From assembly GCA_038230295.1 (NCBI GenBank), contig JBBRNM010000002.1, positions 5,725-69,724 on the forward strand: a stretch of 64,000 nucleotides of DNA, given 5' to 3'. The notes beneath the pieces were generated by a model. That model had not been told where the DNA came from and did not search any database. It worked only from the letters and a program-made list of their open reading frames with translations. A program made the position numbers and the translations under genes. Position 1 is the stretch's first letter; the number at the start of each line of letters is the position of its first letter. The DNA is from Candidatus Limnocylindrales bacterium (GTDB lineage: Bacteria; Chloroflexota; Limnocylindria; Limnocylindrales; CSP1-4). Below are positions 1-64,000 of this stretch, one piece after another.

Positions 1-1041
1 GTCTGCTCCGATCTCGCCGGCGATCCCGGCGGCGAGGAAGCTCGTCTCGATCGAGTGCAGCAGCACGTTCTGGCCGTAGCTCGTCCGGAACTTCAGCCGG
101 CCGAGGAGCTTGATGACGTCGGGCGGCAGGCCCGGCACGCCCGCGTCATACGCGGCCTGCTCGCCGGCCTGGCGCATCGTCAGGTCGACTTCGGCGCGGG
201 CCTTCGCGACGACCTCCTCGATGCGGCCGGGGTGGATCCGGCCGTCGCCCATAAGCTTCGTGAGCGAGATTCGGGCGATCTCCCGACGGACCGGGTCGAA
301 GCCCGAGAGGACAACGGTCTCGGGGGTGTCATCGATGATCAGGTCCACGCCAGTCGCCTGCTCGAGGGCCCGGATGTTACGGCCCTCCCGGCCGATGATC
401 CGGCCCTTCATCTCGTCGTTCGGAAGGTGGACCACCGTCACCGTGTGCTCGGCGGTGTGGTCGGCGGCCACTCGCTGCATGGCCGTGAGGATGATGTCGC
501 GGGCCTTCTCGGTGGCCTCGTCACGAGCCCGCCGCTCGATCGATCGAGCCAGCTTCACCGCGTCGTGCTCGGCTTCCTCGCGGATGGCCTCGAGGAGGAC
601 GCTCTTGGCGTCGTCGGCGGACATGCCGCTGACCTTTTCGAGGGCGAGCACGCGCTCGGTGTTCAGCTTGCCGAGGTCCTCGCGCTGGCGGTCGAGCTCG
701 ATCTCGCGCTCGAGGAGCTTCCGATCGCGCTGCTCGAGCATGTCCGAGCGCTGATCGAGCTGTTCGTCCCGGGCGACGAGCCGGCGCTCCTGGCTGGCGA
801 GCTCGTTGCGGCGCGAGCGGGCTTCGTCCTCGGCCTCTCGCACGAGGCGGATCTTCTCTTCCTTGGCCTCGAGGATCAGGTCCTTCTGCTGGGTCCGGGC
901 ATCGGCGACGATGCGGGCTGCCTTTTCCTGGGCGACCTTGACCGACTGGTTCGCCCATCGGCTGCGTGCCAGGAATCCCAGCGCGGCGCCAACGGCGATA
1001 CCGCCGGCCAGCGCCACGATGGCGACGGCGACGTTATCCAT
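1..1041 (-). CDS. rny: Ribonuclease Y, N-terminal ~347 codons (C-terminus lies beyond the left window edge)
   Basis: The minus frame is open from the window edge to ATG at 1039-1041, with GGGAGGG just upstream. Translation starts MDNVAVAIVALAGGIAVGAALGF (TM helix). It continues through a long E/R/K coiled coil, the KH motif GRIIGREGRNIRALE, and the start of the HD domain (KFRTSYGQNVLLHSIE). It is absent from the ORF track because no stop falls in the window. The + ORF 55..1134 is its antisense shadow. Confidence 0.93.
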   Translation of the reverse strand, partial: MDNVAVAIVALAGGIAVGAALGFLARSRWANQSVKVAQEKAARIVADARTQQKDLILEAKEEKIRLVREAEDEARSRRNELASQERRLVARDEQLDQRSDMLEQRDRKLLEREIELDRQREDLGKLNTERVLALEKVSGMSADDAKSVLLEAIREEAEHDAVKLARSIERRARDEATEKARDIILTAMQRVAADHTAEHTVTVVHLPNDEMKGRIIGREGRNIRALEQATGVDLIIDDTPETVVLSGFDPVRREIARISLTKLMGDGRIHPGRIEEVVAKARAEVDLTMRQAGEQAAYDAGVPGLPPDVIKLLGRLKFRTSYGQNVLLHSIETSFLAAGIAGEIGAD

Positions 1042-1231
1042 CTTTCCCTCCCATCCGACCAGGGCAGGTCGGACGCGTCATGTGCACTCGGGTCGGGAGG
1101 CCCAATCGAGGGCGTCTCCGGACTCACCGCGTAGCCTACTACCGGCGCGAGACGGAGGACATCACGCGGCTCACTGCCGTTTGACCGTGGCCGGTTTGAA
1201 ATCGTCCGCAACCCCTCGTACCGTGCGTGCC

Positions 1232-1958
1232 ATGCGCGAGAATGCCGTGGCTCGCTCGGTCGAGACCGTTGTCGTCGGTGCCGGCCAGGCAGGGTTGATC
1301 GTCAGCACGCTGCGCCGTCAGGTCGGGCGGGAGCACGTGGTCCTCGATCGACGGTCGAGCCTCAGGCGGGGGCTGGCAGGATCGATGGGACGAGTTTCGG
1401 CTCCTGTCGCCGAACTGGACGACCTCCGTACCCGGGTTCTCGTACCGCGGTGACGATCCGCACGGCAAGCCGCACGACACGAACCTGCGGCGGATGGCCG
1501 CCGAGGGGCTCCGGGTCGTGGGCCGATTCGATTCCGCCGAGGGCACGCAGGTGCAATTCCTCCCGACCTTGGCCGAGACACTGCGGTTCGCCGACGCGTG
1601 GTTCCCGGAACGCCTGCAGCCACTGTTCGACGCCTTCGCCGAGCGGATCGGACTGTCGCTGCCTGCCGGCGAATTCGAGCAGTATCCGTTCGAGCCGCCG
1701 CAGGTGACGAGGATCGACCTGGCCGCTGAAGACATTTCGACGGTCCTGTGGACGAGCGGCTACCGGCCCGCGTTCGGCTGGATCGAGCCTCCCGTGCTCG
1801 ACGACCTCGGCCTGCCCCGCACGGATCACGGAATCACGGACGTCCCCGGCCTGGCGTTCATCGGGACACCGTGGCTCGTCGACATGGGCTCTGCGAACCT
1901 CGTGGGCGTCGCCCGCGACGCCGAGTCCCTGGTCAGCCGCCTGGAACATTCCCGCTAA
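1232..1958 (+). pseudogene. Decayed FAD-dependent (CzcO/flavin-monooxygenase-like) oxidoreductase: frameshift plus internal deletion
   Basis: Frame 2 reads MRENAVARSVETVVVGAGQAGL..VVLDRRSSL. The family-typical continuation GGGWQDRWDEFRLLSPNWTTSVPGFSYRGDDPHG appears only in frame 0 from ~1365. The C-terminal block WTSGYRPAFGWIE..VPGLAFIGTPW is present, but no second GxGxxG (NADPH) Rossmann segment lies between them. Confidence 0.6.
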
Positions 1959-2010
1959 CCAAGCGAGCCCGTTCCGTTGCGCTCGTCACCGTCGGCAGCA
2001 TTTTGCGGCG

Positions 2011-2562
2011 TCATTCCGATGTGAGCGCGGCGGAAAGACGGGCGGCGATCTCGCTATCAAATCCGTTCCGGGCGAGCAGCGCGTAGGCCCGCTGGCGTCG
2101 AGCGCGAGGGTCGGCGACCCGGCCGAGCGCACGGGCGTGACGTCCCAGCAGTCGCTCGGCCGCGGCAACGTCGGGATCCGCCTCGCCGCCGGGATCCGGC
2201 CGCCGACGCTCCATCGCCGCGTCCACTACGCCGCGGTCGATGCCCTTTACCTGCAACTCGCGTCGGAGCGCCCGCTCGCCGCGAGGCTGAGCGCGATCCC
2301 GGGACTCGACCCACGTTTTCACGAACGCGGCATCGTCGATGACCTCGAGCGAGAGCAGCTTCTCGATCGTGGCCTCGATCAGCTCCGCCCGGTAACCCGC
2401 GGTCCCGAGCCGCCGACGCACCTCGGCGACCGACCGCTGGCGCGTTTCGAGGAACCGAAGCGCCGCCTCCAGGACCACCGCTTGATCCTCGATCGCGCCC
2501 CGACGCTCGCGCCGCTCGGCAAATGACTCCTTCGGGGAGTCGCCGCCGGCACGTCGCCTCAT
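2011..2562 (-). CDS. recX: RecA regulator RecX
   Basis: 183 aa lying downstream of recA on the same strand. Three-helix repeats typical of RecX are present (LRFLETRQRSVAEVRRRL, AAFVKTWVESR, ERALRREL..KGI, RAYALLARNGF). Confidence 0.85.
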   Translation of the reverse strand: MRRRAGGDSPKESFAERRERRGAIEDQAVVLEAALRFLETRQRSVAEVRRRLGTAGYRAELIEATIEKLLSLEVIDDAAFVKTWVESRDRAQPRGERALRRELQVKGIDRGVVDAAMERRRPDPGGEADPDVAAAERLLGRHARALGRVADPRARRQRAYALLARNGFDSEIAARLSAALTSE

Positions 2563-2732
2563 CTCGCCTCAACGCCTTTCAGATAGCACCCGGGCGAGTC
2601 TTCGAGACGCATCTCATGCTCCGGAGGGCCGGATTTGTGCCGCCACGAACGTGGCGCGGCATGATTTTGGGCGCCAGTGGTACCGATTCGGGGACGTGGG
2701 CGCTCGAACACTCCCCGCAGTGGTAGATGAGA

Positions 2733-2762
2733 GGCGCCTCGCTCATCAACCGCAGAGGCGCC
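2733..2762 (-). terminator. Hairpin between recA and recX (possible attenuator or terminator)
   Basis: GGCGCCTC (2733-2740) and GAGGCGCC (2755-2762) form an 8-bp GC stem that begins 14 nt after the recA stop. There is no clear U tract. Confidence 0.3.
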
Positions 2763-2775
2763 GCGCGACCGCGAT

Positions 2776-3831
2776 CTATTCCGCCTCGGCGATGCCTTCG
2801 ACGGGCACGACGACTTCGGTCACCTTCGTGCGGATCTTCGTCTCGATCTCTGCCGCGATCGCCGGGTTCTGGCGAAGGAAGTCCTTCGAGGCCTCCCGAC
2901 CCTGGCCGAGGCGCGTTTCCGCGTACGTGAACCAGGCACCGGTCTTGTCGACGACGTTCATCGCGACGCCGACGTCGAGCAGCCCGCCTTCTTTCGAGAT
3001 GCCTTCGCCGTACATCACATCGAACTCGGCGACCCGGAATGGCGGCGCGACCTTGTTCTTCACGACCTTGACACGGACGCGATTGCCGATCGACTCCGTG
3101 CCGCTCTTGATCGTCTCGATCCGGCGGATGTCGAGCCGGACGCTCGCGTAGAACTTCAGGGCGCGGCCGCCCGGGGTCGTCTCGGGATTGCCGAACATGA
3201 CCCCGATCTTCTCGCGGAGCTGGTTGGTGAAGACGAGGGACGTGTTGGAGCGGCTCACGGCACCCGTGAGCTTGCGCAATGCCTGGCTCATGAGACGGGC
3301 CTGGACGCCCATGAACGAATCGCCCATCTCGCCCTCGATCTCGGCTCGCGGCACGAGTGCCGCCACCGAGTCGACGACGACGACGTCGATCCCGCCAGAG
3401 CGGATCAGCGTCTCGGTGATCTCGAGCGCCTGCTCGCCGGTGTCGGGCTGGCTCACGAGGAGCTCGTCGACGTTCACGCCGCAGGCCCGGGCGTACCCCG
3501 GATCGAGCGCGTGCTCGACGTCGATGAACGCCGCCACGCCGCCCTTGCGCTGGGCCTCCGCGATGACGTGCTGGCAGACCGTCGTCTTGCCCGACGACTC
3601 CGGCCCGAAGATCTCCGTGACGCGTCCGCGCGGGATGCCACCGACCCCGAGGGCGAGGTCCAGGGCAATCGAGCCCGTGGGAATGAAGTCGACCTGCTGC
3701 CGCTGGGCCGAGCCCAGCTTCATGATCGAACCCGTGCCGAACTGCTTCTCGATCGAGAGGATCGCGGCGTCGACCGCCTTTCCCCGTTCCGCGAGAGCCC
3801 GTTCCCCGTTGCGCTGGTCGACTACCGCCAT
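2776..3831 (-). CDS. recA: Recombinase RecA
   Basis: Starts [40 protein letters not shown]. Walker A is GPESSGKTT. Other motifs are [19 protein letters not shown] and [26 protein letters not shown]. The start is taken at the internal ATG 3831; the 20 upstream codons of ORF 2776..3891 are not RecA-like. Confidence 0.97.
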
Positions 3832-3897
3832 CGTTGCGTCACGCTCCTGTCCATGTCCGGCTGACCGACAGAGCGGACGCGCTGTCCGCACGAGCGA

Positions 3898-4059
3898 TCA
3901 GGCCTCGTCCCGGTCCTCGTCCTCGTGGCGCGGCTTGCGGGGCTTCCGGATGAGCTCGACGTTCATCGGCGGCTCCGAGAGCGGCTGCACCTTGGGGAGC
4001 GCTGAGCGGTCCTTCGGCTTCTTCTTGGATTCGCGGCTGGGTCGATCTCGAGAGCCCAT
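3898..4059 (-). CDS. Small basic hypothetical protein (53 aa), below the ORF-track length cutoff
   Basis: GGAGGA lies 7 nt upstream of ATG (4057-4059). Translation is MGSRDRPSRESKKKPKDRSALPKVQPLSEPPMNVELIRKPRKPRHEDEDRDEA, with stop at 3898-3900. Third codon positions are mostly G/C, as in neighbouring genes. I do not recognise a family. Confidence 0.45.
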   Translation of the reverse strand: MGSRDRPSRESKKKPKDRSALPKVQPLSEPPMNVELIRKPRKPRHEDEDRDEA

Positions 4060-4101
4060 CGACGGTTCCTCCGCGCTTGCTGAACGATATCGGCGGACGC
4101 T

Positions 4102-5280
4102 TCACGCCGGCTCATCCGCCGCTAATGCGGCAGTGCTCCGGCCCGCGCGCACCCGGAGCTCGGCGAGCGATTCGGGGAAGTTTCCGGCCCGGATTGCGGC
4201 CCGGATCCTGCTCATGAAGTCTAGGGTGAAGGTCAGGTTGTGACAAGTCGCGAGACGGTATGCGAGGAGCTCGCGAGCCCGGAAGAGATGGGCGATGTAG
4301 GCCCTCGAGAACTGCCGGCAGGCTCGACACGGGCAGTCCTCCTGGATCGGCGCCCCATCGTCCAGGAACGCCGCGTTCCGGAGGTTGAGTCGGTCTCCGG
4401 GAATCCAGACCTGGCCCGATCGGGCGACCCGCGCGGGCAGCACGGAATCGAAGAGATCGACGCCATGATCGACGGCGTCGAGGAGGTCCACCGGCGACCC
4501 GAGACCCATGAGGTAGCGCGGCCGAGGGTCGTGCTCGAGGACCGGGATGACGACGTCGAGGGCTCGACCGCGCTCGACCGGCGTCTCGTCCCCGGCAAGT
4601 CCGCCGATGCAGATCCCGTCGAACGGCAGGCCGGCGATGAAACGAGCGGACGCCTCGCGCAGGTCCGGCTCGACGCCGCCCTGGATGATCCCGAACATCG
4701 CCTGGTCCGGCCGTCGGTGGGCATTGAGCGAGCGCTCGGCCCAGCGATGGGTTCGCTCCATTGCGTCGACCACCTCGGCACGCGGCGAGGAGGGATAGAC
4801 GGGATGGTCGAACGCGACCGCGATATCCGCGCCGAGCGCCTCCTGGATCGCGGTCGCCCGCTCGGGCGTGAGCCGCTGCGGCGAGCCGTCGAGGTGGCTC
4901 CGGAACGTGACGCCGTCCTCGTCGACCACGCGGGCGTTCGCCAGCGAGACCACCTGGAAGCCGCCGGAATCGGTGAGGATCGGCCGGTCCCAGTTCATGA
5001 ACCGATGCAGCCCGCCGAGCCGCTCGATGCGCTCGTGGCCGGGCCGCAGGAACAGGTGGTAGGTGTTCCCGAGGATGATCGTCGCGCCGACCTCGTCGAG
5101 GTCGTCGGGATCGAGCGCCTTGACCGTCGCGTTCGTCCCGACCGGCATGAATTGGGGCGTCTCGACGACGCCATGGGCGACCTCGAGGCGACCGAGGCGC
5201 GCCCGGGTCCCTCCGTTGGCCGGCGGCGGGACGAGGACCTCGAACGCGGCCGGCGACGCCCGAAGCTCGGTCGTCACCAC
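4102..5280 (-). CDS. tgt: Queuine tRNA-ribosyltransferase
   Basis: Motifs are TPQFMPVGTNATVKAL, ILGNTYHL, LTDSGGFQV, GIIQGG and the zinc site CPCRAC..AYIAHL. I chose GTG at 5280 as the start. The upstream 134 codons of ORF 4102..5682 overlap ruvB and are Arg/Ser-rich junk. Confidence 0.93.
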   Translation of the reverse strand: MVTTELRASPAAFEVLVPPPANGGTRARLGRLEVAHGVVETPQFMPVGTNATVKALDPDDLDEVGATIILGNTYHLFLRPGHERIERLGGLHRFMNWDRPILTDSGGFQVVSLANARVVDEDGVTFRSHLDGSPQRLTPERATAIQEALGADIAVAFDHPVYPSSPRAEVVDAMERTHRWAERSLNAHRRPDQAMFGIIQGGVEPDLREASARFIAGLPFDGICIGGLAGDETPVERGRALDVVIPVLEHDPRPRYLMGLGSPVDLLDAVDHGVDLFDSVLPARVARSGQVWIPGDRLNLRNAAFLDDGAPIQEDCPCRACRQFSRAYIAHLFRARELLAYRLATCHNLTFTLDFMSRIRAAIRAGNFPESLAELRVRAGRSTAALAADEPA

Positions 5281-5305
5281 CGTGGGTTGTCGGCCGGCCG
5301 GCTGA

Positions 5306-6403
5306 TCACGTCGCGTCCGCGGGTGGCGTCGAGGCGCCGGGATCCCAGAGCGGCAGGATCTCCGGCTCGGCCCGTCGCGGCGGCGGGATCTCGTAGCCCA
5401 GGGCGGCAAGGTGATTCCGAGCCGCCTCGGTGGCGATCCGGCCCTGCGGGGTCCGATCGAGGAACCCGAGCCGCAGGAGGAACGGCTCGTAGACGTCCTC
5501 GATCGTCTCGATCTCCTCGGACAGGACGGCGGCGAGCGCCGCCACCCCGACGGGGCCCGACGCGAACTTCTGGATGATCGCCGCCAGGAGCTTCCGATCG
5601 GTCGAATCGAGCCCCGCGTCGTCGATCTCGAGGAGCCGCATGGCCTCGATGGCCGCGCGCTCGTCGACTCGGCCGTCGCCATGCACCTCGGCGTGATCGC
5701 GAACGCGCTTCAGGAGCCGGTTCACGATTCGGGGCGTCCCCCGCCCCCGGCGAGCGATCGCCCAGGCGGCCGCGTCGTCGATCACAACGTTCAGGATCCG
5801 CGCCGACCGGAGGACGATCTCGGTGAGCTCCGCATCCTCGTAGAAGTCGAGCCGGTACGTGGCCCCGAAGCGATCGCGCAGCGGTGACGAGATCCGCCCC
5901 GCGCGCGTCGTCGCGCCGACGACGGTGAAGGGCTTGAGGCTCAGCCGGAGGGAGCGCGCCGAGGGCCCCTTGCCGATCATCACGTCGAGGGCGTAGTCCT
6001 CCATCGCCGGATAGAGGATCTCCTCGACCGCCCGGTTCAGCCGATGGATCTCGTCGATGAAGAGGACGTCGCGCTCCTCGAGGCTGGTCAGGACCGCGGC
6101 AAGGTCGCCGGGTCGTTCGACTGCCGGCCCGGAGGTGTACCGCACGTTCACGTCGAGCTCGCGGGCGATGATCGTCGCGAGGGTCGTCTTGCCGAGGCCG
6201 GGCGGGCCATAGAGGAGAACATGGTCGGCTGCCTCTCCCCTCGCCTTCGCGGCGGTCAGGAGGATGCCGAGGTTGGCTTTGACCTCGGCCTGGCCGATGT
6301 ACTCGTCCAGCGAGCGTGGCCGAAGCGAGCTCTCGACGACGACATCCGCGTCGTGCAGGTCCGCCGCGAGGATCCGCGAGGCGTCGTCCATATCGGTCGT
6401 CAC
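5306..6403 (-). CDS. ruvB: Holliday junction helicase RuvB
   Basis: Motifs are [12 protein letters not shown], Walker [10 protein letters not shown], Walker [10 protein letters not shown], and [19 protein letters not shown] winged-helix C-terminus is present. Confidence 0.96.
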
Positions 6404-6526
6404 GTTATCACGCCGGCGCCCAATTCGTACAGATGTTCACATTGCGTTTCGCGGCGGTCCCCCGGCCGCTCGGCGCACACTGCTCACCCGGTCTTCGACC
6501 GAAATCCGCACGATGGAGGTTGGCCG

Positions 6527-7024
6527 ATGTCCATCGCAGACGCCGTCTCACGCGCGACCGCCTATCTCACCGAGCATCCGGACGAGGCGCGCTACCGCGA
6601 CTCCGTCGCCCGGGCGCGCCTGACGTCCGGGCTCGTCGTGGACGTCACGGGGCCGGCCGGCGAATCGCTCCAGACGGACATGCCGACGGGGATCGGCGGA
6701 ACGGCGACGGCGCCCTCTCCGGGCTGGTTCCTCCGCGCCGCGGCCGCCTCCTGTGTCGCTTCGCTGGTGGCGATCCGCGCCGCCGCCACCGACGTCACGC
6801 TTCGAAGCGTCGAGGTCGAGGTCGACAGCGAGTCCGACGACCGCGGCATCCTCGGCCTGGACCCGGCGATCCCGGCCGGCGCGCTTTCGGCGCGCGTCGT
6901 GGTCACGATTGATGCCGACGCCGACCCCGCGACGACCGAGGCGATCGCCCGCTGGGCAGTGGAGCGCTGCCCGGTCACCGAGAGCCTCGGGCGACCCATT
7001 CCACTCGAGATCGAGGTCCGCTGA
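6527..7024 (+). CDS. OsmC/Ohr family protein
   Basis: 165 aa, with GGAGGT 7 nt upstream of ATG 6527. It has the two conserved Cys contexts of the OsmC fold (AAAASCVASL and AVERCPVTESL). The upstream part of ORF 6044..7024 is antisense to ruvB. Confidence 0.8.
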   Translation: MSIADAVSRATAYLTEHPDEARYRDSVARARLTSGLVVDVTGPAGESLQTDMPTGIGGTATAPSPGWFLRAAAASCVASLVAIRAAATDVTLRSVEVEVDSESDDRGILGLDPAIPAGALSARVVVTIDADADPATTEAIARWAVERCPVTESLGRPIPLEIEVR

Positions 7025-7030
7025 GTCGCC

Positions 7031-7627
7031 TCAGTCCCGGGCGAGAAGCCGCAGCGCGCCCTTGACACGCTCCTCGAGCGAGCCGCCGGGACCGGAGCCG
7101 CGCATCGCCATCCGAGCGGCCTCGCGCGCCTCCGCGAGGGAGTAGCCGAGCGCCTGCAGCGCGCCGACGATCTCGCCCTCGCCGCCCGCCTCGCCCGCGA
7201 GCGCGACCCCCGCGGCCGCCACACCCGCGGCAGCGACCTTCTCCTTCAGCTCGAAGATCACCCGCTCGGCCAGCCGCTTGCCGATGCCCGGGATCGAGAC
7301 CAGGACGGCCTGGTCCTGTTGCATGATCGCCAGCTGGAGCTCGGCGGTCGGCCGGCTGCCGACGATCGCGAGCGCAACCTTCGGTCCGACGCCCGTCACG
7401 GTCAGGAGCAGGCCGAAGAATCCCAGCTCCTCGACGTTTCGGAAGCCGTAGAGCGCCTGCAGGTCCTCGCGGAAGACGTGATGGGTGAACAGTTTCAGTC
7501 GGCCGCCGGGCACCGCTGCGGCGAGCAGCGACGGCGACGCGTAGACCCGATACCCGATCCCGCCAACCTCGATCACGAGCGAATCCAGCGCCACGGCGCC
7601 GACGATGCCGTCGAGCGAGGCGATCAC
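7031..7627 (-). CDS. ruvA: Holliday junction DNA-binding protein RuvA
   Basis: Starts [20 protein letters not shown]. HhH motifs are [13 protein letters not shown] and [17 protein letters not shown], and the C-terminal domain III contains LQALGYS. The start overlaps the ruvC stop by 4 nt. Confidence 0.93.
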
Positions 7628-8244
7628 GTGGCGGCGCGCTCGCGAGCGATGGCTTCCCGGACGGCGCGCTCGTAGGCGTTCTCGCCGGTCTCCGCCGGAT
7701 TGACCGAGGATCGATCGAGGACGCCCGGCCGTCGAACGTCGCCATCCCGCTCACTGTTTGCCGCCCAGATGGCGACCGCGAGGGCATCGGCCGCGTCATC
7801 CGGCCGAGGCGCCGCATCGAGGCCCAGGACGACCGCGACCATTCGACCGACCTGCTCCTTATCGGCCGCGCCGTAGCCCGTGACGGCGACCTTGACCTCA
7901 TTCGGCGTCGCCTCGCGCACGGGCACCCCGGCCGCGGCGCCCGCGAGGAGGACCACGCCGCGGGCCTGTCCGACGGCGAACGCCGTCTGGGCGTTCTTCG
8001 AGAAGAAGAGCCGCTCGACGGCCAGGATGTCCGGCGCGTGGAGCTCGATCAGGTCGACGACGGTCCGATGGATCGCGAGCAGGCGCTCCGGCAGCGGCAG
8101 CTGGGCCGACGTCACGAGGCAGCCCACGTCGACCATCCGGAGGCGGCTCGCCCGCCGCTCCACGATCCCGTAGCCCAGCGCCGCGGTTCCCGGGTCGATC
8201 CCCAGGACGATCACGCGGCGCGGTCCGTCACGAAGCCGGCCCAC
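7624..8244 (-). CDS. ruvC: Crossover junction endodeoxyribonuclease RuvC
   Basis: Motifs are [33 protein letters not shown] and [12 protein letters not shown]. The start is either GTG 8244 or GTG 8214 (VIVLGIDPG); the latter matches the usual N-terminus better. Confidence 0.9.
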
Positions 8245-8274
8245 CCGGCTCGGTCCGTCACGAAGCCGCCTCGG

Positions 8275-9027
8275 TCACCCGGCGACCTCGGCGAAGAGCT
8301 CCTCGGGGATCTCGAAGTTCGCCGTGACCCGCTGGACGTCGTCGAGCTCCTCGAGCAGCTCGATGAGCCGCAGGTTCTGGCGCGCCCGGTTCGGATCGAC
8401 CTCGACCTGCGACTTCGCGACCATCGCATTCTCGGCCGAATCGACGGCAATGCCGGCTGAATCGAGTGCCTTCCGGACCCGCTCGAGGTCGGCCGGCATC
8501 GTGTACACCTCGATGCGCTCGGCGTCCGACGTGTCCACGTCATCGGCACCCGCATCGATCGCGGCCAGGGCGACATCGTCCGGATCCCGGCCGTCGGAAG
8601 CGACGGCGATGAGCCCTCGCGGCTCGAACTGCCAGGCGACGGCGCCCGCACCCGCGAGGGAGCCGCCGGCCTTGGCGAAGATCGAGCGGACGTCGGCCGC
8701 GGTCCGGTTCTTGTTGTCGGTCGCCGCCTCGACCAGCACTGCCACGCCGCCCGGGCCGTAGCCCTCGTAGACGATCTCCTCGAACTGGACGTCCTCGCCG
8801 GCGCCCGTCGCCTTGTCGATCGCCCGCTTGATGTTGTCGGCCGGCATGTTCACGCTGCGGGCCTTGTCCATCGCGAGGCGGAGTCGGAAGTTCGCATCGG
8901 GGTCGCCGCCGCCGGCTCGGGCGGCCACCATGATCTCGCGCGCGACCTTCGTGAAGACCGCCCCGCGCTTCGCGTCCGTGACGCCCTTTTGACGCTTGAT
9001 CGTGGACCATTTGGAATGACCGGACAT
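8275..9027 (-). CDS. yebC: YebC/PmpR family transcriptional regulator
   Basis: Starts MSGHSKWSTIKRQKGVTDAKRGAVFTKVAREI, with YEGYGPGGVAVLVEAATDNKNRTAADVR further in. The start is at the internal ATG 9027 of ORF 8275..9174. Confidence 0.93.
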   Translation of the reverse strand: MSGHSKWSTIKRQKGVTDAKRGAVFTKVAREIMVAARAGGGDPDANFRLRLAMDKARSVNMPADNIKRAIDKATGAGEDVQFEEIVYEGYGPGGVAVLVEAATDNKNRTAADVRSIFAKAGGSLAGAGAVAWQFEPRGLIAVASDGRDPDDVALAAIDAGADDVDTSDAERIEVYTMPADLERVRKALDSAGIAVDSAENAMVAKSQVEVDPNRARQNLRLIELLEELDDVQRVTANFEIPEELFAEVAG

Positions 9028-9166
9028 CGTGCCGGAGTATACGGCGCCCGCCCCGCCGGGCCGGACTATCATGGCCGCCACGCCCCAGCAATCCGGGGTC
9101 CGGGGAGCTCCCAGGAAGCCACTCACCCACCGAATCGCGTCGCCAGAAACGAGGTTCGAGCGGTCC

Positions 9167-11251
9167 ATGACCATGAAGAGCGTCGATCTGCCCCACCTGA
9201 GGAGCGTCGTCCTGGCCGGTCACGCGGGGTCCGGCAAGACGACGCTCGGCGAACAGCTCCTCCACCGGTCCGGGGGCGTCACTCGCCTCGGGCGCGTCGA
9301 TGACGGCTCATCGCACCTCGACTTCGAGCCCGAGGAGCAGAAGCGACGCGAGTCGCTGAGCCTCTCGGTCGCCACGTTCGAGGACCAGGGCACCCGGATC
9401 ACCCTCGTCGACACGCCCGGCTATCTCGACTTCGCGGCCGAGGTCGTCTCTGGCTTCCACGCGGCCGACGGCGCGATCCTCGTGATGGACGCCTCGGGCG
9501 GCGTCGAGGCCGGCCTCGAATCCGCAGTGGCCCTCGCTCGAGGCACCCAGACCGCGGCCTGCTTCTTCATCAACAAGTGCGATCGGGAGAATGCCGACGC
9601 GTCCCGGGCGCTCGACGCCCTCCGGACCGTCTTCGGCCCGAAGATCGCGCCGCTCCAGATCGCGATCGGGAGCGCGGAGTCGTTCTCGGGCTACATCGAC
9701 CTCGTCCATCGCAAGGCCTACCGCTCGGAAGGCGGCAAGGACGTCGAGATCCCGATCCCCGACGGATTCGCCGACGAGATGGCCCGTCGGCGCGATCAGC
9801 TCCTCGAGGCTGCGGCCGAGGGCGACGACGATGTCCTCACGAAGTACCTCGAGGGCGAGGAAATCTCCGATCCCGAGCTGGAGGCCTGCCTCCGCAAGGG
9901 CGTCAAGGAGTCGATCCTCGCCCCGGTGCTCGTTGGCAGCGCTGCTTCCGGGATCGGGCTGCAGGCGCTCCTCGACGCGATTGTCCGGTATCTCCCCTCG
10001 CCGGCCGACGAGGGCCCGACGACCGCCTTGGACAAGAGCGGGGCTTCCGTGGAGGTCGCGCCGGATCCCGATGGCCCGCTGCTCGTCCGCGTCTTCAAGA
10101 CCGCCGCGGATCCGTTCGTCGGACGGTTGACGTACCTCCGCGTGCTGTCGGGGACGCTCCACTCCCAGGCCCACGTGTGGAACGCGAGCCGCGAGGCCGA
10201 CGAGCGCATCGGCCAGCTGCTCCTGCTGCACGGCAAGGAGCAGGAGGCGATCGGCGAGCTCGAGGCCGGCGAGATCGGCGCGGTCGCCAAGCTGAGCGCC
10301 ACCGCGACCGGGGACACCCTGTCCACGAAGGAGCACCCGTTCACGCTTGCGCCGATGGATTTCCCATCGCCGATGCTCAGCGTGGCGATCGAACCCCTGA
10401 CGAAGACCGACCTCGACAAGATGGGCCCGGCGCTCCAGCGGATGCTCGAGGAGGAGCCTTCGGCGCGGCTCGAGCGGAGCGACGCCGGCGAGCAGATCCT
10501 CAGGACGATCGGCGAGGCCCACACCGCGGTCATCATCGAGCGGCTCAAGCGCAAGTTCGGGGCCGCGATCACGACGCATACGCCGCGGGTCCCCTATCGC
10601 GAGTCGATCCGGGGCAAGACCCAGGCGCACGGCCGCTACAAGAAGCAGACCGGCGGCCACGGGATGTTCGGAGACGTCTGGATCGAGATCGAGCCGAACC
10701 CGGCCGGTGGCGTCGAGTTTGCCGAGCGGGTCGTGGGCGGGTCGGTCCCGAAGAACTTCTTCCCCGGCGTCGAGAAGGGCATCCGCGAGACCGCGGCCGA
10801 GGGCGTGGTAGCGGGCTACCCGCTGTCCGACTTCAAGGCGACGCTCTACGACGGCTCGTTCCACGCGGTCGACTCGAACGAGCTCTCGTTCAAGATCGCC
10901 GCATCGATGGCGCTCAAGGATGGCGTCCACCAGGCGAAGCCGGTCCTCCTCGAGCCGATCATGACGGTCGCGGTTCGGGTGCCCGAGGAGTACATGGGCG
11001 AGGTCAACCGCGACCTCAACGGCCGCCGCGGCCGGGTCATCGGCATGGACAGCGCCGACGGCCTCCAGGTCGTGAACGCGATGGTGCCGCAGGCCGAGAT
11101 CTTCTCGTACGCCACCGAGCTGCGATCGATCACCGGCGGCCGCGGGACCTTCTCCGCCACGCTCGACCACTACGACGAGGTGCCGGCCCACCTCGCCGAG
11201 AAGGTCATCGAAGCCCACCGCAAGACCGTCGAGCCGACCTCGGGGCATTGA
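9167..11251 (+). CDS. Elongation factor G paralog (EF-G2/FusA2-like translational GTPase)
   Basis: G1 is AGHAGSGKTT (not the canonical AHIDAGKTT). G3 is DTPGYLDF and G4 is NKCD. EF-G domains II-V run through to the C-terminus. The start ATG 9167 (MTMKSVDL) lies 12 nt after GAGG. Confidence 0.85.
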   Translation: MTMKSVDLPHLRSVVLAGHAGSGKTTLGEQLLHRSGGVTRLGRVDDGSSHLDFEPEEQKRRESLSLSVATFEDQGTRITLVDTPGYLDFAAEVVSGFHAADGAILVMDASGGVEAGLESAVALARGTQTAACFFINKCDRENADASRALDALRTVFGPKIAPLQIAIGSAESFSGYIDLVHRKAYRSEGGKDVEIPIPDGFADEMARRRDQLLEAAAEGDDDVLTKYLEGEEISDPELEACLRKGVKESILAPVLVGSAASGIGLQALLDAIVRYLPSPADEGPTTALDKSGASVEVAPDPDGPLLVRVFKTAADPFVGRLTYLRVLSGTLHSQAHVWNASREADERIGQLLLLHGKEQEAIGELEAGEIGAVAKLSATATGDTLSTKEHPFTLAPMDFPSPMLSVAIEPLTKTDLDKMGPALQRMLEEEPSARLERSDAGEQILRTIGEAHTAVIIERLKRKFGAAITTHTPRVPYRESIRGKTQAHGRYKKQTGGHGMFGDVWIEIEPNPAGGVEFAERVVGGSVPKNFFPGVEKGIRETAAEGVVAGYPLSDFKATLYDGSFHAVDSNELSFKIAASMALKDGVHQAKPVLLEPIMTVAVRVPEEYMGEVNRDLNGRRGRVIGMDSADGLQVVNAMVPQAEIFSYATELRSITGGRGTFSATLDHYDEVPAHLAEKVIEAHRKTVEPTSGH

Positions 11252-11271
11252 GCCCCGCGCGCCGCGAGGCC

Positions 11272-11311
11272 CGCCAGGTCGCTCGCCAGGTCGCGCGCCA
11301 AGTCGCGCGCC
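11272..11311. repeat. 12-nt tandem repeat, 3.3 copies, abutting the aminotransferase start codon
   Basis: The units are cgccaggtcgct, cgccaggtcgcg, cgccaagtcgcg, then cgcc. The array is followed directly by the GTG at 11313. Confidence 0.85.
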
Positions 11312-11312
11312 G

Positions 11313-12446
11313 GTGAGTCCCACGCCCGTCACCTTTGCCTCGCCGACAGCACCCGCCGGCTACGCCTGGGAGGCGACGAGCGAGGCGGTTGCGGCGCGCT
11401 ACGGCGTCCCGGTGGATCGCGTCGCCCGGTTCGATCTCAACACCTCGCCGGCGCCACCCGAGCTCGCGGAGCGGCTGCTCTCGGCCGACCATCTCGACCT
11501 GCCGCTGTCGGAGTACCCGCCCTCGGATTACCGGAGGCTCATCGAGGCCGCGGCGGCGCGCTACGACGTGGGCACCGATGAGCTCCTCGTGGGCGCCGGC
11601 GCCGACGAGATCCTCGACCTCGTCGCGAAGGCATTCCTGCCCGTCGGCGGCACGGCCGTGCTCCCGGCTCCCACCTATGCAATGTACCGCGTGCTCACCG
11701 AGCAGCGCGGAGCCCGTCTCGCGGTGGTGCCACGACTCCCGGCCTCCGACGGTTTCGCCCTTGATGTGCCGGCTGTTCGCGCCGCCGCGCGCGAGGCCAA
11801 GCTCGTCTGGCTCTGCAGCCCGAACAACCCCACCGGGCTGGCGGAGCCGGACGGGACGATCGAGACGCTCCTCGATGGCCTCGCCACCGATGCGACCGAG
11901 CAGTGCCGGCCGCTGCCGGTGGTGCTCCTCGACGAGGCGTACGCCGAGTTCGCGGGCACGTCGCTGCTGGGTCTTCGACACCGCTACGACCGCCTCGTCA
12001 TCGTCCGCACGACGAGCAAGGCCTACGCGCTCGCGGGCCTGCGCGTCGGTTTTGCCGTGGCCCAGCCCGCGCTCATCGAAGCCATCGCCCCATACCGGCC
12101 CCCGGGATCGGTCTCGGTCGTCTCCGTGTCGATTGCCGCGGCTGTCCTGGCCGAGCCGACGCTGCCCGCGCCGAACATCGCCCGGGTCCGAACCGAGCGC
12201 GGGCGGCTGGCGAACGGGCTGCGCGATGCCGGCTGGACGGTCCTGCCGTCGGTCACGAACTTCGTGCTGGTGGATCTCGGAAGCCCGGCGCGCGCCGCCG
12301 CGGTGGCCGAGGAATTGCTGCGACGTGGCCTCGTTCCCCGGACCTTTCCGGCCGACCACCCGCTCGCGGCCTGCCTGCGGCTCACCGTCCGCAACGAGGA
12401 GCAGGACGACCGCCTCATCGCGGCGGCGAAGGAGCTCGGCGCCTAG
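11313..12446 (+). CDS. hisC: PLP-dependent aminotransferase, histidinol-phosphate aminotransferase-like
   Basis: Motifs are LNTSPAPP, SEYPPSDY and CSPNNPTG. The PLP-lysine context is RTTSKAYALAGLRVGF. It starts at GTG. The gene symbol is tentative. Confidence 0.75.
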   Translation: MSPTPVTFASPTAPAGYAWEATSEAVAARYGVPVDRVARFDLNTSPAPPELAERLLSADHLDLPLSEYPPSDYRRLIEAAAARYDVGTDELLVGAGADEILDLVAKAFLPVGGTAVLPAPTYAMYRVLTEQRGARLAVVPRLPASDGFALDVPAVRAAAREAKLVWLCSPNNPTGLAEPDGTIETLLDGLATDATEQCRPLPVVLLDEAYAEFAGTSLLGLRHRYDRLVIVRTTSKAYALAGLRVGFAVAQPALIEAIAPYRPPGSVSVVSVSIAAAVLAEPTLPAPNIARVRTERGRLANGLRDAGWTVLPSVTNFVLVDLGSPARAAAVAEELLRRGLVPRTFPADHPLAACLRLTVRNEEQDDRLIAAAKELGA

Positions 12447-13819
12447 CCGACCTTTCGGCCGATGCGAAGCTTCCGCTTCCCGACCCGGATCACCAGCCAC
12501 TCATCGGCAATGGGCGCTGGAACCCGCGCATCGGGCGTCGTCACCCGGGCATTGTTCAGGCTGAGACCGCCCGACGCGATCATTCGCCGGGCCTCGCCGT
12601 TCGAGGCGAACGTGCCGGTCGAGACGAGGAATGGGATCAGCCCGGCCGCCACGTCCGCCGAACGGAAGTCGAACCCGTCCGTGGCCGCGTGGAGTGCCGC
12701 GAGCACCCGCGGGTCCTCGATCGGCCCAGAGCCGAATGCGGCTCCGGAGATCTCGGCCGCCTCGCGTGCAGCGTCGGCGCCGTGGACGCGCGTCGTGATG
12801 TCGTCCGCGAGTGAGCGCTGGGCCGTCCGCAGCTCTGGCCGCGAAGCGAGGTCGCCTTCGAGCACGGCAATCTCGTCCGGACCGAAGGTCGTGAACCAGC
12901 GAAGGTAGGTCGGCACGTCCCGATCGTCCGTGTTCAGCCAGTACTGGTAGAAGGCGAACGGCGTCGTGCCGTCGGGGTGGAGCCAGATCGACTCGCCGGA
13001 CTCGCTCTTGCCGAACTTTGTGCCGGACGGCGAGAGGAGCAGCGGGTAGGCCAGGGCGAAGGCCGGCTCGGCGCCGGCATCTCGACCGGCGGCAGACTCC
13101 GGCGTGCCGCCGGACGCCGTTGCCGCATCGGCCGCTCCCCCGCCGCTCGCCGAGGTCCGCCGGATCAGCTCGAGCCCGGCCGTGATGTTGCCCCACTGGT
13201 CGGCCCCGCCCATCTGGAGCTCGACGCCCATCGTCCGGTGGAGATGCGCGAAGTCGGTCGCCTGGATGAGCATGTAGCTGAACTCGGTGAACGAGAGCCC
13301 GCGTTCCAGCCTGACCTGGACCGAGTCCTTCGCAAGCATGTACGGGATCGTGAAGTGCTTGCCGACGTCCCGCAGGAACTCGATGAGCCGCATCTCGCCG
13401 AGCCAATCGAGGTTGTTGACGAGTCGGGCACCGTGCGGTCCCGAGAAGTCGAGGAGAAGCTCCAGCTGGCCGCGCATCGAGGTCACGTTCGCCTCGAGCG
13501 TCGCGCGGTCGAGCAACCGCCGCTCGCCGGACGTGCCGGACGGGTCGCCGATCATCCCCGTCCCGCCGCCCACCACGGCGATGGGCTGGCCGCCGTGGCG
13601 CTGGAGATGGAGTAGCCCGAAGATCGGGATGAGATGGCCGATATGGAGCCACGGTCCGGACGGATCGAAGCCGATGTAGCCGGAGATCGGCCGTTCCGTG
13701 GCGAGTCGCGCCTCCAGGCCCTCGGAGGCCGCATGGAACATTCCCCGCCAACGCAGCTCGGGGATCAGGCCTGCGGGACCGGGATCGAAACCTGCCGACC
13801 CGGGATCGAACGACGTCAC
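12443..13819 (-). CDS. tyrS: Tyrosine--tRNA ligase
   Basis: Motifs are YIGFDPSGPWLHIGHL (HIGH), GGADQWGNI and KFGKS (KMSKS-like). A C-terminal S4 domain is present (SNGEARRMIASGGLSLN). I chose GTG 13819 as the start. The upstream part of ORF 12443..14737 is antisense to the PBP gene. Confidence 0.93.
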   Translation of the reverse strand: MTSFDPGSAGFDPGPAGLIPELRWRGMFHAASEGLEARLATERPISGYIGFDPSGPWLHIGHLIPIFGLLHLQRHGGQPIAVVGGGTGMIGDPSGTSGERRLLDRATLEANVTSMRGQLELLLDFSGPHGARLVNNLDWLGEMRLIEFLRDVGKHFTIPYMLAKDSVQVRLERGLSFTEFSYMLIQATDFAHLHRTMGVELQMGGADQWGNITAGLELIRRTSASGGGAADAATASGGTPESAAGRDAGAEPAFALAYPLLLSPSGTKFGKSESGESIWLHPDGTTPFAFYQYWLNTDDRDVPTYLRWFTTFGPDEIAVLEGDLASRPELRTAQRSLADDITTRVHGADAAREAAEISGAAFGSGPIEDPRVLAALHAATDGFDFRSADVAAGLIPFLVSTGTFASNGEARRMIASGGLSLNNARVTTPDARVPAPIADEWLVIRVGKRKLRIGRKVG

Positions 13820-13882
13820 AGGCTCACCTGACCAGGCGTCGTGACGCCGACCGATGGGGGAAAAGGGTCCCTCACGGACCCT

Positions 13883-16615
13883 ATGGTATCGTCCGCCGAG
13901 ATGCAAACCAGCCTCCAGAGGCGTCAGCGGCACCGTCGCGCCGGAGCCGCAAGGCGCGGAGGTGGAGGTGGCGCCGGGCGTCGAATCGCTCTCGCCATCC
14001 CGCTGCTGCTCTTCTCCAGCTTCCTCGTGCTCGGTGGCGTGGGATTCGTCGGAGCGGTCAGCGCGTACGCCTACTACAGCCGGGACCTGCCCGATCCGCT
14101 GACGGCCTTCAGCGATCTCTCGTTCGACGAGCCGACGCTGGTCTACGACCGCACGGGCCAGGTCCAGCTCGGGACCTTCGGCGAGCTGAACCGCTCGCTG
14201 GTGACCTTCGCGGACATCCCGCCGGAGCTGGTCGACGCGACGACCTCGATCGAGGACAAGGACTTCTGGAAGAACCCGGGCTTCGACCTGGGCGGCTTCG
14301 TCGCCGCCACCCTCGACACGCTTGCCGGCCATCCTCGCGGCGGATCCACGATCACCCAGCAGCTCGTCCGCGCCCGGCTCCTCCCCGTACCAGCGGCCGG
14401 GAGCTCCGTCTATGACCGCAAGATCCGCGAGATCATCCAGTCGATCCGGCTGACCCAGGCGCTGCCCCCGGGCGACGCCGGCAAGCAGGAGATCATCACC
14501 GCCTACCTCAACCAGAACTTCTACGGCAACCAGAGCTACGGCGTGCGGGCGGCGGCGAAGGGCTACTTCGGCAAGGAGCTCAAGGATCTCAACCTTGCCC
14601 AGATGGCGATCATCGCCGGGATTCCCCAGTCGCCGACGCAGAACGACCTCGTCCGCAACTCCGAGACCCTGTGCTCGGTGACGCTGGCCGACGGCGCCAC
14701 GTGTCCGGCCGCGAAGGTCCAGCTCGTCGTGCCTCAATCAAGCGCGATCGTGCAGCGCCGGAACCAGATCCTGCAGCTCATGGAGACCCGTAGCACCCTG
14801 TCCGCGACCAAGCACACCCTCGCCGACTACGACGCGGCGATGCATGAGCCGGTCATCCTGGCCTCGCAGGCCAGGCCTCCCTGGAAGGCGCCCCACTTCG
14901 TGTGGCAGGTCCGCCAGCAGCTCGGTGACATCCTCTGCGGCGCCGACTCGACCGGTGTCTGCCAGAAGATCGACACGGGTGGCTACCACGTGACCACGAC
15001 CCTCGACTGGAAGATGCAGCAGACCGTCGACAAATGGTTGTACGTCGCGGCGCGGACGCCCCACTTGAAGAGTCCCGCTGCCACGTGGAAGCGCCTGAAG
15101 ATCTCGAGCGTCGACCAGAGCTGGCTCGAGGGCCTCAGGCAGCGGAACATCTTCAACGCTGCGGCCGGTGTGCTGGACTACCGCACCGGCCAGCTCCTCG
15201 CCGTCGCCGGCAGCGCCGGCTACTACCTCGACGGGAACGTGAAGTTCCAGCCCCAGTACGACGTCTTCGACGACGGCTTCCGGCAGTCCGGATCGGCGAT
15301 CAAGCCGATCAACTACATCACCGGCATCAACGAGGGCACGCTGACTGCGGCGACGAGCTTCATGCACGTCGTGACCAACTTCGGCGGCAAGGGCGCGGTC
15401 TATACACCGCAAGAGGACGACAATCTCGAGCGCGGGCCCTTGCGCCTCCGGCCGGCCCTCCAGTTCTCGATGAACATCGCGTCGATCAAGGCGGGCATGG
15501 AGGTCGGGCTGGCGCACGAGTTCGCGAACTTCCAGAACTTCGGGCTCGAGTTCCTGCCCGGGGCGGCTCCGGTCGTCTCGCAGTCCATCGGGACGCTCGA
15601 GACGCATCCCGCGGAGCTGCTCAGCGCCTATGGCGCCATCGCGAACGGCGGCGTGCTGCGGCCGCGGACCACGATCCTCGAGGTCAAGGACAACGCCGGC
15701 AACGTCGTGTTCTCACAGGGGGCGCCCAAGGGCAAGCAGGTCGCGAGCGCGGCGGCTTCCTACGTGATCACCGACATCCTGGCCGGCAATACGATCAAGT
15801 CGGTCAACCCGATCTGGGCCGAATGGCAGATCCTCGACAAGGGCGCGCGCCGGCCCGCCGCCTACAAGACCGGAACGACGGACAACAACAAGGACGTCGC
15901 GGCGTACGGCTATCTCGCCCCGCCGAAGGATCCGAAGGCCCCCGCCCTCGCCGTCGGCGTCTGGATGGGCAACTCTGACTCCACGCCCAACAACGGCAGC
16001 CTGTCGCTCGATTCGTCGGCCCCGACCTGGTCGCGAATCCTCGCCGAGATCAGCCAGGGCCTGCCGATGGCGCAGTTCGCCCGGCCGCCCGGGCTCGTCG
16101 ATGCGACCGTCGATGCCTTCAGCGGGATGCTGCCGGGCCCCGGCACCGTGGCGACGGTCAAGGAGATCTTCGTCAAGGGCACGGTGCCCACGCAGCGCGA
16201 CAACGAACACAAGGCGGTCAACATCGACTCGGCCACCGGAAAGCTCTGGCGCGACGGCTGCACCGGCCCGATGGTCACCCGGGAGTACCTCGACTTCACC
16301 AAGGCCGAGCCGGCCTTCCCGCAGTGGCAGACGTACACGAGGGAATGGGCCGCGCGTGCCGCACGGGGCGTTGGCGTCGCCGGTGGCCCACGCAGAACCC
16401 TGACCTCGTACTTCTACAACTTCAACTTCCACCCGTTTGGCGCTTCGTGGGGCGGCACGTTCGCCCCGACGGCGACGTGCTCCCCGATCCCCCAGGTCTG
16501 CGTCCCCGGCCAGCTGCCACCGAACCCGGATCCCAGCCTGCCACCGCCGACGCCCTGCCCGACGGAGACACCCGGCCCCAGTGGGACCCCGCATGGCGGG
16601 CCGAAACCGACGTGA
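13883..16615 (+). CDS. Class A penicillin-binding protein (glycosyltransferase + transpeptidase)
   Basis: An N-terminal TM segment is present. GT51 motifs are EDKDFWKNPGFD and RGGSTITQQL. Transpeptidase motifs are SGSAIKP (SxxK), SMN and KTGTT, followed by a Pro-rich tail. The start is ambiguous among GTG 13841, ATG 13883 and ATG 13901. Confidence 0.9.
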   Translation: MVSSAEMQTSLQRRQRHRRAGAARRGGGGGAGRRIALAIPLLLFSSFLVLGGVGFVGAVSAYAYYSRDLPDPLTAFSDLSFDEPTLVYDRTGQVQLGTFGELNRSLVTFADIPPELVDATTSIEDKDFWKNPGFDLGGFVAATLDTLAGHPRGGSTITQQLVRARLLPVPAAGSSVYDRKIREIIQSIRLTQALPPGDAGKQEIITAYLNQNFYGNQSYGVRAAAKGYFGKELKDLNLAQMAIIAGIPQSPTQNDLVRNSETLCSVTLADGATCPAAKVQLVVPQSSAIVQRRNQILQLMETRSTLSATKHTLADYDAAMHEPVILASQARPPWKAPHFVWQVRQQLGDILCGADSTGVCQKIDTGGYHVTTTLDWKMQQTVDKWLYVAARTPHLKSPAATWKRLKISSVDQSWLEGLRQRNIFNAAAGVLDYRTGQLLAVAGSAGYYLDGNVKFQPQYDVFDDGFRQSGSAIKPINYITGINEGTLTAATSFMHVVTNFGGKGAVYTPQEDDNLERGPLRLRPALQFSMNIASIKAGMEVGLAHEFANFQNFGLEFLPGAAPVVSQSIGTLETHPAELLSAYGAIANGGVLRPRTTILEVKDNAGNVVFSQGAPKGKQVASAAASYVITDILAGNTIKSVNPIWAEWQILDKGARRPAAYKTGTTDNNKDVAAYGYLAPPKDPKAPALAVGVWMGNSDSTPNNGSLSLDSSAPTWSRILAEISQGLPMAQFARPPGLVDATVDAFSGMLPGPGTVATVKEIFVKGTVPTQRDNEHKAVNIDSATGKLWRDGCTGPMVTREYLDFTKAEPAFPQWQTYTREWAARAARGVGVAGGPRRTLTSYFYNFNFHPFGASWGGTFAPTATCSPIPQVCVPGQLPPNPDPSLPPPTPCPTETPGPSGTPHGGPKPT

Positions 16616-16671
16616 CGCTGACCTGAGGCGCCGGCCTGGCCGAGGAGCCGCGCCGCCATGCGAGTCGCGTC

Positions 16672-19113
16672 TTAACCCATGGTCACGACCGTGACGCCGT
16701 CGCCGCCTTCGCCCTTCTCGCCGGCCCGGATCGACGCCACGAGCGGGTGCGCTGCCGTCTCGGTCCGAACGGCATCTCGCAGCGCGCCCGTGCCCAGCCC
16801 GTGGATGACCGTCACGCGTTCGAGGCCCGCCAGCGAGGCATCCTCGAGATAGGTTCCGAGCGCACCAAGAGCTTCGTCGACCCGAGCGCCGCGCAGGTCG
16901 AGCGACATCGGGACCGTCCGGGCGCGGGCGAGCCGGACCGCACCCACGTTCGTGCCGGCGCCGGCGGATTCGCGCTGCGTGGATGCGGCGCGGGTCTCGG
17001 GTTCCTCGCCGCCGTCGACGAGCTCGAGGTCCTCGAGGTCGACCGTCACGCGCATGCCCCCGGTCTCGAGCGTCGCCCGGCGTCCGGCGCGGTCGAGCGC
17101 GGACACGCGCCCCTCCCACGCCCCGGTGCGGCTGCGGGCTCGCTCGCCGAGCCGCCAGGCCCGGGCGACCGGCGCCGATGCCACGCGCTCGGGCTCCGAC
17201 TCGCCGGGCATGCGCGCGACCCGATCCTCGGCCCGTTCGAGCACGCCATCGATCGCCGGCGCGGTCAGACTGCCGCGCTCCAGCTCCCGGCGCGCAGCAT
17301 CGAGCTCGACGCGGAGGTCGCCAACGATCCGTTCCGCCTCATCGCGGGACCGCCGACCGACCTCGTCCCGTTCGCGCCGCGCCTTGCGCCGGTCCTCGTC
17401 GGCGACCCGTAGGGCCTCGGTGGCGCGAACCTCCGCGTCGCGGGCGCGATCCAGCGCGCCAGCGGCCTCGCCCTCGCTCTCGCGGATCCGGGCCAGCGTC
17501 GCCTCGAAGGTGCGCTGCGATTCCGTGAGCCGGGATCGCGCGTCCGCGACGAGGGCCACCGGAAGCCCGAGACGTTCCGCGATCGCGAACGCCTGCGAGC
17601 CGCCGGGCAGGCCGATCCGCAGCCGATAGGTGGGGCTCAGTGATTCCAGGTCGAACTCGACCGAGGCGTTCATGGCGCCCGCCGTCGTGTGCGCATACGC
17701 CTTGAGCTCGGCGTAGTGGGTCGTTGCGGCGATGAGCGCGCCGGCGTGGATGAAGTGGTCGAGGAGCGCCTGGGCCAGGGCCGAGCCCTCCGTCGGGTCC
17801 GTCCCGGCGCCGAGCTCGTCGAGCAGGACGAGCGTCCCCGGGCCCGCGGCCTCGACGATCCGGATGATCGAGCGCATGTGGCCCGAGAACGTCGAGAGCG
17901 ATTGGGCAATCGACTGCTCGTCGCCGATGTCGGCGAACACGTCGCGAAAGATCGGGAGCCGGCTGCCCGGCGCCGCGGGGACTTGGAGGCCGGCCTGATG
18001 CATGAGCGCGAGGAGACCGAGGGTCCGCAGGGTCACGGTCTTGCCGCCGGTATTCGGGCCCGTGACGACAAGAGCCGTGAACCCGTCGCCGAGGCGGATG
18101 TCGATCGGGACGACCCGGCCGGACAGGCCCGGGTGGCGGGCCGACAGCAGCGTCACCTCCGGCCGGTCGGCCGTCTCGACGCGGGTGGCGTCCATCTCGG
18201 CCGCGAGCTGGGCTTTGGCGGCCCAGAAGTCGAAGCGCGCCAGCGCGCCGAGCGTCTCCCGCAGCGCAACCGCGTTCGCCCCGACCAGCGCCGAGAGCTC
18301 ATCCAGGATGCGATCGATCTCCTCCTGCTCGGCGACCTGGGCCTCGCGCCAGGCATTCCCGAGCTCAACCACCACGAGCGGTTCGACGAACAGCGTCTGG
18401 CCGCTGCCCGAGGCGTCGTGGACGATGCCCTTGACGCGGCTTCGAGCCTCGGCCTTGACCGGGACGACGTAGCGGCCGTTCCGTAAGGTCACGATCGGCT
18501 CCTGGAGCGCGTTGCCCAGCTCCGATCCGACGAGTGCGTCGAGCCGCCGACGAAGACGGTCGAAGGCGACGCGGACCGCTGCCCGCAGGCCACCGAGCCG
18601 CGGCGACGCCGTGTCGAGGAGCTCGCCCGCGGGATCGAACGACCGCGCCAGCGTCGAGGTGATCGCGGGCAGCGGATGCAGCTGCCGGCCGAGGTCCCGC
18701 AGGAGCGGCCAACGCGCCTCCGCAAGCGTGAGCTTCAGGGTCGTCGCGCCATCGAGCGTCGCGGCGATCTCGAGGAAATGCGCCGGATCGAGGCGGCCGC
18801 CGCGGACCGCGCGCTCGACCCATGGCCCGATGTCGCGGGCGCCTCCGATCCCGGCACCGCGGCGCTCGGAGAGCAGCGCACGCGCCTCGTCTGTCTCGTC
18901 GAGCGCCCGGGCGACCAGCACCGGGTCCGATTCCGGGAGGAGCGCCTCGGCGAGCCGTCGGCCCGGCGAGAACGACGTCTTGTCGGCGAGGCGCTCGCGG
19001 ATCAGTGGGAACTCCAGGAGCGCGACGGAGCGGGCGTCCACGAGGGTCAGGTGGCGCGCCGGGAAACGGCGGGGCTTCGCACCTCCGCGAAGCGCCACGG
19101 CAGGCTCCTCCAC
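16672..19113 (-). CDS. mutS2: Endonuclease MutS2 (MutS domain + C-terminal Smr)
   Basis: Walker A is GPNTGGKTV, with DELGAGTDPTEG. The C-terminal Smr domain reads LDLRGARVDEA..VIHGLGTGALR. An alternative start at GTG 19041 would remove the 67-nt overlap with mpg. Confidence 0.9.
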   Translation of the reverse strand: MEEPAVALRGGAKPRRFPARHLTLVDARSVALLEFPLIRERLADKTSFSPGRRLAEALLPESDPVLVARALDETDEARALLSERRGAGIGGARDIGPWVERAVRGGRLDPAHFLEIAATLDGATTLKLTLAEARWPLLRDLGRQLHPLPAITSTLARSFDPAGELLDTASPRLGGLRAAVRVAFDRLRRRLDALVGSELGNALQEPIVTLRNGRYVVPVKAEARSRVKGIVHDASGSGQTLFVEPLVVVELGNAWREAQVAEQEEIDRILDELSALVGANAVALRETLGALARFDFWAAKAQLAAEMDATRVETADRPEVTLLSARHPGLSGRVVPIDIRLGDGFTALVVTGPNTGGKTVTLRTLGLLALMHQAGLQVPAAPGSRLPIFRDVFADIGDEQSIAQSLSTFSGHMRSIIRIVEAAGPGTLVLLDELGAGTDPTEGSALAQALLDHFIHAGALIAATTHYAELKAYAHTTAGAMNASVEFDLESLSPTYRLRIGLPGGSQAFAIAERLGLPVALVADARSRLTESQRTFEATLARIRESEGEAAGALDRARDAEVRATEALRVADEDRRKARRERDEVGRRSRDEAERIVGDLRVELDAARRELERGSLTAPAIDGVLERAEDRVARMPGESEPERVASAPVARAWRLGERARSRTGAWEGRVSALDRAGRRATLETGGMRVTVDLEDLELVDGGEEPETRAASTQRESAGAGTNVGAVRLARARTVPMSLDLRGARVDEALGALGTYLEDASLAGLERVTVIHGLGTGALRDAVRTETAAHPLVASIRAGEKGEGGDGVTVVTMG

Positions 19114-19724
19114 GGTTCTGGCGCGTAGCCGATGCCGATCCGTGGGCCCGCCGCGATCAATGGTGCCGGATCATCCGCCGAGGGAAGCTCCAGCCGGATC
19201 GGTGATCCCGGATCGAGGAGGTCGAGGCCCGTGTCGGCCCGGTGGATGCCGAAGGCGATCGCGACCAGGCCGGGACCGCTCGCGAGCCGCGCGTCCGGGA
19301 CCGCGTCAGTTCGCCCCGCAACGGCCGCGGCACCGGTGTCGCCCGGCGCGAGCCCGGCACGTCGGAGCGCCCAATCGCGCCGCGCGGCTCGGATGGCCGG
19401 GATCCCCGCGGTCGGCTGGACGGCGCGAATCAGCACCGCCGCCGCACGCCCGGCGGGCTCCGTGGTCACGTTCAGGCACTCGTACATTCCGTAGACAAGG
19501 TACACGTAGGCCATGCCCGGAGGCCCGAACATGACCGCGTTCCGGGCGGTCTGGCCGAACCGCGCATGGGAGGCCAGGTCGTCGGTGCCGACATACGCCT
19601 CGACCTCGACGATGCGCCCGGCTCGAAGCTCGCCATCGGCGTCCGAATGGACCAGCCGCGCCCCGACCAGGGACCGCGCCGCCTCGAGCGTCGGCGCCGA
19701 GAGGACGTCCCGAGGGAGGGTCAG
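19047..19724 (-). CDS. mpg: DNA-3-methyladenine glycosylase (Mpg/AAG family), probable non-canonical CTG start
   Basis: The track ORF starts at ATG 19532 (MFGPPGMAYVYLVYGMYECLNV). The same frame stays open upstream and encodes LTLPRDVLSAPTLEAARSLVGARLV..GRIVEVEAYVGTDDLASHARFGQTARNAV, which is the conserved Mpg N-terminus. No in-frame ATG, GTG or TTG lies between the stop at 19767-19769 and 19532. Confidence 0.8.
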   Translation of the reverse strand: MTLPRDVLSAPTLEAARSLVGARLVHSDADGELRAGRIVEVEAYVGTDDLASHARFGQTARNAVMFGPPGMAYVYLVYGMYECLNVTTEPAGRAAAVLIRAVQPTAGIPAIRAARRDWALRRAGLAPGDTGAAAVAGRTDAVPDARLASGPGLVAIAFGIHRADTGLDLLDPGSPIRLELPSADDPAPLIAAGPRIGIGYAPEPWRSLPWRFAEVRSPAVSRRAT

Positions 19725-19731
19725 GTTCGCG

Positions 19732-20310
19732 TCAGAGCCGGGCCAGGACGGCCACGAACGTGTCGATCACGTCCTTCGGGAACAAGAACCCGAACCACGA
19801 CAGGACGCTCGGGATGACGTGGTCGCGCAGGATCTGGGCCGAAAGGGCGTTGTCGATGAAGTCGTGCAGGCCCCGCAGCGGCGCGAACTCGCCGCCGGCC
19901 GGGTCCGGGAAGGTCTTGAAGTACGGGTCGATGATGATGAGGATGGCGGCCAGGATGACCAGGCCCTCGAGGACCCCGAGGACGCCACCCAGGATCTCGT
20001 CCAGGACCGGGTAGCGGTTGATGATCGGGGCCGGCCGGTAGGAGAACTGGATCCCCAGGCTCAAGGCGACGGCTGCAGCCACGAAGATGGCCCCGAACGC
20101 GATCATGTAGCTGTATTCGGCCCGGCTCTGGGTCCATTCGCCCGCCAGATACGTGCCGAGCGGCGCCCTCAGCTGGGCGGCCAGGCCAAGCGAGAACAGG
20201 ATCGCGACGATCCCGAGGACCCGTCGCACGATGCCCTGGGCGTAGCCAACGATGAACATCGCGAGCAGCCCCAGGAACACGACGAGGTCGAACGGCTGGA
20301 TCTGGTCCAC
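19732..20310 (-). CDS. cvpA: CvpA family membrane protein
   Basis: Four hydrophobic helices are present (FDLVVFLGLLAMFIVGY, VLGIVAILFSLGLAA, MIAFGAIFVAAAVAL, GVLEGLVILAAILIII). The start GTG 20310 lies 8 nt after GAGAGGGGGA. It sits between pheT and mpg/mutS2, recalling the pheST ... cvpA ... mutS2 neighbourhood in Bacillus (from memory). Confidence 0.8.
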   Translation of the reverse strand: MDQIQPFDLVVFLGLLAMFIVGYAQGIVRRVLGIVAILFSLGLAAQLRAPLGTYLAGEWTQSRAEYSYMIAFGAIFVAAAVALSLGIQFSYRPAPIINRYPVLDEILGGVLGVLEGLVILAAILIIIDPYFKTFPDPAGGEFAPLRGLHDFIDNALSAQILRDHVIPSVLSWFGFLFPKDVIDTFVAVLARL

Positions 20311-20424
20311 GTGCCCTGTCCCCCTCTCATTCGACCGGTCGGCGCAGCGTAGCAGCGGGCCGATGGGCGTCGCAAGGCTCCAACCGGCTGCCGTGGACGG
20401 CACCGGAGCGCGCCGGCAACGGGA

Positions 20425-22923
20425 TCAGGTCCGGATCCTGGCCCCGAGGCGCTCCGTCAGCGCCTTCACGATCGAGGCGATTGCAGCGTCGACCTCGGCT
20501 TCCGTCAGCGTCCGATCATCGGCGCCGAAGCGGAGCCGGTACGCGAGGCTTCGCTCTCCGGGTTCCAGCGGGCGGCCGCGATAGACGTCGAACAGTGTTG
20601 CCTCGTCGAGGAGCGAGCCGCCAGCCTCGCGAATGAGGGCTTCCACGTCCGCAGCGAACCGCTCCGGGCCGACGACGATCGCGAGATCGCGCTCGACAGG
20701 CGGGAAACGCGAGGGCGGCAGCGATCGACTGTCCGGCAGGCTCCCGCCACCGAGGCCCGCGATCGACATCTCGGCCACGACCAGGCGATCGACACGGAGA
20801 TCCCAGCGCTGGACGAGGCTCGGATGCAGCTCGCCGACGACACCGGAGATCGCGAGGCTGCCATTGGGCGCGAGCGCCAACACGCCGGCGCTGCGCCCGG
20901 GATGCAGCATCGGCTCATCCGTCAGGGCCACAAAGGTCGGGCGGCGCGCGCCGAGGAGCCTCGCCAGCAGCTCGATCGCGCCCTTCGCGTCATCGAGGTC
21001 CGCGGATCGGGCCGGCCGGTTCCAGGCCGCCGGCTCGAACGCCCCGGCGAGAGCGAGGCCCAGGCGCCACCACTCATGCGGCGTGTCGTCGACGCGGCCA
21101 TAGCCCTTCGCGACCTCGAAGATCGAGACGTCCGGCCGCCCGCGCCGGAGGTTCGTCGAAACGACGTCGGCGAGGCTGCCGACGAGCGATTGGCGGAGGA
21201 AGGCATGATCCTGCGACAAGGGGTTGGTGACCGCGATCGACGCGCCAACCCGTTCGTCCTCCCCGGCGGCCGGCTGGTCGCTGGCCGTCCAGGTGAAGTA
21301 TTCAAGGTGGCGGGTCGAGACGAGGGCATGCGTCGCGACCTCCGTCAGGCCCGCGCCGACGAGTGCGTTGCGGATCGCGTCGCGGACCTCGAGCGGCGAG
21401 GGCCGCCACGGGGGCAGCGGCGTGTCGGGCAGGGTGGCCGGGACGAGCTCGTAGCCGCGAACACGGGCGATCTCCTCTGCCAGGTCCGCCTCGATCTCGA
21501 TATCGCGGCGCCACGTCGGGACGACGGCCACGACGGCGGTCCCGGCCGGCGCGACCGCGGTCGCCGGGCTGCTGCCCACCGCGATCGGGACCTCGACGCG
21601 CTGCGCGGCCGGCTCCGTCTCGACCCCGACCCGGGCGAGGTAGCCCTGCTGGTCCTGCTCGCCAAGCGTGGTGCCGAGCAGGCGATCGACCCTGACCGGC
21701 CGAAAGGCCACGCGGCGAGGGCCCGGTTCGGCGGGATTCGTGTCCACGCGGCCCGGGGCGACGGCCCCGCCCGCCCACTCGGCAATGAGCTGTGCGGTCC
21801 GATCCGCGCCGATCCGGCCGAGCCGGTGCTCCTGGCCCTTCTCGAAGCGCAGGCTGGCCTCCGACCGGAGCGCATAGCGGAACGCGGTCCGACGGATGCT
21901 CACCGGATCGAAGATCGCCGACTCGATGACGACGTCGGTCGTGCCGTCCGAGATCTCCGAGGCGGCACCGCCCATGACACCCGCGATCCCGATCGGGCCG
22001 CGGGCGTCGGCGATCACGAGTGTGTCCGGCGTCAGGGCCCGATCGACGTGGTCGAGCGTGACCAGGCGCTCGCCATCGCGCGCCAGGCGAATGACGATGC
22101 GGCCCTCACCCACAGCCGCGGCGTCGAAGGTGTGGATCGGCTTCCCGAGCTCGAGCATGACATAGTTCGACGCGTCGACGACGTTGTTCACGGGATGCAT
22201 TCCGGCCGCCAGCAATCGCATCTGGATCCGGTCTGGCGAGGGCCGGATCTCGACCCCGGCGACCCAGCGGCCCACGAACCGCGAGCACAGGTCGGGTGCC
22301 TCGACGTCAACCCGGAGCCGCTGCTCGACCGGCAGGCCCGACTCCTCGACCTCGATCGGCGGCCACCGAAGCTCGGCCCCCATGGCGGCGGAGACCTCGC
22401 GCCCGATGCCGATCATCGACAGGGCGTCGCCGCGGTTCGGCTTCACGTCGATGTCGAGCACGACGTCGCCGAACAGGTCTGCGAGCGGCGTCCCGAGGGG
22501 CGTCCCGGGCTCGAGGATCAGGATCCCGTCGCCGTCGGCCGTGAGCCCGAGCTCCTCGCCGGAGCACAGCATCCCGTTGCTGACGACGCCCATCTTCTCG
22601 GTCCGCTCGATCCGCCGATTCCCCGGGAGGACCGCGCCGGGCAACGCGACCGGCACGCGCTGGCCCACGGCGATGTTCGTCGCGCCGCAGACGATCTCGA
22701 GCGGTTCCCCGCCTCCCGTCGTGACCCGGGTGAGGGAGAGCCGGTCCGCGTACGGATGCTTCTCGACGGCCAGGAGCTCGCCGACGACGACGTGCTGCCA
22801 CTCGGTCCCCCGCCGCTCGACGGCCTTGACCTCCATGCCGAGCAGCGTCAGACGTTCGGCGAGAGCCTCCGGCGTCACCTCGACCGCGACGTAGTCCGCG
22901 AGCCAGGACAGCGGCACTCTCAT
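20425..22923 (-). CDS. pheT: Phenylalanine--tRNA ligase beta subunit
   Basis: Starts MRVPLSWLADYV. The N-terminal tRNA-binding domain reads VVVGELLAVEKHPYADRLSLTRV..IVCGATN. B3/4, B5 and the C-terminal FDX-ACB domain follow. Confidence 0.96.
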   Translation of the reverse strand: MRVPLSWLADYVAVEVTPEALAERLTLLGMEVKAVERRGTEWQHVVVGELLAVEKHPYADRLSLTRVTTGGGEPLEIVCGATNIAVGQRVPVALPGAVLPGNRRIERTEKMGVVSNGMLCSGEELGLTADGDGILILEPGTPLGTPLADLFGDVVLDIDVKPNRGDALSMIGIGREVSAAMGAELRWPPIEVEESGLPVEQRLRVDVEAPDLCSRFVGRWVAGVEIRPSPDRIQMRLLAAGMHPVNNVVDASNYVMLELGKPIHTFDAAAVGEGRIVIRLARDGERLVTLDHVDRALTPDTLVIADARGPIGIAGVMGGAASEISDGTTDVVIESAIFDPVSIRRTAFRYALRSEASLRFEKGQEHRLGRIGADRTAQLIAEWAGGAVAPGRVDTNPAEPGPRRVAFRPVRVDRLLGTTLGEQDQQGYLARVGVETEPAAQRVEVPIAVGSSPATAVAPAGTAVVAVVPTWRRDIEIEADLAEEIARVRGYELVPATLPDTPLPPWRPSPLEVRDAIRNALVGAGLTEVATHALVSTRHLEYFTWTASDQPAAGEDERVGASIAVTNPLSQDHAFLRQSLVGSLADVVSTNLRRGRPDVSIFEVAKGYGRVDDTPHEWWRLGLALAGAFEPAAWNRPARSADLDDAKGAIELLARLLGARRPTFVALTDEPMLHPGRSAGVLALAPNGSLAISGVVGELHPSLVQRWDLRVDRLVVAEMSIAGLGGGSLPDSRSLPPSRFPPVERDLAIVVGPERFAADVEALIREAGGSLLDEATLFDVYRGRPLEPGERSLAYRLRFGADDRTLTEAEVDAAIASIVKALTERLGARIRT

Positions 22924-22930
22924 GCGCGCC

Positions 22931-23971
22931 TCACCGGAATTGCTCCAGGAACCGCAGGTCGTTCTCCATGAACAGGCGAAGGTCGTTGATGCGGTGCTTC
23001 AGCATCGAGATGCGCTCGGGCCCCATCCCGAACGCGAAGCCCTGGTACCGCTCCGGATCGAGCCCCACGCCCCGCAGCACGACCGGATGGATCATCCCGG
23101 CCCCCAGGATCGTCAGCCAGCCGGTCCGGGCACAGACCGCGCAGCCGACGCCGCCACAGACGAGGCACTCGACGTCGAACGCCACCGATGGCTCCGTGAA
23201 CGGGTAGTAGCCAGGCCGGAAGCGCGTCTTCTTGCCGGGCCCGAACATGCCGTGGGCGAACGCCTCGAGCAAGCCTCGCAGATCGCCGAGCGTCGTGCCC
23301 TCGTCGACCATCAGGCCCTCGACCTGGAAGAACTCCGAGGCATGGGACGCATCGATCGACTCGTATCGGAAGCAGCGACCGGGTAGCAACACCCGAATCG
23401 GCGGCTTCACGGTCTGCATGACCCGGATCTGGCCCGGCGACGTGTGGGTCCGGAGCAGATGACCCGGGACGTCGACGTAGAGGGTGTCCCAGAGGTCACG
23501 CGCCGGGTGGTCCGGCGGGATGTTCAGCATCTGGAAGTTCGCCAGGTCGTCCTCGATCTCGGGGCTCTCGTGAACCACGAACCCGAACTGGCCGAAGATC
23601 TCGGCGATCTCGGTCATGGCCTGGATGCTCGGATGGAGCGAGCCGCGCCGGATCGGCCGACCCGCGGTGGTGACGTCCACGCGCTCGGCCGCGAGACGAG
23701 CTTCGAGCTCGGATTCGCCGAGCGAGCTCCGGCGCTCCGCGATCGCGGCTTCGATCGTCGATCGGACGGTATTGGCGATGGCCCCGACCCGAGGCCGGTC
23801 GTCAGCCGGGAGGCCGCCGATGCCGCGCAGCACGGATGTCAGGCGGCCCTTCTTGCCGAGGACATCGAGCTCGAGCGCGTCCAGCGCCGCGAGGTCCGAG
23901 GCGGCCTCAATGCCGGCGCTCGTCTCGGTTGCGAGCGCGTCGAGGTCGTGGGTGAGCTGGGCAAGATCCAT
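22931..23971 (-). CDS. pheS: Phenylalanine--tRNA ligase alpha subunit
   Basis: Class II motifs are present: HPARDLWDTLYV, RCFRYESIDASHASEFFQVEG, FPFTEPS and ILGAGMIHP. Confidence 0.96.
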   Translation of the reverse strand: MDLAQLTHDLDALATETSAGIEAASDLAALDALELDVLGKKGRLTSVLRGIGGLPADDRPRVGAIANTVRSTIEAAIAERRSSLGESELEARLAAERVDVTTAGRPIRRGSLHPSIQAMTEIAEIFGQFGFVVHESPEIEDDLANFQMLNIPPDHPARDLWDTLYVDVPGHLLRTHTSPGQIRVMQTVKPPIRVLLPGRCFRYESIDASHASEFFQVEGLMVDEGTTLGDLRGLLEAFAHGMFGPGKKTRFRPGYYPFTEPSVAFDVECLVCGGVGCAVCARTGWLTILGAGMIHPVVLRGVGLDPERYQGFAFGMGPERISMLKHRINDLRLFMENDLRFLEQFR

Positions 23972-24046
23972 GGAATGCGAGCCTAGCCGGTCAGAGCCCC
24001 AGCGCGCCGGTCAGGTCTCAGCGCGCCGGATCACCGGCGCGCACGG

Positions 24047-24397
24047 TCACGCGCTCTTGGCCAGCTCGACGATCGCGCCGAACGTGGCAGCGTCCCGGAC
24101 GGCGAGATCGGCCAGGATCTTTCGATCGAGCGCGATGTCGGCGGCCTTCAGGCCGTTGATGAAGCGACCGTAGGTCATCCCGTGGCTGCGGACAGCGGCG
24201 TTGATCCGGACGATCCACAGGGCACGGAACTGGCGCTTGCGCTGCTTCCGGTCCCGGGTCGCGTACGCGAGCGCGTGGAGCAGCGCCTCTCGCGCCGGCT
24301 TGACCAGTCGCGAGCGCGTGCCCTTTCGGCCCTCGGCGTCGTCGAGGAGGCGCTTGTGTCGGGCGTGAGAGGTGACGCCGCGCTTGACTCGGGCCAT
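24047..24397 (-). CDS. rplT: 50S ribosomal protein L20
   Basis: Starts [18 protein letters not shown], with [16 protein letters not shown] further in. Confidence 0.97.
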
Positions 24398-24412
24398 GGC
24401 TTCGACTCGCTC

Positions 24413-24610
24413 CTAGAGGTACGGTAGCAGGCGCCGAACCTGCTTGGCGTGGGTGCCGCCGACGAGGGATTTGCCGGCGTAACGGCGGGTTCGGCGGGAT
24501 GACTTGATCTCGAGATGGTGGCCGCTCCAGGAGTTGACGCGCACGAACTTGCCGCTCCCGGTCGCGCCAAGGCGCTTCTGGGCTGCCTTGTGGCTCTTCA
24601 TCTTCGGCAT
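24413..24610 (-). CDS. rpmI: 50S ribosomal protein L35
   Basis: Starts MPKMKSHKAAQKRLGATGSGKFVRVNSWSGHHLE, 65 aa. Only the last 65 codons of ORF 24413..24835 are L35-like. Confidence 0.93.
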   Translation of the reverse strand: MPKMKSHKAAQKRLGATGSGKFVRVNSWSGHHLEIKSSRRTRRYAGKSLVGGTHAKQVRRLLPYL

Positions 24611-24617
24611 GCTCGGG

Positions 24618-25406
24618 TCAACCTCCGGTGGGCGGCGCATCGGGCGCTGCGGGTGCGGCGACGGCCTTGGCGGCGGGTTTAGCGGCGGCGAGTTTCGGTG
24701 CGGCGGTGGCGGCGGGTTTCGGTGCGGCTGTTGCAGCTGGCGCAGCTGGCGCAGCTGGTGCGGGCGCCGGCGCGGCCGGTGTCTTCTCTCCTGGTGTCGT
24801 TGCGGCGGGAGCGGCTGCCGATGCCGGTGCCGCAACGGCTGCCGGCTCGGCGACGCCTCCGTCGCTCTTCGTATTCGCCTGCGTCTCGGACTTCGGCTTG
24901 TGGGTCGAGGCGAGGGTGATGAACATCGACTTGCCCTCGAGGACGGGGGCTCGTTCGATGACGCCGTGATCCTTCACCTGGTCCGCGAACCTGTCCAGCA
25001 TCTTCCGACCCAGCTCCGGATGGGTGAGCTCCCGACCGCGGAAGCGGACGGTCACCTTGATCCGGTCGCCATCGGAGAGGAACTCCACCGCGCGATGAAC
25101 CTTCGTGTCGAAGTCCCCCGTGCCGATCTTCGGCGAGAGGCGGACCTCCTTGAACGTCACCGAGCGCTGTCGCCGCTTGGCTTCCTTTTCCCGCTTCGTC
25201 AGCTCGTACTTGTACTGGCCGAAGTCGAGGAAACGGGTGACCGGCGGGGCCGCCATCGGAGCGACCTCGACGAGGTCGAGGCCCCGCTCCTGCGCCATCT
25301 CGAGGGCTTGCGGCGTGGGCATGACGCCCAGCTGGTTTCCCTCCTCATCGATCACCCGAACCTGTGGGATCCGGATCATCTGGTTGACGCGCAGGTCTCG
25401 GCTGAT
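24618..25406 (-). CDS. infC: Translation initiation factor IF-3, probable ATC start, with a 95-aa Ala/Pro-rich C-terminal extension
   Basis: Motifs are ISRDLRVNQMIRIPQVRVIDEEGNQLGV, LDLVEV, FGQYKYE and KEVRLSPKIGTGDFDTK. GAGAGGG lies 8 nt upstream of ATC 25404-25406. infC conventionally uses a non-AUG start. Confidence 0.9.
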   Translation of the reverse strand: MSRDLRVNQMIRIPQVRVIDEEGNQLGVMPTPQALEMAQERGLDLVEVAPMAAPPVTRFLDFGQYKYELTKREKEAKRRQRSVTFKEVRLSPKIGTGDFDTKVHRAVEFLSDGDRIKVTVRFRGRELTHPELGRKMLDRFADQVKDHGVIERAPVLEGKSMFITLASTHKPKSETQANTKSDGGVAEPAAVAAPASAAAPAATTPGEKTPAAPAPAPAAPAAPAATAAPKPAATAAPKLAAAKPAAKAVAAPAAPDAPPTGG

Positions 25407-25486
25407 GGTGGCTGCCCTCTCGAACGGTTGATGCTGTCCACGACCCGAATCCCACGGCAAGGCCCTGGCCTCCCGGTCGCCGCGGG

Positions 25487-25495
25487 ACTATAGCA
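25487..25495 (-). promoter_or_regulatory. Candidate extended -10 promoter element for infC-rpmI-rplT
   Basis: The minus strand reads TGcTATAGT about 80 nt upstream of the infC start. No good -35 element is present. Confidence 0.3.
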
Positions 25496-25515
25496 CAGGC
25501 TCCTCGCGCCTCCCC

Positions 25516-27366
25516 TCAGGCGCCTCGGGCCGCGGCCTCGGCCGCCAGGCGGTCGGCGAGGGCCTCCCAGCCGAGGCTTTCCTGGATGGCGTCGCGGGCG
25601 GCGCTGCGCTCGCGGACGGTCGCGCTGCGAGCCTCGATCTCGCGGTCGCCGACGACGAGCATGTAGGGCACCTTCTGCTCCTGGGCGAGCCGGATCTTGT
25701 TCTGCATCCGGTTATCCGAGGCATCGACCTCGGCTCGGACGCCGCGGGCCTGGAGGAGCGCGGCCAGCTCCCCTGCCCCGTCGACATGGCGGTCCGCGAT
25801 CGGGATGACCACCGCCTGCACCGGCGCCAGCCAGAGTGGCAGGGCGCCGGCGAAATGCTCGATGAGAATGCCGATGAAGCGCTCGAGGCTGCCGTAGATC
25901 GCGCGGTGGATCGCGATCGGCCGCTGCGGCCGGCCCTCCTCATCGATGTAGGTCAGGTCGAAGCGCTCGGGCAGCATCGTCAGGTCCGCCTGGATCGTCG
26001 CCATCTGCCACTCCCGGCCGAGGGCGTCGTCGATGTAGATGTCGATCTTCGGGGCGTAGAACGTTCCATCCCTGGGCTTGACGACGTACTCGACGTTCGA
26101 TCGCTCGAGGGCGTCCTTGATGAGCGCCTCGGCGCGCTCCCAGAGGGCCGGGTCGCCGATCGCCTTGTCGGGCTTGGTCGCGAAGGCGAAGCGCGGCTTG
26201 AGGCCCACCCACGAATAGGCCTCGCGGACCTCGCCGAGCATCGCCTCGATCTCGTCGGCCAGCTGGTCGGGTCGGACGTAGACGTGGGCGTCGTCCTGGA
26301 TGAACTGCCGGACCCGGGTGAGGCCGGACAGCGTGCCCGATCGCTCATTTCGGTGCAGCCGGCCGTACTCCGCGTACCGAATCGGCAGGTCACGATACGA
26401 GCGCACGCGCGAGCGATAGATGAACGTGCTCTCGGGGCAGTTCATCGGCTTGAGGCTGAAGGTCTGGTTCTCGACCTCGACCCGGAACATGTTGTCGTCG
26501 TAGTGGCCCCAGTGGCCCGACTGCTCCCATAGCTTCTTGTGGACGAGGATCGGGGTGCTGACCTCCTCGTAACCGCGGCGGGCCTGGAGCTCCCGCATCG
26601 CGCCCTCGAGGGTTCGCCAGATCAGCTGGCCTCGCGGGTGCCAGAACGCCGAGCCCGGCGCGACGTCGTGGAAGCTGAAGAGGTCGAGCTGGACCCCGAG
26701 CTTGCGGTGGTCGCGCTTCTTCGCCTCGGCTCGGCGCCACAGGAACGCGTCGAGCTCTTCCTGGGTCGGCCAGACCGTGCCGTAGATCCGCTGGAGCATC
26801 GGCCGCTTCTCGTCGCCCCGCCAGTAGGCGCCGGCCACGGACAGCAGCTTGAACGCACCGATCCGGCCCGTCGACGCGACGTGCGGGCCCTTGCACAGGT
26901 CGCTGAACGGCCCGTGCTCGTAGAAGGAGGCGACCGGTGGGCCTATCTTGGCGGCTGCGGCCTTGGCGGAGAGGTCGTCGAGGATCTCGACCTTGAAGAG
27001 CTGACCCTGGCCTTCCTCGACCGCACGGGCGTCGGCGAGTGCGAGCTCCTTGCGCACGAACGGATGATCGGCGGCGACGCTGACGCGCATCCGTTCCTCG
27101 ATCGCCTCGAGATCGGCGGGCGTGAGCGGCCGGGCCAGCTGGAAGTCGTAGTAGAAGCCGTCGGCGATCGCGGGGCCGATGCCGAGCTTCGCCCCGGGAA
27201 ACAGGTCGAGGACGGCCTCGGCCATCACGTGCGCGGTCGAGTGGCGCATCGAGTCGATCTCGTCGTGGGCGCCGGCGTCGAGGAGCTCGTCCACCGAGCC
27301 GCGCTCGGGCGCCTCGAGCACCTCTTCGTCGCCCGCCGGATCAGGAGCGATCACCTGGTCTGCCAT
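25516..27366 (-). CDS. thrS: Threonine--tRNA ligase (no recognisable N-terminal TGS domain)
   Basis: Starts MADQV. The editing-domain motif HSTAH sits at about residue 42. Class II motifs are RVRQFIQDDAHVY and ERFIGILIEHFAG, followed by the anticodon-binding domain. The start ATG 27366 follows GGAGAG. The upstream codons of ORF 25516..27438 belong to the T-box leader. Confidence 0.95.
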   Translation of the reverse strand: MADQVIAPDPAGDEEVLEAPERGSVDELLDAGAHDEIDSMRHSTAHVMAEAVLDLFPGAKLGIGPAIADGFYYDFQLARPLTPADLEAIEERMRVSVAADHPFVRKELALADARAVEEGQGQLFKVEILDDLSAKAAAAKIGPPVASFYEHGPFSDLCKGPHVASTGRIGAFKLLSVAGAYWRGDEKRPMLQRIYGTVWPTQEELDAFLWRRAEAKKRDHRKLGVQLDLFSFHDVAPGSAFWHPRGQLIWRTLEGAMRELQARRGYEEVSTPILVHKKLWEQSGHWGHYDDNMFRVEVENQTFSLKPMNCPESTFIYRSRVRSYRDLPIRYAEYGRLHRNERSGTLSGLTRVRQFIQDDAHVYVRPDQLADEIEAMLGEVREAYSWVGLKPRFAFATKPDKAIGDPALWERAEALIKDALERSNVEYVVKPRDGTFYAPKIDIYIDDALGREWQMATIQADLTMLPERFDLTYIDEEGRPQRPIAIHRAIYGSLERFIGILIEHFAGALPLWLAPVQAVVIPIADRHVDGAGELAALLQARGVRAEVDASDNRMQNKIRLAQEQKVPYMLVVGDREIEARSATVRERSAARDAIQESLGWEALADRLAAEAAARGA

Positions 27367-27369
27367 CGG

Positions 27370-27650
27370 TTGCTCTCCAAGAATCGAAACGACCCTTCGT
27401 CCCGACAGGACGAAAGGCCGTGCCTTCCGCGGTTCCACCCGCCTTCACGATCGGTGGCCCGGCGATCCCGAACCCCGAGCGTGCGCTCGAGCCGCGATAA
27501 CGGGCGGACCCGGGCCGGTTCGCCGGCCGCTCACGGGTGGTCCCGAGCTTCCTCGACCGCCGGGCTTCCAGCCGTGGCCCGGCTCTCTGTGGATCGATCT
27601 CGATGCTCGGCGTGTCCCGATCGATGCGTTGGCGGCGACTATACCGCGGG
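27370..27650 (-). promoter_or_regulatory. T-box leader (Thr) of thrS, with candidate -10 box, Stem I, T-box motif and terminator hairpin
   Basis: On the minus strand, TATAGT lies at 27638-27643. AGAGAG is followed by a CCGGGC..GCCCGG hairpin with the distal loop CACGGCUGGAA. An internal loop reads G-ACC-A, a Thr codon followed by a purine. The T-box motif GGGUGGAACCGCGG lies at 27427-27440. A 10-bp hairpin, CCUUUCGUCC..GGACGAAGGG (27393-27417), is followed by UCGUUUCGAUUCUU and then the SD. Confidence 0.7.
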
Positions 27651-27679
27651 CTTCGAGTGGGCGGGACCGGTGGGCGTCG

Positions 27680-28327
27680 TCAGCCGCAGACGTAGGGATG
27701 GGGCGTGGGGTGCGCCGCCTTGGGATCGGCCGGGCCCTCGGAGGTGAAATCGGCGACGACCTGGAGCTTGGGCACCGTGCCGTGCGGCCCCTCCGAGGTC
27801 TGCAGGAACAGGCGCTCCGTCGTCGTATTGAAGGCCTGCGTGAGGTCGAGGGTGTGCTGGTTGACCTCGGCGATCCGATACAGGAAGCGGTAGTTGTCGC
27901 TCGTGTAGACCTGGACGATGTCGCCGATCAAACCGGCGCCGGCATTGATCCGAGAGGCGCTGAGGAGCGGCAGGAACATCCCCGCGCGAGCATGCGCGTA
28001 GAGGTAGATCGCAATGCCCTCACCGGGCTGGCCCAATTCCGGCAGGTAGAGAGCGACGTTGCAGAGTGGGAACGTTCCCTGGCTCGATTTCTGGAGCACG
28101 ATCGGCAGGTCGATGCCCAGGCGCTCGATGACAACCCGGGTCGCCACCCGCCCAGCTGGAAAGCTCGGACCCGGCGACGGGATGTCGGCCGTGGCGACGG
28201 GACTGGCGGTGGCCATTGGGCTCGCCGACGGGCTCGGCGAGGCCCCGGGAATGGCCGTCTCGAGCGAGGCCTGACCGCAGCCAACCACGAGGCCGAGGGA
28301 CAGCCCGACGAGCACCAGAAGACGCAT
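27680..28327 (-). CDS. Sortase-like lipoprotein with Ser at the TLxTC cysteine position
   Basis: 215 aa. The lipobox is MRLLVLVGLSLGLVVG-C, followed by a Pro/Ser/Ala linker. Then comes a sortase-like order of motifs: RVVIERLGIDLPIV, GIAIYLYAHARAGMFLPL (His), LIGDIVQVYTSDNYRFLYRIAEV and ERLFLQTSEG, where sortases have L-T-L-x-T-C. Only the last 215 codons of ORF 27680..29425 are used. Confidence 0.55.
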   Translation of the reverse strand: MRLLVLVGLSLGLVVGCGQASLETAIPGASPSPSASPMATASPVATADIPSPGPSFPAGRVATRVVIERLGIDLPIVLQKSSQGTFPLCNVALYLPELGQPGEGIAIYLYAHARAGMFLPLLSASRINAGAGLIGDIVQVYTSDNYRFLYRIAEVNQHTLDLTQAFNTTTERLFLQTSEGPHGTVPKLQVVADFTSEGPADPKAAHPTPHPYVCG

Positions 28328-28416
28328 CGCAGGCGAGCGGTGCGACCCTCGGCGGCGCCCGCCGAAGGGATGGGCCCGATCGGCAGCGGGCCGACAGGGC
28401 GTCGGGGACAGGCTCC

Positions 28417-29280
28417 CTATCGGCGCGAGCGCGTCCGACTGGTAGCGAAGCGGAGCGCCCCGACCAGGGTGATCGTGAAGACGAACATGAAGCCGAACAC
28501 CACCGGCAGGATCGCCGGTCCGCTGGTCCCCGTGGCCTCGTTGAGGGTGTCGGTCGCTGGCGGCGTTGCACCGCCACCGGAGTTGCTCGTGCCGGCCTGG
28601 CATCCGGCCGTCGTGATGACATTGGTGTCCAGGGTCACGGAGCCGTTCCGGGCCAGCGCCCGACCCTGCAGCCGTGCACCCGTCTGCAGCTTGATGGACG
28701 TCAGGGCCAGGATGGTCCCAACGAAGCGCGTGGATGGGGCCAGTGTCGCCGAGCTTCCGACCTTCCAGTAGACGTTGCAGGCCGAGGCGCCATTGATGAG
28801 GGTCACCTTGCTCGAGGACGCGGTGATCAGGGTGGACGCTGCCTGGAAGATGAACACGGCGTTCGGATTGCCCTGGGCGTCGAGCTTCAGGGTGCCCGTC
28901 AGACCGAGGGTCCCGGAGCTGTAGACGCCGGCCTTGAGGGTCTTGCCGCCGAGCTCCACCGGGACGGCCGTCTTCGGGGTGCGCCCGGCGGCATCGTTGT
29001 AGGCCGTGGTCAGGTCGTTCTGCGCCTTGATCGCCGTTGCGCTGGCGATGTTCTTGGCGCCGTGGAGCGTCACCGAGGCGAAGCCCGTCACGGAGCTCCC
29101 CGGGGCGAGCCCGACGCTGCCGGTGATCGTGGTCGGACCGGTATTCGTGATGGTCTGGCCCGCGAGAACCGCGAAGTTCGCGGCCGTCCCGAGTGCCACT
29201 CGAGGCTGGGCGGCCATCGCGGTGCCGGCCAGGGCAATGGTGAGAAATGCCGTCAGAGCGGTGGCTCCGAGGATCTTCAT
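28417..29280 (-). CDS. Secreted DUF3494 (ice-binding-like, beta-helix) protein with C-terminal TM anchor and basic tail
   Basis: AAGGGGA lies upstream of ATG 29280. The signal peptide is MKILGATALTAFLTIALAGTAMA-AQP. The DUF3494 signature is LGTAANFAVLAGQTITNTGPTTITGSVGLAPGSSVTGF. The C-terminus reads ..ATPPATDTLNEATGTSGP-AILPVVFGFMFVFTITLVGAL-RFATSRTRSRR. Confidence 0.8.
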   Translation of the reverse strand: MKILGATALTAFLTIALAGTAMAAQPRVALGTAANFAVLAGQTITNTGPTTITGSVGLAPGSSVTGFASVTLHGAKNIASATAIKAQNDLTTAYNDAAGRTPKTAVPVELGGKTLKAGVYSSGTLGLTGTLKLDAQGNPNAVFIFQAASTLITASSSKVTLINGASACNVYWKVGSSATLAPSTRFVGTILALTSIKLQTGARLQGRALARNGSVTLDTNVITTAGCQAGTSNSGGGATPPATDTLNEATGTSGPAILPVVFGFMFVFTITLVGALRFATSRTRSRR

Positions 29281-29483
29281 CGCGTGTTTCCCCTTGAGAT
29301 GCGAACGAACAGGGACGCATCGGCACGAGAAGATCCGGTGCGCCGTGATCGGCGCCACTGGACCGAATGCCCGCACTCGCTCCGAGGCGTCGGGCCAGTC
29401 TGGTGTCAGGAGGCCGCAATGTCATGACGGCGTGTCATCCGGCGGGCATTGCGCCGCCGACCTTCGTGGCTCAGAGAGGGGTG

Positions 29484-29560
29484 TGGTGGGCGACACTGGA
29501 CTCGAACCAGTGACCTCTTGCATGTCAAGCAAGTGCTCTAACCAGCTGAGCTAGCCGCCC
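29484..29560 (-). tRNA. tRNA-Val (anticodon GAC), CCA encoded
   Basis: GGGCGGCUAGCUCAGCUGGUUAGAGCACUUGCUUGACAUGCAAGAGGUCACUGGUUCGAGUCCAGUGUCGCCCACCA. The acceptor stem has 7 bp (one G-U). The anticodon arm is CUUGC / UUGACAU / GCAAG. The T arm is ACUGG / UUCGAGU / CCAGU. Confidence 0.95.
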
Positions 29561-29942
29561 ATTCAGCGCGCTTCGGTCGCGCCGCCCGCGGATGATACCG
29601 CAGGGCTCGCGCTGCCCTCGGATCAAAGGCCGCGCCGGCGCCCCGGTGCACCGGTACGGAAGTCTCGCAATGGTGCCCGCGCACCACGACCATCGAGCCT
29701 GCCGCGCCCCCGACGACCCGCCCATTGCGGTCGGGCGGTCAGCGCGCAATCCTTCGGGCACGTCGCGACGCGGCGAACCGGGGCAATCGGGGCGTCGGCC
29801 ACGGGCCTTCGATCGGACGCTGGAGCTGGGCACATTCTCGGCTTCGCAGATCCCGCTCGAGAGCCACGAGCCGAGCAACCATGATCCATCGGCCTCGACC
29901 CGAGGACGCGTCCGGCGGGACTCATCGCCCCGCCATCATCCC

Positions 29943-29973
29943 GATCGCCTCGCTCGAGTTGGGCGAGGCGATC
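29943..29973 (-). terminator. Perfect 11-bp hairpin downstream of the ArsA-like operon
   Basis: GATCGCCTCGC (29943-29953) pairs with GCGAGGCGATC (29963-29973) around a 9-nt loop, 30 nt after the stop at 30004. There is no U tract, which is common in high-GC genomes. Confidence 0.4.
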
Positions 29974-30003
29974 GTCCGTGCTGGTCCGATTCAGGCCGCG
30001 GTA

Positions 30004-30303
30004 TCAGTCGATCTTGATCGTTTCCCGGCCCGCGTCCGGGCCTCCGGCGCGCGATTCCATCGCGTCGATGCGGCCGATCCAGAAGTCGACGATCGAACGC
30101 ATGCCGAGAAGCTGCTCCCGGCCTGCGTTCCGAAAGTGCCGGCTCGCCTCCGGCGGCATGACGTGATCGATCAGGTTGCGGCCGCGTTCGCGCATGCTCG
30201 GGTTGCCCTCGAGGCGGCTCAGCCGGTCCTCGACCTCCGCGAGGCGGTCGCTGGCTCCGACACTCGGGATCCCCGCCGAGCTTCGGCTGCGCGTCTCAGT
30301 CAT
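30004..30303 (-). CDS. Hypothetical 99-aa protein translationally coupled to the ArsA-like ATPase
   Basis: Its ATG overlaps the ArsA-like stop (ATGA at 30300-30303). The protein has no TM segment and includes LAEVEDRLSRLEGNP and HFRNAGREQLLGMRSIVDFWIGRID. I do not recognise a family. Confidence 0.5.
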   Translation of the reverse strand: MTETRSRSSAGIPSVGASDRLAEVEDRLSRLEGNPSMRERGRNLIDHVMPPEASRHFRNAGREQLLGMRSIVDFWIGRIDAMESRAGGPDAGRETIKID

Positions 30304-31514
30304 CGCCGCTTTCCTCCTGTTTCGCTTCGGGTGCCGTCTCGCTGCCGAGCTTCGAACTCCACTCGCAGGATGCCGTCTTCCATCTTGGCTCCGCGCGTCG
30401 GCGAGTCAACCAGCGCCCGGGGCAGCACGATGGTCCGCCGGAGCCCGCCGATCTGAATGAGCATCTCGTCGCCGTTCCGGGTCAGGTTCAGCTCGTCGCG
30501 GCTCGTGAACGGCAGGGCCACCTCGAGGACATGCCCGCCACCCTCCGCGCGTACGGTGTAAGGCCGACCGCGATACAGGAAGTCGGCCGGATCGGCCTCG
30601 CCAAACAGTGTCTCCCCGATCTCGGTGAGGGGTCCGACGCCGATCATCTCGCGGTCGAACTGGGGCACCATCCGGACCGGAACGGGGGCGAACTGCGCCT
30701 CGACCTGGGGCAGGTAGCGCTGCTGCGTCTGGCGCAGCGAGGCGAACGAGCCGTCGCCTGCCTTGTCGGCGGGAAGCACACGATTGCAGACGACGAGGTC
30801 GCTCGGGTAGCCGAACAGGTGGAAGTACGTGAACGAGCGCTGGGCCTCGACGATCGAGAGCTTCTCGAGCGCAAGCACGATCCGGACGGTCGAAGTCTCC
30901 GGATCGGCGAGGAGCCGATGGACCTTGTCGAGGCGCATCAGGAGTCGCTCGGCGGCCGCGAAGACCTCGTCGCGCGGCATCGGGACGCCGATCATCCGCT
31001 CGAGCATCGGCCGCCCGATCCGGCTGACCCGGCGACCGATGGGTGCGATCCGCTCGATCCACCAGCGGCTCGCCTCGGGAAGCGAGAGCAGCCGCAGGGT
31101 CTCGCCGGTCGGTGCGGCGTCGACGACGATCACATCGTACTGACCGGATTCCACGTGGTCGGCGATCCACAGCAGGTTCCCGAGCTCGTCCATCCCGGGC
31201 AGGACCGTCATCTCCTCGGCCATGACCTCATCGAGGCCGCGCCAGCTGAAGAGCCGGGTCATGTAGGACTGGATCGTTCCCCAGTAGCGGCCGATGTTGA
31301 AGTAGACGTCGGGCTCCTGGCCCCACAGGTTGTCGGCGATCTTCGTCGGCTCGGCACCCAGGGGAACGTCGAATGCATCCGCCAGGCTGTGCGCGATGTC
31401 GGTCGACAGGACGATCGTCCGCAGGCCCCGCTTCGCGCAGAGGAGCGCCGTCGCCGCGGCGATGCTCGTCTTGCCGACGCCGCCCTTGCCGGTGTACAGG
31501 AGGATCCGCGTCAT
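30300..31514 (-). CDS. ArsA/Get3-family P-loop ATPase with C-terminal Hsp20/alpha-crystallin-like domain
   Basis: Starts MTRILLYTGKGGVGKTSIAAA (deviant Walker A), with VLSTDIAHSL and VVDAAPTGETLRLL. The C-terminus GHVLEVALPFTSRDELNLTRNGDEMLIQIGGLRRTIVLP..MEDGILRVEF is Hsp20-like. Only the last 404 codons of ORF 30300..33044 are used. Confidence 0.88.
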   Translation of the reverse strand: MTRILLYTGKGGVGKTSIAAATALLCAKRGLRTIVLSTDIAHSLADAFDVPLGAEPTKIADNLWGQEPDVYFNIGRYWGTIQSYMTRLFSWRGLDEVMAEEMTVLPGMDELGNLLWIADHVESGQYDVIVVDAAPTGETLRLLSLPEASRWWIERIAPIGRRVSRIGRPMLERMIGVPMPRDEVFAAAERLLMRLDKVHRLLADPETSTVRIVLALEKLSIVEAQRSFTYFHLFGYPSDLVVCNRVLPADKAGDGSFASLRQTQQRYLPQVEAQFAPVPVRMVPQFDREMIGVGPLTEIGETLFGEADPADFLYRGRPYTVRAEGGGHVLEVALPFTSRDELNLTRNGDEMLIQIGGLRRTIVLPRALVDSPTRGAKMEDGILRVEFEARQRDGTRSETGGKRR

Positions 31515-31538
31515 ACCGACACCATCGTACGCGGGCCG

Positions 31539-32417
31539 GTGCTTCATGATCCCCGGGTGCCCAGGGCCGACGCCTCGACCGCCGACTACGAGCTCATCGA
31601 CGCCGGCGCCGGCCGGCGGCTCGAGCGATTCGGCGTTCACCTCGTAGACCGCCCGCAGCCCGCGACGATCCTCAGCCCGGAGGCCCCCGAGCTCTGGCGC
31701 GACGCCGACCTCCGGTTCGATCGCGACACGGGCTGGACGGGGTGGGCTGCCCCGGCCGAGCCCTGGTCTGTCACCGCGGATGGCCTGGCGCTCGAGCTCA
31801 GGACGACGGAGTCCGGCGGCGTCGGGCTCTTTCCGGAGCAGCTCGCGAACATCGCCTGGCTGGTCGCGGCGATCCGGGCTCGCGCAAGGAGCGGTGCGAG
31901 CGGTGGCAACGCCGCGATCCTCAACCTGTTCGCCCACACCGGGCTCCTGACGCTGGCAGCCGCGCAGGAGGGAGCGTCGGTCGCCCACGTCGACGCATCC
32001 CGCACTGCCGTCGCCTGGGCCCGCCGCAACGCCGAGCTCTCGGACCTCGGCCATGCGCCGATCCGATGGCTCGTCGACGACGCACTGGGCTTCGTGCGCC
32101 GCGAGGCGCGCCGGGGCCGGCGTTACGACGGCATCCTCATCGACCCGCCGTCCTACGGGCACGGCGGGCGCCGACCGTGGCGCCTCGAATCGGACCTGCC
32201 CGAGCTTCTCGCCGCGTGCGCGGAGGCCAGCGCGGACGACGCGTTCGTCCTCCTGACCGCCCACACCCCGGGGTACGAAGACGAGCGGCTCGCCGGCGAG
32301 ATTCGCCACGCCTTTCGGGAGCGGGTCGGCCTCGACGTCGAGGTCCAGCCGCTCGAGCTCCGGGCCACATCGGGAGCCCGGCTGCCACTCGGCACCGCGA
32401 TCCGGCTTTCGGCCTGA
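31539..32417 (+). CDS. Class I SAM-dependent (RlmI/RlmK-like) methyltransferase
   Basis: Motifs are YELIDAGAGRRLERFG, LNLFAHTGLLTLAAAQEGA (motif I) and GILIDPPSYG (motif IV). The start is GTG 31539 or GTG 31557. The rest of ORF 30531..32417 is antisense to the ArsA-like gene. Confidence 0.75.
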   Translation: MLHDPRVPRADASTADYELIDAGAGRRLERFGVHLVDRPQPATILSPEAPELWRDADLRFDRDTGWTGWAAPAEPWSVTADGLALELRTTESGGVGLFPEQLANIAWLVAAIRARARSGASGGNAAILNLFAHTGLLTLAAAQEGASVAHVDASRTAVAWARRNAELSDLGHAPIRWLVDDALGFVRREARRGRRYDGILIDPPSYGHGGRRPWRLESDLPELLAACAEASADDAFVLLTAHTPGYEDERLAGEIRHAFRERVGLDVEVQPLELRATSGARLPLGTAIRLSA

Positions 32418-32426
32418 GGGCCGAAG

Positions 32427-33233
32427 ATGGCGGCGATGGAGATCGAGAGTCCCGCGAACCCGCGCATCCGGGCGGCCGCGGCGCTGCGGCAGCGACGCGA
32501 GCGGGACCGCTCGGGCCTGACCCTCGTCGACGGTCTCCGGGAGTCGATTCGCGCGCTCGAGGCCAGTGTGGTCACGGAGCTGGCGCTCATCAGTCCCGCA
32601 CTCCTCGACGGCGACGGGGCGGATCATCTGCGGTCTCTCCTCCGCGAGCGCGGCATCGAAACGGTCGAGGTGGGCCCGCGGGCCTTCAGCCGGGTGGCCT
32701 TCGGGGACCGCAACGAGGGGGTCGTCCTCATCGTGCGATCTCCGACCACCGATCTCTCCGCCATTCGCTTCCGCGAGGGCGAAGATCCGCTCGTCGTGGT
32801 TACGGAGGACATCGAGAAGCCCGGCAACCTCGGCGCGATCCTGCGATCGGCCGACGGCGCCGGCGCGAGTGCTGTCGTCGCCCTCGGCGGCACGGACCTC
32901 TTCAACCCGAACGTCATCCGGGCAAGCATCGGCACGGTCTTCAGCGTCCCGCTCGCAGCAGCACCGGCCGACGCCGCCCTCCACTGGCTGCGCGAGCTCG
33001 GCCTCCGGATCGTCGCCGCGAAGGTGGAAGCGAGCCGGCTCCACACGGCGGCCAACCTCAGCGGTCCACTGGCGATCGTCCTCGGGAACGAGGCGGCCGG
33101 CCTGTCCGACACATGGGATGCGCCGGACGTGGAATCCTTACGCCTGCCGATGCTCGGCGTCGCCGACAGCCTCAACGTCTCGGTTGCCGGCGCGATTCTC
33201 CTGTACGAGGCGCGCCGGCAGCGCGACGGTTAG
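32427..33233 (+). CDS. TrmH/SpoU family RNA 2'-O-methyltransferase
   Basis: SpoU motifs are EDIEKPGNLGAILRSADGAG, IVLGNEAAGLS and LPMLGVADSLNVSVAGAILLYE. Confidence 0.88.
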   Translation: MAAMEIESPANPRIRAAAALRQRRERDRSGLTLVDGLRESIRALEASVVTELALISPALLDGDGADHLRSLLRERGIETVEVGPRAFSRVAFGDRNEGVVLIVRSPTTDLSAIRFREGEDPLVVVTEDIEKPGNLGAILRSADGAGASAVVALGGTDLFNPNVIRASIGTVFSVPLAAAPADAALHWLRELGLRIVAAKVEASRLHTAANLSGPLAIVLGNEAAGLSDTWDAPDVESLRLPMLGVADSLNVSVAGAILLYEARRQRDG

Positions 33234-33246
33234 CGCAGAGGAATTC

Positions 33247-34617
33247 GTGGACGAGTTCGACTTCATCGTCATCGGCGCCGGCCCGGCCGGCGAGGCCGCG
33301 GCCAACGAGGCCCGGCGCCGCAACGCGAGCGTGGCGATCATCGATCGCCAGTGGTTCGGCGGCAGCTGCCCTCACATCGGCTGCATCCCGTCGAAGTCGC
33401 TCCTGGACTCGGCGGCCCGCCACGAACGCAACCCCGCGACCTGGTCGTGGCGTCAGACCTCGGAGCGCCGGGACTACATGGTGAACCGGCCGCTCGATGC
33501 GGAGGATCCCGACGACTCGTCCCACAAGCGGGCCCTCGAGGAGGCCGGCGCGATCGCCTATCGTGGCGAGGCCCGGATCACCGAGCGCGGCCACGTCGAG
33601 GTGCGCCACGACGTTGCCGCCCATGTCGTCCACGGCAGGCACGTCGTGGTCGCCGTCGGCTCCCGATCGAAGGTCCCGCCGGTGCCGGGTCTTGATGCAA
33701 TCCCATACTGGACGAACCGCCAGGCAACCCTGACCCGTGACTTGCCGAAGAGCCTGCTCGTGTTGGGCGGTGGGCCGACCGGCTGCGAGCTCGCCCAGGT
33801 CTATGCCCGCTTCGGCGTCCCGGTGACGATCGTCCAATCGGGCGATCGGCTCGCGCCGACGGACCACCCGCGGAACTCCCAGGTCATTGCCGAGGCGCTT
33901 CGCGAGGACGGCGTCGACGTCCGCCTTGGCGTGCGCGCGGTCGCGGTCCGGGCCGGCGCGGGCCGTGACGGCGCGCACGCGATCGACCTCGATGACGGCA
34001 GCAGCGCCGAGGGCCACGCGGTCCTCCTCGCCGTCGGGCGCGAGTTCCCGCTCGAGGATCTCGGCCTCGAGGCGTACGCGATCGACACGACGGGCCGGCA
34101 GGCGTTTCCACGAGACGGACGGCTGAAGATCGCGGATGGCCTCTGGGTGATCGGCGACCCGGCCGGCCCCGAGCTGCACACGCACCAGGCCCATTACCAG
34201 GGCGAGCTGGCCATCCGGATGGCGCTCGGGGAACCCGTCAAGCCGGATTATCGGGCGCTGCCCCGAGCCACGTATACGGACCCTGAGGCGGCCTTCGTCG
34301 GCCAGAGCGCTGAGCAGGCCAGGGCCGAGGGGATCGATGCCGTCGAGTTCATGGCTGACTTCGCGACCTCGGTCCGCGGCTATGGCATCCAGGCGAAGCG
34401 CGGCCACGTCACGATCGTCCTGGACCGAACGAGCCGGACGCTCGTCGGCGCCGCGATCGCCTGCCCCGATGCCTCGGCGGCGATCCACGAGTGCGTCCTC
34501 GCGATTCGCGCCCGAGTGCCGCTCGAGGTCCTCGCCGACACGATCCACGCTTTCCCCTCGACCGGGCGGCTCCTCAACGGCCTGTTCGCGGAGGCCCAGC
34601 AGAGCTTCGAGGCCTGA
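33247..34617 (+). CDS. FAD-dependent pyridine nucleotide-disulfide oxidoreductase (dihydrolipoyl dehydrogenase / mercuric reductase superfamily)
   Basis: Motifs are FIVIGAGPAGEAAA, the redox-active GGSCPHIGCIPSK, the second Rossmann LLVLGGGPTGCELA, and a C-terminal dimerisation region ending TIHAFPS. The start is GTG 33247, after AGAGGA. Confidence 0.85.
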   Translation: MDEFDFIVIGAGPAGEAAANEARRRNASVAIIDRQWFGGSCPHIGCIPSKSLLDSAARHERNPATWSWRQTSERRDYMVNRPLDAEDPDDSSHKRALEEAGAIAYRGEARITERGHVEVRHDVAAHVVHGRHVVVAVGSRSKVPPVPGLDAIPYWTNRQATLTRDLPKSLLVLGGGPTGCELAQVYARFGVPVTIVQSGDRLAPTDHPRNSQVIAEALREDGVDVRLGVRAVAVRAGAGRDGAHAIDLDDGSSAEGHAVLLAVGREFPLEDLGLEAYAIDTTGRQAFPRDGRLKIADGLWVIGDPAGPELHTHQAHYQGELAIRMALGEPVKPDYRALPRATYTDPEAAFVGQSAEQARAEGIDAVEFMADFATSVRGYGIQAKRGHVTIVLDRTSRTLVGAAIACPDASAAIHECVLAIRARVPLEVLADTIHAFPSTGRLLNGLFAEAQQSFEA

Positions 34618-34621
34618 GCCG

Positions 34622-34714
34622 GGGAGCCTCGGCGTTCGAGGTGGACCTGGGCGTTGGACGTGGACCTGGGCGTTGGACGTGGAGTCAGCATTCGACGAGG
34701 AGTCAGCGTTCGAC
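34622..34714. repeat. Degenerate 18-19-nt tandem repeat, 5 units, between convergent genes
   Basis: The units are gggagcctcggcgttcgag, gtggacctgggcgttggac (x2, identical), gtggagtcagcattcgac and gaggagtcagcgttcgac. The last unit overlaps the amidohydrolase stop codon (34703-34705). Confidence 0.8.
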
Positions 34715-36319
34715 CAGGGCCTCGCCGCCGACCAGCACGAGCCGCGGCCGGACCGTCACGAAGGCCGCGGCTCGATCGCCGGGCTCGCGAGGCGCGGCCG
34801 GCAGGACGATGAGGTCCCCCCGAGCCCCGGGCACGAGGCGTCCGCCGAGCGGATCCCGAGCCAGCAGCCCAGGGCCCACGGTCGCCGCCCGAAGCGCCTG
34901 CTCGAGGCTCAACGCCTCCCCCGCTCCGAAGGGCTCCGCCTCCTCGCCCCAAGACGGATCGCGCCGGAGCACGGCGAGCGCGATCCCCGGCCATGGATCC
35001 ACCGGTTCGACGGGCGCGTCGGTGCCGAACGCCACGACGGCCCCGGCATCGAGGAGCGATCGCCAGGCGTAGCCGGTCGTCTCGGCGCGGGCGCCCCAAT
35101 CGCGGCGTGCGTTGGGCGCGTCCTCGCGGAGGTGCACCGGCTGGACCGAGACGCCGATCCCGAGCGCCGCGAACCGGGCCCGATCCTCGGGGCGGCACAG
35201 CTGGACGTGCTCGAGGCGCGGCATGAACGGCACCTCCCCACCCGCCGGCGCGAGGGCGTCCAGCCCGGCTCGGACGGCCGCGTCACCGATGGCGTGGATC
35301 TGCGTCGCGATGCCGATCGCGGCCGCCTCGGTGGCGAGTTCGGCGAGCTCCTGGGGGCTCGTCAGCATGACCCCGCGGTCGTCCGTCCCTTCGCGAGGCT
35401 CGAGCAATGCCGCCGTCTGGGAACCGAGCGTCCCGTCGGCGAAGAGCTTGAGCCAGCCCAGGCGAGCGGTGCTCGCCGGGTTCGCCCCGAGCAGGGCCCC
35501 ACTTCGCAAACCTCGCTCACGTGCTCGAGCGAGACCCACCGCCCGAATCCCCGCGTGGACCCGGATCGGAAGGTCGCCGCGATCCGCGAGGCCGCCGATG
35601 ATGTCGAGGGCATGCAGCGACGGATCCTGGGCCAGCGTGCCCGGGTCGTGGATCCCGACGATGCCGTAGGTGAGGAGCTGCTCGGCGAGCTCCGCGCACG
35701 CCTCCTCGACGAGGGCGTCGCTCGGTGACGGGATCATCGCCGCCACGAGCTCGGAGGCGTTCTCGAGCAAGACCCCCTCGGCCTCGCCATCGCTCGTGCG
35801 TCGGATGATCCCGCCCAGTGGATCCGGGACGGTGGGGTCGATTCCCACCTCCCGCAGGGCGGCGCGGCTCGCCCAGATCGCGTGGTGGTCGACCGAGTGG
35901 AGCGCGACCCGGCGACCCTGGACGGGCCCCTCGAGGTCGTCCGCCGTTGGCCAGCGGCCCCAGCGTCGCTGGTCCCAGCCCGCGCCGAGGAGCCAGTCGT
36001 CCGGCCCGAGACGGCTCGCCGCGGTCGCGATGACCGCCAGCGCCTCGTCGAGCGAGGCGCATGCGGTCAGGTTGACCTCGCGGGCCGCCAGCGCCGTCTC
36101 GATCAGGTGCAGATGTGCGTCGGTCAGGCCGGGGATCGCGATCTCGTCGGGCTCCAGGGTGAACCGCTCGGTGTGCGGATCGGCCCGTGTCTCGAGGTCG
36201 ACCGCCGAGCCGGCGAACGCGATCCGGCCATCCTTGATCCCGACGGCCTCGACCCAGCCGAAGCCCGCCTCGCCGGCGAAGGTCGCAACGCGACCCGTGA
36301 CGAGGCAGTCGAGCGGCAC
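34703..36319 (-). CDS. Amidohydrolase family 3 (YtcJ-like) metal-dependent hydrolase
   Basis: Motifs are IKDGRIAFAG and IPGLTDAHLHL (HxH), with later HAIGD and FGTDAPV motifs. The start GTG 36319 lies 1 nt after the asparaginase stop. Confidence 0.8.
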   Translation of the reverse strand: MPLDCLVTGRVATFAGEAGFGWVEAVGIKDGRIAFAGSAVDLETRADPHTERFTLEPDEIAIPGLTDAHLHLIETALAAREVNLTACASLDEALAVIATAASRLGPDDWLLGAGWDQRRWGRWPTADDLEGPVQGRRVALHSVDHHAIWASRAALREVGIDPTVPDPLGGIIRRTSDGEAEGVLLENASELVAAMIPSPSDALVEEACAELAEQLLTYGIVGIHDPGTLAQDPSLHALDIIGGLADRGDLPIRVHAGIRAVGLARARERGLRSGALLGANPASTARLGWLKLFADGTLGSQTAALLEPREGTDDRGVMLTSPQELAELATEAAAIGIATQIHAIGDAAVRAGLDALAPAGGEVPFMPRLEHVQLCRPEDRARFAALGIGVSVQPVHLREDAPNARRDWGARAETTGYAWRSLLDAGAVVAFGTDAPVEPVDPWPGIALAVLRRDPSWGEEAEPFGAGEALSLEQALRAATVGPGLLARDPLGGRLVPGARGDLIVLPAAPREPGDRAAAFVTVRPRLVLVGGEALVER

Positions 36320-36320
36320 C

Positions 36321-37319
36321 TCAGGCCCCGGGAGCCGCTTCCGCGGGATCCGCGAGGAGCGCCCCGAGCGCCGGCCGATCCATCCCGGCGCCGAGCCCGA
36401 GGGCAAGCGCGATTCGCGTCTTCGGTCCACTCAGGTGCCCGGCGAAGATCGCGCCCTCTCGAAGCCACGTCGCGCCGCCGCCGCGGAAGGCATAGGCGGG
36501 GCTGACCGCGCCCGAGGCACAGCGCGTCGTGAGCGCGACGACGCTGCCCGCTGCCATCGCCCGGATCGCGGAATCGAGCAGGGCCGCCGAGGTGTTCCCG
36601 GCACCCGTCGCCTCGATGACGATGCCCGATGGTCGGTCGGCGGTCGCCGCATCGAGCAGCCGGCCGTCCATCGCCACGTGGGCCGTGATGAGGATCACGT
36701 CCTCCGCGGCTCGGTCGGCCTGAACCTGGCGTCGGGGTCCGCGTGGGCGCGCCATCACCGCCCGGCCGTCGCGGATCGTCCCGAGCGGCCCAGCGTCGAG
36801 GCTCTTGAACGTGTCGAGGTCACTGGCGTGGGTCTTGGTCACCGCGTCAGCGGCGTGGATCGAGCCCGCGAGGACCACGACGACCCCGGCGCCGACGAGC
36901 TCCGACGCGGCCGCGCACGTCACCGCGTCGAGGAGGTTCGCCGGCCCGTCGTAGCCAGGATCGGAGGCGCTGCGCATCGCGCCGGTGACGACGATCGGCT
37001 CCGGTCGATCGGCGAGGAGGTCCCAGAGGAACGCCGTCTCTTCCAGCACGTCGGTGCCCTGGACCACGACGACGCCGTCGATCGACGGATCCGCCTGTGC
37101 CTCCGTGATCCGGGTGGCGATCTCGAACAGGCCCGGAAACGAGAAGTGGCTGGCCGGCGTTCGACCGAGGTCGATCGGCACGATCTCGGCGACCCGGTCG
37201 AGGCCCGGCGTCCGGGCGAGGATCGCCGCGCCATCAAGGGCCGGCACGTTGCCGCCGGCCTGGGCGTCCGCGACCATGCTGATCGTGCCGCCGGTGAAGA
37301 TCACCGCGACGCGCTTCAT
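36321..37319 (-). CDS. L-asparaginase/glutaminase family protein
   Basis: Motifs are VAVIFTGGTISM (catalytic Thr motif), VVVQGTDVLEETA and VVTGAMR. The start overlaps the MFS stop. Confidence 0.9.
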   Translation of the reverse strand: MKRVAVIFTGGTISMVADAQAGGNVPALDGAAILARTPGLDRVAEIVPIDLGRTPASHFSFPGLFEIATRITEAQADPSIDGVVVVQGTDVLEETAFLWDLLADRPEPIVVTGAMRSASDPGYDGPANLLDAVTCAAASELVGAGVVVVLAGSIHAADAVTKTHASDLDTFKSLDAGPLGTIRDGRAVMARPRGPRRQVQADRAAEDVILITAHVAMDGRLLDAATADRPSGIVIEATGAGNTSAALLDSAIRAMAAGSVVALTTRCASGAVSPAYAFRGGGATWLREGAIFAGHLSGPKTRIALALGLGAGMDRPALGALLADPAEAAPGA

Positions 37320-38782
37320 CCCTCGACCTTCGGCGCCTCGGTGGCGGTGTCCTCCGCAGCGACGGCCTGCCGGTCGCGCGGCTGGAATGTCGAGCCGGTC
37401 GGGTCGACCGGGGTCCCGTGGATGACGTGGCCGGGCGCCTCGGGCGGGACGCCGGCGGGTATCGGACCTCGGGTCAGGACCGAGACGATCCCCGACGCCG
37501 TCACCGCGATCGCGATCGTGAGGATCACGGCGGTGGTACCGATCAGGTCCGAGATCGTGCCGACGATGATGATCGGCAGGATGCTCGCCACCGAGACGAG
37601 CATGTTCAGGACGCCGAACACGCGGCCTCGAACCTCCTCGGGGAGGTCCTCCTGGAGCTGCGTCTGGCTCGAGATCGCGACGATGCCGTAGGCGATGCCG
37701 GCGAGGAACGCCAGCGTGACCACGACGGACACGAGCGATGTCACGGCCGAGAGGTTGACGACCTTCACGTCGCCGCCGACGCCCTGGAGGAACCGGCTCA
37801 CCGGACCGGCCACCGTCAGAATCGCAAGGAGGATCCCCAACGCGATCATGCCGCCCTCGATCGCCCGCCGGCGGTGGATCATCTTGCCGTAGCTGTTCAG
37901 CAACAGGACGCCCATGACGATGCCGACGCCGAGCGGGAGGACCACGACGATCAGGTCCTTCGGGCTCAGGCCGAGCGTCTGCGACGCGAACTTCGGGCCT
38001 AGCACGCCGATCACCCCGACAAGCGAGGCGGCGATGCCGAGGTAGACGAGCGTCCAGCTGATGGCCGAGTGGTCGCGGATGTAGGTGATCCCCTCGCGCA
38101 GCTGGCCGATCGTGCCACCGACCGCCTGACCGGCCTCGGCGACGGCTCGGCGGCCTCCCGGCCGCTCTTGGGGCGCCGGCTTGTTCGAGGGCAGCGTCGC
38201 GCAGAACGCCGCCCCGATGCCATAGAGGACGGCGACCCCGAGGATGAGCGGCGCGGGTCCGCCGGCCACGGTCACGATCAGCGGTCCAAGGAAGGCATAC
38301 CCGAGCGCGAACGCGGCATTGAGTGTCAGCGTGAACAGGCCGTTGGCCGCGATCAGCTGAGACCGCGGCACCAGGAACGGGATCATCGCGGCCTCAGCCG
38401 GGGCGAAGAAGACGGTCACGGTCGCGAAGGCGATGTTCAGGAGCAGGACCGCGGGAATGTTGTGGCCGACGAGGAACATCGCGACGAGGATCGCGGCGCG
38501 CAGGCCATTCGTGACCACGAGCACGGCCCGACGATCCAGCCGGTCCACGTAGACGCCCGCGAGGGCCGACAGCAGGACCGAGGGGATCAGGAAGGTCAGG
38601 AACAGGCCGCTCACCGCCGTGCTGCTGTCCGTGACCTCGAGGACGAGGACCGTCAGCCCGTACAGCACCATGTTGGCGCCGATCTGGGTGGCCGCCTGGG
38701 CGAGCCACAGGAGCAGGAACGACCGGTTCTGGAGGACGGCCGCACTGCCGGACTCGGCGGCGGGGATCGCTTCGCCGGTCAC
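37316..38782 (-). CDS. MFS transporter (EntS/MFS_3-like)
   Basis: It has about 12 hydrophobic helices, starts FLLLWLAQAATQIGANM, and carries the loop motif YVDRLDRR. Confidence 0.88.
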   Translation of the reverse strand: MTGEAIPAAESGSAAVLQNRSFLLLWLAQAATQIGANMVLYGLTVLVLEVTDSSTAVSGLFLTFLIPSVLLSALAGVYVDRLDRRAVLVVTNGLRAAILVAMFLVGHNIPAVLLLNIAFATVTVFFAPAEAAMIPFLVPRSQLIAANGLFTLTLNAAFALGYAFLGPLIVTVAGGPAPLILGVAVLYGIGAAFCATLPSNKPAPQERPGGRRAVAEAGQAVGGTIGQLREGITYIRDHSAISWTLVYLGIAASLVGVIGVLGPKFASQTLGLSPKDLIVVVLPLGVGIVMGVLLLNSYGKMIHRRRAIEGGMIALGILLAILTVAGPVSRFLQGVGGDVKVVNLSAVTSLVSVVVTLAFLAGIAYGIVAISSQTQLQEDLPEEVRGRVFGVLNMLVSVASILPIIIVGTISDLIGTTAVILTIAIAVTASGIVSVLTRGPIPAGVPPEAPGHVIHGTPVDPTGSTFQPRDRQAVAAEDTATEAPKVEG

Positions 38783-39027
38783 CCCTCCGGCGCCGGAGCT
38801 CGTCGGATCGCCGCAGTGATCTCCGGGTCGCCGCGGTTCACGAACCCCTCGAGCCGCGCCTCGAGGCTCCGACGCTCGAGGAGGAGGTGCCGGTCACACG
38901 TGCGACAGCGGAGACCGATGTCGGCTCCGAGGCGGTCGACCAGCCACTCCCGACCGCCGCAGGGGTGCGCCTTCCGGAGTCGGACCACATCGCCGAGGTA
39001 CAGGTCCGTGACGGGCCGGGTCGTCAT
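38779..39027 (-). CDS. DUF951 family protein
   Basis: LGDVVRLRKAHPCGGREWLVDRLGADIGLRCRTCDRHLLLERRSLEARL matches the DUF951 (YyzM-like) pattern GD.V..KK.HPCG..W...R.GADI...C..C. An alternative TTG start at 39045 would overlap the upstream stop. Confidence 0.85.
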   Translation of the reverse strand: MTTRPVTDLYLGDVVRLRKAHPCGGREWLVDRLGADIGLRCRTCDRHLLLERRSLEARLEGFVNRGDPEITAAIRRAPAPEG

Positions 39028-39041
39028 GGCTGCGGAGCGTA

Positions 39042-39752
39042 TCAAAGGCGGGGCTGACCGTCGGCCGGAATCAGGGTCCGCGGGCTGGGTGGGATGGCGA
39101 CGGCCTCGAGCGGCGTCACGCTCAGGCGAGCATCGGGATAGGTCGCCCCGACCTGGGCGATGATGCCGCCCGCCCGGGTCAACGTCCCGACGAGGATCTC
39201 GGGGCTGCCGATCGCCCGGATCTCGAACAGGTCGCCGAGGGCGCTGTTCTCGATCGACAGGGCGCCGGGCGCGCCGGCGACAACGACACCCGGGACGACG
39301 CGGACGTCGGCCACCGCGATGGCCTCGGCGCCGGCATTGCGGAGCTCGTTGAGGACCTCCTCGACGCCATCGCCGCCGATCGGGCCTCGGACGCTGATCG
39401 AGATACCGGGGCCCGTCAGGCCGGTCACACCGGACCAGGCCTGGATCCGGGCGAGATCGGCCTCCAGCTGGTCGACGGTCGTCTGGCCGTTCGCTCGCGC
39501 CGATTGGAGGGCTGCCGCCTGCTGCTCGAGGCCGGCGATCTCCGTGCGCAGCTGCTCGTTGCGGGTGTTCAGGTTGGCGATGACGAGGGTCAGCTCCTGG
39601 GTCGAGAGACTCGACAGGCCGGGTACGGCGGCCTGGCCGCGGAGCTGGCCGATCACGAGGATCCCGAGAATGCCGGCCACGAGCGCGATCGTGAGCTGCT
39701 CGCGCCGGGTCCGCCCGAAGCCCCGCCCGGCGGTCGTCACGGCACTGGTCAC
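39042..39752 (-). CDS. DUF881 domain protein (YlxW/YlxX-like)
   Basis: An N-terminal TM segment and a coiled coil are present, with LTGPGISISVRG, VLNELRNAGAEAIAV and IRAIGSP. Confidence 0.85.
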   Translation of the reverse strand: MTSAVTTAGRGFGRTRREQLTIALVAGILGILVIGQLRGQAAVPGLSSLSTQELTLVIANLNTRNEQLRTEIAGLEQQAAALQSARANGQTTVDQLEADLARIQAWSGVTGLTGPGISISVRGPIGGDGVEEVLNELRNAGAEAIAVADVRVVPGVVVAGAPGALSIENSALGDLFEIRAIGSPEILVGTLTRAGGIIAQVGATYPDARLSVTPLEAVAIPPSPRTLIPADGQPRL

Positions 39753-40498
39753 GGCTGCGGGCTCGCGGAGGCCACGGGCTGACCGAATCGAATCGCCACG
39801 GTCCCGGCGAACGCCGGGACGTCGACCACGTCGAGCTGGGCGACGGCCAGGCCGAGACCGTGATGCTCCACCCGGTCGGTCACGAACTCCCGGAACGAGA
39901 CCGAGGCCTGAAGCCGCGGATAGAGGTCGCGCGGGCCGATCGCCGTGATCTTGTATGGCGGAGCCAGATAGGCCGAGTTCACGAGCACCGAGCCGCCGAT
40001 GTCCAGCACCGCCGTGGATACCGTGACGCGCTCGTCGTTGATGGAAACGGCCTCGGCGCCGCCGAGCCAGAGCTCCTGGACGAGCACGCGCAGGTCCTGG
40101 GCCGAGACGAGCGCGTCGGACCCGGCTCCAGGCTGGCTCGAGTCCTCGAGGCGGAAGACGATGCCCGGGCCGGTCAGGCCGATGAGCCCGGCCCCGATTC
40201 GGGCCTTCTCTAGGCGGTCGTAAAGGGTCTTGAGCGAGTCGGCAGATCCCGGCCCTTGCGATTCCAGCGCGCCGATCTGGTTACGGAGCTGGAGGATCCG
40301 GGCCTTGAGCGCCTCCTGTTGCGACTGGAGCGACTGGGCGCTCTCGACGAGGGGCGACCGCTCCTGGGTCGTGTAGCGGACGCGTGGACCCTCGGCCGAG
40401 AGCTGAGCGGCGATCAGGAAGCCGAGCACGAGGAGCGCCGCCGCGAGCGTGATCTGCCAGCTCGGGATCGCTCGGATGCGGGCGACCAGGGCACTCAT
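39749..40498 (-). CDS. DUF881 domain protein (paralog of the downstream gene)
   Basis: An N-terminal TM segment and a coiled coil are present, with LTGPGIVFRLED, LVQELWLGGAEAVSINDERV and PPYKITAIGP. Confidence 0.85.
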   Translation of the reverse strand: MSALVARIRAIPSWQITLAAALLVLGFLIAAQLSAEGPRVRYTTQERSPLVESAQSLQSQQEALKARILQLRNQIGALESQGPGSADSLKTLYDRLEKARIGAGLIGLTGPGIVFRLEDSSQPGAGSDALVSAQDLRVLVQELWLGGAEAVSINDERVTVSTAVLDIGGSVLVNSAYLAPPYKITAIGPRDLYPRLQASVSFREFVTDRVEHHGLGLAVAQLDVVDVPAFAGTVAIRFGQPVASASPQP

Positions 40499-40508
40499 GG
40501 CGATGCCT

Positions 40509-41870
40509 TCACGGGAGTCCCGCCCGGCGCCGCCGACGCCTCCCGAGGAACCAGAGCAGTCCGATTCCGAAGAAGGCGATCGCGATGACGACGATCCCCT
40601 CGATCAGGAGGTCCGCTACGGATGAATCGGCCGCCGCCGCTGGAGCAGGAGTGGTGCCGGGGACGGCGGTCGAGCCACCGGGCCAGCTCGGCGGAATGGG
40701 TCCCGCCGGTGCCTCCTCTGGGCCGGCGGGGCTGGGCTCGGGCGCCCCGATCGCCCCGAGCCAGCCGGCCTGGAAAGCGGCGACGTCGACGCCGAGCGCC
40801 GAGTGGAAGGCGTCGTCATCGGACACGCCCCCACCCCAGCTGTGGATCAGCGCGACGAGATCGGCCTGGCCGTACGTCCGAATCAGGTAATCGATGGCCG
40901 AGACGCTCTCCGCGTAGCCAAGGCTGAACCGATCCCCTGTGGTCGGGAATTGGCCATTGAGTGCGGTTAGCGGCATGATCGACCCGCTGCCAACGGCGGT
41001 CGAGACCATCACCCGATCACCCACGTCGTAGCCCTGCGAGAGGTACACCGCGAGGCCCTCGTTGAACCAGTGCGGCGGGGCGTGGTAGGGGTTATCGACC
41101 GCGGTCGCGAAGACCACGTGGGTCAGCTCGTGGGTGATCACGATCCCGACCGACGCGTCGTTGAGCGCAGTCGGCCCGATGTTCGCGAGGAGCGTCCGGA
41201 TGCGGGGAAACGCAACACCGCCAACATTCTCGCGCGCGGCCGGCCCCAGGACGTCGTAGAACGACGTCGTGTCTGGATAGATGAAGAAGTCGAGCGGCGA
41301 GGTCTCCGTGACGCCAAGGAGCCGGCTCGTGTCGGCGATGGCCCCGTCGCCGATCTGGAGGGCCCGCTGCCCGAAGGCGTCGTCGCCCCGGACCCAGTGG
41401 ACGCGCACGATCGTGCCGGTCAGGGTCTTCCAGACGAACCTGGTGTCCTCGTAGCGGGCGGTCGCGACCGGCCCCTCCTCCGCGGTGCCGTCGCTGAGTG
41501 TCACGCGGAAGTGGATCTGGACGACCGTGTTCGGGATGAGCTGGCCGGCCGGCGTCGCGAGGTGGTACGCCAGGCTCGTCGGGCCGGCGCCGGTCGCGGG
41601 AATCGGCACGTCGTCGGCCAACTCGCGCGTGTCGCCGCCGGTATGGACGAGCGCTTCGATCCGGTGGACCCCGGTCGGGAGCGTGACCGGTTCCGCGACG
41701 TCGATCCCGACCTGGAAGGCGGACTTGATGGTCGGCGTGCCAAAGGACACCTGGAGCAGACCCGGCGGCGCTCCGCCGATGGCCCGAACGACGGCCACGA
41801 ACGGGTTCGCGATCCCGACGAGTCCCACGGCTAGGACGATCGCCAGGATCCTCCGTGCGGGATGCGTCAT
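40509..41870 (-). CDS. Peptidase MA-like zinc metalloprotease with signal/TM N-terminus and C-terminal TM + poly-Arg tail
   Basis: Starts MTHPARRILAIVLAVGLVGIA. The HExxH motif is THELTHVV and the third ligand context is WFNEGLAVYL. The C-terminus is IEGIVVIAIAFFGIGLLWFLG-RRRRRRAGLP. The start ATG 41870 overlaps the SBP stop (ATGA). Confidence 0.7.
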   Translation of the reverse strand: MTHPARRILAIVLAVGLVGIANPFVAVVRAIGGAPPGLLQVSFGTPTIKSAFQVGIDVAEPVTLPTGVHRIEALVHTGGDTRELADDVPIPATGAGPTSLAYHLATPAGQLIPNTVVQIHFRVTLSDGTAEEGPVATARYEDTRFVWKTLTGTIVRVHWVRGDDAFGQRALQIGDGAIADTSRLLGVTETSPLDFFIYPDTTSFYDVLGPAARENVGGVAFPRIRTLLANIGPTALNDASVGIVITHELTHVVFATAVDNPYHAPPHWFNEGLAVYLSQGYDVGDRVMVSTAVGSGSIMPLTALNGQFPTTGDRFSLGYAESVSAIDYLIRTYGQADLVALIHSWGGGVSDDDAFHSALGVDVAAFQAGWLGAIGAPEPSPAGPEEAPAGPIPPSWPGGSTAVPGTTPAPAAAADSSVADLLIEGIVVIAIAFFGIGLLWFLGRRRRRRAGLP

Positions 41871-43462
41871 GGCGCCCAGGCCAGGCCCGCCATCCGCTGG
41901 ATCCCGAGGCCGTTCTCGCCGGCCCCGAGGAGCCCGGTTCGAGACAGCGCCCAGCCGTCGCCGTAGGCCAGCGGGACGGCCGACACGTCCGACTGCACGA
42001 TCGCGAGCGCTCGCTCGAAGGCCGCCTGGGCGACGCTCGGGTCGGTCGCCGCCAGGGCTTCGGTCACCGCCTGGTCGAATGGCATCGACGACCAGCCGCC
42101 ATAGTCGTCGGCGCTCTGGCTGCCGAGGAGCACGCCGAGAAAGTCGTTGGCGCCGGGATAGTCGGCGATCCAGCCGAGGGTCCACATGGCCGGCGGATCC
42201 TGGGAGAGGCGCTTGAAGTAGTCGCCGTAGTCCTCGATCCGGATCGTGATCCCGAGCTCGCGCTTGAGATCGGCCGCGATCCCCTCCGCGTACGGCCCCC
42301 CGCCCGCCCCGAACGCGATGTCCGGGAAGCCCGCACCGCCGGGATAACCCGCCTGGGCCAGCAGTGACCGGGCAAGCGCGGGGTCGTGGGCCGGCAGCCA
42401 GCTCTTGTCGCCGCCCCCGGGAACACCGGGTGGAACCATCGAGTGGGCCGGCAGCTCCCTCCCGGACGCGCCGAGGGTGACGATGCCGGTCCAGTCCACC
42501 GCCGCGCCGATGGCCCGCCGTACGAGGACGTTGTCGAACGGCGGGCGTCGGGTGTCGAAGCCGAGGTACGTCAGGGCCAGCGACGGCACGGTCCGGAGCT
42601 GCGCCCCGAGGTTGACGTCATAGGCGATCCACGACGCGTCGTTCGCGGCGATCTGGGTGTAGTCCAGGTCGCCGGCCTCGAATGCCGCGACCGGGCTCCG
42701 GCCGCCGATATCGGTGAGGAGGTGGACAGTCGCGATGGCCGCCATGCCGGCCCAGTAACGGTCATTGGCGGTGAGCGTGATCTCGGTGGCACTCGAGGCG
42801 GTCACGCGGTAGGCGCCGCTGGCGACATCGCAGACCCCCAGCGTGCGGCCACTCGTCGCACAGTCCTGCGGCGGCAGCACGGCGAACGTTGGCGACGCGA
42901 CGATCGACGGGAAGTCCGAGCCCGGCCGGTTCAGGTCGACAATCACGTCGGAGCCGGCGGCTCGAATCCCGACCTGCGCGGGGTCGGTCGCCGCGCCCGT
43001 GAGGTGATCGCGCGCGCCATGGACATCGAGGATGAGCGCGGAGAGGGGCGATGGCGCGGCCGGATCGATGATCCGCAGCCAGCTCCGGACGACGTCCGCG
43101 GCGGTGATCGGGCGGCCATCGGAGAAGGTGATTCCGGGCCGCAGGTGGAACGTGACCTGGCGGGCGTCGCCCGAGATGCTCCAGGAGGCGGCGATGGCCG
43201 GCCGCAGGTCGAGACTGGCGTCGAAGGTCGTCAGCGTCTCGAAGACCTGCGCCGCGACGGCCGCGCTCTCGATATCGCCCTGGGCGGCCGGATCGAGCGT
43301 CGTCGGGGCCGAGACGAAGATCTTGACGTCGGAGCGCTCGGCCGCGTGCACCGGGCCAACGGCCTGTGCCAGGGTCAGGCCCACCAGCGTGATACCGGTC
43401 ACGGCGGCCCCGAGAGCGCCGAGACGTCGGCCCGGCCTGAGAACGATCAGCGCCGCCACCAA
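41867..43462 (-). CDS. ABC transporter substrate-binding protein, family 5 (peptide/nickel type), orphan
   Basis: The signal-like region is RRLGALGAAVTGITLVGLTLAQAVGPVHA. The mature part reads SAPTTLDPAAQGDIESAAVAAQVFETLTTFD..ASWSISGDARQVTFHLRPGITFSDG. The start is uncertain (TTG 43462, GTG 43459 or further upstream). No permease or ATPase gene lies adjacent. Confidence 0.8.
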   Translation of the reverse strand: MVAALIVLRPGRRLGALGAAVTGITLVGLTLAQAVGPVHAAERSDVKIFVSAPTTLDPAAQGDIESAAVAAQVFETLTTFDASLDLRPAIAASWSISGDARQVTFHLRPGITFSDGRPITAADVVRSWLRIIDPAAPSPLSALILDVHGARDHLTGAATDPAQVGIRAAGSDVIVDLNRPGSDFPSIVASPTFAVLPPQDCATSGRTLGVCDVASGAYRVTASSATEITLTANDRYWAGMAAIATVHLLTDIGGRSPVAAFEAGDLDYTQIAANDASWIAYDVNLGAQLRTVPSLALTYLGFDTRRPPFDNVLVRRAIGAAVDWTGIVTLGASGRELPAHSMVPPGVPGGGDKSWLPAHDPALARSLLAQAGYPGGAGFPDIAFGAGGGPYAEGIAADLKRELGITIRIEDYGDYFKRLSQDPPAMWTLGWIADYPGANDFLGVLLGSQSADDYGGWSSMPFDQAVTEALAATDPSVAQAAFERALAIVQSDVSAVPLAYGDGWALSRTGLLGAGENGLGIQRMAGLAWAP

Positions 43463-43770
43463 TCCGGTGTCTGGACGGTCCGGCGACCCCGGGCGACGTC
43501 GATCTGGCGCACGATCGCGATCGGGAGCCGGGCGCGCGCGGACCAGACGTAGCCGTCGCCAGCGAAACCGAGGAGGAGGGCGGCCACGCAGGCCCACTGG
43601 CGCATGGCGCGAGTATGCGGGGAAACCGAAGTCTGAGAAGGAAGAAGGGCCTCACGTCGCCTCGCCGGGGGAACGATGTTCGGCGCGAGGCCCCGCATCT
43701 GCTAACGAGCCGAGATCCTTCTCGTTAGGCTCGCTCGGATGCCAAATGTTCAGGGGCGCGACGCCGCCCC

Positions 43771-45357
43771 GTGACCCCGCAATTCCGGGATACCCTCAGC
43801 CGCTCGGTGCGGCCGCTCGTGCCGATCGAAACGGGTCGCATCCGGATGTACACCTGCGGGCCGACGGTCTACCGCTACGCCCATGTCGGCAACCTCCGGA
43901 CGTTCCTCCTCGCCGACATCATCCGGCGGGTCGTCCTCTACCACGGCATCGACGTCCTGCACGTCCAGAACATCACCGACGTCGGCCACCTGCGCGACGA
44001 GCGGTTCGACCGGGGCGAGGATCGGATGCTCGTCGCGGCTGGCCTTGAGGGGCGCACCGCGGCTGAGATCGCGGATGCGTACGAGGCTGCATTTCACGAG
44101 GACGCGGCACGGATCAACCTTCTCCCCGCCCACGTGTATCCCCGGGCGACCGAGCACATCCCGGAGATGGTCGAGCTCGCGGAACGGCTCGAGGACCTCG
44201 GCCACGCGTACGCGACGGATGCCGGGAATGTGTACTACGCCGTGGCGAGCTTTCCGGAGTACGGCGCGCTATCGGGCAACTCGCTCGGTGCGCTTCGGGC
44301 GGGTCACCGCAGCGACGTCGAGGGGGACAAGCGCGACCCTGCCGACTTCGCCCTGTGGAAGACGGCCGGCGAAGGCCGTCTCCTGTCCTGGTCGACGCGA
44401 CGCTGGGGCCGCGGTTTCCCGGGCTGGCATCTCGAATGCTCCGCAATGGCGCTCCGGCATCTCGGACCGCGTTTCGACATCCACACCGGCGGCGAGGACA
44501 ACGTGTTCCCCCACCACGAGGATGAGATCGCCCAATCGGCGCCGATCGTCGGCGGCCCGCCCGCGAACCTCTGGATCCACGGTGCCCACCTGCTGATGGG
44601 CGGCCGGAAGATGGCGAAGTCCGCAGGCAACTTCCAGCGGATCACTGAGCTCGAGGCTGCGGGCGTCGACCCGCTCGCCTTCCGCTATCTCTGCCTCACC
44701 GCGCGCTACGGCCGCAAGCTCGACTACTCGGATCGATCGTTGGTCGCGGCGGCGGCCGGTCTGGCCTCGCTGCGGGCAGGCCTGCGGGGGCTCGGCCCGC
44801 CGCCGAACGAAGGGCCGTGGCGCGCGCCGGCAATCCTGCGAGCGGGTGCGGCATCGGCCAGGCCGGTCGGGCGCGCGGACGGGCTCGCGGGCCACGGCAC
44901 GGTGACAGGGGCTGAGGGCCCCATGCCGGCGAATCGCGCCGACGCTCCGAGTGCTCCCCTTTCCCCGGCTGGTCGGTCCCTGCATGAGCGCTTCGTGGCC
45001 GCGATCGACGAGGATCTCGACCTGCCCGCGGCGCTCCGACTGGCTCGGTCGGTCGCCACCGCCGAGATCGCGGTGGACGAGTGGCGTTGGCTTCTTCTCG
45101 ACATGGACTTCGTCCTCGGGCTCGATCTGGATCGGGTGTGGGACCGCGGACCCTCCGACGAGGAGAGCCGGCTGCCGCGCGGCGCGGCGGCACTGCTCGA
45201 GGCCCGCAGCCGCGCCCGCGAGGGGCGGGAATGGGTCGAGGCCGACCGGCTCCGTGGCGCGCTCCGGGACCTCGGCGTGGAGCCCATCGATCGTGCCGAC
45301 GGGTCGAGCGACTGGCAACCGCCGCGGTCGACCCCGGACGACCAGAGCCAGCGCTAG
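43771..45357 (+). CDS. cysS: Cysteine--tRNA ligase
   Basis: Motifs are MYTCGPTVYRYAHVGNLR (HIGH), FPGWHLECSAM, FPHHEDEIAQS, KMAKS (KMSKS) and the DALR-type region ERFVAAIDEDLDLPAAL. The C-terminal domain reads LLEARSRAREGREWVEADRLRGALRDLGVEPID. It starts at GTG. Confidence 0.9.
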   Translation: MTPQFRDTLSRSVRPLVPIETGRIRMYTCGPTVYRYAHVGNLRTFLLADIIRRVVLYHGIDVLHVQNITDVGHLRDERFDRGEDRMLVAAGLEGRTAAEIADAYEAAFHEDAARINLLPAHVYPRATEHIPEMVELAERLEDLGHAYATDAGNVYYAVASFPEYGALSGNSLGALRAGHRSDVEGDKRDPADFALWKTAGEGRLLSWSTRRWGRGFPGWHLECSAMALRHLGPRFDIHTGGEDNVFPHHEDEIAQSAPIVGGPPANLWIHGAHLLMGGRKMAKSAGNFQRITELEAAGVDPLAFRYLCLTARYGRKLDYSDRSLVAAAAGLASLRAGLRGLGPPPNEGPWRAPAILRAGAASARPVGRADGLAGHGTVTGAEGPMPANRADAPSAPLSPAGRSLHERFVAAIDEDLDLPAALRLARSVATAEIAVDEWRWLLLDMDFVLGLDLDRVWDRGPSDEESRLPRGAAALLEARSRAREGREWVEADRLRGALRDLGVEPIDRADGSSDWQPPRSTPDDQSQR

Positions 45358-46316
45358 ACGATTTCCTCGTCGCCTGGGACGGCTAGGTCCTGCCGCGCTC
45401 CGAACTGGTCCAGGACGCGGTAGAAGTTCCGCTTCGAGAGCCGCACTCGCTTTGCCGGCGGCGTCCGTTCCCACGCCCCGTGCTCATGGCGAACGAGCGG
45501 CAGACCCGGAACCACGGCTGCCCGCCGCGGCGCGACGTCGGCACCCTCGTCGCGCAGCAGGAGGCTCCACCAGATGTCGAGGTTCCGATAGAACTGGAAG
45601 CGCTCGTCCAGCGGCCGGCGCGCCGCGGCGTCGGAGCGCCGAAAGGCCATGAGGTAGCCCTCGATCGCCGCGGCCGGCCCTGATTCCACCTCACGGAAGC
45701 GGCGCAGATCTTCCGTCACGAGCCCGAATGGCCCCGCGACCGCAACGGTTGGATCCTCGAGCGCGGCAACCAGCGGTGACACGATGTCGCCAGTCGGCTC
45801 GATGCTCGGGTCCAGCAAGATGACGATCGGGCCCGTCGCGCGCCTGATGCCGATGTTCCAGGCAGCGCCCTGGCCGAGCGGCGCGCTCGTCGAAACGACC
45901 TCAACGGGCACGACCGCCTCGGCAGCTTCCGCCGCCACGGCCTCAATCCCGTCCGCCACGACCACGATCGACGTGCCTGTGGGTATGCCGGTGCGGAGCC
46001 CGGCCACCGCCCGGGCGATCGCTGCCGCGTCGTCGTTCGAGGCCACCAGCACGACCGTCGCGACGCCGCGCGGGGCATCCTCGAGCCGGCTCGGCACCGC
46101 GGTCGATCGGCCATAGCGGATGCGCCCCGCTTCCTCGAGGTCCGGCGCGTGCGCAGGCTCCAGCCGGAAGTCGGTCCCCGCGTCGATGACCCGCCAGCCC
46201 GCGGCCTCGATCTCGCCGCGGAGGCGGTCCGCGGCCTCCCAATCTCGAGCCGCCCGCGCGGCCGATCGGTCGTGCGCCGCGGCCAGGATCTCCTGGGGAA
46301 TGAAGGTCCGGGTCAA
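45354..46316 (-). CDS. GT-A (family 2-like) glycosyltransferase with an N-terminal CysRS-C-terminal-like domain
   Basis: The N-terminus AAHDRSAARAARDWEAADRLRGEIEAAGWRVIDAGTDFRL mirrors the CysRS C-terminal motif. A GT-A-like core follows (TVVLVASNDD, ILLDPSIEP). Its stop shares the palindrome CTAG with the cysS stop. Confidence 0.6.
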   Translation of the reverse strand: MTRTFIPQEILAAAHDRSAARAARDWEAADRLRGEIEAAGWRVIDAGTDFRLEPAHAPDLEEAGRIRYGRSTAVPSRLEDAPRGVATVVLVASNDDAAAIARAVAGLRTGIPTGTSIVVVADGIEAVAAEAAEAVVPVEVVSTSAPLGQGAAWNIGIRRATGPIVILLDPSIEPTGDIVSPLVAALEDPTVAVAGPFGLVTEDLRRFREVESGPAAAIEGYLMAFRRSDAAARRPLDERFQFYRNLDIWWSLLLRDEGADVAPRRAAVVPGLPLVRHEHGAWERTPPAKRVRLSKRNFYRVLDQFGARQDLAVPGDEEIV

Positions 46317-46822
46317 GAGTCCCCGGACCGGCGATACGGCGCTTCCCCGTCGATGTCGCCGACGAACTCGGGGCGGCGCGGATGATCGAGCATCTGCCGG
46401 ATCGCGAGGACCTCGCCGGTGTGGAACCAGTAGTGGTACGTGACGCGCTGGAGGGCGTTGCCCATCTGCCGGGCCGGACCGGGCGCCGGCAGGTCGGTCG
46501 TCATCGAGGCCTCATCGAGGAAGTCGAGGACCGGATCGGCCGCCGCCGTCACCGTGCGCCAGGCGTCGAGCATCTCCGATAGCGGCGGCGTGGTCGCCGG
46601 CCCGCCGTTCGCGACGAGCTCGTTGAGGATCGGCACCGGCGTCGACCCGGACAGGCGAGTGAGCCAGTAGCGCTGCTCCTGCCAGGCCATATGACCCACG
46701 ATCCAGCCGATCGAGTTCATCGGCTTGAGCCGCCGGATCCCGTCCGCCTCGGGCACGCCGTGAAGACCGCGAAGCCACTCGGATCGGGTGAATTGAAGCT
46801 GCTCGACGAGCGGGTGGGCCAT
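46313..46822 (-). CDS. DinB family (DinB_2) protein
   Basis: 169 aa. The His-containing four-helix-bundle motifs are GWIVGHMAWQEQ and VTYHYWFHTGEVLAIRQ. Its stop overlaps the glycosyltransferase start. Confidence 0.8.
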   Translation of the reverse strand: MAHPLVEQLQFTRSEWLRGLHGVPEADGIRRLKPMNSIGWIVGHMAWQEQRYWLTRLSGSTPVPILNELVANGGPATTPPLSEMLDAWRTVTAAADPVLDFLDEASMTTDLPAPGPARQMGNALQRVTYHYWFHTGEVLAIRQMLDHPRRPEFVGDIDGEAPYRRSGDS

Positions 46823-46919
46823 CAGCCCAATGGTACGGCGGGTGCATCGAGGGCCGGTTTCGCGCACGAAGCGGGGGACTTGCGGCGGTCCTGTAACGTC
46901 TGCGCCAGGTGGTGCGTCA

Positions 46920-48017
46920 ATGGCCATGGCTACCGCCGATCGCGGCGGCCATGGCATTATTCCCCGGAATTCACTTGACGCGTGGAGGAAGGACATCAGC
47001 ACCCTGCCGTTGCGGGCGCCCGCGCTCGTCGACCGCTTTGCCGGTTGGCATGAGCTTGCCCGACGTTGGCGTGAGCTTGACCGACGTTGGCGTGAGCGTG
47101 CCCGGCGCCGCGATCTCGCCATCGGGGCGTTCGTGGTCGTCGTCGGTGTCCTGGTGGCGTTCCGGCTCCTCAGCGTGTACCCGTGGAATGCGCCGGTCTT
47201 CGACCTGCGGACCTATTGGGCGACCCGGTTCGGGATCGATTTCTCCACCCAGCACGCGGGTCCCGCGGGCGCCTACCTGTACTCCCCGGCCTTCGCCCAG
47301 CTGATCGCACCGCTGACGCTCCTGCCGCTGCCCCTGTTCGCGGCGATCTGGACGGCGATCGGGGCGGCGCTCCTGTACTGGATGACCGGTCGGCATGCGG
47401 TGGTGTTCCTGGCTGTTCCGGCCGTGCTGATCACGATCGTCCAGGGCCAGCTCGACCTGATCTTCGCGGCGGTGGTCATCGTCGGGATGCGGTACCCGGT
47501 GGTGTGGGCGCTGCCCCTCCTGACGAAGGTCACGCCGGGCGTCGGCATCGTCTGGTTCCTCGTCCGCCGCGAATGGCGCAACCTGGCGATCGCGCTCACC
47601 GCGACCGTCGCGATCGTTGCGGTGTCCGTGCGGTTCGATCTCCAGGCGTGGGTCGGCTGGTTCGCTCTCCTGGGGCGATCGGAGTTTCCAAACATCAATG
47701 ACGGCCTGCTGTTCGTCCCGATCGCGCTCTGGGTCCGACTGCCCATCGCCCTCGCGATCGTCGGCTGGGGCGCGGCGACCAATCGAACCTGGACGATCCC
47801 GATCGCGGTCACCCTGGGCATGCCCATCGTCTGGCTGAACTCCCCGACGATCCTCGTCGGGATCCTGCCACTCGTCGCCGCGGGCGCCTCGACGCCGGCC
47901 GGGCGCTGGCTTCGCCAGGAGCGCGCGACCGCGGGGGAATCCCCGGCTCTCGACCTCGTCGACTCGGAGCAGGGCCGCCGGACAAGTCGCGAGCCACAGG
48001 TCCTGCCGAACCTCTGA
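46920..48017 (+). CDS. Polytopic membrane protein, GT87/DUF2029-like glycosyltransferase candidate
   Basis: An Arg-rich cytoplasmic N-terminus is followed by about 9 TM helices. AYLYSPAFAQLIAPL resembles the Y.Y.P.fA motif of DUF2029 mannosyltransferases. The start is taken at ATG 46920. Confidence 0.5.
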   Translation: MAMATADRGGHGIIPRNSLDAWRKDISTLPLRAPALVDRFAGWHELARRWRELDRRWRERARRRDLAIGAFVVVVGVLVAFRLLSVYPWNAPVFDLRTYWATRFGIDFSTQHAGPAGAYLYSPAFAQLIAPLTLLPLPLFAAIWTAIGAALLYWMTGRHAVVFLAVPAVLITIVQGQLDLIFAAVVIVGMRYPVVWALPLLTKVTPGVGIVWFLVRREWRNLAIALTATVAIVAVSVRFDLQAWVGWFALLGRSEFPNINDGLLFVPIALWVRLPIALAIVGWGAATNRTWTIPIAVTLGMPIVWLNSPTILVGILPLVAAGASTPAGRWLRQERATAGESPALDLVDSEQGRRTSREPQVLPNL

Positions 48018-48068
48018 CGCAAGCCCCGCCTGTGGCAGCCGCGATTGCCTAGCGGACCTTCACGCGGC

Positions 48069-49754
<1,686 letters not shown>

Positions 49755-49825
49755 GGCTCAAGGGTAGCGAGCAAGACGAAACGCCGATCGCTGCGGGGTC
49801 GCCACGCCCTCGCTACGATCACCAA

Positions 49826-50542
49826 ATGACTGCTGCACCGATCATCCTGGTTCCCGGATTCTGGCTTGGCGCATGGGCCTGGGACGAGGTCGCCGCCGAT
49901 CTGCGGGCCGACGGCCACGACGTGACCGCGCTGACGCTGCCAGGCCTCGAGTCGGCCGACGCCGACCGGTCCTCGATCACCTTCGCTGACCACGTCAACG
50001 CGATCGTCAACGCCGTCCAGGCGGCCGGCGCCCCCGTGGTCCTCGCGGTCCACAGCGCCAGCGGGTTCTCCGGGTACGCCGCCAGCGACCAGATCCCCGA
50101 GCAGATCGCGGCCATGGTGTACGTCGACACGGCGCCGGGAAAGCCGCCCCTCGATCCCCAGTTCGAGGGCGTCGAGAAGCCACTGGTCTGGAAGGACATC
50201 GAGGCGGAGGAGAACCTCAGCGGGCTCAGCGACGAGCAAAAGGAGACGTTCCGAGAGCGAGCGGTGCCGGTTCCGGGCGCCATGCTGCGCGAGGGGTACG
50301 AGTTCACGAGCGATGCGCGGAGAGACATCCCGAGCACGATCATCGCCACGGGCTACACGTCCGACCAGTACAGGTCATACGCGAAGGAGCACCCCGAATG
50401 GGCGTTCCTCGCCGGGATCCCGGAGCTGCGGAACATCACCTGGATCGACCTGCCCACGAGCCACTGGCCGATGTGGTCGCGCCCGAATGAGCTGGCCACC
50501 ATCATCGGCGACGTCGCGAAGGCCCACGCTCCGGAAGCGTAG
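49826..50542 (+). CDS. Alpha/beta hydrolase
   Basis: Motifs are IILVPGFWLGAWAW, the nucleophile elbow VHSASG, and the C-terminal His context PTSHWPMWSRP. Confidence 0.75.
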   Translation: MTAAPIILVPGFWLGAWAWDEVAADLRADGHDVTALTLPGLESADADRSSITFADHVNAIVNAVQAAGAPVVLAVHSASGFSGYAASDQIPEQIAAMVYVDTAPGKPPLDPQFEGVEKPLVWKDIEAEENLSGLSDEQKETFRERAVPVPGAMLREGYEFTSDARRDIPSTIIATGYTSDQYRSYAKEHPEWAFLAGIPELRNITWIDLPTSHWPMWSRPNELATIIGDVAKAHAPEA

Positions 50543-50593
50543 CTGGCGCTATTGGCCGTTGACTCACCGTGATGAGTCAGATAGCCTCATGGC

Positions 50594-50866
50594 ATGACAA
50601 AGCGGCTCCAGGTTCTGTTCGACGATGACGAGTTGGCGGAGATCAAGCAGCTGGCCAAGCGGCGTCGCCAGACGACAGCGGCCTGGGTCCGCGACGCGCT
50701 GCGAGTCGCGCGAGACAGCGCGTCCAGCCCGGATCCCGAGCCGAAGCTCCGCGCCGTTCGCGAGGCCCTGTCATACGACTACCCGAGCGGAGACATCGCT
50801 CAGGTGCTCGAGGAGATCGAACGCGGCTACGCCCACGAGGACGACTCCCCCGCCCCGCCCGCCTGA
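50594..50866 (+). CDS. vapB: Ribbon-helix-helix antitoxin (VapB-type)
   Basis: 90 aa starting KRLQVLFDDDELAEIKQLAKRRRQTTAAWVRDALR (RHH). It ends 4 nt before the PIN gene. Confidence 0.7.
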   Translation: MTKRLQVLFDDDELAEIKQLAKRRRQTTAAWVRDALRVARDSASSPDPEPKLRAVREALSYDYPSGDIAQVLEEIERGYAHEDDSPAPPA

Positions 50867-50870
50867 GCGA

Positions 50871-51263
50871 ATGATCTTCGTCGACTCGAACGTCCCGATG
50901 TATCTCGTGGGCGGCGAGCATCCACATCGCGATCAGGCGCGGCACGCGGTCGAGGTCGCCATCACTGCACGCGAACGCCTCGTCACCGATGCCGAGGTAT
51001 TCCAGGAGATCCTCCATCGATACACGGCTATCGGCCGTCGCGACGCGATCGATCCGGCTTGGCGGACGCTTCGAGCGATCGTCGATGAGGTCTACAGCGT
51101 CGAGTTCGAGGACGTTGACAGGGCGCGACGACTCGTCGCATCGACCCACCTGACGGCCCGCGACGCGCTCCACGTGTCGATCATGCAGCGCCACGGGACC
51201 GGGGAGATCCTCACGTTCGATCGGGACTTCGAGGGGCTGGCGGGGATCGTTCGCCGTTCATGA
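50871..51263 (+). CDS. vapC: PIN-domain toxin (VapC-type)
   Basis: Starts MIFVDSNVPMY (first acidic residue), with TDAEVFQEILHRY, ARDALHVSIM and ILTFDRDF. 130 aa. Only the last part of ORF 50625..51263 is used. Confidence 0.85.
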   Translation: MIFVDSNVPMYLVGGEHPHRDQARHAVEVAITARERLVTDAEVFQEILHRYTAIGRRDAIDPAWRTLRAIVDEVYSVEFEDVDRARRLVASTHLTARDALHVSIMQRHGTGEILTFDRDFEGLAGIVRRS

Positions 51264-51310
51264 CGAGCGGGGCCTCTGGCCCCACGATCTTGCTTGACGG
51301 TCGAGATTGC

Positions 51311-51793
51311 TCAGACCATCTTGAGATAGCCCGCGATGGGGATTTCGATGAAGCCGAGACTCTGATACAGCGCGCGAGCCGCCGCGTGAAAGGGGTCGCC
51401 GCCGGTGAAGACCCCGACCTTTTCGACGCCTCCCGCCTTCATTTCGCGAATCGCGTCGAGGCAGAGCTCCCTTCCGACGCCCTGATGTCGATACGGCTGC
51501 CCGACCACGAGCATGTAGATCTGACCGTGATTCCGCGCTCCGCCGGTCTTCCATCCCACGTACCCAGCGATGGTGTCGCCGACCTCCGCGACGGCGACCC
51601 ACCGCCCCGCGCTGGGATCGTGGAGTGTGGGGACCTCGTCGCGGTAGTCCTGCTCCCACTGGCCGTGGTGGAGCCGGAACAGCTCGTCGCCGAACAGGGG
51701 ATGAACATAGCCTTCGTAGAAGGGCCGGAAGGTCTCGATCGTGAGGTCGACGAGCCTCTCGAGGTCGGCAGCCGTAAACGGTCGGATGTGCAT
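51311..51793 (-). CDS. GNAT family N-acetyltransferase
   Basis: Starts MHIRPFTAADLERL. The acetyl-CoA motif is LVVGQPYRHQGVGRELCLDAI, and the C-terminus has ARALYQSLGF. Confidence 0.85.
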   Translation of the reverse strand: MHIRPFTAADLERLVDLTIETFRPFYEGYVHPLFGDELFRLHHGQWEQDYRDEVPTLHDPSAGRWVAVAEVGDTIAGYVGWKTGGARNHGQIYMLVVGQPYRHQGVGRELCLDAIREMKAGGVEKVGVFTGGDPFHAAARALYQSLGFIEIPIAGYLKMV

Positions 51794-51852
51794 GACATTC
51801 GCCTCCCAGGCGGGCGTTCGGTGGAGGCGAAGAGGACGAGGCTGCGCCATTC

Positions 51853-51975
51853 TGGCGCCCCCGGACGGATTCGAACCGAATGCAGGAGCGCGGGCTGGAA
51901 TGGTACGCGGGTGCCTCGCCGGCCCTCGCGTAGTCCCCGAGCACCGCTCGAGCGTCGCCGGGCGCAGGGTGAAGC
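51853..51975. repeat. Repeat unit copy 1: last 26 nt of tRNA-Arg(CCT) plus ~97-nt shared arm
   Basis: tggcgcccccggacggattcgaaccg is 26/26 identical to 61276-61301, the 3' end of the intact tRNA including CCA. It then diverges from the tRNA but continues to match copy 2. An internal hairpin tacgcggg..cctcgcgta is present. Confidence 0.85.
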
Positions 51976-52127
51976 CTGACGCGACTGCGTTCTATTCGAG
52001 CAGCTCCCGCTTCGCCTCGCCCTCGTCTCGACCTTCGTCCTGCGAACGCCCCGACGGGCCTCGGAGTCGACGGATTCGCGGCCGCCGCTGCCGGAGGCTC
52101 GGGGCGGACTTGACTCCGAAAAACGGG

Positions 52128-52796
52128 TCATTGCCGCGGGGCATCCCCCGCGGCAACGTCGGCAACAAGGATTCGCATCCGCATTTCGTCGACGGACATC
52201 ACGTTGGCCGACGAAGCCGCGAGGATGATCAGGATCGCGCCGTGGACCTCGGAGGCCGACATCTCACCGAAGCCAAGATCCGGATAGTCGAAAGTGGCAG
52301 TCGCGTCCGAGAGAAACACCACCTTGTAGTCGTGGAAGAACGCATCTCGTGCGGTGGCGTGACAGCAGTTTTCCGTTGTTGTGCCCGCGATGATGACGGT
52401 GTCGACGCCCCATCCGCGCAGGATCATGTCGAGGTCAGTTCCGAAGAAGGCGCTGTAGCGATGCTTTCGAATGACATGCTCGCCCGGTTGCGGCGCAATC
52501 TCGGGATAGATCTCCACCCCCGGCGTGCCATCCGCCAGGGCCTCGCCATTCCTGATCATCCGCGAAAGCCCGAAAAGGCCGAGATCCGACCCGTCTCGGC
52601 GGTGGACGTGCGCGGTGTAGATGACGCGGATGCCGACCTCGCGGCAGATCTCCAAGGCCTCGCGCAGCTTGGGCAGGATCTCGCGGGCGCCCGGCGTGTC
52701 CAGTGGAGCGCCCGCCTCTACGAAGTCGTTCTCCATGTCGACCACGATCATCGCCGTCCGTTGGGGATCGAGGCTGTCGACCTTGACGATTGGCAT
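52128..52796 (-). CDS. Isochorismatase-family cysteine hydrolase
   Basis: The catalytic D/K/C contexts are MIVVDMENDF, IRKHRYSAF and VIIAGTTTENCCHATARDA. The start is ATG 52796. The upstream codons of ORF 52128..53099 cross repeat copy 2. Confidence 0.88.
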   Translation of the reverse strand: MPIVKVDSLDPQRTAMIVVDMENDFVEAGAPLDTPGAREILPKLREALEICREVGIRVIYTAHVHRRDGSDLGLFGLSRMIRNGEALADGTPGVEIYPEIAPQPGEHVIRKHRYSAFFGTDLDMILRGWGVDTVIIAGTTTENCCHATARDAFFHDYKVVFLSDATATFDYPDLGFGEMSASEVHGAILIILAASSANVMSVDEMRMRILVADVAAGDAPRQ

Positions 52797-52834
52797 GAGG
52801 CCCCCCGTGATCCAAGACGAGAGCAGGTCCTTCT

Positions 52835-52958
52835 TGGCGCCCCCGGACGGACTCGAACGGAATGCAGGAGCGCGGGCTGGAATGGTACGCGAGTGCGTCG
52901 CCGGCCCTCGCGTAGTCCCGACACACCGCTCGAGCGTCGCCAGGACGCAGGATGAAGC
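52835..52958. repeat. Repeat unit copy 2 (about 11 differences from copy 1 by manual alignment)
   Basis: tggcgcccccggacggactcgaacgg matches the tRNA-Arg 3' end at 24/26 positions. The same arm as copy 1 follows. The hairpin here is perfect, tacgcgag..ctcgcgta. Confidence 0.85.
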
Positions 52959-53035
52959 TTGGCGAACGCAAAGGGCACGGGCTGGAAGCGCGCGCAGTTT
53001 TCGTTCGGCAGAGCGGGCGAGGGTGAATCGCTCGA

Positions 53036-53716
53036 CTATTGCCCGTTCGTGCTGCCCGCCACCTGTCCGGTGCTGCCTCCAGCAGCGAACGCCTGACAAT
53101 AGCGAAGAAGACCAGGCCCTGGATTCCGGAAGACACGCGGGGCGCCAGGTTCGATCAGGACTGCGTCGCCGGCGGCGATGACGACCTGATCGTCGCCCAG
53201 CGTGAGGGCCAGCCTACCTTCGTGGACGTACACGATCTCGACGCTGCCGAACATCTCCGGTTCACCGACGTAGGCGTCGCCGGCCTCGATCACCCATTCC
53301 CAGAACTCGAGGCGCGCCGGTGCCGCCGTTCCGATGAGCAGGTGCGCGGAGCTGCCGAGCGGCGTCTTCCACAGCTCGACAGCCTGTCCGGCGGCAACGA
53401 CTCGAAGGGGTGGCGAGTCCGGGAGCGAGACGAGGGCCGCCAGCGTGACACCAAAGCTGTCAGCGACTCGCGTTAGCGTCTGGATGCTCGGATTCGCTCG
53501 TTGTTGCTCGATCGCGACGAGTAGACCGCGGCTGACCCCGCACCGCGCGGCGAGCTCATCGAGTGTCCAGCCTCGCTCCGTCCGAGAGCGACGCACATTC
53601 TGCGCGACGGATCGAGCTACGGCGTTAGATGCGGCTGAGATCGCCTTCCGTTGCCGAGGTGCCGAAACGGCCGGAGTCCCGTCGGAGGCAACCGCCACGA
53701 CTGGCTGACTCTTCAC
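53036..53716 (-). CDS. XRE-family HTH regulator with C-terminal cupin domain
   Basis: The HTH is RTERGWTLDELAARCGVSRGLLVAIEQQRANPSIQTLTRVADSFGV. The cupin region reads VEIVYVHEGRLALTLGDDQVVIAAGDAVLIEPG. The start GTG 53716 overlaps the upstream stop (GTGA). Confidence 0.85.
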   Translation of the reverse strand: MKSQPVVAVASDGTPAVSAPRQRKAISAASNAVARSVAQNVRRSRTERGWTLDELAARCGVSRGLLVAIEQQRANPSIQTLTRVADSFGVTLAALVSLPDSPPLRVVAAGQAVELWKTPLGSSAHLLIGTAAPARLEFWEWVIEAGDAYVGEPEMFGSVEIVYVHEGRLALTLGDDQVVIAAGDAVLIEPGAPRVFRNPGPGLLRYCQAFAAGGSTGQVAGSTNGQ

Positions 53717-55143
53717 GCCGTAACCCGCGCGGCCGCCACGCGCTCGAGGAATCGACCCCGGCCTGGTGAGCCGCTGAAGACGCCATCCCGCACGATGACC
53801 TCGCCCCTTGAGATCACGACTTTGGGCCAACCTCGGACGCGCTTTCCCTCGTACAAGCTGTAGTCGACGCGCGAGTGCAGTTCCCGCTGCGTGATGGTCA
53901 GCACGCGCTCGGGGTCGAAGATCACGAGGTCGGCGTCGGCGCCTGGCTCAAGCCGTCCCTTGGCCGGGAGGCCGAAGATTCGGGCCGGGGCAGCCGCGAA
54001 CACCTCGACCCAGCGCTCAAGAGATATCCGGCCGGTCACGACGCCGTCATTGAAGAGGAGCGACATCCGGGTCTCGATCCCGGGAGCGCCATTTGGGATC
54101 TGCGAGAAATCCGCCCGGCCCCGGTCCTTCTGGCCCTCGAAGTCGAATGGGCAGTGATCCGTCGACACGGTGTCGATCTGACCCAGCCGGAGGCCATCCC
54201 ATAGCACCGCATGGTTCGCGCGATCTCGCAGGGGCGGGTTCATGACGTACTTTGCAGATTCGAAGCCGGCGAGCGTGTACTTCGAATCATCGAGGAGGAG
54301 GTAGTGCGGGCAGGTCTCGGCATAGACAACCTGGCCTCGAAGTCTCGCGGCTTTAATCTCGTCCAGCGCCTCACGGCACGAGACATGGACGAAGTAGAGC
54401 GGGCAACCAACCATCGCGGCAATGGCCAGCGCCCGGTGCGTGCCTTCTGCCTCACCGGCGGCAGGATGCACGCGCGGATGCTGGTCGGGTCCGAGAGCCC
54501 CGGCCGCACGTGATTCGTCGATCAGGGCGTCCGTGAGGAGTCCGCTCTCGGCATGGACCACGGGGAGTCCTCCGATGTCGGCCGCGCGCTTGAAGAGACG
54601 AAAGAGCGTCGCGTCATCGGCCATTAGGCCGCGCCGTGGGTAGGCCATGTAGGCCTTGAAGCTCGGAACACCCGCTGCGACCACTTCATCCAGCTCCAGC
54701 ACAGTGTCGGGGCTCAGCTGCTTGACCACGAGATGGAACCCGAAGTCGATCGCCACGCGGCCATCCGCAGCCGCCCGTCGCGTCGCAATCGCCTCGACGA
54801 GCGGCCGACCGATCTCCTGGTAGCAGAAGTCAATGATCGTGGTGGTCCCACCGAAAGCCGCCGCGCGCGTCCCGGTGAAGAAATCGTCAGCCGTCTGTTG
54901 ACCCTGCGTCCCGGCCTCCAGGTGGACATGCGCGTCGATGCCACCGGGCACGACCAGGAGGCCAGCCGCGTCAATCACTTCGGCATCTCCAGCCGGCAGT
55001 TCCCGGCCGACGTCGCGGATCGACGACCCGTGGACGAGGACATCACCGGCCTGCACTGTGCTCGGGGTGACCAGCGTGCCACCGCGGATCAGGAGATCAC
55101 GCCCCGACGAAGGCGTGTGAACCTCGAGTGGAGGGACGGCCAT
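53713..55143 (-). CDS. Dihydropyrimidinase/D-hydantoinase-type cyclic amidohydrolase
   Basis: Motifs are LLIRGGTLV, VPGGIDAHVHL and SFKAYMAY (carboxylated Lys context), with VHAESG, TDHCPF and GAPGIETR. Confidence 0.9.
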   Translation of the reverse strand: MAVPPLEVHTPSSGRDLLIRGGTLVTPSTVQAGDVLVHGSSIRDVGRELPAGDAEVIDAAGLLVVPGGIDAHVHLEAGTQGQQTADDFFTGTRAAAFGGTTTIIDFCYQEIGRPLVEAIATRRAAADGRVAIDFGFHLVVKQLSPDTVLELDEVVAAGVPSFKAYMAYPRRGLMADDATLFRLFKRAADIGGLPVVHAESGLLTDALIDESRAAGALGPDQHPRVHPAAGEAEGTHRALAIAAMVGCPLYFVHVSCREALDEIKAARLRGQVVYAETCPHYLLLDDSKYTLAGFESAKYVMNPPLRDRANHAVLWDGLRLGQIDTVSTDHCPFDFEGQKDRGRADFSQIPNGAPGIETRMSLLFNDGVVTGRISLERWVEVFAAAPARIFGLPAKGRLEPGADADLVIFDPERVLTITQRELHSRVDYSLYEGKRVRGWPKVVISRGEVIVRDGVFSGSPGRGRFLERVAAARVTA

Positions 55144-56651
55144 CAGATCGGCTCCCGACGACTGCGATCGTAGATCGACCGGAAGTACGGAAGGAACGGC
55201 GCATGTCGCGCCTCGCTGGCCGCGTGCTCCGACAGGAAGTTCTCAAACAACTCCCCGGCCTCATGAATAAGGTCGTCCTCATCGATGCGGACACAGCGAC
55301 CGTCCTCGAGAACAATTTGCCCCTGGACGATGACGGTCCGCACCGAGGAGCCGTTCTCCGCGTACACGAGCTGACGGGCAAGGTCGTTCATCGGCGTGAA
55401 GGCTAGCGAGCGGCGGTCAAGGAGGACGATGTCAGCTGCCTGTCCCGCAGCCAGCCGGCCGACGTCGCAGAGGCCGACGCTTTCCGCCCCGCCGCGCGTC
55501 GCCGCATCCAGGATGTCGGCGGCTCGAGGCCAGCGCTCGAGCGAAGGATCCGAGACCGTGTGCAAGAGGGCCGCGAGCTTCACCACCTCGAACATCCGGG
55601 CTGAGTCGTTTGACGAGATTCCATCGCTACCGAGCGCCAAGCGAATGCCTGCTGCGTGCGCCCGAGCGTACGGGAACACTCCCGACCCAAGCTTTAGATT
55701 CGAAACCGGGTTGTGAACGACGCTCGCGCCGTGCGCGGCGATCGTTGAGATGTCGGAATCGGTCAACCAGACGGCGTGCGCAAAGGTGACTCTGTCGGAC
55801 AGTACTCCGAGGTGCTCCAGGTAGCTCACCGGTGACTCGCCGTAAAGCAGCTTCGCCGTGACCGCCTGCAGCCGCGTCTCGAGAAGGTGGATGTGGAACG
55901 CGGTGTCGTGCTCCTCCGCCAGCGCGGCCGCGAGTTGCAATAGCTCCGGAGTGCACCGTTGGGGCGCCGACGGTGCGACGACGAAGCGCTGGCCTATCGC
56001 GGGCCGGTGCAGGTCCTTGAATGCCTGATCGCAGATTGCTTCGTAGTACGCGGCGGGCGGCGGGGTAGTCGATTGTCCAAGCTCCCACAGCTCGGCCGGT
56101 AGCGTCTCCTTCGCGAACGGAAGCGTTTCAAGCCACGAGCGATCGACCATCCGCAGCGAGACGTTCGCCCGGAGCCCGACGTCGGCGTAGCCGCCGAACA
56201 CCTCGGTGAGTCCCTCGAGCTCCTGGCCGCCGACCTGGAGCACGTCGTCGAGGACCGAGGTGACGCCATTCTTGAGCGATTCGATCGCAACGAGAATCGT
56301 TCGCAGCCTGATCAGCCGAGGTGGAAGCGGTCTGATCTGAAGAAATGGGTAGGCGCTCAGGCCCCAAAGCTCGAGCGGCAGGCCCTCATATCGGCCGCGG
56401 AACGGTACCTCCCAGCTGTGAAGGTGGGCGTTCACGAGGCCCGGCATGACGACACGGTCGCGAGCATCGAGGATGACGTCAGCCTCCTGCTCAATGAGGG
56501 ACGCACCCACCGCGGCAATTCGATCGCCTTCGATGAGGATGTCAGCAGAAACGGCGTGCCGATCGACCGCGAGGTCAAGGACGAGGCCGCCCTTGATCAG
56601 GATCCGCTTCAGCGACGTCGGGTGGCGCGGCGGTGCGTTGCCATCCGTCAC
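55143..56651 (-). CDS. Amidohydrolase (chlorohydrolase/deaminase-type, SsnA/TRZ-ATZ-like)
   Basis: Motifs are ILIKGGLVLD, MPGLVNAHLHS (HxH), FHIHLLET, VHNPVSN and LGSDG. I chose GTG 56651 as the start because it overlaps the upstream stop (GTGA). TTG 56675 is also possible. Confidence 0.8.
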   Translation of the reverse strand: MTDGNAPPRHPTSLKRILIKGGLVLDLAVDRHAVSADILIEGDRIAAVGASLIEQEADVILDARDRVVMPGLVNAHLHSWEVPFRGRYEGLPLELWGLSAYPFLQIRPLPPRLIRLRTILVAIESLKNGVTSVLDDVLQVGGQELEGLTEVFGGYADVGLRANVSLRMVDRSWLETLPFAKETLPAELWELGQSTTPPPAAYYEAICDQAFKDLHRPAIGQRFVVAPSAPQRCTPELLQLAAALAEEHDTAFHIHLLETRLQAVTAKLLYGESPVSYLEHLGVLSDRVTFAHAVWLTDSDISTIAAHGASVVHNPVSNLKLGSGVFPYARAHAAGIRLALGSDGISSNDSARMFEVVKLAALLHTVSDPSLERWPRAADILDAATRGGAESVGLCDVGRLAAGQAADIVLLDRRSLAFTPMNDLARQLVYAENGSSVRTVIVQGQIVLEDGRCVRIDEDDLIHEAGELFENFLSEHAASEARHAPFLPYFRSIYDRSRREPI

Positions 56652-57355
56652 ATCAGGCGTCCACCGTTCGGGCAAAGGACCTGGCCGGTGTATTCCGCGG
56701 CGTCGTTCGAGACGAGAAAAGAAATACTTCCGGCGATCTCGTCGGGCGTCACGAGGCGCTGCAGCGGCGATTCGAGCGCTCGAGCAATCCGCTCCTCATC
56801 GAGCGTTCGATTGCTGTTGCGCGCGTCGACCGCGAGCTGTGGGGTATCAACGGGCCCAGGCGCCAGCGCGTTCACTCGGACCTCGGGAGCGAGCTCGAGG
56901 GCGAGCGCCTTCGTCATACCGATCAATCCAGCCTTGCTCGCAGCGTACGCGGTGCCGTTCGCATCGCCGGCGATCCCCATACGGCTGGACAGATTGATGA
57001 TGTGGCCATGTGCTCTGCGAAGGGCATCGGCGGATGCCCGGGCCATATAGAACGAGCCACCGAGATTCACATCGACGATCCGCCACCAGTCGTAAATTTC
57101 TTGTTCGTCAATCGGCGCCAACTGCATATAGGCCGCGTTATTCACGAGCAGATCGAGGCGCCCGAACTCCGATACAACGCGCTTCACAAGCCGGTCACAC
57201 TCGGCCGACTGGCTGACGTCGGCGGCGAATGCTCCTTCGCGATGGGCGGACGCCGCAACAGCCCAACCGTCGGCCTCGAGACGACGGACGATCGCGACGC
57301 CCAAGCCACCATGTGAGCCCGTCACGAGGGCAACGCGGCGAACGGAGGTGATCAC
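56648..57355 (-). CDS. SDR family oxidoreductase
   Basis: Motifs are ALVTGSHGGLG, LVNNAA, and the catalytic YAASKAG. Confidence 0.88.
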   Translation of the reverse strand: MITSVRRVALVTGSHGGLGVAIVRRLEADGWAVAASAHREGAFAADVSQSAECDRLVKRVVSEFGRLDLLVNNAAYMQLAPIDEQEIYDWWRIVDVNLGGSFYMARASADALRRAHGHIINLSSRMGIAGDANGTAYAASKAGLIGMTKALALELAPEVRVNALAPGPVDTPQLAVDARNSNRTLDEERIARALESPLQRLVTPDEIAGSISFLVSNDAAEYTGQVLCPNGGRLM

Positions 57356-58080
57356 TGGATCACAGTGCCTCCATTGGGCGAAAGTACCTGACCTGTCGTC
57401 CAGCGCGCCTCTGCAATGAAGACAATCGCTTCGGCTATCTCCTCCGACGTCCCCAGGCGGCGCAGCGGAAGCGTCGCCAGATAGTGGGATGCCCGGAACC
57501 GAGGTCCGAGCATCTCGGTATCGACAGGTCCCGGTGCGACACAGTTGACCCGTACGTCCCAGGCGGCGAGCTCCCGCGCAAGCGAGCGCGTGAATCCGAG
57601 AATTGCGCTCTTCGCGCTGACGTAGTGGACCAGTTGGGCTGCACCGATCAAAGCGAGCTCACTAGCGACGGTGACGATCGATCCACCTCTTCGCGTCTTC
57701 ATGCCTGGGGTCACGGCTCGGGCAACATGGAACGATCCACCGAGATTCACCCGGAGCGTCCGCATCCAGATGTCATCCGTGACCTCCGCGAGCGGCAAGG
57801 CTCCCGAGATTCCGGCATTGCAGATCGCAAGCTCGATCCCTCCCAGATGCCCCTCGGCGGCGGTGACCAGCCGAGCCACGGCGTCGAAGTCCGACACATC
57901 GCCTGCGACGGCGACGCCACCGATCTCACGTGCAACGGCATCCGCCGCGGCCTCATTCAGGTCGTTGACGGCGACCGAGTAGCCACGTCCTGCCAGCAGC
58001 TCCGCCGTGGCTCGACCGATGCCCCGGCCAGCACCGGTGACGAGGGCTGTGCGCATCCGGACCCCGCCCGCAGTGCTCAA
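57352..58080 (-). CDS. SDR family oxidoreductase (FabG-like)
   Basis: Motifs are [23 protein letters not shown] and PGPVDT. Confidence 0.88.
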
Positions 58081-58862
58081 GCGAGGACCTTGCTCAGGAA
58101 TGCCCGGGTTCGCGGGTGCTTTGGGTTCGTGAGGACTTCGGAGGGTGGACCGCTCTCGACGACTAGGCCCGCGTCCATGAAGACAACGCTGTCGGCGACC
58201 TCCCGAGCGAACCCGATCTCATGGGTCACGACCAGCATGGTCATGCCCGCCCGGGCGAGATCTCGCATGACATCCAGAACCTCCCCGACCAGCTCAGGAT
58301 CGAGGGCGCTCGTCGGTTCGTCGAACAACATCAGCTTTGGCCTCATTGCGAGTGCCCGCGCGATCGCGACGCGCTGTTGCTGCCCGCCCGAAAGTCGATT
58401 CGGATATTCATCGGATCGGTCCAGGAGACCAACTGACCTGAGGAGCTGTTGCGCGTGGGCAATCGCATCCGATCTTGGCTCTCGCAGGACACCAACCGGC
58501 GCCTCGATGACGTTCTCGAGCACCGTCAGGTGCGGAAACAGGTTGAACCGCTGGAAGACCATCCCGATCTTCGCGCGGTTTCGCGCAATGTCCTTCAGCG
58601 GCAATTCCTGAAGATGCGACCCCACTCGACGATATCCGACGAGCTCCCCGTCAACGTAGATCAGGCCGCGATTCACGACTTCAAGGTGGTTGATGCACCG
58701 GAGAAACGTCGTCTTGCCCGAACCCGAGGGTCCCAGTAGACAGGTGACGGTGCCCTCGTCGACGGTGAGATTGATGCCCTTGAGGACATCGGTCCCCCCA
58801 AAATGCTTCCAGACGCCGATCGCGGACAGGACGGGTTGTTTGTCGCCGATGGGACTCATCAT
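58077..58862 (-). CDS. Polar amino acid ABC transporter ATP-binding protein
   Basis: Motifs are [38 protein letters not shown] and VVTHEIGFA. The start ATG 58862 overlaps the permease stop (ATGA). Confidence 0.93.
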
Positions 58863-59800
58863 TGACGGAGTCGCCAGCCGGTCATGACCCGCCGGATGAG
58901 CGAAGGCCCCGGCACGATTCGCACGAAGCCACGCGCGAACCGCGTTTCGACGAAGTGTTGGATCACATTGATGAGGGTCGTGCACGCCAGATACCAGAAG
59001 CTCGCAACGACGAGCAACTCCACCGTCCGATAGTTGACGCTGTAGATGCCCTGCGTCGTTCCGAGAAGCTCGTGGTAGGAAATGATGCTGACCAGGGCTG
59101 TCGTCTTGAGGCACGTGATCAGCTCGTTCCCGGCTGGCGGAAGAATCGCTCGCATGGCCTGCGGTAGGACGATTCGCCGGACAGTTCGCCGCTCGGTCAT
59201 GCCGAGAGCCAGTGCCGCCTCGGTTTGGCCGGCATCAACTGAGATCAATCCTCCGCGAACGATTTCTGCCATGTATGCGGCCTCGTTCAGCGAGAGACCA
59301 ACCAAAGCCGTAACGAATGGGCTCATGACATCGTTCGTTGCGACGCTGAATGACAGGGATGTTCCTGGAATCCCCAGGCCGATCGACGGAAACACAAGGG
59401 CAAGGTTGAACCAGAAGATCAACTGGACAAGGACTGGCGTCCCCCGAAAGATCCAGATGTAGGCCGATGCGTAGCTCTGGAGGATGCGGCTCTCGCTCAA
59501 GCGAGACAGGGCAAGCGGCAATGCCAGCAAGGATGCAAGCGTCATTGCCATGATCGTGAGCGAAAGGGTCCGGACTACGCCTTCGAGGATGACCTCCGAG
59601 AAGAGGAATTGGCCAACGACGCGGAAGTCAAAATTCTTGTTCGTCGCGATGCTGACGACAAGCAGCGCGAAGACAACCAGGACGATGACGCCTGCTGCCC
59701 TCCTGAGAGGATGGCCGAGCGCCTGTACCGGCAATGCCTCAGGGTCAATGGATGGCGCCGGTAGGGTCTCGTCCGCAAACGGCGCCAACTCTCCTGTCAC
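58859..59800 (-). CDS. Polar amino acid ABC transporter permease
   Basis: The protein is multi-TM. The EAA-type loop is [31 protein letters not shown]. Confidence 0.88.
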
Positions 59801-59853
59801 TGCGTGACTGCTCCCCGCAGAGGCTCCCGATTTCTGATAGGCCCGAGCGGACC

Positions 59854-60786
59854 TCAGCTCGGAGTGGCTGAGGCCGTCGGGTCGTTTGCCGTGCTGGGGT
59901 CGTTGATCGGCGCGGTCTTCAGAGCGATGTTCTCGACATGGTATTTCTTCAGGATGGCGTCGTAGGTGCCATCGGCGATCACAGCCTTGAGTGCGGCCTG
60001 GAAGGCGTCTCGAAGCTGGGTGTTCTCCTTCTTGAAGATGAGCCCATGATTCCGGATGGTGACCTGATCGCCAACGACGTCAAAGTCGTTCCCGCCACCG
60101 GACGTCGCGGCGATGTACGCAGCGACCGGTGCGTCCTCGAGATGCGCCGCGACTCGGCCTGACTTCAGAGCAAGAACGGCGTCCGCAGCGCTCTGGGTCG
60201 ACACGATGTTGATGCCCGGCTTCCCCGCAGCCTTGCACTTCGCGTCTTGGTCCTCAACGATAGCCGTGTTGGCCGCTCCCACCTGCGACCCGACGCCCTT
60301 GCCGCACAGATCGGCGAGCGTCTTGACCCCGGTCGGATTGCCCTTCTGGACCATGATCGAGTACCCGCTCCGGAACTCATCAACAAAGTCGACCTGCTGC
60401 TCGCGCGCGGGCTTATCCCCGATGTAGGTCATCGAGGTGTCAAAGCGGCCCGCGGTGATGGCGGGAATCGTCGGATCAAAATCGAGGTTTGTGATTTCGA
60501 GCTTCACGCCGAGCTTGGCCGCCATGGCCTGTCCAAGCTCGATCTCAGCGCCAATCGGCGTCTTGCCGTCGGCGTCGAAATACTCCACGGGCGGGTAGTC
60601 CAGCTCGGAAGCGACCTTAACGACCCCACTCTGCTGGATGGCTGCCGGGAGCAGTGCGTGGAGCGCGGGATCCATGGCACCGGCCGAGCTTCCGCCTGGC
60701 CCAGTCGAGCCTTGTGGACTCGCTGCGGTCGTGCAGGCACCTGCCGCAAGGGCGGCTGCAGCGAGTCCCACAAGAAGGCGTCGCAT
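59854..60786 (-). CDS. ABC transporter substrate-binding protein, family 3 (probable lipoprotein)
   Basis: Starts MRRLLVGLAAAALAAGAC, a relaxed lipobox, with VKVASELDYPPVEYFD and MTYIGDKPAREQQVDFV. The start is taken at ATG 60786. The upstream codons of ORF 59854..60969 are not SBP-like. Confidence 0.82.
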   Translation of the reverse strand: MRRLLVGLAAAALAAGACTTAASPQGSTGPGGSSAGAMDPALHALLPAAIQQSGVVKVASELDYPPVEYFDADGKTPIGAEIELGQAMAAKLGVKLEITNLDFDPTIPAITAGRFDTSMTYIGDKPAREQQVDFVDEFRSGYSIMVQKGNPTGVKTLADLCGKGVGSQVGAANTAIVEDQDAKCKAAGKPGINIVSTQSAADAVLALKSGRVAAHLEDAPVAAYIAATSGGGNDFDVVGDQVTIRNHGLIFKKENTQLRDAFQAALKAVIADGTYDAILKKYHVENIALKTAPINDPSTANDPTASATPS

Positions 60787-61275
60787 TATTCGAAACTGGG
60801 GTCGCACGGATTCGTTCAGCGAACTGCCGCCCATGATGACCGCGAGCAAACGACCCCGAGACCCGTCCTGAGACACTGCATCTTCCTCCGACATCGGACC
60901 CTCCCACGGGCCGACTAGTCCGCCTATGTCCGATGGCGGATTGTGGCCAGAATGAACTGTCCGTGTCAATACGTTGCACTGTCAGCCGTCCGCTATGTCC
61001 CGGCTGGCCGGAGCATCGGGCGCTCCGTCCCGCGGTTTGGCGCAGCGATGGCGCACACTCGACCCTGATCATCGAGTTCTCGAGGTATCGCCGGGCCGTC
61101 ACTCGGTGACGCGATCGCGGCGTCCGCCAGCCACCCGGAACTCATCGAAGGTTTGCTCCCGCTCGTAGTCGAGCGGATCGAAACGCGGGACCGCGCCATA
61201 TCCAAGATCGTGTGGACGCCGCAGGCTCGCCCATTCTTCGCGTCGGCCACGGTGGAAGCAAGCGCGTTTTTAGCA

Positions 61276-61351
61276 TGGCGCCCCCGGACGGATTCGAACC
61301 GCCGACGCCAGCCTTAGGACGGCTGCGCTCTATCCACTGAGCTACGGGGGC
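61276..61351 (-). tRNA. tRNA-Arg (anticodon CCT), CCA encoded
   Basis: GCCCCCGUAGCUCAGUGGAUAGAGCGCAGCCGUCCUAAGGCUGGCGUCGGCGGUUCGAAUCCGUCCGGGGGCGCCA. The acceptor stem GCCCCCG/CGGGGGC has 7 bp. The anticodon arm is CAGCC / GUCCUAA / GGCUG. Confidence 0.95.
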
Positions 61352-61397
61352 GCGGTCAAGATCGTATCCCACGCCGCATGGCCGGCTCACGTGTAGG

Positions 61398-61742
61398 ATG
61401 CCGACCGTGGCCGTTCCCCTCCCCGACCTCATCTTCTATACGCGGCCGGGCTGCCACCTCTGCGACGAGGCCCGTGCAGCCATCGCGGCCGTCCTGGCCG
61501 ACCGCCGGGCGCGCGACGTGGTGGTGCCTTCCGTGATCGAGATCGACATCGATTCCGATCCCGAGCTCCATCGCCGATTCTTCGAGCGGATCCCCGTCGT
61601 CGAGCTCGCCGGCAGCCGCGTTGAGCTCATCGTGACCGTTGGCAAGCTCCGTCGGGTGTTGGGCGAGGTGCTCGACGGCTCCCGCTCCGACACCGAGGCG
61701 GCCGCCGGCACGGGTCTTGCCGCCGACCTCGGCCCGGCATGA
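61398..61742 (+). CDS. Glutaredoxin-like (DUF836-type) thiol-disulfide protein
   Basis: Motifs are LIFYTRPGCHLCDEA (CxxC) and RIPVVEL. Its stop overlaps the ccdA start. Confidence 0.75.
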   Translation: MPTVAVPLPDLIFYTRPGCHLCDEARAAIAAVLADRRARDVVVPSVIEIDIDSDPELHRRFFERIPVVELAGSRVELIVTVGKLRRVLGEVLDGSRSDTEAAAGTGLAADLGPA

Positions 61743-62548
61743 CCCTCACCATCGTGGTCGCGCTCGGCGCGGGCCTGCTGAGCTTCCTGTCGCCGTGCGT
61801 CCTGCCCCTCGTGCCGGCCTACCTCGGACAGCTGACTGCCGTGGCGGTGGTCGGGCAGGCCGATGGCGTTCCCTCGCGCTGGCTGGCAGTCCGACACGCA
61901 CTCGCCTACGTGGCCGGATTCGGAGTCGTCTTCACGATCCTGGGCGTGACGGCGACCTACGTCGCAGGTCCGCTGGTCGATCTCCTCCCCGCGCTCCGGA
62001 TCCTCGGCGGCGGGATCCTCATCGTCCTCGGGTTGAACCTCGCAGGCTTCATCCGGATCCCGGTGCTCGATCGAACCTGGCGGCCGCTGGAGGCCGGTGC
62101 GGCCGCCTCGGTCGCGAGCGCGACGGGCACGTTTGCTTTCGGCAGCGGCGGTCGGTCGGGCCCCACGATGGCCGATCGGCTCGGTGGCCGGCTCGTAACC
62201 ACCCGTGGCGGCTGGCTTGCCTCGTTCGGGCTCGGGGCCATCTTCGCGGTCGGCTGGACGCCGTGCATCGGGCTCATCCTCGGCGGAATCCTGACCCTCG
62301 CAGCGACGAGCGGCTCGACGCTCCAGGGCGGCGTCCTGCTCGTGGCGTACACGGCGGGGCTCGGGATCCCGTTCCTCGTCATCGCGGCGATCTACGACCG
62401 GGCGCCCGGCGTGCTGCGGCCCTTGCTCCGGCACGGGCGGGAGGTGTCGATCGTCGGCGGTCTGCTGGTCGCCCTCATCGGCGTCGCGATGCTCTTCAAC
62501 TGGCTGGCTCTCCTGCCACAGTTCGTGCCGTTCAACAGCCAGATCTGA
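61739..62548 (+). CDS. ccdA: Cytochrome c biogenesis / thiol-disulfide electron transporter CcdA
   Basis: The two membrane Cys motifs are LSFLSPCVLPLVPAY and GWTPCIGLILGG. The protein has 6 TM helices. Confidence 0.9.
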   Translation: MTLTIVVALGAGLLSFLSPCVLPLVPAYLGQLTAVAVVGQADGVPSRWLAVRHALAYVAGFGVVFTILGVTATYVAGPLVDLLPALRILGGGILIVLGLNLAGFIRIPVLDRTWRPLEAGAAASVASATGTFAFGSGGRSGPTMADRLGGRLVTTRGGWLASFGLGAIFAVGWTPCIGLILGGILTLAATSGSTLQGGVLLVAYTAGLGIPFLVIAAIYDRAPGVLRPLLRHGREVSIVGGLLVALIGVAMLFNWLALLPQFVPFNSQI

Positions 62549-63234
62549 TGTCGGCCACCGAGGTTCGACGCCGGCGCGGCGTCGGGCCGTTCAGCCTTCG
62601 ACAGGTGACCTTCGCGATCGGGATCGTGGCGGTCGCCGCGGTCCTGCTGACACTCGCGAACGCTCCGCTCGGCTCGACGGCGCTCGGGCTTCCGAACCCG
62701 GAGCCGAGCGCCTATCTCCTGCGCGCGCCGCTACCGGGGCTCCGACCGGGCGACGTGGCACCCGAGCTCGCCGTGATGGCCGCCGACGGCACGACCTTCC
62801 AGCTGACCGACCTCGACGGCCAGCCGATCCGGCTCGCCGATCTTCGCGGCAAGGCGGTCTGGCTCAACTTCTGGGCGAGCTGGTGCCCGCCGTGCCAGTC
62901 CGAGACGCCCAGCCTCCGCGCCCTCGATCAGCGGTATCGGGAACGAGGGCTCGCGATCATCGGGGTCCAGGTCCAGCAGACGGTCGAGGACGGCCGGAGA
63001 TACGCGACGACCTACAGCCTGCGCTACCGGATCGGGGCCGACGTGGCCGGCGACATCTTCCGCGAGTACAAGGTCTTCGCCCTGCCGACGCAGTTCTTCA
63101 TCGGCACCGACGGCGTCGTCCGCCAGGTCGTCAACGGGCCGCTCAACCAGGCGAGCGCGGCCGCCCTGATCGAGTCGATCCTGCCGCCGGCGCCGTCCGG
63201 CGACCGCAGCGCGAACCCGAGCTCGAGTCCGTAG
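62548..63234 (+). CDS. TlpA/ResA-family membrane-anchored thioredoxin-like protein
   Basis: An N-terminal TM segment is present, with VWLNFWASWCPPCQSE (WCxxC) and ALPTQFFIG. The ATG overlaps the ccdA stop by 1 nt (TGATG). Confidence 0.88.
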   Translation: MSATEVRRRRGVGPFSLRQVTFAIGIVAVAAVLLTLANAPLGSTALGLPNPEPSAYLLRAPLPGLRPGDVAPELAVMAADGTTFQLTDLDGQPIRLADLRGKAVWLNFWASWCPPCQSETPSLRALDQRYRERGLAIIGVQVQQTVEDGRRYATTYSLRYRIGADVAGDIFREYKVFALPTQFFIGTDGVVRQVVNGPLNQASAAALIESILPPAPSGDRSANPSSSP

Positions 63235-63237
63235 CCC

Positions 63238-64000
63238 TCAGATCGGCTCGAAGCGATAGCGGTCGCGATCCGCGACGAGGCGCCCGACCGGCGTGAGCGG
63301 CTCGTGGCTCAGCACGATCGTCCAGCGATCTCGAGCGGCGCGGGCAAAGAGATCGGTCTTCACGGCCACCGAGTCGAGCGGGAAGTCGTCGAACGCGGTG
63401 ATCCAGCGCGGGTTGGCGCTCCACGGCCGCATCCCCAGGTCGCCGAAGAATGCCAGCGTCTCGCTCCCGGCGCCGCGGACGACGATCGCCTGGTGGCCCT
63501 TCGAGTGCCCGCCCGTTCGGACGACCGAGACGCCCGGCAGCACCTCGACCGCGCCGTCGACCCAGCCGGCCTCGCCCCACTCGCGGACGAGCCGGAGCTC
63601 GAGCTGGTCGTACGACGCGACGATCCGGCTGTTGTCGTCGAAGGCGATCTCCCACTCGGCGCGCTGGGCGACGATCCGTGCCCGCGGAAACGCCTTCGAG
63701 CCGTCCGCCAGGAGGAGCCCGCCGGCATGATCGAAATGGAGGTGGCTCAGCGCCACGACGTCGATCGTGTCCGGCGAGAAGCCCGCCGCGGTCATCGCCG
63801 GGACGACAGGCGAACCTTCGTAGCCACGGATCGCTCGAACCTTGTCGTTGACCCGTTCCCCGATCCCCGTCTCGATGAGCACGCGTCCGGCCGGCGTCTC
63901 CACGACGAGGCAGTTCAACGCCTGGAGCAGACGGTGGTCGTGGTCGATCTCGTCGGCGACGAGCTTGTCCCAGAGGATCCGCGGGACCGGGCCGAACAGC
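63238..64000 (-). CDS. MBL-fold metallo-hydrolase (N-terminus beyond the right window edge)
   Basis: Motifs are ALSHLHFDHAGG (HxHxDH), TGGHSKGH and FGDL. The frame stays open past the listed start (63918) to the window end, reading ..LFGPVPRILWDKLVADEIDHDHRLLQALNCLVV. Confidence 0.8.
   Translation of the reverse strand, partial: LFGPVPRILWDKLVADEIDHDHRLLQALNCLVVETPAGRVLIETGIGERVNDKVRAIRGYEGSPVVPAMTAAGFSPDTIDVVALSHLHFDHAGGLLLADGSKAFPRARIVAQRAEWEIAFDDNSRIVASYDQLELRLVREWGEAGWVDGAVEVLPGVSVVRTGGHSKGHQAIVVRGAGSETLAFFGDLGMRPWSANPRWITAFDDFPLDSVAVKTDLFARAARDRWTIVLSHEPLTPVGRLVADRDRYRFEPI

Follow-up and report, generated by a model that had tools for sequence, protein, structure and literature searches.

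A serine-bearing sortase-fold lipoprotein encoded next to a DUF3494 protein in Limnocylindria: a possible surface-display cassette

Results

The gene pair and its locus

The DNA analysed, called the window here, is a stretch of 64,000 nucleotides from a soil Chloroflexota, Candidatus Limnocylindrales bacterium, and contains two neighbouring genes on the minus strand, to which all features of the pair given below also belong. Gene A (28417 to 29280) encodes a secreted DUF3494/ice-binding-like β-helix protein of 287 amino acids and is the putative substrate, and gene B (27680 to 28327) encodes a lipoprotein of 215 amino acids with a sortase-fold domain, a member of a sortase family with serine in place of cysteine. 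A check of the sequence confirmed that both open reading frames are real and that B starts 89 nucleotides past the stop codon of A, as the initial annotation had described. The spacer (28328 to 28416) holds no terminator-like or promoter-like site, from which we infer that the two genes are probably co-transcribed. The scan did not find a promoter-like site, and its sole terminator-like match lies within the part of A that codes for the transmembrane helix and is at chance level.

The closest relative (L001) has a collinear locus with 89% identity in blastn, which keeps B but does not contain A at the syntenic site. Positions 7459-7956 of this locus pair with 29980-29480 of the window, and 7989-12337 pair with 28339-24025. 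The missing segment of 1.14 kb (28340 to 29479) comprises gene A plus its leader and sits between the gene for tRNA-Val (29484 to 29560) and B. An Rfam scan found nothing in the leader of A, the tRNA-Val being the sole match above threshold in the region. Two matches were below the threshold, a T-box ahead of thrS and, weaker, an sRNA within the T-box region.

The DUF3494 protein and its tail

The DUF3494/ice-binding-like signature that had been noticed in protein A is confirmed by Pfam, where residues 38-223 match Ice_binding/DUF3494 (PF11999) with an E-value of 1.5e-59. The score is 201.6 bits (cut-off 28.7), and the match extends over the full profile, positions 1-208 of 208. The match to the NCBIfam model of ice-binding proteins (E 1.2e-29) stays under the cut-off of that model. 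A Sec-type signal peptide, also proposed before, can be read from the sequence at residues 1-23 (29212 to 29280), ending in AMA before AQ, and the aligned homologs show a hydrophobic N-terminal segment as well. The tripartite tail is present as described: the linker GGGATPPATDTLNEATGTSGP is followed by a hydrophobic stretch of 21 residues (256-276) and by the Arg-rich stop-transfer end RFATSRTRSRR (277-287), the latter two located by a hydropathy scan at 28420 to 28515. Protein A thus has the architecture of proteins with sorting signals, namely signal peptide, hydrophobic helix, and positively charged C-terminus, and the helix with the basic tail is common to all A homologs that are linked to B.

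In agreement with the earlier reading, A has neither an LPXTG nor a PEP motif. Instead of LPXTG, LAXTG, NPQTN, or LPXTA it carries PPATD, and the hexapeptide PPATDT (residues 240-245, 28546 to 28563), a putative cleavage or recognition site, is conserved in the homologs. The A-type tails share the LPXTG-like consensus [L/P]-P-[A/P]-T-D-[T/A], and motifs of the PPATDT type are found in the B-adjacent A homologs of L002, L007, L061, L131, L144, L162, L163, L164, and L168. Among the best 120 homologs of A, 84 tails bear a transmembrane helix, of which about 42 contain P-x-T-D and 35 contain P-x-T-D-[TA]; PxTD is kept while the linker around it varies. A glycine after the motif threonine is rare (P0323, P0336). 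In the B-linked DUF3494 tails [L/P]PATD[T/A] is followed by 12-20 variable residues, the transmembrane helix, and the basic end; this distance between motif and helix is longer than in typical LPXTG signals, which counts against reading A as a sortase substrate.

The initial annotation had regarded LNEATG (28528 to 28545), six residues downstream of PPATDT, as the nearest equivalent of LPXTG. This hexapeptide belongs to the variable linker, and the homologs read VGQVAN, LLSSDT, VAPDDV, or LAPTDG at the same place, so that LNEATG was dropped as sorting motif. A signal of the PEP-CTERM/exosortase type was dropped as well, as no motif abuts the helix and genes for exosortase-, archaeosortase-, or rhombosortase-type enzymes were not seen adjoining A-type genes in the loci examined.

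Protein B has a sortase fold

Protein B begins with the lipobox LVVG-C17 (28277 to 28291) and a linker rich in Pro, Ser, and Ala, which comprises residues 18-59 (28151-28276), and then reaches the domain that had been likened to sortases at about residue 60. All motifs on which this comparison was based are there, RLGIDLPIV, YAHARAGMF with His112, GDIVQVYT, LFLQTS with Ser178, and PKLQVV with Lys187. Residues 66-179 match the Pfam Sortase family (PF04203) with an E-value of 1.4e-5 and 25.3 bits, slightly below the gathering score of 26.6, and five family members (P0121, P0122, P0239, P0250, P0268) exceed this threshold with 26.7-60.7 bits. The core of the AF2 model of B has a pLDDT above 90. 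In a Foldseek search with this model, as had been suggested with the original proposal, the best 50 PDB matches were all sortases of the classes A, C, D, and E, with E-values of about 1e-7, a probability of 1.00, and target-normalised TM-scores (TMt) of up to 0.75. According to the model B has the eight-stranded β-barrel fold of sortases.

At the sequence level the relationship becomes visible with deep profiles. A PDB-chain search with B alone gave no significant match, the B-family profile found a class C sortase as best sortase with a non-significant E-value of 1, and hhalign of a shallow alignment (A1) against single sortase sequences did not find a match. The deeper profile of 151 family sequences was needed, which aligned with class F sortases over 130 columns (probability 72%, E 3.4e-5).

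Active-site positions

The alignment of the profiles and the order of the strands in the model both place Ser178 at the position of the catalytic cysteine and Lys187 at that of the arginine, as had been proposed. His112 (27992 to 27994, YAHAR) corresponds to the catalytic histidine of sortases at the end of β4; it directly follows the model strand 106-111 and aligns to the histidine of the class F GH(V)D element. Ser178 (27794 to 27796, LQTSEG) directly follows the model strand 172-177 (β7) and aligns to the cysteine of LITCGG, so that B does not have the cysteine of the TLxTC motif. Lys187 (27767 to 27769) is found at the start of β8 and aligns with the N/R of (D/E)(N/R)(I/L)VVFA in class F, whose aligned members often have asparagine at the arginine position themselves.

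Conservation was counted in representatives of 150 clusters at 50% identity. Position 112 is histidine in 145 of 148 representatives. Position 178 is serine in 127 of 136, cysteine in three, and glycine or proline in five, and position 187 is lysine in 116 of 131 and arginine in two. The codon of Ser178 is TCG, and the suggestion that it is not a chance error holds, because serine is conserved, and under selection, over thousands of sequences of the family and the cysteine-bearing relatives share the alignment column. These relatives (P0239, P0250, P0268) keep LQTCE and are among the sequences that pass the Pfam Sortase threshold. Two of them, P0239 and P0250, come from contigs whose shortness makes the gene context uninformative.

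Two further cysteines are equally characteristic of the family, Cys89 in PLCNVA (28061 to 28063), present in 140 of 144 representatives, and Cys214 (27686-27688) on the C-terminal extension, present in 121 of 121. The AF2 model predicts two-residue β-bridges at 88-89 and 212-213. Cys89 is a candidate disulfide partner of Cys214, and this pairing, inferred from the model, would probably fasten the C-terminal extension onto the barrel. The idea that Cys89, Cys214, His206, and His210 form a Cys2His2 metal site was dropped, as both histidines are just 33-48% conserved across the family.

Spread of the family and linkage to DUF3494 genes

The B family numbers 4,479 sequences or more, and nearly all come from Candidatus Limnocylindria. 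The sortase family with serine in place of cysteine is thus large and conserved and does not represent a one-off mutation. About 65 of the 80 genomic B homologs are found at the end of a nuo operon, for most of them without a DUF3494 gene nearby, and often adjoin a membrane protein of the redoxin family with a CxxC motif. Besides nuo, the usual neighbours of the family are genes for a thioredoxin-like protein, an MFS transporter, and CorA. Relatives linked to nuo are anchored by an N-terminal transmembrane segment that is not cleaved, whereas the relatives of B within its clade of lipoprotein paralogs carry lipoboxes of the LLAAC-Q type.

In this lipoprotein clade a DUF3494 gene is adjacent in 11 of the 15 informative loci (the window, L002, L007, L061, L131, L144, L162, L163, L164, L166, and L168), so that homologs of A and B are genomically linked elsewhere. 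The notion of a sortase homolog dedicated to the neighbouring substrate is therefore supported for the lipoprotein clade but not for most homologs, which are nuo-adjacent. Pairs of the A-B type occur in at least five differing genomic contexts, flanked by tRNA-Val/thrS, SufBD/PIN, def-fmt/PriA, Amidase_2, or SpaA-like genes; one pair is convergent and not in tandem. Two loci (L083, L140) encode A-type proteins with no B found within 1.6-2 kb. A scan for transmembrane helices with basic tails in about 0.9 Mb of related loci gave only A-type proteins and unrelated transporters, and a second class of proteins with PATD tails was not found there. A profile search with the tail alone (A3) returned six short fragments and missed protein A itself, and is therefore silent on other substrate families.

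In other phyla, of 80 metagenomic loci with a DUF3494 gene, at least 20 encode a canonical sortase immediately downstream of it. These sortases score 110-200 bits against the NCBIfam class F model (NF033748, cut-off 166 bits), and two of the three tested reach the cut-off (E 2e-59 and 8e-51). Their DUF3494 partners end in LPXTG/LAXTG-type tails. Given this order of DUF3494 gene and class F cysteine sortase, the A-B pair is one variant of a substrate-sortase cassette that is widespread. B itself does not match NF033748, the best family member has 22 bits, and one tandem relative has an E-value of 1e-4. A BLASTP alignment of B with a canonical DUF3494-linked sortase is not significant (E 0.71) and pairs LQTSEG with LITCEG.

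Discussion

Relation to known sortases and other processing enzymes

Sortases fasten proteins to bacterial cell walls and are defined as cysteine transpeptidases in textbooks and in MEROPS. Among the known classes, B is close to the class F sortases (NF033748, IPR042001) with SrtF of Propionibacterium acnes as prototype. Both share the eight-stranded barrel, the N-terminal P-x-R-L-x-I-P-x-I-G-V-D-x-P, which matches ATRVVIERLGIDLPIV of B, the histidine after β4, the nucleophile position after β7 in L-x-(T/Q)-(C/S)-(G/E)-G, the hydrophobic β8 (I/L)VV(F/V)A, and the gene position directly 3' of a DUF3494 gene whose product has a tripartite sorting signal. However, B differs from class F in having serine for cysteine, lysine at the Arg/Asn position, the extra invariant cysteine pair, about 20 additional residues at the C-terminus, and anchoring as a lipoprotein where class F has an N-terminal transmembrane helix, and the signal of A is PATD whereas that of the class F partners is LPXTG, LAXTG, or x-TGDGS. 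The physiological roles of class F sortases are still reported as unknown (PMC13251363).

The best structural matches of B (among them 7f87, 7cfj, 9m4u, and 5cuw) belong to the housekeeping sortases of classes A and E, such as SrtA of Staphylococcus aureus and SrtE of Streptomyces and Thermobifida. Like B, they are membrane-tethered and extracytoplasmic, and the proteins they act on combine a pentapeptide with a transmembrane helix and a basic tail. The sequence identity is only 15-21%, their active site is His-Cys-Arg (PMC8225981), and their motifs end in glycine. According to the same review every sortase bears His-Cys-Arg (PMC8225981). The initial annotation had supposed a serine-bearing sortase to be undescribed, and none is described in the sortase literature searched; we also did not find any paper that treats DUF3494 or Limnocylindria together with sortases.

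Exosortases, archaeosortases, and rhombosortases likewise act on signals in which a short motif is combined with a membrane-spanning helix and a basic C-terminus (PEP-CTERM, PGF-CTERM, GlyGly-CTERM) and are often encoded beside their substrates, as in the A-B pair, but they are polytopic with unrelated folds, and their motifs abut the helix unlike that of A. For the chemistry, penicillin-binding DD-transpeptidases, type I signal peptidase, and LexA offer a functional analogy alone, as their folds are unrelated to that of B. In these enzymes a serine activated by lysine or histidine forms an acyl-enzyme ester, which an amine or water resolves on the outer side of the membrane. By this analogy, the chemistry proposed below for B would be feasible.

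A possible surface-display cassette

We propose, giving it slightly less than an even chance, that the two genes act together as a surface-display cassette in which B, a putative His-Ser-Lys sortase, processes A at PATD. Protein A would be exported by the Sec pathway and held in the membrane by the C-terminal helix and the Arg-rich tail, while the lipid anchor and flexible linker of B would keep it on the outer side of the membrane. The PATD motif would bind in the sortase groove of B, and Ser178, activated by His112 and/or Lys187, would attack the bond after the invariant threonine, Thr243 of A within the tail stretch GGGATPPATDTLNEA, to form an acyl-enzyme ester. An amine of the envelope would resolve the ester and result in covalent anchoring (transpeptidation), whereas water would release A. 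The putative structural disulfide between Cys89 and Cys214 would hold the C-terminal extension typical of the family next to the groove, and the nuo-linked paralogs with transmembrane anchors could represent the housekeeping version of the enzyme. What speaks against such a cassette is that the nuo-linked majority does not have a substrate-like neighbour and that the closest relative has B but no A. The A-type proteins of L083 and L140 and the search for a second class of PATD-tailed proteins, which gave none, point the same way. In addition, Cys-to-Ser and Arg-to-Lys substitutions cripple SrtA of S. aureus, and an active serine form would therefore need compensating changes.

The main alternative is that B is a pseudo-sortase that has kept the fold and the peptide groove but lost catalysis. 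It could then serve the PATD tails of A and of other clients as a receptor that binds them non-covalently, as a chaperone, or as a retention factor, or it could regulate another enzyme. The replacement of both the nucleophile and the arginine, the near-complete inactivity of equivalent SrtA mutants, the glycine and proline variants at position 178, which are evidently tolerated, and the lack of the canonical glycine after the threonine of the signal are all in favour of this. However, the catalytic positions of dead enzymes usually drift, while histidine, serine, lysine, and the QTSEG block are 89-98% conserved in the 150 clusters. Furthermore, all five glycine/proline variants have lost Lys187 too (Fisher p = 7.6e-6, in a test that ignores phylogeny). 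This joint loss is consistent with most of the family having a functional Ser-Lys/His unit and only a minority being true pseudo-enzymes; we regard a catalytically dead B as rather unlikely.

It is more improbable still that the tail of A stays uncleaved and A is nothing more than a surface protein with a type I membrane anchor, with B having an unrelated role in the envelope tied to the nuo neighbourhood and the adjacency reflecting co-regulation or inherited synteny. A linker, a helix, and a basic tail are generic for single-pass membrane proteins, and the position of most B homologs at the end of the nuo operon, often next to the CxxC redoxin-family protein, as well as the retention of B without A in L001 would be in line with such an independent role. 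Against it speak the recurrence of the pair, in either orientation, at sites whose genomic contexts are unrelated, the conservation of a Thr-centred Pro motif in an otherwise variable tail, and the order of DUF3494 and genuine class F sortase genes, which is widespread elsewhere.

That B is still a cysteine transpeptidase, with Cys89 or Cys214 entering the pocket as nucleophile and Ser178 supporting it, as the initial annotation had considered, is very improbable: although both cysteines match the putative triad in conservation and Cys214 lies on a family-specific extension modelled confidently against the barrel (pLDDT 81-93), the relatives that retain Cys178 (P0239, P0250, P0268) carry both as well, so that the pair predates the switch from cysteine to serine, both lie in predicted β-bridges, which suits a disulfide in a protein outside the cytoplasm, and Cys89 aligns ahead of the class F AGWY element, at no active-site position, in hhalign.

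Implications for the sortase family and the Limnocylindria

Extending the cassette to the whole family, we tentatively suggest, and are prepared to see it refuted, that the Limnocylindria proteins constitute a seventh, non-cysteine class of sortases. Its members would be His-Ser-Lys transpeptidases that cleave an LPATD-type signal after the threonine and attach DUF3494 proteins and possibly others, with a housekeeping paralog beside nuo and a substrate-dedicated lipoprotein paralog. The clade with the conserved His-Ser-Lys residues would show whether the sortase scaffold supports serine chemistry or, if not, in what way a dead sortase is put to new use by an entire lineage. If active, the enzyme would be a thiol-independent, oxidation-resistant ligase, and its LPATD motif would be orthogonal to the sortase A tools. 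The DUF3494 "ice-binding-like" proteins become tied to class F sortases, and the gene pair may offer a first handle on surface-protein display in the Limnocylindria, an abundant class of soil bacteria.

Gene A and its sorting signal

Gene A (28417-29280, minus strand) encodes a putative substrate of 287 residues. The parts that the initial annotation had read from the sequence are all present: a Sec-type signal peptide (residues 1-23, ending in AMA), a full-length DUF3494/Ice_binding domain (residues 38-223; PF11999, E 1.5e-59), and a tail consisting of GGGATPPATDTLNEATGTSGP, a 21-residue hydrophobic helix, and RFATSRTRSRR. The proposed LPXTG equivalent LNEATG, however, is not conserved among the tails of A homologs. 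Common to all B-linked homologs is instead [L/P]-P-[A/P]-T-D-[T/A] (PPATDT in A), located 12-20 residues before the helix and surrounded by variable flanks. A transmembrane helix is part of the tail in 84 of the 120 best A homologs. Of these, 35 contain P-x-T-D-[TA], about 42 P-x-T-D, 13 [IV]PNT[SA], and only four a canonical LPXTG or LAXTG. Judged by this census the motif resembles LPXTG in its Pro and in its Thr, which most of the tails read contain, but has Asp, Ser, or Ala at the expected Gly. In many tails (L131, L168, P0315, P0396, and others) PxTD is followed by a further Thr-Asp element ahead of the helix (LAPTD or AAVTDPV), as though by duplication of the motif.

Upstream, tRNA-Val (29484-29560) marks the limit of the A-B unit, and a scan of the spacer between A and B revealed no terminator-like site. 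Between the B stop codon and thrS lies a T-box-like leader (27403-27633, minus strand), whose match to RF00230 is full-length but sub-threshold (43.4 bits versus a gathering score of 93, E 1.2e-7). In this Chloroflexota lineage, thrS may accordingly be controlled by tRNA sensing; the leader also sets thrS apart from A-B transcriptionally. In the nearest relative, a Candidatus Limnocylindrales MAG with about 89% identical DNA (L001), a 1.14-kb segment with gene A is precisely missing between tRNA-Val and B, and a second A-B pair is found elsewhere in the same MAG (L002). Two indels adjoin tRNA-Val (28340-29479 and 29980-30004 compared to L001 6157-7988), gene A being present in the window only and a 1.3-kb segment in L001 only, and this flank looks like a hotspot of gene gain and loss. 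Elsewhere in the window, translation initiation factor IF3 (24618-25460, minus strand) continues past its IF3_C domain for about 95 residues in a low-complexity C-terminal stretch rich in Ala and Pro (the Pfam domains stop at residue 184 of 280), and the G+C content drops from about 0.70 to 0.61-0.65 over about 6 kb (54000-60000) adjoining tRNA-Arg(CCT) (61276-61351), which may represent acquired DNA.

Gene B and the sortase fold

Gene B (27680-28327, minus strand; 215 residues) begins 89 nt downstream of A and starts with a lipobox (LVVG-C17) and a Pro/Ser/Ala linker. Every sortase-like motif quoted in the initial annotation was found, and the Ser178 codon is indeed TCG. The domain scores just under the Pfam Sortase threshold (E 1.4e-5, 25.3 versus 26.6 bits). 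B has a sortase fold, as all 50 best PDB matches of an AlphaFold2 model (29 homologs as input, core pLDDT above 90) are sortases of classes A, C, D, and E (Foldseek probability 1.00, E ~1e-7, target-normalised TM-score at most 0.75). In the model, strand 106-111 leads into H112 and strand 172-177 into S178, and strand 187-199 begins with K187, a predicted layout corresponding to the β4-His, β7-Cys, and β8-Arg of sortases. When a 151-sequence family profile is aligned by hhalign to class F sortases (130 columns, E 3.4e-5, probability 72%), YAHAR falls opposite GHVD, LQTSEG opposite LITCGG, and K187 opposite N/R before (I/L)VVFA. Model strands and profile alignment thus both place H112, S178, and K187 at the His, Cys, and Arg positions.

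A family of serine sortase homologs

Relatives of B number 4,479 (E<=1e-3) in a 90%-identity protein collection and 610 among 50%-identity cluster representatives, and occur at 295 genomic loci, almost all in Limnocylindria/Chloroflexota MAGs. Among the best 150 of the 610 representatives, Ser178 is present in 127 of 136, His112 in 145 of 148, and Lys187 in 116 of 131, and Ser178 is accordingly a family trait and no accident. Three relatives have Cys at this position (LQTCE), all scoring above the Pfam Sortase threshold, and connect the family to ordinary sortases. Two metagenomic members (P0121, P0122) are tandem two-domain proteins, each domain with its own LQTSEG block and C-terminal Cys.

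Gly or Pro takes the place of Ser178 in five relatives, none of which has Lys187 (Fisher p = 7.6e-6, phylogeny ignored). This joint loss is consistent with Ser and Lys (and possibly His) working together in most members, a minority being genuine pseudo-enzymes. B could well be a catalytically active, sortase-like enzyme with a His-Ser-Lys site, processing A at PATD and leading to transpeptidation to the envelope or to hydrolytic release, a reading to which we give a little less than an even chance. That B itself is a conserved pseudo-sortase, only binding the tail, we consider rather unlikely.

Linkage of A and B

Linkage of A and B homologs holds for one clade but not for most of the family: an upstream DUF3494 gene is present at only three of the 80 genomic B-homolog loci examined. 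Most homologs have an N-terminal transmembrane anchor and lie where the nuo operon ends (nuoL-M-N at L003-L080, e.g. L046 7084-7884 and L038 7719-9449). Their neighbours are often a divergent gene for a CxxC membrane protein of the redoxin family and convergent CorA/MFS genes. At about 29 of the 80 loci the neighbour is a membrane-anchored AhpC/TSA-Redoxin protein, followed by the convergent CorA and MFS transporter genes, and in some genomes the B-redoxin pair is inverted as one unit.

In a neighbour-joining tree without support values, B groups with lipoprotein forms in a clade apart from the rest. After enlargement with metagenomic members, this clade has an adjacent DUF3494 gene at 11 of 15 informative loci (the window, L002, L007, L061, L131, L144, L162, L163, L164, L166, and L168, as opposed to L001, L011, L161, and L167). 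Around the linked pairs at least five genomic contexts can be told apart, and the L163 pair is convergent, not tandem, which argues for functional coupling over inherited synteny. An unrelated envelope role of B, with A as a plain membrane-anchored protein, appears improbable. Two loci (L083, L140) have A-type genes without B nearby, where a paralog from another part of the genome could thus take over.

The conserved cysteine pair

Cys89 (140 of 144) and Cys214 (121 of 121 of the best 150 representatives) are most simply explained as a disulfide, and the model has predicted paired β-bridges at residues 88-89 and 212-213. A Cys2His2 metal site is unlikely, as H206 and H210 are poorly conserved. 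The redoxin neighbour of the nuo-linked paralogs is possibly connected with this pair. Both cysteines are also present in the Cys-178 relatives and the pair is therefore older than the Cys-to-Ser switch; this coexistence with the canonical Cys makes it very improbable that one of them is an alternative nucleophile.

DUF3494 proteins and dedicated sortases

According to reviews all sortases carry His-Cys-Arg (PMC8225981). The B family, whose members are labelled 'hypothetical' or generic 'sortase', has no match among the NCBIfam models, and our literature searches found nothing on Ser-sortases, Limnocylindria sortases, or DUF3494-sortase cassettes, nor, in the library searched, any paper mentioning DUF3494 together with a sortase. 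In at least 20 of 80 metagenomic DUF3494 loci, the next gene downstream, on the same strand, encodes a canonical Cys-sortase. Of three such enzymes tested, two score at or above the NCBIfam class F cut-off (E 2e-59 and 8e-51), and the third has class F as best match under the cut-off (E 8e-32); the physiological roles of class F sortases are still described as unknown (PMC13251363). The DUF3494 proteins encoded beside these Cys-sortases have LPXTG, LAXTG, or x-TGDGS signals at their C-termini. Among DUF3494 proteins of L084-L101, L146, L148, L090, L094, L113, and L121, those paired with class F sortases frequently have a signal other than LPXTG, G-[AG]-[VL]-x-[TA]-G-D-G-S, before the helix, and another group ends abruptly in KPPAFTG and a stop codon without a helix. 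Compared to these cassettes, both the enzyme's nucleophile and the last residue of the signal are changed in the window. Because the gene order is the same with ordinary Cys-sortases, A-B represents the Limnocylindria version of a widespread module comprising a DUF3494 substrate and its dedicated sortase.
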